A DNA stretch of 64,000 nt, taken from Escherichia coli (GTDB lineage Bacteria; Pseudomonadota; Gammaproteobacteria; Enterobacterales; Enterobacteriaceae). How positions within the stretch are numbered: the stretch's first letter is position 1; each line of letters opens with the position of its first letter. The notes below the pieces were generated by a model. The model saw only the letters and a program-made list of their open reading frames with translations, made no database searches and was not told where the DNA came from. Shown here piece after piece: positions 1 through 64,000 of the stretch. Position numbers and translations under genes: made by a program. The stretch lies in the NCBI RefSeq assembly GCF_051903065.1, contig NZ_CP178438.1; one strand, 5' to 3'.

Positions 1-652
1 TGACGATTTTCTCGTTGTGAATGGCCGATAAACCAGGGTTGGGTGACATAGCCGTAATAACGCGTCGGGACATTGCGCGTAAACAAGGTCGGCTGCGTCG
101 AAACGTAAAATCCGGCACGCGAGACATACATCGCCTGTTCAACCATCGACGAGGAGTTGTGCGCTAGTCGCAGCAAGTAACCAACTTCCAGTGCAGCGGT
201 AATTTCATTGTCGAGGCTTTCATTTTCGCGAGACAGGAGATTCCCCTCGCTGACTAATGCATCCGACACGCCATTGACTGGCAGGGTGCGCCGTCGGTTG
301 AGTTCGATTTTCCAGGCGTGCTCGTCGCGATGCTGTTCGAACTCGGTTACAGCATCACGCAGAGAGGTGAAATCCAGTGGCGCTACGAGAGCTTCGCGCA
401 TGCCATTACGCAAAAAGATCAGTTTGTCGACGTTATACTGCAAATGCTTATCGAGCGCGTTGGCTACGTTTTCCAGATGATTACGCTGGCTGGAGATATA
501 GGCATCTTCCAGCACTACCACTTCACGCCAGGTGAGCAAGGTGGAAAAAAGCAATACCACGATAAAGCAGAGATTAACGACATGACCAGGCCCCAGGCGG
601 CGTGCGAGTTTTTTCAACCAGCTCTGGTTTTCCATTTTTGTCTCGTGCTGCA
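1..652 (-). CDS. dgcQ: Diguanylate cyclase DgcQ (YedQ), N-terminal part; gene runs off the window start
   Basis: Minus-strand frame open to position 1; my translation from ATG 632-634 reads [36 protein letters not shown] (TM helix then periplasmic domain). In-frame GTG at 650-652 is an alternative start. Not in the ORF track because it has no stop inside the window. Confidence 0.7.
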
Positions 653-740
653 CCCTGACGACTCCCAACCTGCTTTTTTATGATTCTGGCATAACCTGGC
701 GATAGCGTACCGCAAAACAGCGATAATTTTATAATGGTGG

Positions 741-879
741 CATGATAAGACGCGACAGACATCGATAGTTTTGTTTTATAACGTAGGCATGATAAGACGC
801 GATAGCGTCGCATCAGGCAATTCAGTGCAGACACTGGCACACCCGACCGGATGCGACGTGAGCGCCACATCCGGCCTGG
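741..879. repeat. BIME: cluster of REP (repetitive extragenic palindrome) units
   Basis: Repeated GCATGATAAGACGCG...CGTCGCATCAGGCA and CCGGATGCGACG...CCACATCCGGCC palindromic units typical of E. coli REP elements, between yodC and dgcQ. Confidence 0.6.
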
Positions 880-895
880 TGTTAATGATTCCCTT

Positions 896-1078
896 TCAAA
901 CTTCTTCCACAGGACGACTCCCCTCCCCCGGAACAAGCTCGGTTTCATGAAAAGCTTCCCGCTTGACCCCGTAACCGTCATACCAACGACACTCAACCAT
1001 ACCGCTGGAGTATCCAGTGACAATCATCCGCGGGCCGCCCTCTTTAACCGTAACTTCCTCACTAACCATAAAGCTCAT
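896..1078 (-). CDS. yodC: Small conserved protein YodC (60 aa)
   Basis: 60-aa ORF in the expected position between dgcQ and yedI; SD-like GGAGG upstream. Confidence 0.65.
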   Translation of the reverse strand: MSFMVSEEVTVKEGGPRMIVTGYSSGMVECRWYDGYGVKREAFHETELVPGEGSRPVEEV

Positions 1079-1156
1079 ACTCGCCTCCTTTTTTCGAGTG
1101 AAACTTGTTCACCTTAGTTGAAGATGGCGAATTTTGCATAATAGCCTGTGCGAGTA

Positions 1157-2074
1157 TTAATGTGCCTGACCGCGCATTTTCGCTACGGCTTTCACTCCCA
1201 GCACCACGATGCCGCCGATGATAAATCCAAGAATCAGATTTAAAACAGTCGGTAATATCATCGCCACCACTGCACTTTGCTGCCCGGCGAAATGTTCAAT
1301 CGCGTGATGCAGCGGCGCAATACCATGTACAACAATCCCGCCGCCGACGAGGAACATCGCCAGCGTGCCGACAATCGATAACGCTTTCATCAGCCAGGGC
1401 GCGATAATCAATAACCCTTTACCTAATGCCTGCATCAGCGCGCTGGATTTTTCCGCCAGCCAATACCCCAGGTCATCAATCTTAACGATAACCCCTACCA
1501 GACCGTAGACGCCCACGGTCACTACCAGCGCGATGCCTGAAAGCACCAGCACCTGATTAAGCAACGGCGCTTCGGCCACAATCCCCAGCGTGATGGCGAC
1601 GATTTCCGCAGACAATATAAAATCGGTACGAATCGCCCCTTTTATTTTGTCCTTTTCAAACTTCAGCGGATCCTGTGCCGCCAGCTTCTCCAGACGCTGC
1701 TGGCTCTGCGCCGGATCTTCCTTATGTTTACGCGCCTCCAGCATATGCAGCACTTTCTCTACCCCTTCAAAGCAGAGAAACGCGCCACCGATCATCAACA
1801 GAGGCGTAATCGCCCACGGGATAAACGCACTGATAATCAGCGCCAGTGGCACCAGAATCACTTTATTGATCAGCGATCCTTTCGCCACGCCCCAGACCAC
1901 GGGAAGTTCCCGGTTGGCCCTCACGCCTGAAACTTGTTGCGCATTGAGCGATAAGTCATCCCCTAATACACCGGCGGTTTTCTTCGCCGCCAGTTTGCCC
2001 ATCACGGAGATATCGTCCAGCAGTGTGGCGATATCATCGAGCAACGTCAGTAAACTACTCCCGGCCAAAAGCAT
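1157..2074 (-). CDS. yedI: Inner-membrane protein YedI (DUF808)
   Basis: 305-aa ORF with multiple hydrophobic helices; synteny with yedA/vsr/dcm. Confidence 0.8.
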
Positions 2075-2246
2075 TCCCTCTCATTTTTATTGTTGAAGGG
2101 TGTAAGTATGAAGCAAAAACGGCAGCTCTGACACTTGCTTCACAGGTCAACATTTTTTTAACAATCAAGTGCAATTATATCTCTCGCCAGCAGAATGATT
2201 TTCACGTTTACTATGAACCACCTTTTTATTTCCACCGTGAGGGATT

Positions 2247-3167
2247 ATGCGTTTCCGCCAGTTATTACCGCTTTTTGGCGCGCTGTTTGCGTTGTATATC
2301 ATTTGGGGCTCAACCTATTTTGTCATTCGGATTGGCGTGGAAAGCTGGCCTCCGTTAATGATGGCGGGCGTTCGATTCCTGGCAGCCGGTATTTTATTGC
2401 TGGCATTTTTGCTACTGCGCGGACACAAACTCCCCCCGCTACGTCCGCTGCTCAATGCCGCGCTGATTGGCCTGTTATTGCTGGCTGTCGGTAATGGCAT
2501 GGTGACGGTTGCCGAACATCAAAATGTTCCTTCCGGCATCGCCGCCGTAGTGGTTGCAACCGTGCCCCTTTTTACCCTGTGCTTCAGCCGCCTGTTTGGC
2601 ATTAAAACGCGCAAACTGGAATGGGTGGGTATTGCCATTGGGCTTGCCGGAATCATCATGCTCAATAGCGGTGGAAATTTAAGCGGCAATCCGTGGGGCG
2701 CGATTCTGATTTTAATCGGCTCGATTAGCTGGGCGTTTGGCTCAGTTTATGGCTCGCGCATTACCTTACCTGTAGGGATGATGGCGGGTGCGATTGAGAT
2801 GCTGGCGGCAGGCGTGGTGTTAATGATCGCGTCGATGATTGCGGGTGAAAAACTGACGGCGCTCCCTTCCCTTTCAGGCTTCCTTGCGGTCGGCTATCTG
2901 GCGCTGTTTGGTTCGATTATCGCCATCAACGCTTATATGTATTTAATCCGTAATGTCAGTCCGGCTCTCGCCACCAGCTACGCTTACGTTAACCCGGTGG
3001 TCGCGGTCTTGCTGGGTACGGGACTGGGCGGAGAGACGTTGTCGAAGATTGAATGGCTGGCGCTCGGCGTAATTGTCTTCGCGGTGGTACTGGTCACGTT
3101 GGGAAAATATCTCTTTCCGGCAAAACCCGTAGTTGCGCCAGTTATTCAGGACGCATCAAGCGAGTAA
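2247..3167 (+). CDS. yedA: EamA/DMT-family transporter YedA
   Basis: 306-aa polytopic membrane protein with duplicated EamA-like halves; synteny. Confidence 0.8.
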   Translation: MRFRQLLPLFGALFALYIIWGSTYFVIRIGVESWPPLMMAGVRFLAAGILLLAFLLLRGHKLPPLRPLLNAALIGLLLLAVGNGMVTVAEHQNVPSGIAAVVVATVPLFTLCFSRLFGIKTRKLEWVGIAIGLAGIIMLNSGGNLSGNPWGAILILIGSISWAFGSVYGSRITLPVGMMAGAIEMLAAGVVLMIASMIAGEKLTALPSLSGFLAVGYLALFGSIIAINAYMYLIRNVSPALATSYAYVNPVVAVLLGTGLGGETLSKIEWLALGVIVFAVVLVTLGKYLFPAKPVVAPVIQDASSE

Positions 3168-3626
3168 ATGTATCCCCTGCGTGTCGATCTGCGCGCTGGC
3201 ACCTTCGCCGCAGATCCACTCTTCCAGACGCTCGGTAAGCGCTTCATCCGTCAGCTTCTCGCGCCCACGTAACGCGCACTCCCAGACAATCAATACGCGC
3301 CAGCCGAGTTCCTGCAAGCGACTGATATCGCGGCGATCGCGCTCAACATTTTTACCTATCTTCTCCAGCCAGAACTCGGTTCGAGTCGCAGGCACTTTAA
3401 ACAGATAGCAGTGATGATGGTGCCAGAAGCAGCCGTGGGTAAATATCACGCAACAATATTCATCAACGACAAAATCCGGGCGTCCGGGCAGACTGGCGTC
3501 CTGAACGCGAAACGCCAGGCCCTGCCCGGTTAACAGACTGGCGAGGCGCTTCTCTATCGCCGTATTACGCGTGGCAATCGCGCGCATATTTTTGCTGCGA
3601 GTGGCCTTATCGTGAACGTCGGCCAT
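3156..3626 (-). CDS. vsr: Very-short-patch repair endonuclease Vsr
   Basis: 156 aa beginning [22 protein letters not shown]; start ATG at 3624-3626 lies inside the dcm 3' end (20-bp overlap). The track's 210-aa ORF is an upstream in-frame extension. Confidence 0.9.
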
Positions 3627-5025
3627 GTTGTGCCTCTTGCTGACGCAACGCCACCGCCTGTTTGATTTTTGGCTCAAGCAGTTTTGCCACCGCGGCAAAG
3701 ACCGGCACGACCACCGAGTTACCGAGCTGGCGATAGGCCTGAGTGTCCGAAACCGGAATGCGGAATTTCGCTTCTCCCGGCGCTTCAAAACCCATTAAGC
3801 GCGCACATTCCCGAGGCGTTAACCGACGTGGACGATGTTGCTGATTCAGCGGATCGTCAAAGTCTTTCTCACCCGTGGCCATATCCCAGCCGCGATCGAT
3901 TAAAATTTCCGCGCCATCTTTGTAATAACGCGCAGACAGCGTACGCGTGACGCTTTGCGGATTGTTCGGATAAACCATTCCATAACCGAAGCCGTTACCG
4001 CGCGCCTGATGTTTTTTCGCATAACGATAGAGGTACTTCCACAGCACCGGCGTCAGGATATATTTCGCCTCGACCATCGGGTCCAGCAGCTGCGCCAGCG
4101 TCACTCGCTGTGCAGGGAAACATTCGCTGATATCACGCAGAGTAAAATCGGCTTTCAGATTAAGATCGCGACGAAAACCCACCAGCACGATGCGTTCACG
4201 GTGCTGCGGCAGGAAATGTTTACCATCGATGATTTTCGGATCGTCCGGCCCGTTATCTTCTGCATCAGCCACGTCATAGCCCAGTTCGTCCAGCGTCTGC
4301 ATGATGATGCGGAACGTTTTTCCTTTATCGTGACTTTTCAGGTTTTTGACGTTTTCGAGCACAAACATCGCCGGACGACGCGCGTCGATAATACGCACCA
4401 CATCAAAGAACAGCGTGCCCTGGGTATCGCAGGCAAAACCGTGCGCCCGCCCGAGCGAGTTCTTTTTCGATACGCCAGCCAGCGAAAATGGCTGACAAGG
4501 GAAACCGGCCAGTAAAACATCGTGTTCAGGAATGTGTTGACGAATATGTTCCGCCGCCGCCTCATCACTCACGCCTTCTTTATGGCTGAGGGTGATGTCG
4601 CGGATATCTTCATTAAAATGATGCGTCGCCGGGTCGCAATAATGATTGGCTTTATAAGTGCGTACCGCATGTTTGTTCCATTCGCTGGTAAACACGCACT
4701 GTCCGCCAATCGATTCAAAACCGCGACGGATGCCGCCAATTCCGGCAAATAGATCGATAAAGCGAAACGCATAATGCGGATGATGTGCCGGTGGTTTGGG
4801 TAACAACGTTTGCAGATGGGCGAACTCTTTCTCACTTAAACGGTGCCATGCCGAGTCATTCGCCAGCGCACGTTTTAAAATTGCCGCGCTCCAGTGATTC
4901 TCACCCACACCATTAAGCTGCGCCACCAGCGTTTTAACATCATAAATTTGCAGCAGTTTCTCCAGCATTGCCTGTGCGGCATTCCCGGTGCTGTATGAAT
5001 CGGTTACTGATATATTTTCCTGCAT
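3607..5025 (-). CDS. dcm: DNA-cytosine methyltransferase Dcm (CCWGG)
   Basis: 472 aa with C5-MTase motifs DLFAGIGG (motif I) and GFPCQPFS (motif IV catalytic Cys). Confidence 0.92.
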
Positions 5026-5091
5026 AGATTTAACCGGCCATCTGAGATGGTCGACAGGTTAACATAATTACAGCCATTTAGGGCCACGCGC

Positions 5092-5787
5092 TCAGCCCGC
5101 GGGTGAAAACGCATCTATCACCTTGTGATCGACACCTTCATTCTCCCCCGCCAGTTCGGCACTGAGCTTCGCCATAAACTCGACTAAAAATTGCGCGTTG
5201 TGCTGCGCCAGCTGCTTGCCTCTTGCGGTTTGCATGGTTTGCGGTAGCTTCAGCAACTTAGTCTGGAAATGATCCAGCGCGTAGCGTTTATCATCAAGCG
5301 GGCGATGCTGTGCGAACGGATCTTCACCATCAAACAGCGCCATGCCCAATGCCCCTGAAACGGCAAACACGCGCGCCAGGCCAATCGCCCCCAGGGCTTC
5401 CAGCCGATCCGCATCCTGGACGATTTTAGCTTCCGTTGTTAAGGGGGCGATTTGCGCGCTGAAACTGTGAGCGGCAATGGCATGACAAACGGCCTCGATT
5501 TTCTCCGCCGGAAATTGCTCGAACTCTTCACGGAGCAGGCGACGCGTCTCTTCTGCCGCCAGGATTGAAGAACGCTGCCGTTGCGGATGATTTTTCGCCA
5601 GACTCACAATATCGTGGAAATAACAGGCGGTTAAAATCACCAGCATATCGACGTCATCATCTGCCGCCAGCTTCTGTGCCGTAGCCCAGACGCGGCGAAA
5701 ATGACACACGTCATGGGCCGCGTCCTGGTGCTGATGATGGTTTTTCAACCAGTTTTCGAACTGTGCCTGCCAGTGTTGTAAGTCCAT
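5092..5787 (-). CDS. yedJ: HD-domain phosphohydrolase YedJ
   Basis: 231-aa ORF; synteny downstream of dcm. Confidence 0.75.
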
Positions 5788-5826
5788 ACGCGCTCCGTTG
5801 CCAAAGAGTCGCCACCTTAGCAGTTT

Positions 5827-6210
5827 TTATTCATAGCGTCTGCTACGTGCGGGACGAGGTCGGGTGTACCAGGCAATGCTGCCTAACAATGCCCCGACCA
5901 GAGCCATAAATAAAAATCCGACCAGTGCCCCTAACCACTTTCCCGCGGTAGAGCCTAAATCGCTTTCAAATCCCGACACGGGGGCATCGGGGATCCGGCT
6001 CATCACCCAGATGTAACGCGCCATTGCCCAGACGAAATAGCCACACCATGTATAGAAAGCCCACAAAGCCAGTTTGCCGCCAGGGCTGCGAGAGAGTCTC
6101 TCTTCCATCTTTGTCGAACCGTATTCCATTTTGAGATAACCCGGAAAATTCAGACTTAGTACTATTATGTGATAAAAGTCACATTTTTCCACATTGAATG
6201 AGCCAGTCAA
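5827..6210 (-). CDS. yedR: Small inner-membrane protein YedR
   Basis: 127-aa ORF with two hydrophobic helices; exact start uncertain. Confidence 0.6.
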   Translation of the reverse strand: MTGSFNVEKCDFYHIIVLSLNFPGYLKMEYGSTKMEERLSRSPGGKLALWAFYTWCGYFVWAMARYIWVMSRIPDAPVSGFESDLGSTAGKWLGALVGFLFMALVGALLGSIAWYTRPRPARSRRYE

Positions 6211-6355
6211 GACTCAATCATTTTTTGAACAAATAGATAAATTTTGCGCAACGGCAGTGAATACAGGAAAAATCGTTTTGAGCGATTTTATTTATCTTTG
6301 ATATCGGCTTTATTAATTCATTTAATCAATATATTAGCACTGAATACAATTATAC

Positions 6356-6446
6356 CTTTTTATTTTTCTGTGTCATGATGCCTCCGTTATTAGCCTTTTA
6401 TCGTCTTGTTTATATTTTTTGGGCCGGCATGATGCCGGCTTTTTTT
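6356..6446 (+). ncRNA. rseX: Putative RseX small RNA (yedR-yedS intergenic)
   Basis: Intrinsic terminator GCCGGCA-TGA-TGCCGGC plus T7 ending at 6446; RseX is known to lie between yedR and yedS. The 5' end is an estimate. Confidence 0.4.
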
Positions 6447-6757
6447 ATGCCTTCATTAATGTGCGCGTGATCACACCAGCCGTTTAGCGCAACAATCATT
6501 GATACCCCCTATCTTTCCGCTCAACTCATAACATATTGATATGCATTTATAATCTTCATGAATGCTTATATTTAGAATTCATAATTCTGAATTATATTAA
6601 ATAGATTGGAAACATTTTGAAATCTTTTAAATATATTTGTTACATGTAATCCTTAAAATAAAATGAACTTCATAGAATAGTATCCAAATGTGCTTTTTTT
6701 TGGATAACGGCACTTATTGATATATTCATGAAGATTATAATCACAAGGGAATACATA

Positions 6758-7945
6758 ATGAAAAGAAAAGTTCTGGCAATGCTGGTCCCGGCGTTATTAG
6801 TTGCTGGCGCAGCAAATGCGGCTGAAATTTATAATAAAGATGGCAATAAACTGGATTTGTACGGAAAAGTAGCGGGCCTGCACTACTTCTCTGATGATGC
6901 TGGCAGCGATGGCGACATGTCATATGCCCGTATCGGTTTCAAAGGTGAAACTCAGATCGCTGACCAATTCACTGGTTATGGTCAGTGGGAATTTAACATT
7001 GGCGCAAACGGTCCTGAAAGCGACAAGGGTAATACCGCAACGCGTCTGGCATTTGCAGGTTTCGGCTTTGGTCAGAATGGTACTTTCGACTATGGTCGTA
7101 ACTACGGTGTCGTATATGACGTAGAAGCATGGACCGATATGCTGCCAGAATTTGGTGGCGATACCTATGCTGGCGCTGACAACTTCATGAACGGTCGTGC
7201 TAATGGTGTTGCAACCTACCGTAACAATGGCTTCTTTGGTCAGGTCGATGGCCTGAACTTTGCTCTGCAATATCAGGGTAATAATGAAGATGATGGATTA
7301 TTCGGTCAGGAAGGTTCTGGTAACGGTAATGGCCGTAAGTTAGCTAAAGAGAACGGCGACGGCTTCGGTATGTCCACTTCCTATGACTTCGACTTCGGTT
7401 TAAGTCTGGGTGCTGCATATTCTAACTCTGACCGTACCGACAATCAGGTTCACAAAGGTACTCATAACACTCGTTATGGAGATCGCTTCGATGCAACTGC
7501 TGGCGGTGAAACAGCAGAAGCATGGACCGTTGGTGCTAAATACGACGCTAATAACGTTTACTTAGCAGCTATGTATGCTGAAACCCGTAACATGACTGGT
7601 TACGGTGATGCTGATGCCATCGCTAACAAAACCCAAAACTTTGAAGTTGTTGCTCAGTATCAGTTCGACTTTGGTCTGCGCCCGTCCATCGCTTACCTGC
7701 AATCTAAAGGTAAGGATTTAGGCGGTGTAAATAGTGATAACTTCGACAGCCAGGGTAATCATCACTACACCAACAAAGATCTGGTTAAATATGTTGATAT
7801 TGGTATGACCTACTACTTCAACAAAAACATGTCCACCTATGTTGATTACAAAATCAACCTGCTGGACAACGACGACGACTTCTACAAAGAAAACGGCATC
7901 GCTACCGATGATATCGTTGCTGTGGGCTTAGTCTACCAGTTCTAA
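6758..7945 (+). CDS. yedS: Outer-membrane general porin (OmpC/OmpF family), intact YedS-type
   Basis: Signal peptide [21 protein letters not shown], porin N-terminus [16 protein letters not shown] and C-terminal ...VGLVYQF; RBS AAGGGA 8 nt upstream of ATG 6758. The track's ORF starts at an upstream ATG (6728). Confidence 0.8.
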
Positions 7946-7987
7946 TCAGCCAACTCGCTGCGGCGTGTTACTGTAAAACTGAACACT

Positions 7988-8026
7988 AGCCTGAGTTCGT
8001 CCCTCATCGAACTCAGGCTTTTTTAT
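7988..8026 (+). terminator. Intrinsic terminator of yedS
   Basis: AGCCTGAGTTCG...CGAACTCAGGCT 12-bp stem followed by TTTTTTATT. Confidence 0.65.
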
Positions 8027-8537
8027 TGACATTTCATCTCCCTCTGCGGCACACGCAATTGCCAAAGCATATCGATACACCACCTTACCCTGCCCCTCCT
8101 GGCACAATATCTTCTACCAGCTACTCTTCCAGCCAACACCCCAAATACATTTCTTTATGAATTAATCCGCAACAAACACACTTCCCATATAGAAATATTT
8201 GCAAAAATAGTGCATGAAAAAAGCTTTTTCTCTGCCAATCCTGGATATAAATATTCATCAGCACCACAATATTCCACAGCACTAAATCTCTCCCCGCCAC
8301 CCCGTACCTCTGATAATGGTCTAAAATCATTGAGGCCACTTGCGACGACGTTGCTCAATAAGGAAAATTTGGCGTGAATAATATTCAACACCAGTGCAGC
8401 ATCATCATTACATACTTACACCCGCCGACTACCGCTTTCGATATATTGACTCAATTTTCCAGCCTGGTTAAAAATAGCGACCAGCTCAGTCGCAAATATA
8501 GTGACTACCCTAACTAAGCAACAATAAGGAATACACT

Positions 8538-9389
8538 ATGACTGTTCAAACAAGTAAAAATCCGCAGGTCGATATTGCTGAAGATAATGCATTCTTCCCT
8601 TCAGAATATTCGCTTAGCCAATATACCAGTCCTGTCTCTGATCTTGATGGCGTGGACTATCCAAAACCTTATCGCGGTAAACATAAAATTCTGGTGATCG
8701 CCGCGGACGAACGTTATTTGCCGACCGATAACGGAAAACTGTTCTCGACCGGTAACCATCCGATTGAAACGTTGCTGCCGTTGTATCATCTCCATGCTGC
8801 AGGTTTCGAATTCGAAGTGGCGACCATTTCCGGTCTGATGACCAAGTTTGAATACTGGGCTATGCCGCACAAAGATGAAAAAGTAATGCCATTCTTTGAG
8901 CAGCATAAATCGTTGTTCCGCAATCCGAAGAAACTCGCGGATGTTGTCGCCAGCCTCAACGCTGATAGCGAATATGCAGCAATCTTTGTTCCTGGTGGTC
9001 ATGGCGCACTTATTGGTTTACCTGAAAGCCAGGACGTAGCTGCCGCTTTACAGTGGGCAATCAAAAATGACCGTTTTGTTATCTCCCTTTGCCACGGCCC
9101 GGCGGCTTTTCTGGCGCTTCGCCACGGCGATAACCCACTGAATGGTTATTCCATTTGCGCATTCCCAGACGCCGCAGACAAACAAACGCCAGAGATTGGC
9201 TATATGCCGGGTCATCTCACCTGGTACTTCGGCGAAGAGCTGAAGAAAATGGGCATGAACATTATTAATGACGACATCACCGGGCGAGTACATAAGGACC
9301 GTAAAGTTCTCACCGGCGACAGTCCTTTCGCAGCGAATGCGTTGGGTAAACTGGCGGCGCAGGAAATGCTGGCAGCTTACGCGGGTTAA
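8538..9389 (+). CDS. hchA: Hsp31 glyoxalase / protein deglycase HchA (DJ-1/PfpI family)
   Basis: 283 aa; recognised sequence MTVQTSKNPQVDIAEDNAFFPSEYSLSQYTSP... Confidence 0.9.
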   Translation: MTVQTSKNPQVDIAEDNAFFPSEYSLSQYTSPVSDLDGVDYPKPYRGKHKILVIAADERYLPTDNGKLFSTGNHPIETLLPLYHLHAAGFEFEVATISGLMTKFEYWAMPHKDEKVMPFFEQHKSLFRNPKKLADVVASLNADSEYAAIFVPGGHGALIGLPESQDVAAALQWAIKNDRFVISLCHGPAAFLALRHGDNPLNGYSICAFPDAADKQTPEIGYMPGHLTWYFGEELKKMGMNIINDDITGRVHKDRKVLTGDSPFAANALGKLAAQEMLAAYAG

Positions 9390-9424
9390 TCCCTGTTACG
9401 TTTGAATGTAAGCGCATAATCAAT

Positions 9425-9465
9425 CGCAGCCGCGTTAGTATTCACGACGTGGCTGCGTTTTTTCA
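9425..9465 (+). terminator. Hairpin plus T-run between convergent hchA and hprS
   Basis: CGCAGCC...GGCTGCG stem followed by TTTTTT. Confidence 0.45.
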
Positions 9466-9496
9466 CGGTTAATTTATGGCGTACTGAAGCCCTATG

Positions 9497-10855
9497 TTAA
9501 TTTCTTTGCGGCAACGTAATCCGGAACACATTATGCTTATTGAGATAGTGATACGTAGCACTTCCCCCATGTAATTCGGCAATCGCTTTGACTAAAGAAA
9601 GGCCTAGTCCCTGACCTACGGAATGACGCGAATTATCTCCCCGCCAAAATCTACGGAAGAGTTTTTCAGGCTCATTAATTTTCGTTCCAGGGCTGGCGAT
9701 ATCAATATTAAGATAGCTGTTGGTATCAAGAAAACTGGTTATATGAATACGCGATTTTTCTGGCGAATATCGAATAGCGTTAACAATAAGATTCGATAAC
9801 ATTCGTTGCAGTAAAATTTTATCCGCAAAGATTTGCTGATTGCACTCGACCTTAAAGCAAATCTCTTTCTCGTCTGAAAGATATTCAAGATAGTCCAACA
9901 AATTTTCGACTTCCTTATTGAGAGAAAGCGAGTCCAGTTTCACCAAAACATTGTTTTTATCTGCCCTGGCAAGAAACAGTATGTTCTCTGTTAACCGCGA
10001 AATATTTTCCAGTTCTTCAATGTTACCGGCAATTGTTTTTTGATATTCAGCGATACTTCTGGTTTGACTGAGCGTAACCTGATTCTGACCCAGTAATGCA
10101 TTAATTGGCGTTCTAAGTTCATGAGCGAGATCGTCAGCAAACTGACTTAGACGCTCAAAATCTTTGACTAAAGCATGATGCATTTTATTCAACGCCTGCC
10201 CAAGAGGTTTTAGTTCTCTCGGTAATGCGCTAACCTCAACAGGCTCCCGGCTATCGTTATAATTCAGCGCTTCCGTTACACCACTCAACTTTTTGATCTC
10301 TCGTAACCCCGTTCGGATTAACAGCGGACTTAATACTGAGCACAGTATAATGGCGACAATGCAAATTATAATGCTATTGATTTTATACTGTTCAAGCATG
10401 TTATGTCTGGCTGAAGCCAATTTAGCCACAGTAACCGTTAATGATGGCGAAACTTCATCAATATTAATTCGTAAAGCATCTATCTCTGTATCATTAATAA
10501 TGCTTCTGTAAATGCCAGCTGCGCTGATTGTCTCACTAGCAGGTATGTTATTTAACATGCCATCACTGACATTTGTCCGGTTAACAATTTTATTGATGCT
10601 ATCACCATGAATGATCAAGATATCCTGACTAACATCCATCATCCGGTTAAAGTACACAGGTAACGTATCTGGATTTACCCCATCAATTAACAACTGCTTG
10701 ATCTGTGCTGTCCGGTTAATGAGTGTTGTATCATCGCGCCATTTCAACTCACTTGCCAGGCCATTATAGAGAGTCCAGACAATTCCGGCGCCAGCAACAG
10801 ACAGCAGCAATATAAAAAGCAAGGTTAAACGGACGGTTATAGATAATCTTTTCAT
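9497..10855 (-). CDS. hprS: Sensor histidine kinase HprS (YedV)
   Basis: 452 aa; two TM segments, HisKA motif AHELRTPINAL, C-terminal ATPase G-boxes; stop overlaps hprR. Confidence 0.85.
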   Translation of the reverse strand: MKRLSITVRLTLLFILLLSVAGAGIVWTLYNGLASELKWRDDTTLINRTAQIKQLLIDGVNPDTLPVYFNRMMDVSQDILIIHGDSINKIVNRTNVSDGMLNNIPASETISAAGIYRSIINDTEIDALRINIDEVSPSLTVTVAKLASARHNMLEQYKINSIIICIVAIILCSVLSPLLIRTGLREIKKLSGVTEALNYNDSREPVEVSALPRELKPLGQALNKMHHALVKDFERLSQFADDLAHELRTPINALLGQNQVTLSQTRSIAEYQKTIAGNIEELENISRLTENILFLARADKNNVLVKLDSLSLNKEVENLLDYLEYLSDEKEICFKVECNQQIFADKILLQRMLSNLIVNAIRYSPEKSRIHITSFLDTNSYLNIDIASPGTKINEPEKLFRRFWRGDNSRHSVGQGLGLSLVKAIAELHGGSATYHYLNKHNVFRITLPQRN

Positions 10856-11526
10856 TATTTTTTTACCGCTACGAATGAATAGCCCATCCCCCGGATTGTA
10901 GCGATTAGCTTCTCAGGAAAAGGATCATCAACTTTTGCGCGGAGCCTGCGAATGGCAACATCCACCGTATTGGTATCACTATCAAAGTTGATTCCCCAAA
11001 TTTCACTCGCAATAACCGTTCTGGGTATAATTTCGCCAGCTCTGGAGGCCAGTAGCCAAAGTAACTGAAACTCCTTGCGCGTCAGTGTAATACTGATATT
11101 GTCCCTGCTCACACTTTGACTAACAGAGTCCATTCTTAAGCCGCTGATTTCTAATGTTGAATTCAAAGCGTGATGTTGCCTTAATTGTGCCCGAACCCTT
11201 GCCAGCAACTCAGAAAATGAAAAAGGTTTTACCAGATAATCATTTGCTCCACTGTCCAGCCCTCTGACTCTGTCATCGACAGAATCCCTTGCAGTAAGGC
11301 AAATAACAGGGGTTTGCTTTGCCGTTCTTAACGTTTGTAAGATCTGCCAGCCATCCATACCCGGAAGCATAATATCCAGAATGATCAATGCATAATCATC
11401 CTTCAGCGCAAGATAAAGCCCATCTCTGCCATCAGAAACGGCATCAATGACATAACCCGCTTCGGAAAGCCCCTGCGTTACCCACTCCTGGGTCCTTTGA
11501 TTATCTTCAATAAGTAAAATCTTCAT
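10855..11526 (-). CDS. hprR: OmpR-family response regulator HprR (YedW)
   Basis: 223 aa from MKILLIEDNQRTQEW (ATG 11524-11526); receiver domain plus winged-helix. The track's ORF is extended upstream. Confidence 0.85.
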   Translation of the reverse strand: MKILLIEDNQRTQEWVTQGLSEAGYVIDAVSDGRDGLYLALKDDYALIILDIMLPGMDGWQILQTLRTAKQTPVICLTARDSVDDRVRGLDSGANDYLVKPFSFSELLARVRAQLRQHHALNSTLEISGLRMDSVSQSVSRDNISITLTRKEFQLLWLLASRAGEIIPRTVIASEIWGINFDSDTNTVDVAIRRLRAKVDDPFPEKLIATIRGMGYSFVAVKK

Positions 11527-11571
11527 GAAAATAATATGCCATAAATCATATGTTATAGAAACAGCCTGGTT

Positions 11572-11589
11572 CATTACAAAATTGTAATG
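11572..11589. promoter_or_regulatory. Perfect palindrome CATTACAAAATTGTAATG in the hprR / hiuH divergent promoter region; candidate HprR (CusR-like) box
   Basis: 18-bp inverted repeat read directly from the sequence, between the divergent hprR and hiuH starts. Confidence 0.5.
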
Positions 11590-11658
11590 CTGCTGTAAGG
11601 TTACCCTGGACGCTTTTTCGCTATCCTCAAAACTCATTCACATGACAAGGATATAAAC

Positions 11659-12072
11659 ATGTTAAAGCGTTATTTAGTACTCTCGGTAGCAACGGCAGCA
11701 TTTTTATTACCTTCTTTGGTTAATGCCGCACAACAAAACATTCTTAGCGTGCACATTTTGAACCAGCAAACAGGAAAACCCGCTGCTGACGTGACAGTCA
11801 CTCTTGAAAAGAAGGCGGATAACGGCTGGTTACAACTTAATACCGCCAAAACAGATAAGGATGGACGAATTAAGGCACTGTGGCCCGAGCAAACTGCAAC
11901 TACGGGCGATTACCGTGTCGTATTTAAAACCGGGGACTATTTCAAGAAACAAAATCTTGAAAGTTTCTTCCCTGAGATCCCCGTTGAATTTCATATTAAT
12001 AAAGTGAACGAGCATTATCATGTGCCTTTATTACTTAGCCAATATGGGTATTCAACCTATCGTGGCAGTTAA
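11659..12072 (+). CDS. hiuH: 5-hydroxyisourate hydrolase (transthyretin-like) HiuH (YedX)
   Basis: 137 aa with signal peptide; C-terminal YRGS tetrapeptide typical of HIU hydrolases. Confidence 0.85.
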
Positions 12073-12174
12073 TGCATAAATATGTAAAAGCAGATCTCTG
12101 CTACTGTTAGGGAGGACACTCCCTGACAGATTAACAGTAAACGGCTCTTGCTGGCTAACGACAAAAAAGTGTGA

Positions 12175-13185
<1,011 letters not shown>

Positions 13186-13821
13186 ATGCGTCTGACAGCA
13201 AAACAGGTGACATGGCTGAAAGTTTGCCTGCATCTTGCCGGATTGTTGCCGTTTCTCTGGCTGGTCTGGGCGATCAATCACGGTGGACTGGGTGCCGATC
13301 CGGTGAAAGATATTCAGCATTTTACCGGTCGCACTGCACTGAAATTTTTGCTGGCGACCTTGTTAATCACACCTCTGGCACGCTACGCAAAACAGCCGTT
13401 ATTGATACGCACACGCCGCCTGTTAGGCTTATGGTGCTTTGCCTGGGCGACACTGCATTTAACCAGTTACGCATTGCTGGAGCTGGGCGTGAATAATCTG
13501 GCGTTATTAGGCAAGGAGTTAATTACCCGGCCTTATTTAACGTTAGGAATTATCAGCTGGGTTATTTTGCTTGCTTTAGCGTTTACTTCAACCCAGGCGA
13601 TGCAGCGAAAACTCGGCAAGCACTGGCAACAGTTGCATAATTTCGTCTATCTTGTCGCGATCCTGACCCCAATACATTATCTGTGGTCAGTGAAGATTAT
13701 TTCACCGCAGCCGCTCATCTACGCTGGGCTGGCTGTACTGCTTTTAGCCTTACGGTATAAGAAGTTGCGTTCCCTTTTTAACCGGTTACGCAAGCAGGTT
13801 CACAACAAATTATCTGTATAA
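13186..13821 (+). CDS. msrQ: Heme-binding membrane partner MsrQ (YedZ)
   Basis: 211-aa polytopic membrane protein starting 1 nt after the msrP stop. Confidence 0.9.
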
Positions 13822-13854
13822 CTTCATATTGCCGACAAAGTACGCGTTATCCCT

Positions 13855-13888
13855 GCCGGATGTGGCGCGAGCGCCCTATCCGGCCTAC
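13855..13888. repeat. REP element
   Basis: GCCGGATGTGGCGCGAGCGCCCTATCCGGCCTAC matches the canonical REP palindrome. Confidence 0.65.
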
Positions 13889-14022
13889 GCAGATCACATC
13901 AGGTTATGTTTCGTTTGTCATCAACCTCAAATTATCAACATAATTCATTTTATTTCAATAAGATAGATAAGTACACCTGAGAAAACTATGCTCTCATCTC
14001 CTAAGAGTTGTTGCATTTTGTC

Positions 14023-14043
14023 ATATGTTACAATATAACATTA
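14023..14043. promoter_or_regulatory. Zur box upstream of zinT
   Basis: ATGTTACAATATAACAT palindrome (ATGTTA/TAACAT arms) about 35 bp upstream of the zinT start; matches the Zur consensus core TGTTATAnTATAACA. Confidence 0.6.
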
Positions 14044-14077
14044 CACATCATATACAATGACTCTGGAGGAAACTGTT

Positions 14078-14728
14078 TTGGCGATTCGTCTTCACAAACT
14101 GGCTGTTGCTTTAGGTGTCTTTATTGTTAGCGCTCCTGCCTTTTCGCATGGTCATCACTCACACGGCAAACCCTTAACAGAGGTCGAACAAAAAGCTGCT
14201 AATGGTGTTTTTGATGATGCCAATGTACAAAACCGAACGCTCAGTGACTGGGATGGAGTCTGGCAATCCGTTTATCCTTTACTGCAAAGTGGCAAACTTG
14301 ACCCCGTCTTTCAGAAGAAAGCGGATGCAGATAAAACTAAAACATTTGCTGAAATTAAAGATTATTATCACAAAGGTTATGCAACAGATATCGAGATGAT
14401 TGGCATTGAGGACGGCATTGTTGAATTCCATAGAAATAATGAAACAACATCCTGTAAATATGATTACGATGGATACAAAATACTCACCTATAAATCAGGC
14501 AAGAAAGGCGTTCGTTACTTATTCGAATGTAAAGATCCTGAAAGCAAAGCCCCTAAATATATACAATTTAGCGATCATATAATTGCACCACGAAAATCAT
14601 CTCATTTTCACATTTTTATGGGTAATGATTCACAGCAATCTTTATTAAATGAAATGGAAAACTGGCCAACGTATTATCCATATCAGTTGAGTAGCGAAGA
14701 AGTGGTCGAGGAAATGATGTCTCATTGA
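14078..14728 (+). CDS. zinT: Periplasmic zinc/metal-binding protein ZinT (YodA)
   Basis: His-rich HGHHSHG after the signal peptide. Start called at TTG 14078 ([13 protein letters not shown]) with GGAGGA 8 nt upstream; an in-frame ATG at 14057 is the alternative. Confidence 0.8.
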
Positions 14729-15070
14729 GTATTCTCATGATAACGCCTCGATGCCGCTTTAGTAAGTCATCATAACTGCCACTGGTCCATCCACAAACGC
14801 CACTGAACGCAAGCTAGCTACAGACACGCTCATCACTATGACGTGTCTGTATATTAATAAGCTAACCCGCATTGAGTTAACCAATAACGGATTCCATACA
14901 CAATACGGCCAACAGAGAAAGATACCTGTGCTCACGCCATTGCTTATATTGGCTGGTTACAATGTGCACTATCAATTTTTTAAATAACAAATTCTTAAAA
15001 CCACATCTGTATAAGGAATTTTTAAGGTTCGTGGGATAGCTTGACTGTGAAAATCACAGGAGCTACAAAA

Positions 15071-15601
15071 ATGAACCGATTCTCAAAAACTCAAATTTAT
15101 TTACATTGGATAACGCTGCTTTTCGTTGCAATAACCTATGCCGCGATGGAACTCCGTGGCTGGTTTCCTAAAGGTAGTAGTACTTATCTGCTAATGCGAG
15201 AAACACATTACAATGCGGGTATATTCGTTTGGGTGTTAATGTTTTCACGCCTGATTATAAAACACCGTTATAGTGATCCTTCTATTGTGCCACCGCCACC
15301 TGCCTGGCAAATGAAAGCGGCTTCGCTAATGCACATCATGCTTTATATAACCTTCCTTGCACTTCCTCTGCTGGGGATTGCTTTGATGGCTTACAGTGGA
15401 AAATCGTGGAGTTTCCTTGGTTTCAATGTGTCTCCCTTTGTTACCCCAAACAGCGAAATTAAAGCACTGATAAAAAATATTCACGAAACCTGGGCAAATA
15501 TAGGCTACTTTTTAATCGCAGCTCACGCTGGCGCAGCACTCTTTCATCACTACATTCAGAAAGATAATACTCTGTTACGAATGATGCCTCGCCGCAAATA
15601 A
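15071..15601 (+). CDS. yodB: Cytochrome b561 family protein YodB
   Basis: 176 aa from MNRFSKTQIYLHW; four TM helices with conserved His; AGGAGC RBS upstream. Confidence 0.8.
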   Translation: MNRFSKTQIYLHWITLLFVAITYAAMELRGWFPKGSSTYLLMRETHYNAGIFVWVLMFSRLIIKHRYSDPSIVPPPPAWQMKAASLMHIMLYITFLALPLLGIALMAYSGKSWSFLGFNVSPFVTPNSEIKALIKNIHETWANIGYFLIAAHAGAALFHHYIQKDNTLLRMMPRRK

Positions 15602-16170
15602 GTCGATCCCCTGACAAGGAAATGTGAACCATGGACATCAACGCGTCATAAATGTTTACGCAAGTGCACAATGCACCCTTTCCACTATCAACAAGGAGGA
15701 GCAGAAACTGTGTAAATCGTACAATGGTAAGACTTATCAAAAATACAGGTTAATTTTGGTATTTAAACCTTTTTTACTTGTTAGTATGATACAAAGGCTT
15801 TCAAAAAAGCTGGGAAATTCAACAACTCTTGGAAATTATGGACTTTGTCCCGCGGCTTTAATCTGACGGCCGCGTTCCTTTTTTGACTCAATTATTGACC
15901 CCTTCTCTACGCAACTTCAGTTCCCACCACCAACTTTGCGGCAGTTTCATAGGATGAATGTCTAAAAGAATAATGGTGAGCGATAAGAAAACGACTGAAT
16001 AACTGCACATTTTCGCTCGAAAGCTTCCTGTCAGATCCATAGCGAATCAAGTGCTGAATGTCACAGTATCGAATAGAAAACAGTGACGATCTAACCCTTC
16101 AAGAATATTCTACGATTGTTCTGTTTAGGAAAAGCAAGGCGGGAAGTCGGGAGATAAGTCATTGATAAAG

Positions 16171-16260
16171 TGGCGGAGAGAGGGGGATTTGAACCCCCGG
16201 TAGAGTTGCCCCTACTCCGGTTTTCGAGACCGGTCCGTTCAGCCGCTCCGGCATCTCTCC
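16171..16260 (-). tRNA. serU: tRNA-Ser (serU)
   Basis: Reverse complement reads GGAGAGATGCCGGAGCGGCTGAACGGACCGGTCTCGAAAACCGGAGTAGGGGCAACTCTACCGGGGGTTCAAATCCCCCTCTCTCCGCCA; long variable arm; CCA encoded. Confidence 0.9.
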
Positions 16261-16353
16261 GTTCAGATGGTTGCCATGATGCCAGGAAATTTGGCATTTT
16301 AACAGTCCCTGTCCGTGCAATTTTGTTCAAGTGACGAGTTTGCGAGCAAAACG

Positions 16354-17151
16354 ATGATTAAGTGGCCCTGGAAAGTACAAGAATCAGCACATCAAACTGC
16401 CCTTCCCTGGCAGGAAGCACTATCGATCCCCCTTTTAACATGTCTGACGGAACAGGAACAAAGCAAATTAGTCACTCTTGCCGAACGTTTTTTACAGCAA
16501 AAGCGGCTTGTTCCTTTACAGGGCTTTGAACTGGATTCATTAAGAAGCTGCCGGATAGCACTTCTATTTTGCCTACCCGTTTTGGAGTTAGGACTGGAAT
16601 GGCTGGATGGTTTTCATGAAGTCTTAATTTATCCTGCGCCATTTGTGGTCGATGATGAATGGGAAGACGATATCGGTCTGGTGCATAACCAACGTATTGT
16701 TCAGTCAGGTCAGAGCTGGCAGCAAGGGCCTATCGTTTTGAACTGGTTGGATATACAAGATTCTTTTGATGCTTCTGGTTTTAACCTGATTATTCATGAA
16801 GTCGCTCATAAGCTGGACACCCGTAACGGCGATCGCGCCAGCGGAGTTCCCTTTATTCCGTTGCGTGAGGTTGCTGGCTGGGAACACGATCTTCATGCTG
16901 CAATGAACAACATTCAGGAAGAAATCGAATTGGTTGGCGAGAATGCGGCGAGCATTGATGCTTATGCTGCCAGTGATCCTGCTGAATGTTTTGCCGTACT
17001 TTCTGAATATTTCTTTAGCGCCCCAGAACTTTTTGCTCCTCGTTTCCCTTCATTGTGGCAACGTTTCTGCCAATTTTATCAACAAGATCCTTTGCTGAGA
17101 CTGCATCACGCTAATGATACAGACTCGTTTTCGGCGACGAATGTTCATTAA
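16354..17151 (+). CDS. mtfA: Mlc-titration factor / zinc aminopeptidase MtfA (YeeI)
   Basis: 265 aa from MIKWPWKVQ; HEVAHKLD zinc-binding HExxH motif. Confidence 0.85.
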
Positions 17152-17204
17152 TTAACAACTTTGCAGATTAATTAACCAATTGAAATGACTTATGAAATTT
17201 AGTG

Positions 17205-17233
17205 TTGACAGACAAGGTACCGCTAAGTAATAT
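17205..17233 (+). promoter_or_regulatory. sigma70 promoter of asnT (TTGACA-17bp-TAATAT, GC-rich discriminator)
   Basis: -35 TTGACA 17205-17210, -10 TAATAT 17228-17233, then GCGCCCC; the same architecture precedes asnW, asnU and asnV. Confidence 0.65.
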
Positions 17234-17251
17234 GCGCCCCGTTCACACGAT

Positions 17252-17327
17252 TCCTCTGTAGTTCAGTCGGTAGAACGGCGGACTGTTAATCCGTATGTCA
17301 CTGGTTCGAGTCCAGTCAGAGGAGCCA
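17252..17327 (+). tRNA. asnT: tRNA-Asn (GUU)
   Basis: TCCTCTGTAGTTCAGTCGGTAGAACGGCGGACTGTTAATCCGTATGTCACTGGTTCGAGTCCAGTCAGAGGAGCCA. Confidence 0.95.
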
Positions 17328-17413
17328 AATTCTAAAAATTCGCTTCTTAGCGCAATGTCACTGACCTTAATTGAGCATTGTTTTTCAACGGATAGCGGGT
17401 TTTGACATCTTAA

Positions 17414-17446
17414 GCGCCCTCGACCTTTATGGTTGAGGGCGTTTTG
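17414..17446 (+). terminator. Intrinsic terminator after asnT
   Basis: CGCCCTCGACC...GGTTGAGGGCG stem plus TTTTG. Confidence 0.6.
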
Positions 17447-17637
17447 CTATGGCGCCATCACCATTTTCCCCTCGATTATAAAACTTGAGTAATTCAGTAG
17501 TCTCCCCTCTTGCAACTCACACCCAAAACTGCCTAACGAAAAGTTATTAATTTTCAATCATATTGCTATCAGGATTTACATTTTTTCGCTGTGCTAGAAA
17601 GGGCGCATTTATGTTAGCTCGTTCAGGGAAGGTAAGC

Positions 17638-25620
<7,983 letters not shown>

Positions 25621-25641
25621 TTTTCCGTTATAATTTCATAA

Positions 25642-25670
25642 AGAGTGCTCCATTCGGGGCACTCTTTTTT
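25642..25670. terminator. Bidirectional intrinsic terminator between convergent yeeJ and yeeL
   Basis: AGAGTGC-(10 nt)-GCACTCT followed by TTTTTT, with A-rich sequence on the other side. Confidence 0.65.
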
Positions 25671-25881
25671 ACATTCCCTCTATAGAGCTTGCTCTTCTCT
25701 CACCGAAAATGAATAAATAAAAATGCGATACCGCCAGATTCGCGTTCGGTGTGACTATGATCGTATCCGGTGAGTACAGCTTTGATCCAAAGGCTGGTTT
25801 TCTGTGATGATTGACCAGCCTCAGAGTATTGATGACACCACCGTTCATAACAGATCGGCATTACTATGCATAAGTACTGTC

Positions 25882-26934
25882 TCATATTCTCGCCAAAACA
25901 CTTTTTAATGCCTTTGCGAATTCATCCAGACTTATATTGTCAATTTTTTGCCCAACGACGACTGACTCCGAAACATCGGCCATTGCGGGCCATCGCGTTT
26001 TGTAATCAGCATAAATTGCAACAACGGGGGTATTATAGGCACTTGCCATATGTAATATTGAGGTGTCAGGAGTTATTGCGATATAAGCATCTTTTATGAT
26101 TGCTGCTGAACGTTTAATCGAGGGTGATAAGGATAAACGGTAGACATTATTATAACAATCCACTAATACCCTGGCTTTATCTTCCCCTTTTGGTCCATGA
26201 ACGATCACTATTGGTATATCTGTTTCACTTTGAATTTTTTCTATTAGATTTTCTGCAATCGATAGTGAAAATGTACGATCCTGCGAGCTACCTTCTAAAT
26301 TAAGCGCAATGTAAGATCCTAACGATCGCATTTCCTCGCGCACCTCATCGAGTACATCCTCACTTAGTGGCAATTCATATATTGGCCTGACTGCCGGAAA
26401 ACCCGCCTCACGCATCATAAATGCCCATGTCATGGGTACGGGAGCCCGGAGATTCTGATCCATCCGGGACGCGTTCTTACACACAGGGGAATAGCACTTC
26501 ATGGTTAAACCAACAACCTGAAAATTCGTTTTTGCTTTCAACTGACTGATAAATAACATCGTTTTCAGGTTCTTTTTACGCATCGCCTCTATACAAAGAT
26601 CCGGAGTACCGTATTGCTGTGTTATGTTCTTCGCTAAATCTTTTATTTCTTTTAATGTTGCGTGATCCTGCATAGTCATTGTGACTAATGTTAATTTAGT
26701 CTGTTCAAGTTTGAGCGCATTAAAGACTTCTAAATTAATTGTCGACGTAACAATTAATAGATGCTTAATTTTATGCAATTCAAGCGCCCGAATAACAGGA
26801 AAGATGGCCATAGCATCGCCAATCTGATCGGGAATATGGATGACAACAAAGTCTGTTTTTTCAATATTGAAATTATAAGCTTTATAATCGTAGTAACTAA
26901 ATGCAATACGTCTCAACAATGATACTAAAAACAT
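25882..26934 (-). CDS. yeeL: GT9-family (ADP-heptose heptosyltransferase-like) glycosyltransferase YeeL, apparently intact
   Basis: 350 aa from ATG 26934 (MFLVSLLRR...). C-terminal motif ITPDTSILHMASAYNTPVVAIYADYKTRWPA resembles the GT9 signature (D-S/T-G..H-L/M-A..G.P.V.L/I-F/Y). Low GC. Confidence 0.7.
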   Translation of the reverse strand: MFLVSLLRRIAFSYYDYKAYNFNIEKTDFVVIHIPDQIGDAMAIFPVIRALELHKIKHLLIVTSTINLEVFNALKLEQTKLTLVTMTMQDHATLKEIKDLAKNITQQYGTPDLCIEAMRKKNLKTMLFISQLKAKTNFQVVGLTMKCYSPVCKNASRMDQNLRAPVPMTWAFMMREAGFPAVRPIYELPLSEDVLDEVREEMRSLGSYIALNLEGSSQDRTFSLSIAENLIEKIQSETDIPIVIVHGPKGEDKARVLVDCYNNVYRLSLSPSIKRSAAIIKDAYIAITPDTSILHMASAYNTPVVAIYADYKTRWPAMADVSESVVVGQKIDNISLDEFAKALKSVLARI

Positions 26935-27248
26935 AACTAACCTCGCCTCCCTACTGGTTATAATGCAATGCAGTCTATCAGAATCATCAGGGTGCAATTT
27001 TGTGCATATGCGGACTTTTATGTTTCATATCTCGAACCTGTGGGGCCTCTGCTTAATCCTTAAACAACACCAGCAACTCCTGCGCTTTCATCTTCCAGCG
27101 AATTTTTCATGTTGCTGCTCATCAGCCATAAAATCATTTGCAGATGCGCTCTGTCGAGGTAGTCTCATAAGGTTCGTTTATAGATCGACGGCAATGTGAG
27201 TTACCTTTTCCATACTAATTATAAAAAGACAGTACAAACAGGATCATT

Positions 27249-28565
27249 ATGGACTCCACGCTCATCTCCACTCGTCCCGATGAAAGGACGGTTTCGTTAA
27301 GTCGCGCCCGACGAGCTGCGTTAGGCAGTTTCGCTGGTGCCGTCGTCGACTGGTATGATTTTTTACTCTATGGCATCACCGCCGCACTGGTGTTTAATCG
27401 CGAGTTTTTCCCGCAAGTAAGCCCGGCGATGGGAACGCTCGCCGCATTTGCTACCTTTGGCGTCGGATTCCTTTTCCGTCCGCTCGGCGGTGTCATTTTC
27501 GGTCACTTTGGCGACCGACTGGGACGTAAGCACATGTTAATGCTGACCGTCTGGATGATGGGTATCGCGACAGCCTTGATTGGTATTCTTCCTTCATTCT
27601 CGACCATTGGGTGGTGGGCACCTATTTTACTGGTGACGCTGCGTGCCATTCAGGGATTTGCCGTCGGCGGCGAATGGGGAGGCGCGGCGTTGCTTTCCGT
27701 TGAAAGTGCACCGAAAAATAAAAAAGCCTTTTACAGTAGCGGTGTACAAGTTGGCTACGGTGTAGGTTTACTGCTTTCAACCGGACTGGTTTCATTGATC
27801 AGTATGATGACGACTGACGAACAGTTTTTAAGCTGGGGCTGGCGTATTCCTTTCCTGTTTAGCATCGTACTGGTACTGGGAGCATTGTGGGTGCGCAATG
27901 GCATGGAGGAGTCCGCGGAATTCGAACAACAGCAACATAATCAAGCGGCCGCGAAAAAACGCATCCCGGTTATCGAAGCTCTGTTACGACATCCCGGTGC
28001 TTTCCTGAAGATTATTGCGCTACGACTGTGCGAATTGCTGACGATGTACATCGTTACTGCCTTTGCACTTAATTATTCAACCCAGAATATGGGGCTACCG
28101 CGCGAACTTTTCCTTAATATTGGTTTGCTGGTAGGTGGATTAAGCTGCCTGACAATTCCCTGTTTTGCCTGGCTTGCCGATCGTTTTGGTCGCCGCAGGG
28201 TTTATATCACAGGCGCGTTGATCGGAACGTTGAGCGCATTTCCTTTCTTTATGGCGCTTGAAGCACAATCTATTTTCTGGATAGTTTTCTTCTCCATAAT
28301 GCTGGCAAACATTGCGCATGACATGGTGGTGTGTGTGCAACAACCGATGTTTACCGAAATGTTTGGTGCCAGTTATCGCTATAGTGGCGCTGGAGTCGGT
28401 TATCAGGTTGCCAGTGTGGTTGGCGGAGGATTTACACCTTTTATTGCCGCTGCACTCATCACTTACTTTGCCGGGAACTGGCATAGCGTCGCCATTTATT
28501 TGCTGGCTGGATGTCTGATTTCTGCAATAACCGCTTTGTTGATGAAAGACAATCAACGCGCTTGA
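27249..28565 (+). CDS. shiA: MFS shikimate transporter ShiA
   Basis: 438-aa 12-TM MFS protein; synteny with amn. Confidence 0.9.
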   Translation: MDSTLISTRPDERTVSLSRARRAALGSFAGAVVDWYDFLLYGITAALVFNREFFPQVSPAMGTLAAFATFGVGFLFRPLGGVIFGHFGDRLGRKHMLMLTVWMMGIATALIGILPSFSTIGWWAPILLVTLRAIQGFAVGGEWGGAALLSVESAPKNKKAFYSSGVQVGYGVGLLLSTGLVSLISMMTTDEQFLSWGWRIPFLFSIVLVLGALWVRNGMEESAEFEQQQHNQAAAKKRIPVIEALLRHPGAFLKIIALRLCELLTMYIVTAFALNYSTQNMGLPRELFLNIGLLVGGLSCLTIPCFAWLADRFGRRRVYITGALIGTLSAFPFFMALEAQSIFWIVFFSIMLANIAHDMVVCVQQPMFTEMFGASYRYSGAGVGYQVASVVGGGFTPFIAAALITYFAGNWHSVAIYLLAGCLISAITALLMKDNQRA

Positions 28566-28571
28566 TAGCCT

Positions 28572-28607
28572 GGCGAAGATCATCCGATCTTCGCCTTACA
28601 CTTTTGT
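28572..28607 (+). terminator. Hairpin after shiA
   Basis: GGCGAAGATC-ATCC-GATCTTCGCC 10-bp stem; downstream is only moderately T-rich. Confidence 0.45.
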
Positions 28608-28666
28608 TTCACATTTCTGTGACATACTATCGGATGTGCGGTAATTGTATGGAACAGGAGACACAC

Positions 28667-30121
28667 ATGAATAATAAGGGCTCCGGTCTGACCCCAGCTC
28701 AGGCACTGGATAAACTCGACGCGCTGTATGAGCAATCTGTAGTCGCATTACGCAACGCCATTGGCAACTATATTACAAGTGGCGAATTACCTGATGAAAA
28801 CGCCCGCAAACAAGGTCTTTTTGTCTATCCATCACTGACCGTAACCTGGGATGGTAGCACAACCAATCCCCCTAAAACGCGCGCATTTGGTCGTTTTACT
28901 CACGCAGGCAGCTACACCACCACGATTACTCGCCCTACTCTCTTTCGTTCGTATCTCAATGAACAACTTACGTTGCTGTATCAGGATTATGGTGCGCATA
29001 TCTCGGTGCAACCCTCGCAGCATGAAATCCCTTATCCTTATGTCATCGATGGCTCTGAATTGACACTTGATCGCTCAATGAGCGCTGGGTTAACTCGCTA
29101 TTTCCCGACAACAGAACTGGCGCAAATTGGCGATGAAACTGCAGACGGCATTTATCATCCAACTGAATTCTCCCCGCTATCGCATTTTGATGCGCGCCGC
29201 GTCGATTTTTCCCTCGCGCGGTTGCGCCATTATACCGGTACGCCAGTTGAACATTTTCAGCCGTTCGTCTTGTTTACCAACTACACACGTTATGTGGATG
29301 AATTCGTTCGTTGGGGATGCAGCCAGATCCTCGATCCTGATAGTCCCTACATTGCCCTTTCTTGTGCTGGCGGGAACTGGATCACCGCCGAAACCGAAGC
29401 GCCAGAAGAAGCCATTTCCGACCTTGCATGGAAAAAACACCAGATGCCCGCGTGGCATTTAATTACCGCCGATGGTCAGGGTATTACTCTGGTGAATATT
29501 GGCGTGGGACCGTCAAATGCTAAAACCATCTGCGATCATCTGGCAGTACTACGCCCGGATGTCTGGTTGATGATTGGTCACTGTGGTGGCTTACGTGAAA
29601 GCCAGGCCATTGGCGATTATGTACTTGCACATGCTTATTTACGCGATGATCACGTTCTTGATGCGGTTCTGCCGCCCGATATTCCTATTCCAAGCATTGC
29701 TGAAGTGCAACGTGCGCTTTATGACGCCACCAAGCTGGTGAGCGGCAGGCCCGGTGAGGAAGTCAAACAGCGGCTACGTACTGGCACTGTGGTAACCACA
29801 GATGACAGGAACTGGGAATTACGTTACTCAGCTTCTGCACTTCGTTTTAACTTAAGCCGGGCCGTAGCAATTGATATGGAAAGTGCAACCATTGCCGCGC
29901 AAGGATATCGTTTCCGCGTGCCATACGGGACACTACTGTGTGTTTCAGATAAACCGTTGCATGGCGAGATTAAACTTCCCGGCCAGGCTAACCGTTTTTA
30001 TGAAGGTGCTATTTCCGAACACCTGCAAATTGGCATTAGGGCGATCGATTTGCTGCGCGCAGAAGGCGACCGACTGCATTCACGTAAATTACGAACCTTT
30101 AATGAGCCGCCGTTCCGATAA
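28667..30121 (+). CDS. amn: AMP nucleosidase Amn
   Basis: 484 aa from ATG 28667 (MNNKGSGLTPAQALDKLDALYEQS); the track's ORF is extended upstream. Confidence 0.9.
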   Translation: MNNKGSGLTPAQALDKLDALYEQSVVALRNAIGNYITSGELPDENARKQGLFVYPSLTVTWDGSTTNPPKTRAFGRFTHAGSYTTTITRPTLFRSYLNEQLTLLYQDYGAHISVQPSQHEIPYPYVIDGSELTLDRSMSAGLTRYFPTTELAQIGDETADGIYHPTEFSPLSHFDARRVDFSLARLRHYTGTPVEHFQPFVLFTNYTRYVDEFVRWGCSQILDPDSPYIALSCAGGNWITAETEAPEEAISDLAWKKHQMPAWHLITADGQGITLVNIGVGPSNAKTICDHLAVLRPDVWLMIGHCGGLRESQAIGDYVLAHAYLRDDHVLDAVLPPDIPIPSIAEVQRALYDATKLVSGRPGEEVKQRLRTGTVVTTDDRNWELRYSASALRFNLSRAVAIDMESATIAAQGYRFRVPYGTLLCVSDKPLHGEIKLPGQANRFYEGAISEHLQIGIRAIDLLRAEGDRLHSRKLRTFNEPPFR

Positions 30122-30182
30122 TAAGTTCTGAACCTTCTTATCAAAAATAGATGTGAAGGATTAAGTAAGACATCTGGCAAAT

Positions 30183-30208
30183 AGCCCGCAATAAACGCGG
30201 GCTGTTTG
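30183..30208 (+). terminator. Hairpin after amn
   Basis: AGCCCGC-(7 nt)-GCGGGCT followed by GTTTG. Confidence 0.5.
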
Positions 30209-30463
30209 CTTCCTTGGGCGGATACGAGTTTTATTATCGTCTTAATGATTTCCACATATTAAAAGCAAGTATGCTTTCAAAACACAATTATAAAAAATCC
30301 CACCAACAATATAAGTTTTTATAAAATTAAATATAAGATTATGACTTTAGAATATTTTTATTTCTAATAGACGAGATTTTTCCTGTTATGATATAATATG
30401 CCGAATTAACACATGTTAACGATTTACCAGTAATGTAAATAAATTTTCGAGGAGATCATTCCA

Positions 30464-31180
30464 GTGGGACGTAAATGGGCCAATATTGTTGCTAAAAAAA
30501 CGGCTAAAGACGGTGCAACGTCTAAAATTTATGCAAAATTCGGTGTAGAAATCTATGCTGCTGCTAAACAAGGTGAACCCGATCCAGAATTAAACACATC
30601 TTTAAAATTCGTTATTGAACGTGCAAAACAGGCACAAGTTCCAAAGCACGTTATTGATAAAGCAATTGATAAAGCCAAAGGCGGCGGAGATGAAACATTC
30701 GTGCAGGGCCGTTATGAAGGCTTTGGCCCTAATGGCTCAATGATTATCGCCGAGACATTGACTTCAAATGTTAACCGTACGATTGCTAACGTTCGCACAA
30801 TTTTCAATAAAAAAGGCGGCAATATCGGAGCGGCAGGTTCTGTCAGCTATATGTTTGACAATACGGGTGTGATTGTATTTAAAGGATCAGACCCTGACCA
30901 TATTTTTGAAATTTTACTTGAAGCTGAAGTTGATGTTCGTGATGTGACTGAAGAAGAAGGTAACATTGTTATTTATACTGAACCTACTGACCTTCATAAA
31001 GGAATCGCGGCTCTAAAAGCAGCTGGAATCACTGAGTTCTCAACAACAGAATTAGAAATGATTGCTCAATCAGAAGTTGAGCTTTCCCCAGAAGATTTAG
31101 AAATCTTTGAAGGGCTTGTTGATGCCCTTGAAGATGACGACGATGTACAAAAAGTTTATCATAACGTCGCAAATCTCTAA
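30464..31180 (+). CDS. yeeN: YebC/PmpR-family transcriptional regulator YeeN
   Basis: 238 aa, GTG start with GAGGAG RBS; YebC-family N-terminus [11 protein letters not shown]; markedly AT-rich gene. Confidence 0.85.
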
Positions 31181-31627
31181 TTATCTTTTAAAGAAATCTG
31201 TCTTTATGGCAGATTTCTTTAATCTCATATAATCCTTATAAAAAATATAATGTTCAACTCGTCATATTGCTTATAAAAATTCCCCCAGAGAAATAATATT
31301 TATTAAAATTCCAGGTCTTCTTTTTCTGATTACAGAAGGCAAGTGGTAATTACGTATAGTTTCCCGATAAAGACGCGACAGCAACATCCCGCATAAGGCA
31401 TTGTTCTCTTTATCTTTGTACGGTACTTCATGGAACAGAGATTTTGACCTTGCGAATCGTGATGTCTGTTGGGGAGGGCAATTTGCTCACTGAAGCGTGA
31501 GGCTCGATTAAGCGCACGAAACACAGATATCAAAAAACCCGGTCGCTTTCTACAAGGTAACCGGGTAAAAATAATTTTTATTTTTTAACTGCTCTGAGAC
31601 TCATAAAGATGCCTCAAAACTAAAATT

Positions 31628-31703
31628 TGGCTCCTCTGACTGGACTCGAACCAGTGACATACGGATTAACAGTCCGCCGTTCTACCGACTGAACTACAGA
31701 GGA
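31628..31703 (-). tRNA. asnW: tRNA-Asn (GUU)
   Basis: Reverse complement is identical to asnT. Upstream on the minus strand: TTGACA (rc of 31745-31750) and TAATAT (rc of 31722-31727). Confidence 0.95.
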
Positions 31704-31803
31704 ATCGTGAGAACGAGGCGAATATTAGCGATGCCCACCCACAATGTCAAAGCCTGTTTTTTAAATTTGAAATCGTTTGCTGAAATAATCTGCATTTTGT
31801 CGT

Positions 31804-33291
31804 TTATTCCGACACAACTGGCTTTTTCTCACACTTTTGCGGCTCGGATCGAGGGTATTTCCATAGCCAACGTCCAGTAACCATTCGCCAGTAAAACAGC
31901 ACGGCCCGCACAGCCCAGTCGGCAAACATTCCCATCCAGACACCAACCACACCCCAGCCAAGCATGATTCCCAGCACATAACCGACTACAACCCGACAAC
32001 CCCACATGCTCAACATAGAAACCCACATAGCGTAACGGGCGTCACGAGCCCCCTTAAATCCAGCGGGTAGCACCCATGAGGCGGACCAAATAGGCATAAA
32101 TAAAGCATTTAGCCAAATCAGAATCACAACGACATGTTTAACCTGTGGATCCTGGGTGTAAAACGATGCCATAACCCCGGCAAAGGGAGCCGTTAGCCAG
32201 GCGATGGCCGTTAATCCAAGAGTGGAAAGCCAGAACACATGCCGCAACTGAATCTCTGCTTGCGCTATCTGCCCTACCCCCAACCTTCGGCCTGTAATGA
32301 TCGTAGAAGCAGAGCCGAGCGCACTTCCGGGTAAGTTGATAAGAGCCGCAATTGAAAACGCGATAAAATTTCCGGCAATAACACTGGTCCCCATCCCGGC
32401 AACGAACATTTGGGTTAATAACCGACCACTGGTAAATAACACTGATTCGACACTCGCTGGAATACCAATCCCCATGACTTCCCAGATAATGCTAAAATTC
32501 AGCGGTTTAAAATAGCTCTTTAACGAAATCCTTAGCGCAGGATTAAAACCAATCGCCAGCACCCACAAAATTGCAACTGCGCCAATATAACGAGAAATGG
32601 TTAAACCCAACCCAGCCCCGACAAATCCCAGTCCCGGCCAGGAGAAAAGGCCGTAAATCAATATGCCGCTAATAATAATATTAAGAATATTCAGGCTACC
32701 GTTAATCAGTAGCGGTATTTTCGTATTCCCTGCACCACGAAGTGCCCCGCTACCAATTAGAGTGATGGCAGCTGCTGGATAACTGAGTACCGTCAGCTCC
32801 AGATAAGTCAACGCCAGTGCTTTAACTTCTGTCGTGGCATCACCCGCGACGAAATCAATAATTTGTTCGCCAAAATGATGAATAAGCGTTGCCAACAGTA
32901 CGGCAAACAACGTCATGATCACCAATGACTGCCGCGTCGCCACCCTCGCTCGTCGTCGATCCCGCTTACCGAGACTAAATGCCACAACGACAGTAGTACC
33001 AAGATCGATAGCAGCAAAAAAAGCCATAATGACCATATTGAAGCTGTCCGCCAATCCCACGCCGGCCATCGCATCTTTTCCCAGCCAGCTGACCAGAAAA
33101 GTGCTCAGGACACCCATCAACAGGACACAGGCATTCTCCATGAAGATAGGAACAGCAAGCGGGGTTATCTCGCGCCAGAACAACACTTTGTAGCTCTTGC
33201 GTTTAGCGTGCCAGCGAGTGCCGTGAACAACCTGGCGTAAAGCAGAGGAGATATTCAAAGCCGACCTTAATTGCAAAAAGTGAAACCACAT
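31804..33291 (-). CDS. yeeO: MATE-family efflux transporter YeeO
   Basis: 495 aa from ATG at 33289-33291 (MWFHFLQLRS...); 12 predicted TM helices. The track's ORF extends to a TTG at 33444 that abuts asnU, which is unlikely to be the true start. Confidence 0.8.
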   Translation of the reverse strand: MWFHFLQLRSALNISSALRQVVHGTRWHAKRKSYKVLFWREITPLAVPIFMENACVLLMGVLSTFLVSWLGKDAMAGVGLADSFNMVIMAFFAAIDLGTTVVVAFSLGKRDRRRARVATRQSLVIMTLFAVLLATLIHHFGEQIIDFVAGDATTEVKALALTYLELTVLSYPAAAITLIGSGALRGAGNTKIPLLINGSLNILNIIISGILIYGLFSWPGLGFVGAGLGLTISRYIGAVAILWVLAIGFNPALRISLKSYFKPLNFSIIWEVMGIGIPASVESVLFTSGRLLTQMFVAGMGTSVIAGNFIAFSIAALINLPGSALGSASTIITGRRLGVGQIAQAEIQLRHVFWLSTLGLTAIAWLTAPFAGVMASFYTQDPQVKHVVVILIWLNALFMPIWSASWVLPAGFKGARDARYAMWVSMLSMWGCRVVVGYVLGIMLGWGVVGVWMGMFADWAVRAVLFYWRMVTGRWLWKYPRSEPQKCEKKPVVSE

Positions 33292-33407
33292 TTCAAATAA
33301 TGAGGGAGAATCAGCAAAGCTGCAAAGATTTTCGCCAACAAATTGTCTGCAAATGCAACAAACTGTTGATAGAAACGGCAAACAGTTGGGGAATTTAAAA
33401 ATCGGGT

Positions 33408-33435
33408 TTGACAAAAGATTTTTCGCCGTTAAGAT
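33408..33435 (+). promoter_or_regulatory. sigma70 promoter of asnU (TTGACA-16bp-TAAGAT)
   Basis: -35 TTGACA 33408-33413, -10 TAAGAT 33430-33435, tRNA begins 33452. Confidence 0.55.
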
Positions 33436-33451
33436 GTGCCTCAACAGCGAT

Positions 33452-33527
33452 TCCTCTGTAGTTCAGTCGGTAGAACGGCGGACTGTTAATCCGTATGTCA
33501 CTGGTTCGAGTCCAGTCAGAGGAGCCA
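33452..33527 (+). tRNA. asnU: tRNA-Asn (GUU)
   Basis: Identical 76-nt sequence to asnT. Confidence 0.95.
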
Positions 33528-33536
33528 AATTTCTGA

Positions 33537-33564
33537 AAAGCCCGCTTTTATAGCGGGCTTTTTG
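33537..33564. terminator. Bidirectional terminator between asnU and cbl
   Basis: AAAGCCCGC-TTTTAT-AGCGGGCTTTTT. Confidence 0.65.
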
Positions 33565-34515
33565 CTATATCTGATAATCAATTTCCTCTTCACTGTTTTC
33601 CATCACCTGCCGCTTGATATCCTCAACTGAAAGTCCTGCATTACAAAGTTCCAGAAAGCGCCAGACATAGTTACGCTGAAGTTGTCCTCGCTTCAGTCCC
33701 AACCAGACAGTATTAGCATCAAAAAGATGCCGCGTATCCAGGCGGATTAAATTCTTTTCCTCTTGTTCACCGCTGGATTGTTCGGCAACTATTCCGATCC
33801 CAAGCCCAAGAGCAACATAGGTTTTAATGACATCAGAATCCTGCGCACTTAATACAATATCTGCCAGCAAACCTTTGCGGGCAAATGCGTCATCAATACG
33901 TGAGCGCCCCGTAATCCCCTGTCGGTAAGTGATTAACGGCCACTTCGCTATTGATTCCAGCGTCAATGGTGTAATTTGCGTCAAGGGATGATCGAGTGGA
34001 ACAAGCAAACTATGGTGCCAACGAAACCACGGGAAGGCGACGAGCTGCGGGTCATTACTCAAACGCTCGCTGGCGATACCAATATCAGCTTCACCATTAT
34101 GCAACAACGTCGCAATTTCCTGTGGCGTCCCCTGGATTAGCTCGAGCCGAACCTCCGGGAAAAGTTCGCGAAAAGCTTTAATGACCTCTGGCAAGCTATA
34201 ACGTGCCTGAGTATGCGTCGTTGCAATAGTGAGAACGCCAGACGTATCGTTGGTAAACAGGTCTGCAAGCCGACGAACATTACTGGCTTCATTGAGAATA
34301 CGTTCTGCAATGACCAGTAATGCTTTGCCCGGTTCAGTCATGCCCAGCAGTCGCTTACCTCGTCGAACAAATATTTCGATGCCAAGTTCATCCTCCAGTT
34401 CCCGAATATGACGGCTGACGCCTGACTGTGAGGTAAAAAGCATATTCGCAACCTCTGTCAGGTTGTAATCCTGACGTGCAGCCTCGCGGATTATCTTTAG
34501 TTGTTGGAAATTCAC
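33565..34515 (-). CDS. cbl: LysR-family regulator Cbl (sulfonate-sulfur utilisation)
   Basis: 316 aa; N-terminal HTH (MNFQQLKIIREAARQ...); CysB-like; synteny with nac. Confidence 0.85.
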   Translation of the reverse strand: MNFQQLKIIREAARQDYNLTEVANMLFTSQSGVSRHIRELEDELGIEIFVRRGKRLLGMTEPGKALLVIAERILNEASNVRRLADLFTNDTSGVLTIATTHTQARYSLPEVIKAFRELFPEVRLELIQGTPQEIATLLHNGEADIGIASERLSNDPQLVAFPWFRWHHSLLVPLDHPLTQITPLTLESIAKWPLITYRQGITGRSRIDDAFARKGLLADIVLSAQDSDVIKTYVALGLGIGIVAEQSSGEQEEKNLIRLDTRHLFDANTVWLGLKRGQLQRNYVWRFLELCNAGLSVEDIKRQVMENSEEEIDYQI

Positions 34516-34616
34516 GGTAAACTCCGGGCAGTTCAGATTTCCCGTTATTGTTAAAGTCTAATGCCCGGCATAACAAATAATAAAAACCCGCATCTTATTC
34601 CATCCCGATATAACGC

Positions 34617-35534
34617 TTAGCTCACCAATTGCCACTGCCTTTTTTCCATCACTGGAGAACTAATCACTGACATTAACAACTCTTTCACTGCCTGTGCCTG
34701 TGGTGACAAGTTCGCTCTGGCGGGTAAATTTAATGACAAAGAGAGACTCATGGAAGGAGTGGTAATGCGTGACATCCACCCGTTTACTGCGCCACATAAC
34801 GAACGCGCGGCCGATTCAGGTAATACTGCAACGCCCATGCCGCTGGCAATCGCTGCGGTAAGCGTGGCAATAGACTCAATTTCACCAATGACTTTTGCCG
34901 TGAGTCGCCGTAGGGAAAACGCCTCATCAACACGAAGTCTAACAGCGCTGTAATCACTGGGGAGAAAGAGGTTCATTTGTGCAATAGCATTAACATCAAC
35001 GCTTTGCCCCGGGCAATCTTGAGTTCCTACCAGGAAAAGATCTTCTTTCAGCAAAGCCTGACTGGATACCCCAGCCACAGGGGAATGCTCATAAATCACC
35101 GCCATATCGAGTTGGTGATTTATCAGTTTTTCGTTAAGCACTGCACCGCTATTTTCATGAAGATAGATAACGATCTCCGGGAATTCAGCGCGAACCGCCT
35201 GTAATAAGGGCATGGTGATGGATGACGCAGCGGTTCCTGGCGCAAAGCCAATCGAGACTTGCCCCGATAATGCCTGACCAACGTTATGCACCGCCAGTTG
35301 GGCCTGCTCACACTGACGTAAAATGGCCCGCGCATGGGTATAGAGAATTTTTCCGGCGTCTGTTGGCGTAACGCCCCGTTTTGTGCGAATCAAAAGTTGT
35401 TGATTTAACTCACCTTCCAGTGTGGCAACCTGCTGGCTGAGCGCTGGTTGTGCGATATGCAATACTTCAGCAGCCTGAGTCAGGCTACCAATATCTACAA
35501 TTTTTACGAAGTATTTCAGGCGTCTGAAGTTCAT
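34617..35534 (-). CDS. nac: Nitrogen assimilation control protein Nac (LysR family)
   Basis: 305 aa from MNFRRLKYFVKIVDIGSLTQAAEVLHIAQPALSQQV (ATG 35532-35534). Confidence 0.9.
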   Translation of the reverse strand: MNFRRLKYFVKIVDIGSLTQAAEVLHIAQPALSQQVATLEGELNQQLLIRTKRGVTPTDAGKILYTHARAILRQCEQAQLAVHNVGQALSGQVSIGFAPGTAASSITMPLLQAVRAEFPEIVIYLHENSGAVLNEKLINHQLDMAVIYEHSPVAGVSSQALLKEDLFLVGTQDCPGQSVDVNAIAQMNLFLPSDYSAVRLRVDEAFSLRRLTAKVIGEIESIATLTAAIASGMGVAVLPESAARSLCGAVNGWMSRITTPSMSLSLSLNLPARANLSPQAQAVKELLMSVISSPVMEKRQWQLVS

Positions 35535-35589
35535 GTTGCCTCCGGTTTTTAAGAATCGGCCCAAGTGCCGCCATTACTTACAACCAGAT

Positions 35590-35605
35590 TGCAAGATGCT
35601 TGCCA
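35590..35605 (-). promoter_or_regulatory. sigma54 (-24/-12) promoter of nac
   Basis: Minus strand reads TGGCAAGCATCTTGCA, matching TGGCAC-N5-TTGCA, about 55 bp upstream of the nac ATG. Confidence 0.6.
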
Positions 35606-35722
35606 GTTTTATTTTGGCGTTGATGTACAAGCTAACCAACTGTCAAATAAGAGATTATGATAGATTCGTCATTTGCTCCTTTAATCAGCTGTCGCGTTCC
35701 CCTGCCCTATAAAAGGAGGGTA

Positions 35723-35739
35723 TGCACCACGATGGTTCA
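35723..35739. promoter_or_regulatory. Candidate NtrC binding site upstream of the nac sigma54 promoter
   Basis: TGCACCACGATGGTTCA versus consensus TGCACCA-N3-TGGTGCA, about 125 bp upstream of the -24 element. Confidence 0.5.
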
Positions 35740-35860
35740 TTACCCAATAAGATTGAAAGCTCACCACTTTGTTGAAATTGACAGCAAACAAACAAAAAAA
35801 TGCATTTCACCCTTTGACATCACCATGCACTGCCATTAATATGCGCCCCGTTCACACGAT

Positions 35861-35936
35861 TCCTCTGTAGTTCAGTCGGTAGAACGGCGGACTGTTAATC
35901 CGTATGTCACTGGTTCGAGTCCAGTCAGAGGAGCCA
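35861..35936 (+). tRNA. asnV: tRNA-Asn (GUU)
   Basis: Identical 76-nt sequence; preceded by TTGACA (35814-35819), 17 bp, TAATAT (35837-35842). Confidence 0.95.
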
Positions 35937-35941
35937 AATTC

Positions 35942-35970
35942 AAAAAAGCCTGCTTTCTAGCAGGCTTTTT
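35942..35970. terminator. Bidirectional terminator between asnV and ldtA
   Basis: AAAAAAGCCTGC-TTTCTA-GCAGGCTTTTT. Confidence 0.65.
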
Positions 35971-35991
35971 GCTTTCTAATTACCAACGCTC

Positions 35992-36927
35992 TTAAAACAT
36001 CTGTCTTGAACCAGAACTAATTTGCACAGGCATTCCCGATCGACGTTGCAACGCAGCATTTGCGCGATTCACATCAACTTCTTGCCCGTTGATAAACGCC
36101 CGCAAAGATGGGGTTACCGGCAATGGCACTTTTCGGTCAGACTCATATTCTGCACGATTGCGCGACAACGGCTCATGAACTTCCAGCCAGTTCGAGCCAT
36201 CTGGTTCAGTGGTGTATTTTACTGGCTGGTCGATAATTTGCACACGCGTCCCAACAGGAACATTATCAAACAGATATTTGATATCGTCATTGCGCAGACG
36301 AATACAGCCCTGACTTACCCGAAGTCCAATACCAAAATTGGCATTGGTACCGTGGATGGCATACAACCTGCCAATATAAATCGCGTACAGCCCCATGGGA
36401 TTATCGGGCCCCGCAGGAACAAATGCGGGCAAACTCTCCCCTCGTTTCGCATATTCGCGCCGAGTGTTCGGCGTTGGCGTCCAGGTTGGAGCTTCTTGTT
36501 TACGTTCAACGGTAGTCACCCAGTTACGCGGGGTTTCTCGCCCAGCCTGGCCGATACCAATAGGAAAGACTTCCACAGTATTACTGTCTGGCGGGTAGTA
36601 ATAAAGACGCATCTCAGCGACGTTAACCACAATCCCTTTACGAACAGTGGCGGGCAAAATCAGTTGCTGCGGAATGGTGAGTTGTGAGCCGGACTTCGGC
36701 AAGAAAACATCAACGCCCGGGTTCGCTTCCAGCATGTTACTTAACCCTTGCCCGTATTGTGCGGCAAAAGTCTCCAGCGGCTGGGTATTGTGATCAGGAA
36801 CAGTTACAGTAAGCGACTGCCCCACTAAACGGCTACCCTCTGGAGGTAATGGATAAGTTACCGCCAGGCTAGTATGGCTGGCAAAAAGCAGAGCAAATGA
36901 GCAAAGAATATTTACACGACGCATCAT
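35992..36927 (-). CDS. ldtA: L,D-transpeptidase LdtA (ErfK)
   Basis: About 310 aa with signal peptide and YkuD-type catalytic region (...HGT...SQGCIRL...). Confidence 0.85.
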
Positions 36928-36988
36928 GTCCCTTTCCTATGTCGCGAAAGCTATCCGTTAAGTATAGCTTTTATCAGACTTTTCGTTT

Positions 36989-38068
36989 TTAACTGTTCAA
37001 ATCAGAAGTCGTATTCCCCGGTAGAACAATATTACTGGCAGCAAGTTCGCCCATGTTGTTATATATCGCACAGGCAGCTTCGATGATGGGCATCGCCAGA
37101 GCTGCGCCACTCCCCTCACCTAAACGCATCTCCATATCGAGATAAGGCTCCAGCCCCAAATGCGACAGCGCTATACGCGCCCCTTTTTCTGCCGACAGGT
37201 GAGAAGGAATGAGATACGGTTTGATTGCAGGAGACATCTGGCAGGCTGCGAGCGCAGCAGCATAAGAAAGAAATCCATCCAGCAACACGGGTAAACCGCA
37301 GGAAGCAGCGCCTAACATCACGCCAGCCATTCCGACCAAATCAAATCCACCCACTTTTGCCAGAACATCAACGCCATCCTGCGGATTTGGTTGATTCAAC
37401 GTAATCGCCCGGCGCACAACATCAATTTTATTAGCCAGTTTATCTGTCGGCAGGTTTGCGCCAATCCCAACCACTTCTTCAGGATCCCGGCCAGTGATTG
37501 TGCTGACTATTGCTGCTGCCGGTGTCGTGTTTGCCATCCCCAGTTCACCTACACCAAACAGCGTGACACCATTTTTTGCCAGCTCCCGCGTATAACATAT
37601 GACGTCCAAAAGCAACTTTTCAGCCTGACGGCGACTCATTGCCGGAGCTGAAGCAATATTGCCGCTACCTCGTGCGACACGCATGTTGATAAGTCCGGGG
37701 ATAGGCTCAGCACTATCAATACCAACATCAACTACGTGGACGTTAGCGCCCGCTTGTGCTGCCAGCACACACACGCCGGTTGTTCCGCGGGTCATATTTT
37801 CAGCCTGAATGGCTGTCACTTCTTTTGGGGAAATAGCGACCCCTTCCTCCCAGACGCCGTGATCGGCACACATAACCAGTACCGCTTTTTTGCCCACATG
37901 CGGTATGCCATTCAACCCCGGCATTCCCGCCAGTTGTATGGCAAGCGCCTCCAGCCTTCCCAGGCTACCAACAGGTTTGAGTAACCCGTCAATATGCCGT
38001 TGTGCACGCGACATAGCGGCAGGATCGATAGCAGGGATCGTATTCAGTAAATCGGCAAGTGTTTGCAT
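36989..38068 (-). CDS. cobT: Nicotinate-nucleotide--dimethylbenzimidazole phosphoribosyltransferase CobT
   Basis: 359 aa; recognised CobT sequence and synteny. Confidence 0.9.
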
Positions 38069-38079
38069 GTCACGTCTCT

Positions 38080-38823
38080 TTATAGCAGTGCCAGCAGGAA
38101 GACCAGTTCACCAAGCTCTATAGCAGCTCCCAGCGTATCGCCGGTTTGCCCGCCCAGCGTACGTTTGAGAAGCTGACCGAGGATGAAAATCGCCACCATC
38201 GTCACCACCATAGCAGCCACACCATGCATACCCGGCAATAATACGGCAGCAAAAATAGCGGCTAAGCCGAGTGTGACGCAGGTTTGTCGCCCATCAATTT
38301 TGCCAATGAACACATTGCCAAGCCCTTCTTCCCGGGCATAACGATGACGATACATCAATAATGCGGCAGTCCCGCGGCTGACCGCACATGCTGCCGCCAG
38401 CGATGCAAGGATCGGTTCGCCACGCAGAGCCAACTCGCTTAACACCAGAATCTTTGCCAGTACAACAAAAATCAATGCCAGACCGCCGTGGGTGCCTAAA
38501 CGGCTATCACGCATGATTTCCAACATGCGATCGCGGCTACGTGCAGAAAATACACCATCACAGGTATCGGCGAGGCCGTCCAGGTGGAATCCCCCGGTCA
38601 TCAGCGCCAGCACAAGTACGCTAAACAGTGCCGCCAGTGGTACGCCACACCATGCCTGCAGCACCATGAAGACCAGCCCGCTAATCGCGCCAAGCAATAA
38701 TCCAATTAAAGGAAAAGTAATAATACCGCGAGAATAATGCTCGAAATCCAGTCCCTGGGACCAGCGACGCGGTACAGGCAGACGCGTAATAAATGAGAGC
38801 ATCGCCCAAAATAATTTACTCAT
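38080..38823 (-). CDS. cobS: Cobalamin (5'-phosphate) synthase CobS
   Basis: 247 aa from [11 protein letters not shown] (ATG 38821-38823), overlapping the cobU stop as ATGA; polytopic membrane protein. Confidence 0.9.
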
Positions 38824-39365
38824 TTGATTTTTACTCCAATACCCGAAACCACCAGCCATACTTCATTAGCCGCAGCGGCCAGCTGCTGATTTACCCGCCC
38901 GGCAATATCACGAAAATGACGTGCCAGACGACTCTCCGGCACAATCCCCATTCCCACTTCGTTAGTCACTAATACAACCTTTGCGGGGCAACGTTGGCAG
39001 GCAGCAATCAACGACTGAATCTCAGCATTAATCGCCTGTTCCAGCGCCTGATAATCCCATTCATCAGGGTCTTTATCGCCGCCATAATCAAACAACAGAT
39101 TAGTCACCATTGTGGTAACGCATTCCAGCAACACAGCCTCATGCGGGTTAATGTCTGCATGAATTAATTGATCAAGATGTTGCCAGCGCTCCACTGTGTG
39201 CCAGTGCGCCGGGCGGCCTTGCCGATGATGTTCTATCCGTGCAGCCATCTCATCATCAAGGATTTGTGAGGTGGCGATATACAGAACCTGTGAAGAATCC
39301 CCAATAAGCGCCTCTGCATGGCGACTCTTCCCGCTCCGTGCGCCCCCCGTCACCAAAATCATCAT
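38820..39365 (-). CDS. cobU: Adenosylcobinamide kinase / adenosylcobinamide-phosphate guanylyltransferase CobU
   Basis: 181 aa; P-loop GGARSGKS at the N-terminus. Confidence 0.9.
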
Positions 39366-39498
39366 ACCGACTCCTGATTCAATTGTATGATGGTATTCAT
39401 TGAACAGAACAATGGATCCCCCACCGTTGCTGACCGCAAAACATTTACGCGATTAATACTGCGCGTAATATAATTAAAAATCCAGCATTCTCAATCCA

Positions 39499-39858
39499 TT
39501 ACGAAAGAAGATGGCATTGTGGAATAGCCAGACTTCCTCGTGTTAACGTCCGACAAAATGCGTCATTGACAGCGGTTTCTCTGGAATGACAGATTTCATT
39601 CAGATAATGGATTAATGCTACAGCCCCACCAGCCGGACCAGTCAGTAAACGGGCATTGTGTTCTGCAATCAAAATTACCGTCGTTCCCTCAGAATGAGCG
39701 AGCCATTCTGGTACGGATATCTCGCTTTCAGCTGCTATCAATAGCTGCACTGAATAATCGCTATACGCATCTGATAATGATTGCACAGACCCACCGTTAA
39801 GAGGCTGGAAATCTTGCTGCCAGTCCTCACGGATAAAACCGCAGCCTCTACAGTGCAT
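39499..39858 (-). pseudogene. Orphan ORF immediately upstream of cobU; possible remnant of a lost cbi/cob gene (identity unverified)
   Basis: 119-aa ORF with no recognisable start context. It sits where Salmonella carries cbiP directly upstream of cobU. Confidence 0.3.
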
Positions 39859-40133
39859 TGTTGGTCAGTGCCTGCGAAGCAGACATTATCGCGCTGGTGC
39901 TTAATGCGGACGCACCGTGGTCACCTTTTTCGCCTGGCTTTATCTCGTCAATGAATCGTCCGATCATTGGAGTAGTCACCAAAGCAGATTTAGCCAGCAT
40001 GGAAGAAATATCTTTGGTGAAAGTTTGGTTACGGGAAGCTGGATCGCACAACGTGTTAGTAACCAGTGCGGTTAATAACAATAGAGTTGCAGAACTTTTT
40101 GCCTTGCTTCATACAGAAGATGTCTGTCGCTAA
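39858..40133 (+). pseudogene. C-terminal fragment of a EutP/PduV-family small GTPase (gene remnant)
   Basis: 91-aa ORF lacking the N-terminal P-loop but containing [11 protein letters not shown] (G4-like TKxD motif) in the arrangement seen in EutP/PduV proteins; no RBS. Confidence 0.4.
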
Positions 40134-40233
40134 TTTCGATAGGTTATCAGATGGGAATGATGACTGTGATACACAGAAAAGAATCAATGAGCAATGAGGG
40201 TTGCCGGGCAACCCTCATTGAATAAAACAGGAA

Positions 40234-40563
40234 TTACTTCGCTTCGCCGTTTTTCATTTCGCCCATAGCTTTCAGCTTCTTGGAGATATCGCGGCGTTCT
40301 TTGGAGAGCTCGGCATTTTTGATGATGTAATCGTCAACGCGATCTTCATAGTCACCTTTCATGCTAGCGATGATGCCCTGGATTGCTTCAACGCTCATCC
40401 CCGGCTTGATGTAATCACTCAGGTTGTCCAGCAACAGGACGCGCTTCTGGTTGTCACGGATCTTTTTCTCAACGTCCTGAATTTCACGTTGCAGTTTGTT
40501 CTTACGACGGAACAGACGAACAAATTCCAGTACGTCCTGGAATGAAGGCTTGGTAGTTTCCAT
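40234..40563 (-). CDS. yeeX: DUF496 protein YeeX
   Basis: 109 aa from [41 protein letters not shown]. Confidence 0.85.
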
Positions 40564-40734
40564 TTTTATACCCCTGATAATGTGAGAGTCGGATTCGTTT
40601 AAGCAACCGCTATTCGTTAGGGCCAACATTACTCATAGCTGCCGCAGATGACAATGCTTTTATCCCTTTTCACTATCATACCCTTTATCCTTGCTGAATC
40701 GAAGCAGCAGCAAGATGATTCTGAAGTTCAGGAA

Positions 40735-41793
40735 TTATTTGCGCAAGGCCCGGCAAATCAGATTCGATAGCAACTCAAGCTGATGTGCCGTTTCCATGTT
40801 CAGCCACACATAACCATAGATTGGTGTTTCCACAACCTTCAGGTCATGGTGGTTATTGAGCAACTGACGCAGCTCTTCCACAGCATCGTTCAATTTTTCC
40901 GTATTGGCAAAAACCGGCTGCGGATTACCTTCGTACAGCGCATGAACAAGGCTCAGCAGTATTTGCTGCATCATGTGCTGGGTATCACGAAGTTTTTGCG
41001 CGTTCAATAACACGAAATGGCTGGGGCGCGTGGCCCAGTACGCATTGATTTGCAACTCCAGCATACAAACCAGATTGCGATTAATGGTCTGGATACCTTC
41101 ATATATCGATTTTGGAATACGAGTTTCTTTGCTGGCGGGCGCAATCAGCCCACGCATTTTCACGGCATCGGTCAAGAGTTTTTGTAGATGGCTTTCCAGA
41201 CGTGGGCGTTCGAGTAAGTTCGGTGAGAATGCAGATTGATAGACCCGATTATACTCGGTCAGACTTTTCGCCAGTTGAATACGCCAGTGGATGAACGCCC
41301 GTTGTGGCCAGATACCGGTAAACAACATTGCCAGTAAAGAGCCGAGGATCACATCGCCGCTTCGCCATAACGCCGTATCAATTTCACCTGTCGGGGAACC
41401 CACAACAATTGCCAGCGTCACCCCAATCAATAATCCTTGATACGGTTTCTTGCCCAGCGCCAGCCAACCGCAAAGAAACATAGCCGCCGCGCACCAGACT
41501 AACATCAGCGGTAACGAAATTAACTCCAGTTGCAGAGCGATAAGACCTAAAATCGAACCCAACACCGTACCGCCAATACGTTCGAAGGCGCGAGGGACAA
41601 CGTTACCCCAGAACGAGATTGGCCCCATAATCACCACCATGGTGACCAGCGGCCAGGTGCTTTCCGGGATAGTAAACAGGCGGATAATGAGAAAAGTGAG
41701 CAGGAATGCCAGCGCGACCCGAGTACCATGCACAATGCGGTAATGGCGGTATACCCGGATTTCAAACGGGCTTAATGACTTATCGGCACGCAC
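40735..41793 (-). CDS. yeeA: Inner-membrane protein YeeA (FUSC-like)
   Basis: 352 aa with N-terminal TM bundle and soluble C-terminal domain; synteny. Confidence 0.8.
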   Translation of the reverse strand: MRADKSLSPFEIRVYRHYRIVHGTRVALAFLLTFLIIRLFTIPESTWPLVTMVVIMGPISFWGNVVPRAFERIGGTVLGSILGLIALQLELISLPLMLVWCAAAMFLCGWLALGKKPYQGLLIGVTLAIVVGSPTGEIDTALWRSGDVILGSLLAMLFTGIWPQRAFIHWRIQLAKSLTEYNRVYQSAFSPNLLERPRLESHLQKLLTDAVKMRGLIAPASKETRIPKSIYEGIQTINRNLVCMLELQINAYWATRPSHFVLLNAQKLRDTQHMMQQILLSLVHALYEGNPQPVFANTEKLNDAVEELRQLLNNHHDLKVVETPIYGYVWLNMETAHQLELLSNLICRALRK

Positions 41794-41991
41794 GCAGAAA
41801 CTCCGTAATGAAGATTAAAAGCGCTCATAACTCATCTGTCGGCCAGAAGGCGCGCCTCTGAATTATCCGACGGACAAACCGGGAACAGTGTAATTTCCCG
41901 GCAGGAGCGAAAAAATTGAAAGGCGCATCTTACTCTTTTCGCTTTCAAAAAAAAGAGTGGTCATCGCGTTAACACACCGCCCTGAGATGAA

Positions 41992-42465
41992 TTAGTGATG
42001 TTTTGGCTGCACAGCAACATACATTTCGATATCCCAGTACCCATCTTCCGCGCCATTGTTCAAATAAACCTCGAAGCAGGGCTTTGGTAACATTTCATAA
42101 GCACTGTCCTGCAAGAGGCTATTAAAGAACTGATACCAGGGTTTAGCAAAATCATCACCGACTACACGAGCTACCGCCACCGCATACTGACCACCTGAAA
42201 TTTCTGTCAGAATGACGCCCTCACTGTTTTCGGGAAGCGTAAAGTAACCCGGCACCGTCACGACGGTGTCGCAGCGTAATTTTTCGGCGGGTGTTTCATC
42301 TGGATTGTCGTAATAGACAGCAACCCACTCCTTCGGCACAATATTTTTACTATCTACCCACATCATCAACTGCTCAAAACCTTTCTTTACCGTCTGTTCC
42401 CACGGGCCAACGAGATGGAAACCTGCAACGGTACGTTTATCTTCCTGCTTAATCTCGTAGTTCAT
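41992..42465 (-). CDS. sbmC: DNA gyrase inhibitor SbmC (GyrI)
   Basis: 157 aa; recognised sequence; LexA box immediately upstream. Confidence 0.9.
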
Positions 42466-42479
42466 GACGCCTCCATTAA

Positions 42480-42499
42480 TACTGTTTTTATATACAGTA
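42480..42499. promoter_or_regulatory. LexA (SOS) box in the sbmC promoter
   Basis: TACTGTTTTTATATACAGTA, a perfect CTGT-N8-ACAG palindrome 15 bp upstream of the sbmC ATG. Confidence 0.75.
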
Positions 42500-42583
42500 T
42501 AGTTGCAATATTAAAACCACAAGGAATGAGTGTTGATTATGCGAGCAGACTCGCACTCCTGCCAGTCTGCTGCAAAAGAAAGG

Positions 42584-43756
42584 TCAGGCCTTATGGTGGA
42601 AATAATCACTCAGGCGAGAAAACATGCTGCCTTCCCCGACAGATTCCAGGGTAACCAGCGGCCAGTGCGCCACCTGTTTATCACGGTCGTAAAGTTCAAT
42701 TTCCCCTACCCGCTGATGGGCGCTAATTGGCGCGGTGAGCTCTTTACCATCAAGGGTATATTTGGCTTTGATATGTGGAATTTCGGCTTTCGGTAGTACC
42801 ATCCAGAACTCTTGTTCTGTTCCCAGGGCGATATTTTCTTTATCGCCATACCAGATGCGTTCCGTACCGACCTTTTTCCCACGGTGCAAAATTTGCACCG
42901 TAGTAAAGTTTTGTTGCCCCCAACGCAGTAATTTTCTTGCCTCTTCCTCACGACCTTTTGCGCTGTCAGCCCCCATTACCACTGCAATGAGACGACGCTG
43001 CCCATCTACAGCCGAAGCAATGAGATTAAACCCGGCACCAGAAGTATGACCCGTTTTCAGGCCGTCAATATTCATGGTTTTATCCCACAATAACCCGTTA
43101 CGGTTTTGCTGGGTGATACCGTTCCAGGTGAGACTTTTCTCACTGTACATATGATAAAACTCGGGCTCGCCGTGGATGATAGCGCGAGAAAGCACAGCTA
43201 AATCATAAGCCGAGCTATGCTGGCCAGGTGCATCCAGACCATGCACTGTTTCAAAATGCGTATCCTTGAGATGCAGCTTCTCGGCATAGTTGTTCATCAT
43301 TTCAACAAACTGCCGTTGCCCACCGGCAATATAGTCAGCCAGAGCAACACAAGCGTCATTTCCGGAATCAACAATTAAACCACGGCTTAAATCACGTACC
43401 GATACGCGATCGCCCTCTTTCAAAAACATCAGTGAAGAACCGACAAACACCGGATTATCTTTCGCCCACGCATCGCGCCCCACGGTGACAATATCGTCTG
43501 GCGTAATGCGATGACTATCGATAGCACGATCCACGACATAGCCCGTCATCAGCTTTGTCAGGCTGGCGGGATTGCGCTGTTGATGCTCATTACCCGCGGT
43601 GAGGATCTGTCCGGTGGTGTAATCCATCAGTACCCAGGACCCGGCATGAATCTCTGGAGGCTGAGGTGAAAAAGGAATGTTTTCCGCCGCAAAACCAGAC
43701 GATAAGTTAAAAACGAACAAAGAAGCAGCAATAATAAGACGGCGTTTCAACAGCAA
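42584..43756 (-). CDS. dacD: D-alanyl-D-alanine carboxypeptidase DacD (PBP6b)
   Basis: About 388 aa with signal peptide and SLTK (SxxK) active-site motif. Confidence 0.9.
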   Translation of the reverse strand: MLLKRRLIIAASLFVFNLSSGFAAENIPFSPQPPEIHAGSWVLMDYTTGQILTAGNEHQQRNPASLTKLMTGYVVDRAIDSHRITPDDIVTVGRDAWAKDNPVFVGSSLMFLKEGDRVSVRDLSRGLIVDSGNDACVALADYIAGGQRQFVEMMNNYAEKLHLKDTHFETVHGLDAPGQHSSAYDLAVLSRAIIHGEPEFYHMYSEKSLTWNGITQQNRNGLLWDKTMNIDGLKTGHTSGAGFNLIASAVDGQRRLIAVVMGADSAKGREEEARKLLRWGQQNFTTVQILHRGKKVGTERIWYGDKENIALGTEQEFWMVLPKAEIPHIKAKYTLDGKELTAPISAHQRVGEIELYDRDKQVAHWPLVTLESVGEGSMFSRLSDYFHHKA

Positions 43757-43958
43757 ACCCTCAGGAGTTTCAAATAGCTGTTCTTTTTACGGAAATACTT
43801 ATGAACTGGCTGGAATAAAGTGCAAGAAAATGTGACTACTCTCTCATTTTTATCTGACATGATCTGTTGCCACTCGCTGCCAAATTGTGGCGCTAAAGCT
43901 GATTAGCACGGTGATATTTGATACTCTGGCAGACAGCAGAAATAACGGATTTAACCTA

Positions 43959-45386
43959 ATGATGAATGACGGTAAGCAACAATCTACCTTTTTGTTTCAC
44001 GATTACGAAACCTTTGGCACGCACCCCGCGTTAGATCGCCCTGCACAGTTCGCAGCCATTCGCACCGATAGCGAATTCAATGTCATCGGCGAACCCGAAG
44101 TCTTTTACTGCAAGCCCGCTGATGACTATTTACCCCAGCCAGGAGCAGTATTAATTACCGGTATTACCCCGCAGGAAGCACGGGCGAAAGGAGAAAACGA
44201 AGCCGCGTTTGCCGCCCGTATTCACTCGCTTTTTACCGTACCGAAGACCTGTATTCTGGGCTACAACAATGTGCGTTTCGACGACGAAGTCACACGCAAC
44301 GTTTTTTATCGTAATTTCTACGATCCTTACGCCTGGAGCTGGCAGCATGATAACTCGCGCTGGGATTTACTGGATGTTATGCGTGCCTGTTATGCCCTGC
44401 GCCCGGAAGGAATAAACTGGCCTGAAAATGATGACGGTCTACCGAGCTTTCGCCTTGAGCATTTAACCAAAGCGAATGGTATTGAACATAGCAACGCCCA
44501 CGATGCGATGGCTGATGTGTACGCCACTATTGCGATGGCAAAGCTGGTAAAAACGCGTCAGCCACGCCTGTTTGATTATCTCTTTACCCATCGCAATAAA
44601 CACAAACTGATGGCGTTGATTGATGTTCCGCAGATGAAACCCCTGGTTCACGTTTCCGGAATGTTTGGGGCATGGCGCGGCAATACCAGCTGGGTGGCAC
44701 CGCTGGCGTGGCATCCTGAAAATCGCAATGCCGTAATTATGGTGGATTTGGCAGGAGACATTTCGCCATTACTGGAACTGGATAGCGACACATTGCGCGA
44801 GCGTTTATATACCGCAAAAGCCGATCTTGGCGATAACGCCGCCGTTCCGGTTAAGCTGGTGCATATCAATAAATGTCCGGTGCTGGCCCAGGCGAATACG
44901 CTACGCCCGGAAGATGCCGACCGACTGGGAATTAATCGTCAGCATTGCCTCGATAACCTGAAAATTCTGCGTGAAAATCCGCAAGTGCGCGAAAAAGTGG
45001 TGGCGATATTCGCGGAAGCCGAACCGTTTACGCCTTCAGATAACGTGGATGCACAGCTTTATAACGGCTTTTTCAGTGACGCCGATCGTGCAGCAATGAA
45101 AATTGTGCTGGAAACCGAGCCACGTAATTTACCGGCACTGGATATCACTTTTGTTGATAAACGAATTGAAAAACTGTTGTTCAATTATCGGGCGCGCAAC
45201 TTCCCGGGGACGCTGGATTATGCCGAGCAGCAACGCTGGCTGGAGCACCGCCGCCAGGTATTCACACCCGAGTTTTTACAAGGCTATGCAGAAGAGATTC
45301 AGATGCTGGCGCAGCAGTATGCCGACGATAAAGAAAAAGTGGCGCTGTTAAAAGCGCTTTGGCAGTACGCGGAAGAGATCGTCTAG
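43959..45386 (+). CDS. sbcB: Exodeoxyribonuclease I SbcB
   Basis: 475 aa from MMNDGKQQSTFLFHDYETFG (DnaQ-like exonuclease motif); the track's ORF is extended upstream. Confidence 0.92.
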   Translation: MMNDGKQQSTFLFHDYETFGTHPALDRPAQFAAIRTDSEFNVIGEPEVFYCKPADDYLPQPGAVLITGITPQEARAKGENEAAFAARIHSLFTVPKTCILGYNNVRFDDEVTRNVFYRNFYDPYAWSWQHDNSRWDLLDVMRACYALRPEGINWPENDDGLPSFRLEHLTKANGIEHSNAHDAMADVYATIAMAKLVKTRQPRLFDYLFTHRNKHKLMALIDVPQMKPLVHVSGMFGAWRGNTSWVAPLAWHPENRNAVIMVDLAGDISPLLELDSDTLRERLYTAKADLGDNAAVPVKLVHINKCPVLAQANTLRPEDADRLGINRQHCLDNLKILRENPQVREKVVAIFAEAEPFTPSDNVDAQLYNGFFSDADRAAMKIVLETEPRNLPALDITFVDKRIEKLLFNYRARNFPGTLDYAEQQRWLEHRRQVFTPEFLQGYAEEIQMLAQQYADDKEKVALLKALWQYAEEIV

Positions 45387-45392
45387 TTTGAA

Positions 45393-45417
45393 GCCTCCGC
45401 CGCTGATACGGCGGAGG
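45393..45417. terminator. GC-rich hairpin between convergent sbcB and yeeD
   Basis: CCTCCGCCG-CTGATA-CGGCGGAGG; no clear U-tract. Confidence 0.4.
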
Positions 45418-45428
45418 ACAATGTTGGG

Positions 45429-45656
45429 TCAGGCTTTTTGAACGGTGATGCTCCACGCAGCATCGCCAATCTGCTGATAATCGGTGATGGCATGTCCTTC
45501 TTCTGCCGCCCACTGTGGGATTGCTTCAGTTGCCTGGGTGCAATCAAACTCAATTACCAACTCATCGCCGCTGGCCATTTCTGCCAGTGCTGCTTTTGCT
45601 TCTATGAGCGGAAACGGACAGACCTGCGTCACCACATCCAGCTTTTTAATCGCCAT
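45429..45656 (-). CDS. yeeD: TusA-like sulfurtransferase YeeD
   Basis: 75 aa with CPFP (CPxP) motif at the N-terminus. Confidence 0.85.
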   Translation of the reverse strand: MAIKKLDVVTQVCPFPLIEAKAALAEMASGDELVIEFDCTQATEAIPQWAAEEGHAITDYQQIGDAAWSITVQKA

Positions 45657-45669
45657 CTTTACACCTTAC

Positions 45670-46728
45670 TTAATTTGCCGCAGCAGTTGCCAGTCGCGCC
45701 TTACGCTGCGGTCGAACATACACAAGCCAGGACGCAGTCCAGACTCCGAGAATCATAAATACAAGGCCAATCCAGCCCTGCCAGGTCATCATTGCAGTCA
45801 TAACCAGTCCATTACCGATAGAGCAACCACCTGCAATACTGGCACCGAAGCCCATCAGTACACCACCTAACCCGCTACGTACTGTTGTTTGTGCATCAGC
45901 TGCGCGAACGCGGAACTCACGGCTCGCTTTGGCTGCAATAAATGACCCCACGAAGATCCCTAACACCAGGAAAACGCCCCAGTTAATGTATTTCACGTCA
46001 CCCGCGACCAGAAATTGCAGAATATTGGCCGTTGGGGAAGTGATTCCTAACCCAAACATGCGTCCGGTTGCTTCACTCAGGGGCCAGGCTAAAAGCGCAA
46101 TCAAACCGATGAGTACAGCAGTGACAAAGGGATGCCAGCGTTTTTCAAACAGAATATGAGCGATCCCGGTTCGGCGCGGCGGTAAAGTCGCGACTTTCAG
46201 TTTTGGCTTCTTCAACTCTTTCATCACCACCCAGAGCGTTATCACCAGCAAAACGGCGACCAACGGCCACACAGACAAATTAAAAGTCTCAGCAATAGAG
46301 TTATGTTCAGTAGTGTAGTGCTGCAAGGTTTGATTTAAACCACTGGCATGTGGAGAACGCATCACCGCACTCATCACCATATAAGTGAAAAGCGCGATCC
46401 AACTGCCGATCAATCCCTCACCCGCGCGATACCAGGTCCCGGTGGCACATCCACCCGCCAGAACAATTCCCAGCCCGAAGATATACCCACCTATAACAGT
46501 ACCAAGCCACGGGAACGCCCCGGCTTCGTAAGTCAGTAGGCCCGCCTGAATTAACGCAAAAACCCCCACGCTTTGTACCGAAATTGCAATCAGCAGGGCG
46601 TAAAACATGCGATTATTTTTCGCGATATACATATCGCGAAAACCACCTGTCAGGCAAAAACGCCCACGCTGCATGACAAATCCCAGCAGAGCACCACAAA
46701 TTAGCCCGCTTAATATCATTGAAAACAT
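45670..46728 (-). CDS. yeeE: YeeE/YedE-family membrane transporter (thiosulfate uptake)
   Basis: 352-aa polytopic membrane protein directly upstream of yeeD. Confidence 0.85.
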   Translation of the reverse strand: MFSMILSGLICGALLGFVMQRGRFCLTGGFRDMYIAKNNRMFYALLIAISVQSVGVFALIQAGLLTYEAGAFPWLGTVIGGYIFGLGIVLAGGCATGTWYRAGEGLIGSWIALFTYMVMSAVMRSPHASGLNQTLQHYTTEHNSIAETFNLSVWPLVAVLLVITLWVVMKELKKPKLKVATLPPRRTGIAHILFEKRWHPFVTAVLIGLIALLAWPLSEATGRMFGLGITSPTANILQFLVAGDVKYINWGVFLVLGIFVGSFIAAKASREFRVRAADAQTTVRSGLGGVLMGFGASIAGGCSIGNGLVMTAMMTWQGWIGLVFMILGVWTASWLVYVRPQRKARLATAAAN

Positions 46729-46906
46729 AAATTAATTAACCAGATGAATGTTAATGAGGAAATTATTCATGACTGGTGGAATGCAGACCAATAACCAAAT
46801 TCTCTAAATTAGAACAAATGGTTATTAATGAGGATTTCGATAAAAAAGAATAAAAAAACCGGAGCCAAATGTTCATTCGACTCCGGTTGATTATTAGAAA
46901 AGATGA

Positions 46907-48265
46907 TTATGCTACGTCTTCGTACTGCGGAACCGGGTTACGGAAGCTCTTGGTGACGCAAGCCAGGTAAATCAGACCGATAGCAGCCCAGATCAGACCC
47001 AGAACCATTGAGCTTTCTTCCAGGTTAACCCACAGTGCACCAACGGTCAGCGCACCACACATCGGCAGGAACAGATACTGGAAGTGATCTTTCAGCGTCT
47101 TATTACGCTTCTCACGGATCCAGAACTGCGAGATGACCGACAGGTTAACGAAGGTAAACGCCACCAGCGCACCAAAGTTGATCAGCGCCGTAGCCATTAC
47201 CAGGTCGAAGTTGATTGCCAGCAAGGCAATCGCGCCAACCAGGATGATGTTCATCGCCGGAGTACGCCATTTCGGGTGTACATAACCGAAGAAGCTTTTC
47301 GGGAACACGCCGTCACGACCCATTACGTACATCAGACGCGCTACGCCTGCGTGCGCCGCCATACCGGACGCCAGTACGGTAATGGTGGAGAAGATCAGCG
47401 CGCCAACCTGGAACGCTTTACCCGCAACGTACAGCATAATTTCAGGCTGTGACGCATCCGGATCTTTAAAGCGAGAGATATCCGGGAAGTACAGCTGCAG
47501 GAAGTAAGTTGCAAAGATGAAGATCATGCCGCCAATCAGCGCGGTAAGGAAAATCGCACGCGGGATCACGCGCTCTGCATCTTTGGTTTCTTCCGACAGG
47601 TTGCTGATGCCGTCAAAGCCGGTAAAGGAGAAGCACAGGATTGTCGCCCCGGTAATCATCGGGATAACATGCGCATCGCCAGACCAGAATGGACGAGTGC
47701 TCGCCAGCGTACCAGCGCCTTCACCTTCAAATACGCCATAAACAACCATGCCCAGAATCACCGCGATCAGCACTACCTGCAACACGACGATTACAGTGTT
47801 GAAGTTCGCTACGGATTTCAGACTACGCAGGTTAAAGGCGGTCATAAAGGCCACCAGCGCCACCACAAACATCCACGATGGGATGGAAGGCACCAGAGCT
47901 TCAAAATAGATTTTCGCCAGCAGAATGTTGATCATCGGCGCGAACAGATAGTCGAGCAGAGAAGACCAACCCACCATAAAGCCGACAGTCGGGCTAATGG
48001 ATTTCTGGGCGTAAGTATATGCAGAGCCAGCAGAAGGATAGCGGCGAACCAGCTTCCCGTAGCTCAGAGCCGTAAACAGGATCGCAATCAATGCGAACGC
48101 ATAGGCTGTCGGCACATGACCATCCGTGAGGCCTGAAACGATACCAAAAGTATCAAACAGCGTCATCGGCTGCATATAGGCAAGACCCATCATTACAACC
48201 GGAACTAACGTAAGCGTTTTACGCAATTCCACGCGAGAGGTGTTTGGAGTAACGTTATGCGACAT
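46907..48265 (-). CDS. plaP: APC-family putrescine importer PlaP (YeeF)
   Basis: About 452 aa from [16 protein letters not shown]; 12 TM helices; AAGGAG RBS. Confidence 0.85.
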
Positions 48266-48317
48266 GGTCATTCTCCTTTACGGTGATAACCGTCGCGTAA
48301 GCAAAAAATTGCCCCAT
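48255..48317 (-). CDS. yoeI: 20-codon upstream small ORF overlapping the plaP start (YoeI-like; [20 protein letters not shown])
   Basis: My own translation: ATG at 48315-48317 to TAA at 48255-48257 on the minus strand. It contains the plaP RBS and start codon in another frame. Sequence agrees with my recollection of the K-12 small protein YoeI. Confidence 0.5.
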
Positions 48318-48413
48318 TTTTTTGGATTCCTCAGCGACAACAACTGTCGATTTTTAGTAAATATCTATCCGGTACGAAGCCCGGCCTCTTGGTATGAATG
48401 ATTGGTTTGAAGC

Positions 48414-48450
48414 AAAAAATAACCGACGCTGATGAAACGTCGGTTTTTAG
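48414..48450. terminator. Bidirectional intrinsic terminator downstream of yeeY
   Basis: AAAAAAT-AACCGACG-CTGATGAAA-CGTCGGTT-TTTAG. Confidence 0.55.
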
Positions 48451-48531
48451 TCATTTTTTGACAGCGGCGCATTGTGCCTAAATGGGGGGGAAATGACAAG
48501 AGAATGAGAGGCTTGTCATAATAATTTTTCT

Positions 48532-49461
48532 TTAAATGGCTGATTTTCCGTCATCAGATTTTGCATAAACACCGGCGATCGCACTATTTGCTAAAATTTC
48601 ATCCCGCCACCAGCCGCTGGCAAGCCCTGCGGTCTGTTCATTCCAGCCAATCCAGACGGGTTCAAAGAGAGTTTGGGCGACCACTTTCTTCTCGATTAAC
48701 GCGCCACTATCGAGAAAACGTTGCGCCAGATAACGGGGTAAATAGCCGCAGCCGAGGCCGCTAATTTGCAGCTCCAGCTTGGTTTTAAAATCGAAAACGG
48801 TAATGGCTTCTTGTTCGTCGAGAAGTTGTGAGGCCGTAGAAGCGCCTGCCTGCGCAGTGTCCCCCACCACAATCGCCCGATATCGCTTAATGATACGACG
48901 GTTTAACGGCTCTTCTTCCTGGGCTAACGGATGATGAGGCGCGACCGCAAAGACTTGTTCCAGATCGCCCAACCGCGAGAAACCAAACTCACTGGAAGAT
49001 GGTGGCTCATGCATCGCGCCAACAATAATATCCGCTCGCCCCTGAGTCAGGGCATCCCATGAACCACCGAGTACGCCATTGATAAACTTCAGGCGCGTCA
49101 CGCTATGATGTTGATAAAAAGCTTCAATGAGTGGCGCAAGCAGAGAAAAAGGAAACGTGTCGTCCACGCCAATCACCAGTTCGTTTTCCCAGCCTTCATG
49201 CAGTTTGATCGCCTGCTTTTCCAGTTCCCGCACGGTATGCAGAACTTCCCGCCCTTTCTCTAATAACATTTTTCCGGTGCGGGTGAATTTAGCGCGGTGA
49301 CCGCTACGATCAAGCAATTGAATATTAAGGTCGCTTTCCAGCTTGTGAACGGTGTAACTCAGAGCGGACGGCGTCTTGTAGAGTTTGGCCGACGCCGCCG
49401 CAAAACTGCCTTCTTTTTCTAAGGCATCGAGGATCATCAACACATCCAGCAGTGGTTTCAT
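48532..49461 (-). CDS. yeeY: LysR-family transcriptional regulator YeeY
   Basis: 309 aa from MKPLLDVLMILDALEKEGSFAAASAKLYKTPSALSYTV (HTH). Confidence 0.8.
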   Translation of the reverse strand: MKPLLDVLMILDALEKEGSFAAASAKLYKTPSALSYTVHKLESDLNIQLLDRSGHRAKFTRTGKMLLEKGREVLHTVRELEKQAIKLHEGWENELVIGVDDTFPFSLLAPLIEAFYQHHSVTRLKFINGVLGGSWDALTQGRADIIVGAMHEPPSSSEFGFSRLGDLEQVFAVAPHHPLAQEEEPLNRRIIKRYRAIVVGDTAQAGASTASQLLDEQEAITVFDFKTKLELQISGLGCGYLPRYLAQRFLDSGALIEKKVVAQTLFEPVWIGWNEQTAGLASGWWRDEILANSAIAGVYAKSDDGKSAI

Positions 49462-49506
49462 ACACGCCCCCTTGCAGTGCATGCGGCGTCCTGCTGGCGT
49501 GATCGT

Positions 49507-50331
49507 TTACTCCAGCGGCATTACCAGCGGATCGGGATACTGGTATTCAAACCCCAGTTCATTACAAATCCGACTGCCATCAATAATCTTACCTTTGCCG
49601 CTGTCCAGACTATTTCTGAACTGCGGAGGTTCCAGCCCCAGTAAACGGGCCATCTGCGGATAGAAAACATTACGCGCAGGGTGAGCTGGCGCACATATAT
49701 TATAGATGTGTCCGCCTTTAGGTGCCTGTAACAACAGAGTGATAGCGCCAATAACATCTTCTAAATGGACTAAATTAACACCATGTTCACCATCAGGCGC
49801 AGTTTTTCCGGCAAAGAAGCGTCCGGGATGACGTCCCGGTCCGACCAGCCCCGCAAGACGCAGAATATCGACCGAAGTACCGGGTAAATTGTGCAGCCAG
49901 TCTTCGAGTTCTTCTAATACTCGTCCACTGTTGGTCACCGGATTACGCGGGGTGGTTTCTTTCACCGTGCCTTGCGCGTCGCCATAGACAGACGTTGAGC
50001 TGGTAAAAATAATGCGGGGAATACGATGGGCCAGCGCGCTATCCACTAACTCTTGTACCGCTTGTAAATAGAACTCATCGCCGGGGCCGCTACGACGTGC
50101 CGGAAGCGTAATGACCAGGGCGTCGGCATCCATCAGGGCATCCAGATCGTCAGAATCGCAAACTAACTCAGGCTCCATGCGAAGCAGATAGCTATCAATG
50201 CCACTCATTCGGGCCGCTTCGACACCATCTTGTGTGGTTTTACTCCCGGTGACTTGCCAGCCTCGCGCTGAAAGTGACATCGCCAGCGGCATGCCTAACC
50301 ACCCTAACCCGACAATTGCGACCTTTTTCAT
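49507..50331 (-). CDS. yeeZ: NAD-dependent epimerase/dehydratase-like protein YeeZ
   Basis: 274 aa; Rossmann N-terminus MKKVAIVGLGWLG. Confidence 0.8.
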   Translation of the reverse strand: MKKVAIVGLGWLGMPLAMSLSARGWQVTGSKTTQDGVEAARMSGIDSYLLRMEPELVCDSDDLDALMDADALVITLPARRSGPGDEFYLQAVQELVDSALAHRIPRIIFTSSTSVYGDAQGTVKETTPRNPVTNSGRVLEELEDWLHNLPGTSVDILRLAGLVGPGRHPGRFFAGKTAPDGEHGVNLVHLEDVIGAITLLLQAPKGGHIYNICAPAHPARNVFYPQMARLLGLEPPQFRNSLDSGKGKIIDGSRICNELGFEYQYPDPLVMPLE

Positions 50332-50435
50332 CCGTTATCTCCTGATACACCTTAGATCTATAAGGCTACGCTAGCGTATCAAAACTGACAATTCATTCTA
50401 TGAATGAAATCGAAACGGTTAGCAAATATACCATT

Positions 50436-50535
50436 GCCTGATGCGCTCCGCTTATCAGTCCTACAAAAACTTCAATATATTGAATTTACGCAACATTTGT
50501 AGACCAGATAAGGCATTCACGCCGCATCCGGCAGG
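50436..50535. repeat. BIME (two inverted REP units) between yeeZ and hisL
   Basis: GCCTGATGCGCTCCGCTTATCAGTCCTAC ... GTAGACCAGATAAGGCATTCACGCCGCATCCGGCAGG. Confidence 0.6.
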
Positions 50536-50757
50536 AACAAAGCCCACTTTAGTTACAGAACACAATGTTCTTGAGGGTTTTAAAGACATATTTTCACGAT
50601 TACTTCTCTAACGTAGTCACTCCAGGCCCCCACCTTTCCCCGCTCATTCATTAAACAAATCCATTGCCATAAAATATATAAAAAAGCCCTTGCTTTCTAA
50701 CGTGAAAGTGGTTTAGGTTAAAAGACATCAGTTGAATAAACATTCACAGAGACTTTT

Positions 50758-50808
50758 ATGACACGCGTTCAATTTAAACACCACCATCATCACCATCATC
50801 CTGACTAG
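50758..50808 (+). CDS. hisL: his operon leader peptide HisL (MTRVQFKHHHHHHHPD)
   Basis: 16 codons with seven consecutive His codons. Confidence 0.95.
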   Translation: MTRVQFKHHHHHHHPD

Positions 50809-50870
50809 TCTTTCAGGCGATGTGTGCTGGAAGACATTCAGATCTTCCAGTGGTGCATGAACGCATGAGA

Positions 50871-50907
50871 AAGCCCCCGGAAGATCACCTTCCGGGGGCT
50901 TTTTTAT
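50871..50907 (+). terminator. his attenuator terminator
   Basis: AAGCCCCCGGAAG-ATCAC-CTTCCGGGGGCTT followed by TTTTTATT, directly upstream of hisG. Confidence 0.85.
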
Positions 50908-50953
50908 TGCGCGATTGATAACGGTTCAGACAGGTTTAAAGAGGAATAAGAAA

Positions 50954-51853
50954 ATGACAGACAACACTCGTTTACGCATAGCTATGCAGAAATCCGGCCG
51001 TTTAAGTGATGACTCACGTGAATTGCTGGCGCGCTGTGGCATTAAAATCAATCTTCACACCCAGCGCCTGATCGCGATGGCAGAAAACATGCCGATTGAT
51101 ATTCTGCGCGTGCGTGACGACGACATTCCCGGTCTGGTAATGGATGGCGTGGTAGACCTTGGGATTATCGGCGAAAACGTGCTGGAAGAAGAACTGCTTA
51201 ACCGCCGCGCCCAGGGTGAAGATCCGCGCTACTTTACCCTGCGTCGTCTGGATTTCGGCGGCTGCCGACTTTCACTGGCAACGCCGGTTGATGAAGCCTG
51301 GGACGGCCCGCTCTCCTTAAACGGTAAACGTATCGCCACCTCTTATCCTCACCTGCTCAAGCGTTATCTCGACCAGAAAGGCATCTCTTTTAAATCCTGC
51401 TTACTGAACGGTTCTGTTGAAGTCGCCCCGCGTGCCGGACTGGCGGATGCGATTTGCGATCTGGTTTCCACCGGTGCCACGCTGGAAGCAAACGGCCTGC
51501 GCGAAGTCGAAGTTATCTACCGCTCGAAAGCCTGCCTGATACAACGCGATGGCGAAATGGAAGAATCCAAACAGCAACTGATCGACAAACTGCTGACCCG
51601 TATTCAGGGCGTGATCCAGGCGCGCGAATCAAAATACATCATGATGCACGCACCGACCGAACGTCTGGATGAAGTCATCGCCCTGCTGCCAGGTGCCGAA
51701 CGCCCAACCATTCTGCCGCTGGCGGGTGACCAACAGCGCGTAGCGATGCACATGGTCAGTAGCGAAACCCTGTTCTGGGAAACGATGGAAAAACTGAAAG
51801 CGCTGGGAGCCAGTTCAATCCTGGTCCTGCCGATTGAGAAGATGATGGAGTGA
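50954..51853 (+). CDS. hisG: ATP phosphoribosyltransferase HisG
   Basis: 299 aa from [17 protein letters not shown]. Confidence 0.95.
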
Positions 51854-51858
51854 TCGCC

Positions 51859-54229
<2,371 letters not shown>

Positions 54230-54230
<1 letters not shown>

Positions 54231-55296
54231 TGAGTCAGAAGTATCTTTTTATCGATCGCGATGGAACCCTGATTAGCGAACCGCCGAGTGATTTTCAGGT
54301 GGACCGTTTTGACAAACTCGCCTTTGAACCGGGCGTGATCCCGGAGCTACTGAAGCTGCAAAAAGCGGGCTACAAGCTGGTGATGATCACTAATCAGGAT
54401 GGTCTGGGAACACAAAGTTTCCCGCAGGCAGATTTCGATGGCCCGCACAACCTGATGATGCAGATCTTCACCTCGCAAGGCGTGCAGTTTGATGAAGTGC
54501 TGATTTGTCCGCACCTGCCCGCCGATGAGTGCGACTGCCGTAAGCCGAAAGTGAAACTGGTGGAAGGTTACCTCGCTGAGCAAGCGATGGATCGTGCCAA
54601 CAGTTATGTGATTGGCGATCGCGCGACCGATATTCAACTGGCGGAAAACATGGGCATTAATGGTTTACGCTATGACCGCGAAACCCTGAACTGGCCAATG
54701 ATTGGCGAGCAACTCACCAGACGTGATCGTTACGCCCACGTGTTGCGCAACACCAAAGAGACGCAGATTGACGTCCAGGTGTGGCTGGATCGTGAAGGTG
54801 GCAGCAAGATTAACACCGGCGTTGGCTTCTTTGATCACATGCTGGATCAGATCGCCACCCACGGCGGTTTCCGCATGGAAATCAACGTCAAAGGCGACCT
54901 CTATATCGACGATCACCACACCGTCGAAGATACCGGTCTGGCGCTGGGCGAAGCATTAAAAATCGCCCTCGGCGACAAACGCGGTATTTGCCGCTTCGGT
55001 TTTGTGCTGCCGATGGACGAATGCCTTGCCCGCTGCGCGCTGGATATCTCTGGTCGCCCGCACCTGGAATATAAAGCTGAATTTACCTACCAGCGCGTGG
55101 GCGATCTCAGCACTGAAATGATCGAGCACTTCTTCCGTTCGCTCTCATACACCATGGGCGTGACGTTGCACCTGAAAACCAAAGGTAAAAACGATCACCA
55201 CCGTGTAGAGAGCCTGTTCAAAGCCTTTGGTCGCACCCTGCGCCAGGCCATCCGCGTGGAAGGCGACACCCTGCCCTCGTCGAAAGGAGTGCTGTA

Positions 55297-55297
<1 letters not shown>
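54230..55297 (+). CDS. hisB: Bifunctional histidinol-phosphatase / imidazoleglycerol-phosphate dehydratase HisB
   Basis: 355 aa from [13 protein letters not shown]. Confidence 0.95.
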
Positions 55298-57375
<2,078 letters not shown>

Positions 57376-57382
<7 letters not shown>

Positions 57383-57987
57383 CAGAACAACAACGCCGCG
57401 AACTGGACTGGGAAAAAACCGACGGACTGATGCCGGTGATTGTGCAACACGCGGTATCCGGTGAAGTGTTAATGCTGGGCTATATGAACCCGGAAGCTCT
57501 GGACAAAACCATCGAAAGCGGCAAAGTCACCTTTTTCTCCCGCACTAAACAGCGACTGTGGACCAAAGGCGAAACGTCGGGCAATTTCCTCAATGTGGTG
57601 AGTATTGCCCCGGACTGCGACAACGACACGTTACTGGTACTGGCGAATCCCATCGGCCCAACCTGCCACAAAGGCACCAGCAGCTGTTTCGGCGACACCG
57701 CTCACCAGTGGCTGTTCCTTTATCAACTGGAACAACTGCTCGCCGAACGTAAATCTGCCGACCCGGAAACCTCCTACACCGCCAAACTGTATGCCAGCGG
57801 CACCAAGCGCATTGCGCAGAAAGTGGGTGAAGAAGGCGTGGAAACCGCACTGGCAGCAACGGTACATGACCGCTTTGAGCTGACCAACGAGGCATCTGAC
57901 TTGATGTATCACCTGCTGGTGCTGTTGCAGGATCAGGATCTGGATTTAACGACGGTAATTGAGAACCTGCGTAAACGGCATCAGTGA
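57376..57987 (+). CDS. hisI: Bifunctional PR-AMP cyclohydrolase / PR-ATP pyrophosphatase HisI
   Basis: 203 aa. Confidence 0.95.
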
Positions 57988-58028
57988 GTTGCGGGGTAAG
58001 TGGATGCGATGTTGTTGTCGCATCCGGC

Positions 58029-58070
58029 AAAAAAAACGGGCAAGGTGTCACCACCCTGCCCGTTTTCTTT
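58029..58070. terminator. Bidirectional terminator between hisI and wzzB
   Basis: AAAAAAAACGGGCAAGGTG-(loop)-CACCCTGCCCGTTTTCTTT. Confidence 0.8.
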
Positions 58071-58083
58071 AAAACCGAAAAGA

Positions 58084-59064
58084 TTATTTCGCGTTGTAGT
58101 TGCGTAGAGCATTACGCCCCAGCACAATCCCCGCGCCAACCATGCCGCCCAGCAGCATCGCCAGAATCAAGGTGATTGCCTTTTTCGGACTATCGCGACG
58201 AATAGGTAACGTCGGTTTCATCACATAACGGTAAGCATGAATATCAAGATCATCAACTTTTAAGCTTTCGATATCCAGCAGGTTTTGACGAGTCTGATAG
58301 TAGTTTGGCGAGAACACCAACGGACGGGTCGCCTCATGCTTAATCATCGACTCCAGCGCTTCGCTCCCCAAAAGGAACAACGTATCTTGCGTGATATCTT
58401 CGCCAGTCTGTTGAATTTGCGGTTTTGTCACCTGCGCCTGATTCGCATACTGCAACGCTTCCTGAATCTGACGGATACGCAGATCTTTCTGCTCTTGCGC
58501 GACTACTTCCTGAGTTCTTAAAGAGTCCTGCAAGTTTTTCATACGCAGCGCGATGTTGTCTTTCAGGTCTTTTTCCAGCTCTACGTTTACCTGGTCGTCA
58601 ACTTGCTGGATATACTTCGCCAGCTGCTTCTGAGCACCTTCAGGTGTTTCACCAACATAAGACACCGCTAAAGGTAATGACTGATTTTTAACGGTAGGCT
58701 CAATGGTCAGCTTTTCTGCTTCTTCCTGGTTATCCAGCGTTTCCGCTAATGCTGAGAATGCAGTGCTGTAACGTCCGATAAGCGAAGCCTGAATGTCGGA
58801 GACTTTCGGTACAGCCGGACCGTAAATCACATTCATCGCGTTGGTATAACCAGCGATTTGCCCCACATCAGGTTGAGTAACGATAGCTGTGGAAGTCCAC
58901 TTTTCTTTGGCAACGGCCAGATACCCTATAGCCAGGGCAATAGCCACAATGACAGAGATGATAATTGTCATCTTGCCGCGCCACAACTGCACCAGTAAAT
59001 CAATCAAATCAATCTGTTCCGGGTCATGGTTTTGCCCAGAAACATTATTATTTTCTACTCTCAT
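58084..59064 (-). CDS. wzzB: O-antigen chain-length determinant WzzB (Cld)
   Basis: About 326 aa from MRVENNNVSGQNHDPEQIDLIDLL; two TM helices flanking a periplasmic coiled-coil domain. Confidence 0.9.
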   Translation of the reverse strand: MRVENNNVSGQNHDPEQIDLIDLLVQLWRGKMTIIISVIVAIALAIGYLAVAKEKWTSTAIVTQPDVGQIAGYTNAMNVIYGPAVPKVSDIQASLIGRYSTAFSALAETLDNQEEAEKLTIEPTVKNQSLPLAVSYVGETPEGAQKQLAKYIQQVDDQVNVELEKDLKDNIALRMKNLQDSLRTQEVVAQEQKDLRIRQIQEALQYANQAQVTKPQIQQTGEDITQDTLFLLGSEALESMIKHEATRPLVFSPNYYQTRQNLLDIESLKVDDLDIHAYRYVMKPTLPIRRDSPKKAITLILAMLLGGMVGAGIVLGRNALRNYNAK

Positions 59065-59210
59065 CATTACCCTAACGGACGAAATAATTTTAAGTCGCCA
59101 TAGTTTAGCGATAATCGCCATGAATGCTATAGGATAAATGATAAAAATAATGAATTATTACAAAGGGAACATAAGAGAATCAGGGCGAAAATCGCCCTGA
59201 TAACAGGATG

Positions 59211-60377
59211 TTAGTCACTGCCAAAGAGATCGCGGGTGTAGACTTTGTCTGCCACATCCTTAAGCTCTTCTGCCATACGGTTGGAAATAATGACGTCGGC
59301 TTGTTGTTTGAAGGTGGCGAGATCTCGTTCCAGGCGAGAGTTGAAGAATGAGTCTTCTTTCATCACCGGCTCGTATATGATCACTTCAACGCCTTTCGCC
59401 TTGATACGTTTCATAATCCCCTGAATGGAAGACGCACGGAAGTTATCTGACCCGCTCTTCATAATCAGACGATAAATACCCACCACTTGCGGCTTGCGTG
59501 ACAAAATGGCATCGGCAATAAAATCTTTACGTGTGCGGTTAGCATCGACAATTGCCGAAATCAGGTTATTCGGCACAGACTGGTAGTTCGCCAGTAACTG
59601 CTTGGTATCTTTCGGCAGACAATAACCACCATAACCAAACGACGGATTGTTGTAATGGTTGCCAATACGCGGATCGAGACAAACGCCTTCGATAATCTGG
59701 CGAGTATTCAGACCTAAACTTTCTGCATAGCTATCCAGTTCATTAAAGTATGCTACGCGCATCGCCAGATAGGTATTAGCGAAAAGTTTAATCGCTTCTG
59801 CTTCAGTGGAGTCGGTAAACAGTGTAGGGATATTTTGCTTAATCGCGCCTTCCTGTAACAACGCAGCAAAACGTTCTGCGCGTTCTGAACGCTCACCAAT
59901 GACAATACGTGAAGGATGGAGATTATCGTAAAGGGCTTTACCTTCACGGAGAAATTCCGGAGAGAAAATAAGGTTATCGATACCCAGACGTTCTTTAATT
60001 GATTTGGTGAAACCTACCGGAATTGTAGATTTAATCACCATTACCGCGTTGGGATTAATTTCTGTCACATCACGGATGACCGCTTCCACGCTTGAGGTAT
60101 TAAAATAATTTGTTTTCGGATCATAATCGGTAGGCGTGGCAATAATAACGTAATCGGCATTTTTATACGCGTCATACTTATCTGTCGTAGCGCGGAAATT
60201 GAGATCTTTAGTCGCCAGATACTCTTCAATCTCCTTATCAACAATCGGTGACTGCTTCTTGTTAAGCATGTCCACTTTGGCCTGAACGATATCCAGTGCA
60301 ACCACTTCGTGGTTTTGCGCAATCAGAATACCATTTGAAAGACCAACATAACCTGTTCCTGAAATTGTTATTTTCAT
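59211..60377 (-). CDS. ugd: UDP-glucose 6-dehydrogenase Ugd
   Basis: 388 aa from [16 protein letters not shown] (NAD-binding Rossmann motif). Confidence 0.92.
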
Positions 60378-60625
60378 TAGCTCTGACTTCTTCCGGTTAA
60401 ACATTTAGAGTGGTCATTAATCCACCACCACAGCTTCATCTACTGCGGGATTTTTAACGCTGATGTAGATGAACTGTCAAGGCAGCGATCCTGCTGTGCG
60501 ACTCTGTATTATATCGCTTTTTTAACCATTAATTATAAAAAAAGGCCATAACCTGCCGCTTTGTATAATAAAAAAGCCCGAAGGGTTTCTCCGGGCCTTG
60601 CATTGATTAATTGATTTAAATCAGA

Positions 60626-62032
60626 TTAATCCAGCCATTCGGTATGGAACACACCTTCTTTATCAATGCGCTTATAAGTATGTGCACCGAAATAGTCACG
60701 CTGTGCCTGGATCAGGTTCGCAGGCAGAACTGCGGCGCGGTAGCTGTCATAATAGGCAACCGCAGCGGCGAAGGTCGGAACCGGGATACCGTTCTGTACC
60801 GCATAAGCGACGACATCGCGCAGCGCCTGCTGGTAGTCATCGGCAATTTGCTTGAAGTACGGAGCCAGCAGCAGGTTAGCGATCTGCGGATTTTCGGCGT
60901 ATGCATCGGTGATTTTCTGCAGGAACTGCGCACGGATGATGCAACCAGCACGGAAAATCTTCGCGATTTCGCCGTAGTTCAGATCCCAGTTGTACTCTTC
61001 AGACGCAGCACGCAGCTGAGAGAAGCCCTGAGCGTAAGAAACGATTTTGCCCAGATACAGCGCACGACGAACTTTTTCGATGAACTCAGCCTTGTCGCCT
61101 GCTGGCTGTGCTTGCGGGCCAGAGAGAACTTTAGATGCGGCAACACGCTGATCTTTCAGAGAAGAGATATAACGTGCAAACACAGACTCGGTAATCAGCG
61201 ACAGCGGTTCGCCGAGATCCAGTGCGCTCTGGCTGGTCCATTTACCGGTACCTTTGTTAGCCGCTTCATCCAGGATCACATCAACCAGGTAGTTACCGTC
61301 TTCATCTTTTTTGGTGAAGATATCTTTGGTGATGTCGATCAGGTAGCTGCTCAGTTCACCGTTATTCCACTCGGTAAAGGTCTGCGCCAGTTCTTCGTTG
61401 GTGAGGTTCAGGCCACCTTTAAGCAGAGAATAGGCTTCAGCAATCAGCTGCATATCGCCGTATTCAATACCGTTGTGAACCATCTTCACATAGTGACCTG
61501 CACCATCGGCACCAATATAGGTAACGCATGGCTCACCGTCTTCAGCTACTGCGGCGATTTTGGTCAGGATCGGTGCAACCAGTTCATAGGCTTCTTTCTG
61601 CCCACCAGGCATAATGGAAGGACCTTTCAGCGCACCTTCTTCACCGCCGGAAACACCGGTACCAATGAAGTTAAAGCCTTCTGCAGAAAGCTCACGGTTA
61701 CGACGAATGGTGTCCTGGAAGAAGGTGTTACCGCCATCAATGATGATGTCACCTTTATCGAGATATGGTTTGAGGGAATCAATAGCAGCATCCGTGCCTG
61801 CACCTGCTTTCACCATTAACAGGATGCGACGAGGCGTTTCCAGAGATTCAACAAACTCTTTCACCGTATAGTAAGGAACCAGTTTCTTGCCTGGATTTTC
61901 GGCAATCACTTCTTCCGTTTTCTCACGGGAACGGTTGAAAATAGAGACGGTATAACCACGGCTTTCGATGTTGAGCGCAAGGTTGCGCCCCATCACTGCC
62001 ATACCGACGACGCCGATCTGTTGCTTTGACAT
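60626..62032 (-). CDS. gnd: 6-phosphogluconate dehydrogenase (decarboxylating) Gnd
   Basis: 468 aa from [27 protein letters not shown]. Confidence 0.95.
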
Positions 62033-62169
62033 TGTTTACTCCTGTCAGGGGGTTACCGCGGGATTTGACGGTTAAAAAGGATAACAGATATAAAATAAGA
62101 CATGCAATAAATGAATGATAGACTCAATTATTATCAATGTTTTAAAATTAAACAAATAGAGTTAAACTC

Positions 62170-62916
62170 TTAAGCGTGTTTTCTTAATGCACGCTGGATA
62201 TAATGCAGAAAATAATACATTGCCTTTACATATCCAAAACCAAGATAATAACGGTAAAACTCCCATTGCGATTTTATTATTTTTATCTTATTCGATGATA
62301 AACTTAAATGACCTTCGCGATAAAATGCTAGGTTTTTATTTAGGCAGTGGGCATAATCTATTTTTTGCAGGATTATTAGCCATAATGCCATATCTTGACG
62401 CTTTCGTATGAGTGGCATATATACTTTACCCACAACTTCCGTGTCATAAATTGCAGTAAGGCATCCGATAACATTGGATTTCAGTAAAGAAGAAAAATCG
62501 ACTTTTGATGGGGGCAGAATATCTTTTTTAATATTACCATATGCATCAATTTTACTATATGCAGTATAAGTAAGGGCGTAGCCATTCATAATCATATAAT
62601 TAATCTGCTCTTTTAGTTTATCGGGTGCCCATAGATCATCACTATCTAAAAAAGCCAAAAATCGTCCACTAGACTCTTTTATTGAGTTGTTTCTTGCTGC
62701 GCCTGCGCCTTTATTTTTATCTGAAACAAAAAGTTTTATCCTGTCATCTTGCTCAACAAATTCTTTAACTATCTGACAAGTTCTATCTGTTGAGCAGTCA
62801 TCAGTAATTAACAACTCCCAATTAGAATATGTTTGTTCTATTACCGATTTTATACTTTCCTTAATTGTGAATTCAGAATTATAACTGGGCATAATAATTG
62901 ACACAAGATAATCCAT
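62170..62916 (-). CDS. GT2-family glycosyltransferase (O-antigen cluster, gnd-proximal)
   Basis: 248 aa from MDYLVSIIMPSYNSEFTIKESIKSV with DxD-like DSDD motif; very low GC. Confidence 0.8.
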   Translation of the reverse strand: MDYLVSIIMPSYNSEFTIKESIKSVIEQTYSNWELLITDDCSTDRTCQIVKEFVEQDDRIKLFVSDKNKGAGAARNNSIKESSGRFLAFLDSDDLWAPDKLKEQINYMIMNGYALTYTAYSKIDAYGNIKKDILPPSKVDFSSLLKSNVIGCLTAIYDTEVVGKVYMPLIRKRQDMALWLIILQKIDYAHCLNKNLAFYREGHLSLSSNKIKIIKSQWEFYRYYLGFGYVKAMYYFLHYIQRALRKHA

Positions 62917-62918
62917 TA

Positions 62919-63950
62919 TTATTTCCTCCCTTTATTTTGATCGTAGCCTTTCGGGTTTTTTATTTGCCAATTCCAAGAATCTCGTAGCATATCCTCTAAA
63001 TTTAATTTGGCTGACCAACCGAGTTCATTGAAGGCTAACATTGGATCAGACCAACATTCTGCTATATCTCCATCTCGCCTTGATATAACACACTTATTTA
63101 TTTTTCTAGCTATAATTCTCTCGAAAGTATCAACCAACTCTAATACTGAATATCCTTTACCTGTACCTAAATTATATATCCTGATAGAATTTTCTTTAAA
63201 CTCTGCATTCAAAGCAGCAATATGTCCATCGGCAAGATCCATAACATGAATAAAATCCCGAACTCCATATCCGTCCCTGGTAGGATAATCATTCCCAAAT
63301 ATTTTCAATGAATCTAATTCGCCTATAGCAACCTTAGTGAGATATGGTACAAGATTATTAGGAATCCCATTCGGAGCCTCACCTATCATTCCACTGGGAT
63401 GTGCTCCTACCGGATTAAAGTATCGTAATGAAATAATATCAAAACCATAATTTGCTTTCGCAAAATCACAAAGGATTTGTTCTGCCATTAATTTCGAAGT
63501 GCCATAAGGATTTGTTGTACCACCTACTTTACATTTTTCATTTAATGGAATTTGTTCAGGCTCACCATAAACCGTTGCAGAAGAACTAAAAATAATTTTC
63601 TTGGCTTTGCTATTTATCATAGCACTAAGGACACTAATTGTTCCCTGAACATTATTATTATAATATTCAAGAGGCCTACTGATTGACTCAGAAACAGATT
63701 TCAACCCAGCAAAATGAATGACCGCATCAATATCTTTATTAATAATTACTTCGTGTAATAATTCTGTGTTAAGTATATCCATTTCGATAAAGCAAATGCT
63801 TTTTTGCGTGATATTCTCTACACGCTTAATTACCTCAGATGAAGAATTAACCAAATTATCCACAACAGTAATTTCATTTTCATTTTCTAATAAGCGAAGT
63901 ACCGTATGCGAACCAATATAACCAGCCCCACCTGTTACTAGGATATTCAT
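62919..63950 (-). CDS. NAD-dependent UDP-sugar 4-epimerase (GalE/Gne family), O-antigen cluster
   Basis: 343 aa; N-terminal MNILVTGGAGYIGSH, catalytic YxxxK (PYGTSK); very low GC. Confidence 0.85.
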   Translation of the reverse strand: MNILVTGGAGYIGSHTVLRLLENENEITVVDNLVNSSSEVIKRVENITQKSICFIEMDILNTELLHEVIINKDIDAVIHFAGLKSVSESISRPLEYYNNNVQGTISVLSAMINSKAKKIIFSSSATVYGEPEQIPLNEKCKVGGTTNPYGTSKLMAEQILCDFAKANYGFDIISLRYFNPVGAHPSGMIGEAPNGIPNNLVPYLTKVAIGELDSLKIFGNDYPTRDGYGVRDFIHVMDLADGHIAALNAEFKENSIRIYNLGTGKGYSVLELVDTFERIIARKINKCVISRRDGDIAECWSDPMLAFNELGWSAKLNLEDMLRDSWNWQIKNPKGYDQNKGRK

Positions 63951-64000
63951 ATTACTCCTTACGATATCGCATGATAATTTTTCTTTTAATTCTCTCTAAA

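Follow-up and report, generated by a model that had tools for sequence, protein, structure and literature searches.

Escherichia coli is described as importing thiosulfate for cysteine synthesis by two routes, CysPUWA and TsuAB (YeeE-YeeD), both of which fall into the same sulfur-starvation expression clusters. Although the task is the same, the proteins are unrelated: CysPUWA is an ATP-driven system with a periplasmic binding protein, whereas the action of TsuAB has been compared to group translocation. K-12 ΔcysPUWA grows on thiosulfate but ΔcysPUWA ΔyeeE does not (Tanaka et al., 2020; PMC7449682). In E. coli YeeE the cysteines C25, C94 and C302 are essential and not replaceable, and R223 also matters (PMC7449682); YeeD is required in vivo, likewise its C13 and C39 (Ikei et al., 2024; PMC11073785). 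The Spirochaeta thermophila proteins YeeE (StYeeE) and YeeE-YeeD (6LEO, 6LEP, 8J4C, 8K1R; the last two are the YeeE-YeeD fusion structures) belong to the same fold family as TsuAB and share its mechanism. StYeeE alone transports thiosulfate selectively in liposomes and has thiosulfate bound in the crystal (PMC7449682, PMC11073785). StYeeD decomposes thiosulfate via its CPxP cysteine, and in the complex, the structure of which was solved, YeeD docks at the cytoplasmic face of YeeE as the 'fourth cysteine' and contacts R28, R98, E101 and E261 of the S. thermophila protein (PMC11073785). The two systems differ in some points. StYeeE C22A still complements, whereas C25 of the E. coli protein is essential (PMC7449682), and the decomposition chemistry is known from the S. 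thermophila YeeD with its single cysteine, while E. coli TsuB has two (PMC11073785).

Two further comparisons are close. The selenium-related YedE/YedF of E. coli likewise consists of a Sulf_transp membrane protein and a TusA-like CPxP protein, but its locus and substrate differ from those of TsuAB. TsuB in addition has the fold and the CPxP active-site cysteine of TusA (YhhP), the sulfur carrier for tRNA thiolation and molybdenum cofactor synthesis. However, YeeD is no substitute for TusA, which itself does not decompose thiosulfate, and the partner of TsuB is a membrane protein (PMC11073785).

We analysed a stretch of 64,000 nucleotides of E. coli DNA (the window), in which a YeeE-like and a YeeD-like gene lie at the same position as yeeE (b2013) and yeeD (b2012) in K-12, in the order dacD-sbcB-tsuB-tsuA-plaP-yoeI-yeeY of K-12 b2010-b2016. 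The features of the locus are collected in Table 1. A region of 1.8 kb matches E. coli 23CRST027 (NZ_AP045789.1) with 100% identity and carries the annotations sbcB, tsuB, tsuA and plaP there, and the coordinates of tsuA and tsuB agree with the RefSeq annotation of this identical chromosome.

Table 1. Features of the tsuA-tsuB locus, in window coordinates.
Feature	Position	Strand	Description and basis
tsuA (yeeE)	45670..46728	-	352 aa + stop; inner-membrane thiosulfate transporter, YeeE/YedE (Sulf_transp) family
tsuB (yeeD)	45429..45656	-	75 aa + stop; cytoplasmic TusA-like sulfurtransferase, obligatory TsuA partner
tsuA-tsuB spacer	45657..45669	-	13 nt, with tsuB Shine-Dalgarno AAGGTG; read directly from the sequence
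GC-rich hairpin without U-tract	45394..45417	.	10-bp stem in the 42-bp spacer between the convergent tsuB and sbcB stops
plaP intrinsic terminator	46857..46888	-	terminator scan: 14 pairs, then TTTTTATTCT; stem + TTTTTTT
Dyad ATAACC-N-TCTAA-N-TTAGA-N-GGTTAT	46791..46825	.	upstream of tsuA; candidate LysR-type activator site
GAATAATT box	46761..46768	-	-10-like, probable tsuA promoter; cross-species conservation

The membrane protein matches Pfam Sulf_transp (PF04143) over the full length of the model (E = 1.7e-119, 399.4 bits against a cut-off of 27, positions 1-310 of 310) and the small protein matches TusA (PF01206), also over the full length (E = 3.2e-19, 69 bits against 28.6), so both are real conserved genes and not chance ORFs. 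The curated cut-offs of the dedicated NCBIfam models are passed as well, with 710.1 bits against 645 for NF041049 (TsuA/YeeE; model positions 1-348 of 348) and 163.2 bits against 147.5 for NF041048 (TsuB/YeeD; full length). A reading made earlier from the sequence only had proposed a YeeE/YedE-family membrane transporter followed by a TusA-like protein of 75 amino acids with a CPxP motif, in the arrangement reported for thiosulfate uptake. The model matches, the C13-P-F-P16 motif and the RefSeq names tsuA and tsuB on identical DNA bear this out. Its intergenic distance of 14 bp has to be corrected, since 13 nt (GTAAGGTGTAAAG) separate the tsuA stop codon from the tsuB ATG and 14 is reached only by counting from the last base of the stop to the A of the ATG. 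The AAGGTG motif lies 5 nt before this ATG, and a 13-nt spacer with a Shine-Dalgarno sequence is consistent with co-transcription of both genes.

Judged from these sequence comparisons, the locus is with a probability of about 97% the E. coli tsuA-tsuB (yeeE-yeeD) operon, a second thiosulfate-assimilation route independent of CysPUWA, and nothing contradicts this identification. The pair is intact, ordinary, already known and fully characterised: papers from 2020 to 2024 cover its function, its structure and its key residues, and little new is to be gained from the intact copy itself. The coding block shares 98.8% nucleotide identity with K-12 (16 differences in 1300). The locus also agrees with K-12 in the gap of 13 nt, in the stem of the hairpin (one base of the loop differs), in the upstream dyad and in all functional residues. 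TsuA carries four conservative changes (A36, T139, V245 and V283 for V, S, M and L in K-12) and TsuB two (A2 and A28, both V in K-12), and all six sit in columns that vary among the relatives. In addition, the yefM-yoeB toxin-antitoxin pair, which lies a few kb off in K-12, is missing from the window strain.

A scan of a species-representative genome collection with TsuA gave 208 confirmed relatives, the best 80 of which were analysed for residue conservation. The best matches of TsuA among solved structures are S. thermophila YeeE (6LEO and 8K1R; E = 2e-43, 32% identity), and TsuB has its match in the YeeD portion of the 8K1R fusion. The pathway cysteines, the YeeD-contact residues and the CPxP cysteine of both systems align. 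TsuA has cysteines at positions 11, 25, 94 and 302, the last three of which are aligned with C22, C91 and C293 of S. thermophila. C25, C94 and C302, together with C13 and C39 of TsuB, are present and invariant in 80/80 loci. The loss of conserved cysteines from either protein, which the earlier reading had named as evidence against its proposal, is thus not seen. Equally invariant in all 80 loci are the periplasmic arginine R223, the residues R31, R101, E104 and E271, which correspond to the YeeD contacts R28, R98, E101 and E261 of the S. thermophila protein, and, in TsuB, the two prolines and also the phenylalanine of the CPFP motif. The same holds for TsuA N306, where N306A still complemented (PMC7449682). 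As a side observation, C11 is a fourth cysteine of TsuA that is invariant in the 80 loci; the S. thermophila protein has valine instead of a cysteine at this position, and the main text of the 2020 paper makes no mention of C11 (PMC7449682).

Downstream of tsuB, the earlier reading had pointed to a GC hairpin without U-tract. This hairpin is present, and no run of T follows the stem on either strand. In the tsuB-sense RNA it reads CCUCCGCCGU-AUCA-GCGGCGGAGG, with a dG of -21 kcal/mol and a z-score of -3.0 in a context of 61 nt or -5.3 when the 42-nt spacer is folded by itself. The nucleotides after the hairpin are CUUCAAA in the tsuB sense and ACAAUGUU in the sbcB sense; beyond the stem, T accounts for 2 of the 7 nt of spacer in the first case and for 3 of 8 in the second. 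The hairpin was not called in the terminator scan and, having no U-tract, lacks one defining feature of an intrinsic terminator. The short tsuB-sbcB spacers of other genera were assessed by folding each spacer against shuffles, as a MAFFT alignment has no structural register for short divergent hairpins. A comparable hairpin was found in 17 of the 19 spacers (z-scores -3.0 to -7.8), with 15 distinct 5' arms, e.g., CCCTCCGCC, GCCCTCCCG, GCGCCCCGC, GCCTCGCAC and TTCCCTCTGCG. T-rich tails are rare among them (5-6 T in 8 nt in Kluyvera, 6 in Citrobacter sp. L009). The position of the hairpin is kept while its sequence drifts, which argues for a function, and the element is probably a 3'-end element shared by the two convergent genes.

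What this function would be can be read in two ways. The hairpin could itself stop RNA polymerase as a non-canonical bidirectional intrinsic terminator. A stable GC stem exactly between two convergent stop codons, its recurrence at the same position in most of the short spacers and the T-rich tails of a few lineages speak for this, as does the finding that in E. coli without tsuBA sbcB is followed instead by a textbook bidirectional terminator (AAAAAAGCCGGAG..CTCCGGCTTTTT, with a second small hairpin). However, efficient intrinsic termination needs a U-tract, which is absent on either strand here and in most genera, and we regard such a terminator as rather unlikely. From general knowledge of transcript ends we prefer a protective stem: termination would take place further downstream, Rho-dependent or driven by collision, and exonuclease trimming up to the stem would leave one or both of the convergent transcripts with protected 3' ends. 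The tsuAB transcript would end at, or be trimmed to, a hairpin that it has in common with sbcB. With its conserved position and variable sequence, this U-tract-less hairpin between convergent genes offers a small natural case for asking how 3' ends of this kind arise.

For the region upstream of tsuA, the plaP-tsuA spacers of 31 Enterobacteriaceae were aligned. The plaP terminator (CGGAG..CTCCGG-TTTTTTT) is kept in 31/31 regions and separates plaP from the probable tsuA promoter. Between the terminator and tsuA, the core of the dyad, ATAAC-N25-GTTAT, is found in 28/31 regions with a fixed spacer of 25 nt, 61-66 nt before the ATG, and AATAATT is found 32-34 nt before the ATG in 25/31. Within the 64-kb window the dyad upstream of tsuA is the sole intergenic instance of the pattern, the other three matches lying in unrelated sequence. 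The half-site is no commoner than chance predicts (9 copies against 7.6 expected), so the window does not allow a regulon to be inferred. A sigma-70 consensus scan upstream of tsuA gave no full promoter and no good -35 element, as is expected for an activator-dependent promoter. The layout therefore resembles that of a promoter of this kind with a putative LysR-type site centred near -50, and transcription would start just downstream of the plaP terminator. A search with Rfam at a permissive threshold gave no known RNA family in the tsuA/tsuB intergenic regions; the sole match was STnc240 upstream of yoeI-plaP.

In published expression data tsuAB/yeeED goes up along with the cys, tau and ssu genes (PMC9841684, PMC9068703, PMC11938683), and tsuAB is a predicted CysB target (PMC3224099). 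Direct regulator-binding data for tsuAB were not found in the literature searched. CysB is the leading candidate for the regulator, and the operon would then belong to the CysB stimulon and respond to sulfur starvation with it. Alternatives are Cbl, which is encoded about 11 kb from tsuAB in the window, and the LysR-type regulator YeeY encoded by the neighbouring yeeY. The case for YeeY is weaker, because yeeY is kept in genomes without tsuBA. The sharply conserved, operator-like dyad is apparently uncharacterised and could serve to identify the direct regulator.

The operon is not found in all E. coli. The tsuB-tsuA block is present in 4208/5426 complete genomes, while 1211/5426 carry an empty-site allele, in which an unrelated 73-bp spacer with the bidirectional terminator mentioned above lies between sbcB and plaP. 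About 22% of the complete genomes are thus without the operon, which shows that tsuAB is dispensable in nature. A subset of the empty-site genomes, including an O25:H4 strain, has an IS200C copy directly after the sbcB stop, and strain HH45 shows a separate internal deletion with remaining gene fragments. Empty-site strains known by name are CFT073, UTI89, 536, Nissle 1917, ABU 83972, LF82, NRG 857C, IHE3034, UM146, SE15, NU14 and ATCC 25922, all 12 of which are established members of phylogroup B2. The recognisable B2 reference strains without the operon include CFT073, UTI89, 536, Nissle 1917 and LF82, and also the O25:H4/ST131 serotype.

The order plaP-tsuA-tsuB-sbcB(-dacD) is kept in about 30 species of other Enterobacteriaceae genera, the identity to Citrobacter is similar across the genes (TsuA 90-92%, SbcB 92-93%, PlaP 87-97%) and the GC content of the tsuBA cassette equals that of its flanks. 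Together this argues that the cassette is ancestral at the sbcB-plaP site, and its absence from E. coli genomes is probably a loss. Homologous recombination through the flanking homology may also have restored the cassette after such a loss. A recent horizontal gain in the non-B2 E. coli was considered too and is unlikely, as the GC content matches the flanks and the Citrobacter identities are alike. That TsuAB is a lineage-variable trait in E. coli, ancestral at sbcB-plaP in Enterobacteriaceae but missing from about 22% of the complete E. coli genomes including every recognisable B2 reference strain, is a tentative proposal that we hold with more doubt than confidence. A search of the literature for yeeE together with phylogroup B2 gave no paper linking the two. 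If the loss has a phenotype, these extraintestinal-pathogen and probiotic lineages would have CysPUWA as their sole thiosulfate route, with possible consequences for fitness in the gut or the urinary tract. The polymorphism, a sulfur-assimilation route that is cleanly present or absent across whole lineages, is easily tested by phenotype.

The steps of transport and decomposition were shown by others in K-12 and S. thermophila, and what is added here is the identity and the intactness of the allele. Growth on thiosulfate as sole sulfur source in a cysPUWA-negative background, suggested in the earlier reading as a check, was already published in 2020 and extended in 2024. By analogy to these systems, TsuA would pass the thiosulfate ion through its centre in the inner membrane along C302, C94 and C25 by transient S-H-S hydrogen bonds. 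TsuB would dock on the cytoplasmic face with R31, R101, E104 and E271 of TsuA at the interface, where its C13 would capture the ion as the 'fourth cysteine', become thiosulfonated and dissociate. The thiosulfate would then be decomposed to sulfide and sulfite for cysteine synthesis, a process for which C39 of the E. coli-type TsuB would also be required.

It could be argued that thiosulfate is the laboratory substrate only and that TsuAB takes up another reduced sulfur species in vivo, such as zero-valent sulfur or polysulfide. YeeE-like proteins were reported to help in the uptake of zero-valent sulfur, SoxT relatives import sulfur for oxidation or signalling (PMC11582611), and the TsuB cysteine forms a persulfide and other modified states (PMC11073785). 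However, StYeeE proteoliposomes are thiosulfate-selective, the crystal contains thiosulfate and the growth phenotype is specific for thiosulfate (PMC7449682, PMC11073785), so that we consider a different substrate very improbable. That the pair is the selenium paralogue YedE/YedF or another YeeE/YedE-family system (SoxT, PmpAB) and no thiosulfate system at all can practically be dismissed, as the common Pfam families (Sulf_transp and TusA) and the weak NCBIfam matches to YedE/FdhT and YedF are outweighed by scores far below the cut-offs of the YedE models NF033796/TIGR04112 (115.2 bits against 350 for YedE/FdhT, 52 against 200) and the YedF models NF008242/TIGR03527 (42.8 against 79, 28.7 against 110), whereas both Tsu models are passed, the locus has the b2013/b2012 position between sbcB and plaP, and published trees place the TsuA proteins on a branch apart from SoxT (PMC11582611); model scores and synteny together refute the YedE/YedF identity.

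The thiosulfate operon tsuA-tsuB keeps its organisation in other genera as well. Among the best 80 of the 208 TsuA relatives, which belong to Enterobacterales and Bacillales, tsuB lies directly downstream of tsuA in every locus, and the gap measures 10-21 nt in the 35 loci from Enterobacterales and usually 12 nt in those from Bacillales. The closest matches, with 73-92% identity, include Citrobacter, Kluyvera, Kosakonia, Leclercia, Lelliottia, Pseudocitrobacter, Siccibacter, Superficieibacter and a few Pectobacteriaceae-like genera, and the Bacillales relatives come next with 66-72%. The taxonomic spread within these best 80 is patchy, and other Escherichia species, Salmonella and Klebsiella are not among them. 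With a median identity of 68%, the sequences of Enterobacterales and Bacillales are nearly as similar to each other as those of Bacillales are among themselves (median 74%), which suggests an old transfer between the two phyla.

Of 5426 complete E. coli genomes, 4208 carry the tsuB-tsuA cassette, which encodes the thiosulfate transporter TsuA (YeeE) and its TusA-like partner TsuB (YeeD). Another 1211 have in its place an unrelated sbcB-plaP spacer of 73 bp, which contains a textbook bidirectional terminator. Among the strains with such an empty site, those that bear familiar names are classic phylogroup B2 references: CFT073, UTI89, 536, Nissle 1917, LF82, ABU 83972, SE15 and ATCC 25922. About 430 of the empty-site genomes, an O25:H4 strain among them, additionally carry a copy of IS200C directly 3' of the sbcB stop codon. 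E. coli HH45 has lost the interior of the cassette by an independent deletion. What remains is 177 nt of tsuB, now truncated, and a tsuA remnant of 111 nt that carries a pseudogene annotation. The coordinates of these and the other features are listed in the table.

Location of the features in the window and in the comparison loci from other genomes (L003, L004, L005 and L086)
Feature	Location	Strand	Remark
Whole tsuB-tsuA cassette	window 45387-46906		
Hairpin without U-tract	window 45394-45417		between convergent tsuB and sbcB
TsuA codon 11 (C11)	window 46696-46698		
GAATAATT box, -10-like	window 46761-46768		upstream of tsuA
Dyad ATAAC-N25-GTTAT	window 46791-46825		upstream of tsuA
STnc240 sRNA match (Rfam)	window 48412-48486	-	68.2 bits vs gathering score 55
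yeeZ-hisL spacer	window about 50025-50450		
Region with 360-bp hypothetical gene and EutP/PduV-family pseudogene	window about 39499-40133		between cobU and tmaR; annotated in the identical RefSeq record
Very large Ig-like domain protein gene (about 8 kb), then family-9 glycosyltransferase gene	window about 17638-25620	+	
Empty sites (no tsuBA)	L003:1688-1760, L005:3188-3260		
IS200C insertion at empty site	L004:1688-2472		
Internal cassette deletion, HH45	L086:3001-3853		

The TsuA proteins of Enterobacterales share 63-73% identity with those of Bacillales (Paenibacillus, Cytobacillus, Peribacillus and others; loci L041-L085), which is nearly as close as the Bacillales proteins are among themselves (median 74%). 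No representatives of other Escherichia, of Salmonella or of Klebsiella were detected among the best 80 of 208 TsuA matches. This pattern of identity and taxonomy suggests an old inter-phylum transfer as well as repeated loss.

In the same best 80 of 208 relatives, all of E. coli type, C11, the fourth cysteine of TsuA, is invariant (80/80), whereas the structural model of S. thermophila YeeE has a valine in its place. C11 goes unmentioned in the main text of the YeeE paper from 2020 (PMC7449682). That paper gives the important periplasmic arginine of E. coli YeeE as both R233 and R223, in its section 'Important residues around the center'. As TsuA has an arginine at position 223 and a threonine at 233, R233 is a typo.

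The dyad upstream of tsuA is strongly conserved (28 of 31 Enterobacteriaceae species) and looks like an uncharacterised site for a LysR-type activator, with CysB, Cbl or YeeY as candidate regulators. Beside the dyad and the -10-like box, no -35 element was found upstream of tsuA. At the other end of the cassette, the position of the tsuB-sbcB hairpin is kept in 17 of the 19 short spacers among loci L006-L035, and its stem sequence varies, with 15 distinct arms.

The STnc240 match lies between yeeY and yoeI-plaP; its location immediately before yoeI makes it the probable leader of the transcript for yoeI-plaP. In K-12 the yefM-yoeB toxin-antitoxin pair is located between yeeZ and hisL, whereas the window strain lacks it. 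The hypothetical gene between cobU and tmaR overlaps a truncated EutP/PduV-family pseudogene in the identical RefSeq record (NZ_AP045789.1). The Ig-like domain protein and glycosyltransferase genes adjoin a tRNA-Asn gene, and four tRNA-Asn genes are dispersed over this part of the window.

Follow-up and report, generated by a model that had tools for sequence, protein, structure and literature searches.

The small gene yoeI at the start of plaP in Escherichia coli: a plausible cis-acting translated leader of a putrescine importer

In E. coli, the start codon of plaP, the gene of a putrescine:H+ symporter, lies within another and far shorter open reading frame (ORF), which raises the question of what this ORF is and whether it is kept for its peptide, for the act of its translation or for the RNA that carries it. 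In the window, that is the whole stretch of 64,000 nucleotides analysed here (contig NZ_CP178438.1, assembly GCF_051903065.1), the ORF occupies positions 48255-48317 of the minus strand and consists of 20 codons and a stop, from ATG at 48317-48315 to TAA at 48257-48255. The first-pass annotation of this DNA had placed it correctly to the base and had put its absence from the ORF track down to a length cut-off; once this cut-off is lowered, it does appear in the mechanical ORF list. The suggested match of the peptide to the small protein YoeI of K-12 also proved right upon comparison with the annotated gene, as the two peptides are identical (yoeI of MG1655, b4678, YP_002791246.1, 2087052-2087114, minus strand) and the NCBIfam equivalog model NF033439 'small_mem_YoeI' gives 60.8 bits (cut-off 33) over residues 1-20 of 20. 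The 20-codon ORF is the already known and annotated E. coli small gene yoeI, which RefSeq lists as 'yoeI: membrane protein YoeI' between yeeY and plaP and whose function is given as 'uncharacterized' in K-12. Over 401 nt spanning yoeI with its flanks, the window and MG1655 disagree at a single base, located outside yoeI, and the yoeI region is found in 5423 of 5426 complete E. coli genomes. Searched against Pfam, the YoeI peptide gave no match; searched against Rfam (E≤1), the yoeI leader belonged to no family, STnc240 further upstream being the only match. The discovery paper of yoeI, by Hemm and colleagues in 2008, is said to include experimental detection of the peptide. Hemm et al. (2008) is also the source cited for yoeI in later work on PlaP (PMC11630599). 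The supplements of Adams 2021 mention neither yoeI nor plaP.

At the junction between the two genes, the coding sequence of plaP, also called yeeF (46907-48265, minus strand; 452 aa; Pfam AA_permease) is annotated from the ATG at 48265-48263, which is the second of two in-frame ATGs; the other, two codons upstream at 48269-48271 on the minus strand (MTMSHN...), is unlikely to be used because it stands only 1-2 nt from the Shine-Dalgarno (SD) sequence, and it explains why the mechanical ORF list gives plaP 454 instead of 452 aa. That the SD of plaP would lie inside the small ORF and that both genes would overlap out of frame had been proposed from the outset, and both points hold. The SD, AAGGAG at 48273-48278 (minus strand), lies in yoeI codons 14-15 and stands 7 nt before the plaP ATG, and orthologs are always G-rich at this position (AAGGAG, AAGGGG or ATGGGGG). 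The overlap, ATGTCGCATAA, spans 11 nt at 48255-48265 (minus strand) in different frames, so placed that the yoeI TAA corresponds to plaP +9..+11; the same 11-nt overlap is present in RefSeq strain 746 and in MG1655, where plaP is b2014. Frameshifting from yoeI into the plaP frame was considered and rejected in view of a TAA in the plaP frame at 48280-48278, just upstream of the plaP SD. On its other side, yoeI has an SD of its own, GAGGA at 48328-48332 (minus strand), 10 nt upstream of its ATG and followed by an A-rich spacer; this GAGGA is invariant in an alignment of 60 sequences, and the SD reads GAGGAA or AAGGAA in distant taxa.

Length alone does not set this ORF apart, as 77 ORFs of at least 20 aa overlap the 5-kb stretch at this locus. 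Comparison covered 88 loci, each from a different species, in the Enterobacteriaceae, the Erwiniaceae and Rahnella, namely 80 plaP loci taken one per species with 87-100% protein identity and 8 more distant ones from Rahnella, Cedecea, Buttiauxella, Tenebrionibacter, one Enterobacteriaceae isolate, Mixta, Pantoea and Erwinia. Conservation of the start codon had been singled out in the first-pass annotation as one of the points on which its reading could fall; an upstream ORF (uORF) beginning with ATG precedes plaP in 88/88 loci. The stop is TAA in all 88 as well and, since both ends are conserved across orthologous loci of different species, yoeI is clearly beyond chance. In 87 of the 88, this TAA sits at plaP +9..+11, the one exception being a frameshifted locus (L042, 1-nt insertion) where TAA falls at -4..-2 and the uORF ends 1 nt before the plaP ATG. 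Apart from this locus, indels are in frame: the uORF is longer by 3 nt in four loci (21 codons), shorter by 12 nt in two others (16 codons) and longer by about 126-135 nt in the three Erwiniaceae (62-65 codons), so that its overall span is 16-65 codons. Codon 3 of plaP is NNT throughout the 88 loci, and where it encodes His it is always CAT and never CAC, by which the yoeI stop is preserved through a synonymous site of plaP.

The peptide itself is kept far less strictly. Only M-G/V-Q and, after it, a hydrophobic or aromatic character at residues 4-8 persist in YoeI as far as the Erwiniaceae; the stretch from 9 to 17 is free to vary, and the start of plaP determines HVA at 18-20. The Rahnella uORF, which reads MVQHSHYAAFSIMGITHHVG and begins MVQHSHYAAF, departs from this N-terminal pattern. 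In yoeI codons 2-8, the variant codon types tallied from the codon table comprise 7 synonymous and 20 non-synonymous ones, a ratio close to neutral, yet the overall rate of change in these codons is low; constraint in yoeI is therefore mainly on nucleotides. The N-terminal M-G-Q is nonetheless kept with a synonymous CAA/CAG change at Gln3, which hints at some constraint on the peptide. The long uORFs of Mixta, Pantoea and Erwinia (L087 1323-1511, L088 and L089) share the MGQ beginning and the same TAA end, hold clade-specific conserved stretches (RDDYGA, TRSFPVV) and have gabT directly upstream. As regards the opposite strand, an antisense ORF of 53 aa (48240-48401, plus strand) was rejected as the cause of the conservation because interspecies spacer indels are not multiples of three; a promoter scan of the plus strand from 48150 to 48335 detected no promoter-like site, which also counts against it.

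Immediately 5' of the plaP SD, yoeI codons 9-13 form a mini-hairpin in the RNA, ACGGU-UAUC-ACCGU (48280-48293, minus strand), with a stem of 5 bp in which 48293-48289 pair with 48284-48280. Its closing pair among 60 sequences is C-G in 27, U-A in 24 and U-G in 4, its covariation score was reached by 0 of 500 shuffles, and on a neighbour-joining tree the state of the closing pair changed at least 19 times. These pair changes swap the YoeI residues V/A10 and T/A12; as both residues change together while the pair is kept, RNA structure outranks peptide sequence at the mini-hairpin. A second helix, retrieved by RNAalifold and in the minimum free energy (MFE) fold of the E. coli sequence, is a candidate for sequestering the plaP AUG: its 5' arm GCGACG (48291-48296, minus strand; yoeI codons 8-9) would pair with the 3' arm UGUCGC (48264-48259), to which the plaP AUG contributes its UG, and this helix and the mini-hairpin are mutually exclusive. 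In this candidate helix, 96% of the cells are paired but without covariation, since the 3' arm is nearly invariant, being fixed by plaP. Folding predictions gave no more masking of the plaP start with the native uORF body than with shuffled bodies, and pairing of the start region specifically to the uORF body was weakly enriched (p about 0.03-0.35 in six species). Another RNAalifold pairing, between GGGG of yoeI and CCUC of plaP, was discarded, as it is mostly G-U, without covariation and lost in divergent species.

Further upstream, hairpin P2, CGACA-GUUGU-UGUCG (48335-48349, minus strand), stops 2 nt short of the yoeI SD; within the Enterobacteriaceae the loop varies but the stem does not, and in Mixta, Pantoea and Erwinia the stem is replaced in the same place by ACACG/CGUGU, so this part of the leader is very probably RNA structure. 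It is preceded by a near-invariant leader block, AAGAGG-CCGG-N8-CCGG-AUAGAUA (48361-48390, minus strand), in which the CCGG arms of a possible hairpin P1 are invariant and the loop varies; this block may act either as RNA or as DNA. A sigma-70 promoter within it was rejected, no convincing -35/-10 pair being apparent in the block by eye or by scan, and a long-range RNAalifold pairing of the same block with plaP codons about 35-40 was set aside as mostly G-U, without covariation and lost in divergent species. The motif CGAC/GUCG recurs on the minus strand at about 48335-48499 and 48259-48296, that is in the terminator arms of STnc240, the P2 arms, yoeI codons 8-9 and the plaP start (in the forms CCGACG, CGUCGG, CGACA, UGUCGC, GCGACG and UGUCGC), so that several alternative pairings are possible on paper.

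The Rfam match just mentioned is a homolog of STnc240 with its intrinsic terminator (48412-48486, minus strand; RF02074), which scores 68.2 bits against a gathering score of 55 over the full model (1-77) and which the literature describes as an sRNA derived from the 3' end of a lost gabT (PMC8825220). A promoter scan places a promoter-like TTGTCA-N17-CACAAT in front of it (48499-48471, minus strand); an exact TTGTCA-N17/18-CA(C/A)AAT occurs in about 36 of the 88 loci, with recognisable variants in the other loci inspected. Both the promoter-like pair and the terminator are kept across genera, the spacer varying, and the element is retained despite a different or divergent upstream gene (hisG in L091, an AraC-family gene in Rahnella), the Rahnella locus being without the terminator. 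This terminator ends about 95 nt upstream of yoeI, and scanning between the two revealed no convincing promoter, which is why STnc240 may be the attenuated 5' end of a yoeI-plaP transcript and is possibly in the same transcription unit as yoeI-plaP. An 11-mer, ATTTTTTGCTT, is present twice on the minus strand, at 48301-48311 (yoeI codons 3-7) and at 48410-48420 (U-tail of the STnc240 terminator), and the A-run CAAAAAA of STnc240 is complementary to both copies, with no covariation seen; the repeat may be a low-complexity coincidence.

Conservation at the nucleotide level does not stop at the plaP start codon. Synonymous sites are unusually conserved in plaP codons 2-40 (48146-48262, minus strand), the third-position majority being 0.87-0.94 in codons 1-40 vs. 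about 0.6-0.7 after, with a sharp drop past codon 40; overall, 5.6% of the 4-fold sites of plaP are invariant, and pairwise nucleotide identity amounts to 90-94% in the early codons vs. 80-83% in the rest of the coding sequence. Codons 13-22 of this region contain a 12-bp hairpin with one bulge, GGAAUUGCGUAA...UUACGUUAGUUCC (48201-48230, minus strand), bearing a GGA motif in both loop and stem. It is kept in the Enterobacteriaceae and in Rahnella by wobble or compensatory changes, with GGGGCU...GCUUCC in Tenebrionibacter, and is missing from Cedecea and the Erwiniaceae.

A similar arrangement exists on a paralog. In K-12, puuP (b1296), whose product shares 64% identity with PlaP, follows the annotated small ORF ymjE (b4742, 54 codons; 1359177-1359341 of NC_000913.3, i.e. 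L092 1678-1842, minus strand), the product of which was detected by epitope tagging (PMC6001520). Just like yoeI, ymjE has a GAGGAA SD, carries the transporter SD inside the small ORF, overlaps the transporter gene by 11 nt with TAA at +9..+11 and contains an internal RNA hairpin. With 54-67 codons and no clear shared sequence, YmjE differs from the 20-residue YoeI and resembles in length the 62-65-codon plaP uORFs of Mixta, Pantoea and Erwinia. The ymjE-puuP arrangement is kept in Enterobacter ludwigii and Cedecea with ORFs of 61-67 codons encoding a different peptide, and is not preserved in one Pantoea and one Serratia locus. The design shared by ymjE and yoeI across genera must therefore either be older than the plaP/puuP split or have arisen twice; in the literature consulted, no link was found between the two gene pairs. 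In the 3' part of ymjE, the inner stem of a hairpin AGGUUUG...CAAACCU differs among E. coli, Enterobacter and Cedecea (L092, L093 and L094) and stays paired, as judged by eye.

What is selected at this locus, namely a good SD and ATG, an open frame of any length, a fixed stop and the RNA around the plaP SD, points to yoeI acting in cis, as a leader ORF whose translation would be coupled to plaP initiation, a reading that we hold to be somewhat better than an even bet. Translational coupling or leader control of plaP, as suspected at first sight, plausibly fits the comparative evidence. The YoeI peptide would then not be the main target of selection, as suggested by its length of 16-65 codons, the 7:20 split and residues 10 and 12 following a base pair. 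In such a mechanism, ribosomes would first bind the yoeI SD, which is exposed immediately 3' of hairpin P2, then translate through the covarying mini-hairpin and the possible AUG-sequestering helix, cross the plaP SD and terminate at the UAA, whose position is set 8 nt beyond the plaP AUG; the plaP start site would thereby be unfolded, with the terminating ribosome directly on it. We infer that yoeI translation raises or gates plaP translation. A survey of the literature on plaP, putrescine and uORFs returned nothing relevant and no uORF mechanism linked to plaP; a complementation experiment nevertheless bears on the question, in which PlaP-dependent toxin sensitivity was fully recovered with yoeI-plaP and only in part with plaP alone (PMC11630599). 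According to the primers, the insert with plaP alone was fused at its ATG to a vector RBS, and the yoeI-plaP insert had the yoeI ATG as its first codon (PMC11630599), so this complementation did not need the leader upstream of yoeI. The yoeI-plaP construct also brought the native plaP SD, and cis and trans effects are not separable there. Counting against coupling, plaP has a strong SD of its own at good spacing and could therefore initiate independently, predicted occlusion of its start region does not exceed that obtained with shuffled uORF bodies, and the AUG helix is without covariation support.

A special case of this cis model, and not its opposite, is that nascent YoeI, in particular its MGQFF, would pause or stall the ribosome upon putrescine, spermidine or another signal, and that the stalled ribosome would turn the translation of plaP, or the survival of its mRNA, on or off, along the lines proposed for speFL and mdtU. 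Such a regulated leader peptide, argued by analogy, is unlikely on balance. plaP and puuP both encode polyamine importers and both have such a uORF, and E. coli offers precedents with mdtU for spermidine and speFL for ornithine (PMC7815308); the beginning of YoeI, conserved to the Erwiniaceae with its synonymous change at Gln3, and the two mutually exclusive helices would also suit a switch. Against it, no C-terminal arrest motif is conserved, given that residues 9-17 are free and residues 18-20 set by the plaP start, the Rahnella peptide begins MVQHSHYAAF, and YmjE bears no sequence relationship to YoeI; besides, neither a terminator nor an obvious Rho site lies between the uORF and plaP.

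At a broader scale, yoeI and ymjE could be two versions of one ancient leader module controlling both putrescine importers and acting as a translational sensor, e.g. through polyamine-dependent ribosome behaviour, with the plaP mRNA starting at the STnc240 promoter and STnc240 being its prematurely terminated 5' end instead of an independent sRNA. We regard this wider proposal as speculative and rather doubtful. From the order of elements along both loci, the putative module would comprise an SD, the uORF, an internal hairpin, the transporter SD, the AUG, five bases and UAA.

Alternatively, YoeI could act in trans as a small protein binding or stabilising PlaP or another membrane target, the overlap with plaP ensuring only co-expression. 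Many E. coli small proteins bind transporters, e.g. AcrZ, the N-terminal half of YoeI is hydrophobic and the RefSeq/NCBIfam name is 'membrane protein YoeI'. The complementation data are equally compatible with this reading (PMC11630599). The hydrophobic stretch, however, is only about 12-13 residues long which, together with 16-codon orthologs, argues against a conserved membrane-spanning helix; across their 16-65 codons the orthologs share little sequence beyond MGQ, amino-acid changes follow RNA base pairing, and the 7:20 split of variants in codons 2-8 looks neutral, all of which makes a trans-acting YoeI improbable. Finally, that the sequence is kept for its DNA operator sites or for a structure of the 5' leader RNA, with the open frame as a by-product, would suit the nucleotide-level conservation of the leader and the first 40 plaP codons, as well as the constraint within the ORF bearing mainly on nucleotides, but is improbable because a by-product would not keep ATG and a properly spaced SD in 88/88 loci, limit indels to multiples of three or hold the stop at one position via a synonymous plaP site, and because the peptide has reportedly been detected experimentally (by Hemm and colleagues in 2008).

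Although yoeI itself is a rediscovered annotated gene, the comparative results, namely a fixed stop position, an RNA hairpin overriding the peptide and a matching layout at the paralog puuP, make a precise hypothesis, that of cis-acting coupling, out of what the literature had suggested only vaguely ('yoeI may affect PlaP expression'). Like the attenuator leaders hisL and trpL, the former being encoded about 3 kb away in the same region, yoeI is translated, very short and situated in a 5' leader; unlike them, it has no run of regulatory codons beyond Phe-Phe. Inspection of the sequence and a terminator scan uncovered no terminator/antiterminator between yoeI and plaP, the yoeI ORF running into plaP itself. 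With classical translational coupling, the yoeI-plaP pair has in common a stop a few nt from the downstream start, a single mRNA and a downstream SD inside the upstream ORF. Where classical coupling uses an AUGA or UGAUG overlap, however, the yoeI stop is 8 nt downstream of the plaP start and, compared with a classical coupled gene, yoeI has only 20 codons and a product seemingly without strong selection. Also comparable are mdtU-mdtJI and speFL-speF, where, as for yoeI, a short translated uORF occurs in the leader of a gene for polyamine transport or metabolism; translation of mdtU is needed for downstream expression (PMC7815308). The mdtU ORF stops 106 nt short of mdtJ and works together with Rho termination, whereas yoeI overlaps plaP directly, and MdtU is conserved at its C-terminus whereas the C-terminal half of YoeI is variable. 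If yoeI does act as a translated leader of plaP, short leader ORFs would control the uptake of polyamines in enteric bacteria as well as their export (mdtU) and synthesis (speFL).

Follow-up and report, generated by a model that had tools for sequence, protein, structure and literature searches.

BIME-1 elements (RIP/RIB) consist of a y REP and a z REP around a long, well-conserved linker that frequently includes an IHF site (Ton-Hoang et al. 2012, PMC3333891). At the chromosomal site considered here, the spacer between yeeZ and hisL, Iguchi et al. (2011, PLoS One 6:e23250, PMC3158064) describe O157 Sakai as lacking yoeB and yefM, and assign REP sequences in the Sakai spacer to a REP-containing indel. 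In its account of this spacer, that report gives neither a comparison with other genera nor the plasmid affinity of the toxin-antitoxin (TA) core. The yeeZ-hisL polymorphism is already published, and it is a common, ordinary variant.

We analysed this spacer in a 64-kb stretch of Escherichia coli DNA, hereafter the window, which is 99.97% identical to E. coli ECNB21-M121 (NZ_CP083585.1) apart from one IS903B difference. The spacer occupies 426 bp (50332-50757), in line with the approximately 425 bp originally predicted, and is 100% identical to that of ECNB21-M121. In K-12 the corresponding spacer measures 867 bp and includes yoeB and yefM, as the original prediction had stated. When the two were aligned, the left 77 bp (100% identity) and the right 132 bp (99.2%) were common to both, whereas the DNA between these flanks was 658 bp in K-12 and 217 bp in the window (50409-50625). 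The K-12 piece comprises yoeB-yefM with its promoter and a further 86 bp or so. The 217-bp and 658-bp pieces were no more alike than shuffled controls, and because of this the window is not simply K-12 minus the module. The window and K-12 carry alternative cassettes; they are not a chromosome with an insert and one without.

The ends of the variable piece were refined by comparison with additional sequences. The right junction moves a few bases to the left once other Escherichia are compared, and these alignments put the true junction in the interval from about 50610 to 50626. On the left, the difference between alleles begins at most about 10 bp from the left edge of an older Escherichia-specific insertion. 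At the right end of the K-12 TA cassette there is a perfect 23-bp palindrome, GCTAAGAGGAC-A-GTCCTCTTAGC (positions 1915-1937 of the extracted K-12 locus, L001), of which the right arm alone is common to the BIME version (window about 50611-50625). The appearance of the palindrome suggests an inverted duplication that arose at the junction.

The original prediction held that no yefM-yoeB pair lies between yeeZ and hisL, and this was borne out by each of the searches. Using K-12 YefM and YoeB as tblastn queries against the entire 64 kb gave a best E value of 0.65 and nothing meaningful inside the spacer, and the K-12 alignment likewise placed no YefM or YoeB match within 50332-50757. The spacer contains no ORF pair, and the ORFs that overlap it are all 56 aa or shorter. 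In K-12, an operator with paired TGTACA cores is present upstream of yefM (L001 1801-1818); a search of the window spacer for the pattern TGTACA-N6-TGTACA, tolerating up to 2 mismatches, found no match. The window spacer thus lacks both the adjacent ORFs and the operator of a yefM-yoeB type II toxin-antitoxin system. A decayed remnant was also considered and rejected, since tblastn, blastn with a word size of 7, and local and global alignments with shuffles recovered no trace of yefM-yoeB in the spacer. Compared with the K-12 module, which sits at the same chromosomal site in 78% of complete E. coli genomes, the window has neither ORFs, operator nor remnants, and at yeeZ-hisL this strain appears, from its sequence, simply to be without YefM-YoeB.

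The features of the spacer and its boundary genes are collected in Table 1. Parts of the left flank are conserved as blocks in other genera, and the yeeZ promoter presumably lies in this flank. In the his promoter region, we take the hexamers TTGCTT and TAGGTT to be the his promoter. In an Rfam search with E values up to 1, the His leader was the sole match to pass the threshold; REP-derived matches below it (naRNA4 and ES036) fell on the BIME, and the idea of a hidden RNA gene in the spacer was rejected on this result. A promoter and terminator scan of the spacer returned no terminators and two weak promoter-like matches in the BIME linker, at chance level.

Table 1. Features of the yeeZ-hisL region in the window (coordinates in the 64-kb stretch).
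Feature	Position	Strand	Basis or remark
yeeZ, SDR-family oxidoreductase, left boundary gene	49507..50331	-	ORF call; annotated yeeZ in near-identical ECNB21-M121
Left flank common to both alleles, 77 bp	50332..50408	.	100% identity to K-12
Allele-specific segment, 217 bp; K-12 has the 658-bp yoeB-yefM cassette in its place	50409..50625	.	Alignment and blastn
Short z-type REP (palindromic unit), slightly decayed	50436..50464	+	Aligned with other genomic BIMEs
Long BIME linker, 34 bp	50465..50498	.	Core CAATATATTGAATTT at 50473-50487
y-type REP	50499..50533	-	Aligned with REPs of other BIMEs
Flanking motif GGAACAAAGCCCA, also beside other BIME copies	50534..50546	.	Aligns with ATGAACAACGCGCA
Unique non-repeated DNA of the BIME allele	50547..50625	.	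Single copy; no Rfam family match
Escherichia-specific DNA common to both alleles, absent in other genera	50626..50669	.	Alignment and flank mapping in 75 outgroup loci
his promoter region, kept across genera	50670..50757	+	Alignment; A/T-rich tract upstream, TTGCTT 50690-50695, TAGGTT 50714-50719
hisL leader peptide (MTRVQFKHHHHHHHPD)	50758..50808	+	Right boundary of spacer
His leader attenuator RNA	50784..50907	+	Rfam RF00514, 131.6 bits, E = 1.7e-23

A 29-codon ORF at 50565-50654 on the plus strand, beginning MFLRVLKTYFHD, is uninterrupted in each of the five Escherichia BIME-type sequences compared. Counted by eye, about 5 synonymous and 12 non-synonymous changes separate these sequences, and the substitutions look neutral. 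Given this pattern, the lack of a Shine-Dalgarno sequence and the broken frame in the TA version, a small protein was rejected, and the ORF is probably not a gene.

The gap contains one BIME, made of two inverted REPs around a 34-bp linker, as had been predicted, and it accounts for about 110 of the 217 allele-specific bp. The z-type REP is predicted to form a hairpin of -4.3 kcal/mol (z = -2.3), and the y-type REP has 3 substitutions relative to what we take to be the y consensus. The 15-nt linker core CAATATATTGAATTT is invariant in five of five aligned BIME copies. Its minus strand reads ATTCAATATATTG, which resembles an IHF site and has a single mismatch to WATCAANNNNTTR, presumably the IHF consensus, making this a putative IHF site. 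Beyond the y-type REP, the motif GGAACAAAGCCCA aligns with ATGAACAACGCGCA, which adjoins the BIMEs at fdhE-yiiF and uvrB-yvcK.

The whole 103-bp element aligns end to end with the BIMEs at fdhE-yiiF, sseB-pepB and uvrB-yvcK. In a search of 28 Gb, full-length E. coli BIMEs elsewhere matched it at 83-87% identity (E values of 1e-19 to 1e-24), also in genomes that have no BIME copy at yeeZ-hisL, and at least 38-40 BIME places were found per E. coli genome. By these alignment scores the similarity is far beyond chance. The element resembles BIME-1 in its inverted y and z REPs with tails inward, its 34-bp linker with an invariant core and IHF-like site, its non-tandem occurrence as a single copy at this locus and its membership in a high-copy repeat family; no further REP and no tandem array were found in the spacer. 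It differs from BIME-1 in lying between the 5' ends of yeeZ (minus strand) and hisL (plus strand) rather than 3' of a transcription unit, a placement unusual for the family. It also departs from typical BIME-1 elements in that both REPs carry substitutions that weaken their hairpins. For the BIME in the window, the most likely reading is a passive repeat in slow decay, at a place where insertions are harmless, possibly retaining a putative IHF site.

The frequency of the two versions was determined in 5,426 complete E. coli genomes, of which 5,416 contain the shared flanks. A window-type (BIME) spacer at full length was found in about 1,192 of the 5,426, including O157:H7, and the K-12 TA cassette in 4,218, at about one chromosomal place each. 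These shares correspond to about 22% BIME and 78% TA, and the two versions nearly exclude each other in E. coli. A blastn search sensitive to about 70% identity detected yoeB-yefM coding DNA in 4,218 genomes as well, and the same search found 0 copies on the plasmids of the 5,426 genomes. Because the two classes together account for nearly all of the 5,416 flank-bearing genomes, a relocated copy of yefM-yoeB in BIME-type strains is unlikely, as judged by a DNA-level search of complete genomes at about 70% identity.

The copy in the window is itself a rarer sub-variant of the BIME version. Across the whole spacer, O157:H7 genomes are 96.7% identical to the window. When the query was narrowed to 50536-50679, which holds the unique DNA at 50547-50625, it proved to be single copy, with a full-length match in 1,193 genomes only; 33 of these were at least 99% identical to the window, and O157:H7 was 93.8% identical there.

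Two individual E. coli genomes showed spacers of a different appearance. In strain HH97 (NZ_CP116409.1; L084 1276-1924), a 649-bp unannotated spacer is 74.7% identical to K-12 over 604 bp and 86% identical to the window over 194 bp. It was considered as a third version with a decayed TA module and rejected, as it reads like the two versions blended, which is probably an artefact of building a consensus from a mixed sample. In strain CUPF12 (L003 1330-2442), which has a TA-type spacer, an IS421 element (IS4 family) lies between yefM and hisL, a third kind of insertion in this region.

A YeeZ scan yielded 80 loci, 75 of them from outside Escherichia, including Citrobacter, Salmonella, Enterobacter, Klebsiella and Kluyvera. 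The yeeZ-hisL spacer was 155-188 bp in all 75 of these Enterobacteriaceae loci and contained neither cassette; the left flank there abuts the his promoter region. Comparison of these sequences indicates that the 155-188 bp outgroup spacer is the true empty state. The window spacer equals neither this outgroup spacer nor K-12 minus its cassette, so the original description of the locus as an empty-site configuration holds for the missing module but not for the site, where 217 unrelated bp are present. Both E. coli versions share 44-54 bp of Escherichia-specific DNA, from 50626 to about 50669-50679.

Within Escherichia, the BIME version with the same junctions was found in E. coli E69, E. albertii, Escherichia sp. 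E1V33 and Escherichia sp. MOD1-EC7003. Identity to the window over the 217 bp is 87% in E. albertii, 95% in E1V33 and 92% in MOD1-EC7003, and the REPs have decayed independently in each of these Escherichia BIME versions. Among the Escherichia sampled, with one genome for each species other than E. coli, the TA version was confined to E. coli and E. whittamii; no locus came up under the names E. fergusonii, E. marmotae or E. ruysiae. The E. whittamii cassette is 96.7% identical to that of K-12, and its non-coding 150 bp are 92% identical, compared with 93.2% for yeeZ. The TA version is therefore old as well, since the cassette is about as diverged from the K-12 one as the flanking genes are.

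The TA cassette has relatives on plasmids. Positions 5-572 of its 658 bp are 84-86% identical to yefM-yoeB of Salmonella IncFII, Citrobacter and E. marmotae plasmids, with homology that begins at the yoeB stop codon and stops some 65-80 bp upstream of yefM. Because homology is confined to this core and the flanks beyond it are unrelated, we infer that the yefM-yoeB module is a compact import of plasmid type.

Taken as a history of the locus, these comparisons make it probable that a short spacer gave rise to the BIME version, that the TA module then replaced part of it, and that the versions were exchanged afterwards. The ancestral enterobacterial spacer is about 160-190 bp long, and the roughly 260 bp of extra DNA in Escherichia, made up of a single BIME-1-type element and unique sequence, would have been gained by an Escherichia ancestor. 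Illegitimate recombination would then have brought in a plasmid-type yefM-yoeB module at the cost of about 200 bp of this extra DNA. Both versions would have persisted, passing from lineage to lineage by homologous recombination along with the his and O-antigen region next to them. The BIME version is, on this order, probably the older of the two in the genus. A replacement of up to 130 kb that includes the his operon is mentioned for the O157:H7 lineage (PMC3158064, citing Leopold 2009). In our sample the TA version is present in O55:H7 and the BIME version in O157:H7, which fits movement of the versions with O-antigen exchange. Two observations run counter to the BIME-then-TA order: the TA version is itself old, to judge from E. 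whittamii, and the left edges of the allele difference and of the older insertion coincide within about 10 bp, which would not be expected from a simple history in two steps.

The opposite order would have the ancestor acquire yefM-yoeB together with the shared 44-54 bp, with the module later replaced by the 217 bp containing the BIME, so that the window would represent a derived loss allele. Decay and loss of chromosomal TA modules are well known, the TA version is the majority version in E. coli (78%) and is old, to judge from the 92% identity of non-coding DNA in E. whittamii, and on the right of the variable piece both versions have the same Escherichia-specific DNA. We nevertheless regard this order as unlikely: E. 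albertii and two other Escherichia carry the BIME version with identical junctions, with divergence that tracks species distance, and the 217 bp contain no trace of yefM or yoeB. Unlike the TA core with its clear plasmid relatives, some 80-90 bp of these 217 bp are single-copy DNA that has no known donor. It is still less probable, and by a good deal, that the spacer is a recurrent and perhaps site-directed insertion point between divergent promoters, which the cassettes entered independently, possibly helped by RAYT/TnpA-REP enzymes or REP-targeting elements. Such a hotspot would account for the position of the left allele junction within about 10 bp of the older insertion edge, for the IS421 in the same spacer of CUPF12 and for the 23-bp perfect palindrome that ends the K-12 version with shared DNA as its right arm; REPs are moreover documented IS targets and TnpA-REP substrates (PMC3333891). 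The 44-54 bp of shared Escherichia-specific DNA on the right would not be expected from independent insertions into the ancestral site, however, and the junctions show no REP remnant, target duplication or recombinase gene, the nearest REP being 27 bp from the left junction. That the module was merely dropped from the assembly of the window has a vanishingly small chance of being true. Public data do contain what appears to be an artefactual blended spacer, in HH97, but the window spacer is 100% identical to that of ECNB21-M121, and about 1,192 independent complete genomes and 4 other Escherichia representatives share the arrangement; these population data already refute an assembly artefact.

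A broader proposal can be made, although it is tentative and we would not expect all of it to hold. The two unrelated cassettes, the BIME and the plasmid-derived yefM-yoeB, may have persisted as a polymorphism across Escherichia since before the split of E. coli, E. whittamii and E. albertii, kept by linkage to an O-antigen region under diversifying selection, after having entered at a preferred insertion point between divergent promoters. For work on YoeB, the practical consequence is that yefM-yoeB, often treated as a standard chromosomal TA system of E. coli, is missing in about a fifth of complete genomes, and conclusions drawn in K-12 do not transfer to BIME-type strains, including O157:H7. 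The locus also provides a worked example in which a "missing" gene pair is one of two alternative insertions and the variant probably travels with O-antigen exchange.

Several further features of the window were recorded outside the spacer. The single IS difference from ECNB21-M121 lies at 26195-26203, where 9 bp correspond to the duplicated target of a 1,057-bp IS903B that splits a family-9 glycosyltransferase gene in that strain and is absent from the window. Four tRNA-Asn genes with repeated flanks are present (17228-17338, 31621-31727, 33444-33566 and 35837-35973). Genes for tRNA-Asn are classic island integration sites, and none of these four appears to be occupied by a large island. Between cobU and tmaR (yeeX), at 39499-40133, the ECNB21-M121 annotation lists only an EutP/PduV fragment and a hypothetical gene; the K-12 CP4-44 prophage (flu, cbtA-cbeA) presumably lies near this position, and if so the window strain is without the island. 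At 17638-25620 on the plus strand there is a giant Ig-like-domain gene (yeeJ-like), annotated in ECNB21-M121 as a pseudogene with an internal stop, which contains internal repeats of roughly 609 bp at 86% identity (20673-22063).

Follow-up and report, generated by a model that had tools for sequence, protein, structure and literature searches.

The window analysed here, a 64,000-nt stretch of Escherichia coli DNA, ends in a run of genes in the order hisA, hisF and hisIE on the plus strand, then wzzB, ugd and gnd on the minus strand, followed by two further minus-strand open reading frames and the 3' end of a third gene, which is cut by the end of the window (Table 1). The wzzB, ugd and gnd genes are securely identified, each exceeding its curated NCBIfam cut-off, and wzzB carries the same annotation in the matching genome of strain 23CRST027. 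In the program-made list of open reading frames the wzzB frame is 345 aa long, its start lying upstream of that annotated for the 326-aa protein. The gnd gene shares 96.7% DNA identity with gnd of K-12 (blastn).

Table 1. Features of the gnd-proximal O-antigen region, with positions counted from the first base of the window
Feature	Position	Strand	Evidence
wzzB, O-antigen chain-length regulator, conserved flank	58084-59064	-	NCBIfam NF012015 WzzB, 598 bits (cut-off 267)
ugd, UDP-glucose 6-dehydrogenase, conserved flank	59211-60377	-	NCBIfam NF011631, 827 bits (cut-off 757); annotated ugd in 23CRST027
gnd, 6-phosphogluconate dehydrogenase, conserved gene bounding the O-antigen locus	60626-62032	-	NCBIfam TIGR00873, 770 bits (cut-off 427)
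gnd ribosome-binding region, last bases common to other O-types	62033-62049	-	K-12 homology limit at 62049; AGGAG Shine-Dalgarno of gnd inside
O38-specific AT-rich spacer, GT2 stop codon to gnd	62050-62169	-	Not alignable with the spacer of K-12
Last gene of the O38 cluster, 248-aa family-2 glycosyltransferase (GT-A, inverting)	62170-62916	-	Pfam PF00535 Glycos_transf_2
343-aa GalE-clade UDP-hexose 4-epimerase, Cys299 gatekeeper, predicted Gne	62919-63950	-	TIGR01179 galE
GT32 glycosyltransferase gene, 3' end (last 15 codons and stop, 49 nt, cut by the window end)	63952-64000	-	Translation LERIKRKIIMRYRKE*

The base composition changes abruptly at the gnd boundary: from base 62033 onward GC drops to about 0.33, as against about 0.50 in gnd, and GC3 drops from 0.54 to 0.25. 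When calculated in windows of 500 nt, GC lies between 0.49 and 0.54 over gnd (60750-61999) and between 0.32 and 0.36 from 62000 to the window end. The same step is seen gene by gene, with a GC of 0.508 and a GC3 of 0.535 in gnd, compared to 0.328 and 0.261 in the family-2 glycosyltransferase (GT2) gene and 0.345 and 0.244 in the epimerase gene; the entire interval from gnd to galF in 23CRST027 has a GC of 0.31.

The product of the gnd-proximal gene matches PF00535 over residues 6-124 with 127.5 bits, against a gathering cut-off of 23.3, and contains a single DxD motif, DSD at residues 91-93, which aligns with the DSDD of chondroitin synthase (2z87). In the PDB, GT-A domains from chondroitin synthase and heparosan synthase align with its N-terminal half, and its gene is preceded by a GGGAGG Shine-Dalgarno sequence. 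The protein is 99.2% identical to a homologue in Shigella dysenteriae and 97.6% identical to one in E. fergusonii. Beyond O38, S. dysenteriae type 8 and E. fergusonii, the next relatives are unnamed enterobacterial GT2s of approximately 250 aa with at most 67% identity, and thus the donor and acceptor cannot be read from homology; none of the best 120 homologues carries a functional name. The best curated model for the protein is TuaG, the glycosyltransferase of teichuronic acid synthesis (NCBIfam NF047683, an equivalog). Assignment as TuaG was rejected as the score of 271.6 bits falls below the cut-off of 400, making this protein a relative of that family and not a member.

The product of the second gene exceeds the cut-offs of two GalE equivalog models, TIGR01179 (437 bits, cut-off 262.3) and NF007956 (442 bits, cut-off 394), and both NCBIfam and PGAP/RefSeq name it plainly as GalE/galE. 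It can be aligned to E. coli GalE without a single gap, at 51.6% identity, and keeps the NAD-binding GxxGxxG motif (GGAGYIG at residue 7) together with the catalytic S124, Y149 and K153. In this gapless alignment residue 299, a Tyr in E. coli GalE, is a Cys, and the Cys is kept in all 7 of the full-length alleles checked. The best PDB match of the epimerase is 1lrk, a GalE chain with Cys at 299, which we take to be the Y299C mutant of E. coli GalE, and the wild type ranks behind it.

The final 49 nt of the window encode LERIKRKIIMRYRKE*, which is the C-terminus of a 228-aa GT32 protein in 23CRST027 that matches Pfam PF04488 (Gly_transf_sug) with 47.7 bits. The genome of this strain, which was isolated from human faeces in Ecuador, is identical to the window over positions 46033-64000 (17,968 nt, 100%) and differs from it by 3 mismatches over positions 1-46507 (99.994% identity). 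Since the match is perfect over the last 17,968 nt, 23CRST027 could be used to read past the end of the window, where the GT32 gene is followed by a gene for a 288-aa GT2, wzx, wzy, a 271-aa gene whose product has weak GT2 similarity, and then galF, 7.1 kb further on. RefSeq names the wzx product of 23CRST027 as "O38 family O-antigen flippase" and that of wzy as "O38 family O-antigen polymerase". The 271-aa protein is 99.3% identical to the S. dysenteriae protein "WffK" (UniProt B5L3A5), and the order of the seven genes from galF to gnd is wffK-like, wzy, wzx, GT2, GT32, epimerase and second GT2. The genes within the window are tightly packed, with gaps of 2 nt between GT2 and epimerase and 1 nt between epimerase and GT32, and their Shine-Dalgarno sites are strong (GGGAGG and AAGGAG); this arrangement fits a single transcription unit that would be read from galF toward gnd.

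The original prediction for this region, made from the letters alone, had described a sharp fall in GC downstream of gnd, a GT2 gene beside a GalE/Gne-type 4-epimerase gene, and a cluster running on past the window end. The 500-nt windows and the per-gene GC and GC3 values bear out the first, the PF00535 and TIGR01179 matches the second, and the GT32 stub together with the continuation in 23CRST027 the third. It had also placed the beginning of the cluster after gnd, which holds insofar as the cluster adjoins gnd; however, as transcription runs from galF to gnd, what lies here is the end of the cluster. Its further claim that neither gene matches the O16 cluster of K-12 withstood the comparison which it had itself named as able to overturn it: a tblastn search of the GT2 against the hisF-galF region of K-12 MG1655 gave nothing better than E=2.2, so that neither WbbL nor another O16 protein was matched, and the epimerase found RfbB only, at 25% identity. 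The latter similarity is at the level of the SDR superfamily, as expected between any two SDR-fold sugar enzymes. The statement that K-12 has wbbL and an IS at this position was also correct, with the MG1655 wbbL being interrupted by IS5 beside gnd.

The blastn alignment of the window with K-12 extends across gnd and breaks off at 62049, 17 nt 5' of the gnd ATG. The spacer beyond this point differs by 1 nt from that of strain NCTC9038 and is otherwise identical, and it is part of the O38-specific DNA. A scan of 61800-64000, the O38-specific spacer included, gave promoter-like and terminator-like sites at or below the counts expected from shuffled sequence, and no terminator-like site lay between the GT2 gene and gnd. 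No match was found in an Rfam scan of 58000-64000, spacer included.

The distribution of the block among sequenced strains provides the assignment. Of 5,426 complete E. coli genomes, 12 have the 1,968-nt fragment 62033-64000, in one chromosomal copy each and at 99.6-100% identity, and a search with the wzx-wzy segment returned the same 12 genomes and no others, a 12-for-12 co-occurrence. A more sensitive blastn search with the fragment found, elsewhere, just galE and GT2 paralogues of 64-68% identity in other O-clusters. There are no NCBIfam HMMs for the O38 wzx and wzy, and the PGAP names for these genes must therefore come from another type of rule; in place of an HMM test, in-silico PCR with the O38-specific wzx primers of Ludwig et al. 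(PMC7403468, supplement; expected amplicon 253 bp) was used as a check independent of annotation. The primers matched exactly and gave a 253-bp amplicon on both the 23CRST027 cluster and NCTC9038, and had no match in K-12 or in two other O-types. E. coli O38 and S. dysenteriae type 8 have been reported to possess a common O-antigen cluster and to cross-agglutinate (PMC4379981; PMC8795385; PMC6156305). Taken as a whole, the best explanation of these results, and one in which we have high confidence, is that 62033-64000 forms the 3' end, on the gnd side, of the O-antigen cluster of E. coli O38, which is the same as that of S. dysenteriae type 8, serving the Wzx/Wzy pathway proposed below. The O38 call draws on a near-identical genome and on co-occurrence rather than on the window's own sequence, and the comparisons above establish it along with the gene identities, the families to which the domains belong, and the residues at the catalytic and gatekeeper positions. 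The original prediction held that the O-type could not be assigned from this fragment; this did not survive, as the fragment is diagnostic, its carriers being the same 12 of 5,426 genomes that have the O38 wzx and wzy. The two gnd-proximal genes alone thus suffice to call O38.

As O-antigen clusters are mosaic and both wzx and wzy sit outside the window, being present in the matching 23CRST027 genome, the fragment could in principle come from a hybrid or different cluster that shares with O38 just the GT2 and epimerase module, in which case the strain would not be O38. Diverged homologues of this GT2 do occupy the same last slot in two other O-type clusters, but with protein identities of merely 59% and 47%, and no such hybrid exists among the 5,426 complete genomes, in which the fragment and the O38 wzx/wzy predict one another in both directions across the 12 carriers. 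With the window differing from one O38 genome by 3 mismatches in 64 kb, we regard a hybrid origin as very improbable. The possibility that the low-GC block was inserted recently and has nothing to do with the O antigen, being for example a mobile element or prophage remnant with sugar-modifying genes, is effectively refuted: the sharp fall in GC and the IS elements found inside this cluster in some strains would be in keeping with it, but the copy in the window shows neither a transposase nor an integrase nor a repeat boundary, the block fits precisely into the canonical slot between galF and gnd and is accompanied by wzx and wzy, and the same architecture is found in other O-types.

A separate question, within the O38 cluster, is whether the epimerase is a Gne or functionally just a second GalE which provides UDP-Gal for a galactose in the O unit, with N-acetylated substrates being irrelevant. 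A housekeeping galE is already present in the gal operon of E. coli, and a Tyr-type duplicate in the O38 cluster would therefore be redundant. The gatekeeper is indeed not Tyr but Cys299, retained by all sampled alleles, and that single change opens E. coli GalE to UDP-GalNAc, with a 230-fold increase in this activity in the Y299C mutant (PMC6668579); Cys or Ser at position 299 is characteristic of the group 2 and group 3 epimerases, which accept N-acetylated substrates (PMC6668579). The genomic context points the same way, as the gnu gene, which in 23CRST027 is located between galF and wcaM (24261-25256 of its locus L001), makes Und-PP-GalNAc as the first sugar when found upstream of galF (Cunneen et al., 2013, PMC3682973), and where a later sugar is also GalNAc, as in O86, its UDP-GalNAc comes from a clade-A GalE-like gene within the cluster (PMC3682973); the pairing of gnu and gne in O38 would thus fit a second GalNAc. 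O38 itself is absent from the supplement tables of the latter study (PMC3682973). The scores above the curated TIGR01179 and NF007956 cut-offs, the RefSeq annotation as galE and the fact that group-2 enzymes act on both substrate pairs (PMC6668579) are on the side of a second GalE, a role which we nevertheless consider quite unlikely to be the whole of its function. Cys299 at the gatekeeper position and the gnu gene upstream of galF argue for a Gne, predicted to supply UDP-GalNAc by interconversion of UDP-GlcNAc and UDP-GalNAc and probably also to interconvert UDP-Glc and UDP-Gal.

Comparison with NCTC9038, one of the 12 carriers, indicates how the cluster came to lie beside this gnd. The flank from his to gnd differs from that of NCTC9038 by approximately 3-4% (5-18 differences per 250 nt), whereas the block from 62033 differs by approximately 0.3-0.4% (99.6% DNA identity over 62033-64000). 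Homology to other O-types ends close to the gnd ATG, at 62049 for K-12, 62053 for CI5 and 62063 for OkiPb01697, that is 17-31 nt upstream of the start codon. As the flank has diverged so much further than the block and homology ends near the gnd ATG, the O38 block has passed from one lineage to another as a whole, one junction lying at the 5' edge of gnd, which is textbook behaviour for this locus. OkiPb01697 carries a different O-cluster and has Gnd and Ugd proteins with accessions identical to those of the window strain. A very recent O-antigen swap with OkiPb01697 was considered and rejected, as the flank DNA of the two is just 97.3% identical, the differences being synonymous.

The gene content allows a route of O-unit assembly to be proposed, in which the substrates, the linkages and the order of action are predictions that follow what is established for this pathway. 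WecA, encoded elsewhere, would make Und-PP-GlcNAc, and Gnu, encoded just upstream of galF, would convert this to Und-PP-GalNAc so that the unit starts with GalNAc. The epimerase of the window, having the small Cys299 as its gatekeeper, would act as Gne and provide the UDP-GalNAc donor for a later sugar, and could also make UDP-Gal. The 248-aa GT2, as an inverting and DxD-dependent enzyme, would add one beta-linked sugar to the lipid-linked unit, with the GT32 and the other GT2 or GT2s adding the remaining sugars; three or four transferases would give a tetra- or pentasaccharide. Wzx would then flip the unit, Wzy would polymerise it and WzzB, encoded in the window, would set the chain length. 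Should the O unit need UDP-GlcA, it could be supplied by Ugd. The O unit of S. dysenteriae type 8 probably contains GalNAc, Glc and GlcA. A literature search for polysaccharide structures of O38 or S. dysenteriae 8 yielded none. It may further be speculated that the GT2s of approximately 250 aa found in the gnd-proximal slot across unrelated O-types represent a conserved "terminal module", sharing a common linkage onto Und-PP-HexNAc and marking a preferred crossover point for O-antigen switching. In addition, the presence of gnu, the Cys299 Gne, ugd and three to four transferases would by itself predict that the O38 unit is a tetra- or pentasaccharide which starts with GalNAc and has GalNAc a second time. 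This wider proposal should be considered with caution, and in its entirety we find it rather doubtful.

The cluster was already known, and all of its features match the catalogued cluster and the standard Wzx/Wzy model of O-antigen synthesis, with no new biology. What has been refined over the original prediction is the assignment to O38, the recognition of the third-gene stub and the argument from Cys299 for Gne over GalE. The value of the result is thus one of annotation only: the fragment types its source strain as O38, and Cys299 provides specific grounds for annotating this cluster's "galE" as gne. The O38 serogroup occurs among cattle-associated Shiga toxin-producing E. coli (PMC7403468), and as the O38 antigen is common to S. 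dysenteriae type 8 it can confuse the identification of Shigella and enteroinvasive E. coli (PMC6156305).

Among known systems, the closest is the catalogued E. coli O38 cluster itself (Og38 in the set of Iguchi et al., 2015, PMC4379981), whose genes recur in unchanged order in 12 complete genomes, NCTC9038 among them, with a DNA identity of 99.4-100%. Three homopolymer deletions of 1 nt each in the NCTC9038 assembly are absent from the window strain; a literature search for NCTC9038 as the O38 reference strain found no paper. The cluster of S. dysenteriae type 8 is likewise similar when compared by two of its proteins (GT2 99.2% and WffK-like 99.3% identical), but belongs to a different host lineage, that of the Shigella/EIEC pathotype. 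The O16 locus of K-12 occupies the same galF-gnd slot in the same orientation, is likewise flanked by wzzB, ugd and gnd, and yet has no gene in common with the O38 cluster.

The E. coli O86 system resembles O38 in having both gne1 (gnu) upstream of galF and gne2 (gne), a clade-A GalE-like epimerase, inside the cluster (PMC3682973). However, the O86 gne is the first gene after galF, whereas the O38 epimerase is the second-last gene, beside the terminal GT2. At the level of the enzyme, the O38 epimerase is most like E. coli GalE Y299C (1lrk/1lrl) and human GALE, in which the equivalent residue is Cys307, with a gapless alignment, the S124/Y149/K153 residues and the gatekeeper Cys. In contrast to the Y299C mutant, the O38 enzyme is a natural product of an O-antigen cluster, and it is just 51.6% identical to E. 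coli GalE.

Comparison of the O38 O-antigen cluster in the NCTC9038 assembly (L002) with that of the window strain revealed three single-nucleotide deletions in NCTC9038, one in each of three genes: the gnd-proximal GT2 glycosyltransferase gene, the GT32 gene and the wffK-like gene, the last two being read in strain 23CRST027 (L001). All three fall within homopolymer runs (G5, A4, T6), and in RefSeq each splits one gene. These deletions look like long-read homopolymer errors rather than real frameshifts. Insertion sequences were found in the O38 clusters of duck isolates: the epimerase gene is interrupted by IS903B in two of them, BL12 and BHD6, and IS1 is present in the wzx/wzy region of a third, GS04, thus some strains of O38 genotype are probably O-rough or altered.

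In the window strain, the yefM-yoeB toxin-antitoxin pair is missing from the yeeZ-hisL interval, where 217 nt of REP-like sequence stand in place of a 658-nt segment found in NCTC9038, and tblastn across the entire window detected no remnants of YefM or YoeB. Between sbcB and plaP, the window strain carries a tsuB/tsuA (yeeD/yeeE) segment of ~1.5 kb, whereas NCTC9038 does not. A truncated pseudogene of the EutP/PduV family, overlapped by a small hypothetical gene, lies between cobU and tmaR; this site was probably left behind when a microcompartment or island segment was lost.

A tRNA-Asn gene adjoins the gene for a 2,660-aa Ig-like-domain protein, which we take to be a YeeJ-type inverse autotransporter and which contains an internal repeat (86% identical). 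The Ig-like-domain gene is followed by an apparently intact GT9 glycosyltransferase gene, presumably yeeL, which is a pseudogene in K-12. The RNA genes of the window are listed with the other features.

Coordinates of features in the window and in the compared loci
Feature	Location	Remark
IS903B site	L007 (BL12) 3238-4206	also BHD6; corresponds to a point inside window 62919-63950
Deletion, GT2	window 62510	NCTC9038 comparison
Deletion, GT32	L001 18240	NCTC9038 comparison
Deletion, wffK-like	L001 22726	NCTC9038 comparison
GT2 homologue	L005 8801-9553	59% protein identity
GT2 homologue	L006 8528-9301	47% protein identity
Ig-like-domain gene	window 17638-25620	
Internal repeat	window 20673-21454, 21282-22063	
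GT9 gene	window 25882-26934	
EutP/PduV pseudogene interval	window 39499-40133	
tsuB/tsuA segment	window 45385-46904	
REP-like sequence between yeeZ and hisL	window 50409-50625	
rseX sRNA	window 6357-6446	upstream of ompC; Rfam, above gathering score
STnc240 sRNA	window 48412-48486	Rfam, above gathering score
His operon leader	window 50784-50907	Rfam, above gathering score
tRNA-Asn (four), tRNA-Ser (one)	window 16174-35933	

Diverged homologues of the 248-aa GT2 occupy the last, gnd-adjacent slot of two unrelated O-antigen clusters (L005 and L006), and the filling of this same slot in unrelated clusters hints that a GT2-type gene next to gnd is a recurrent terminal module.
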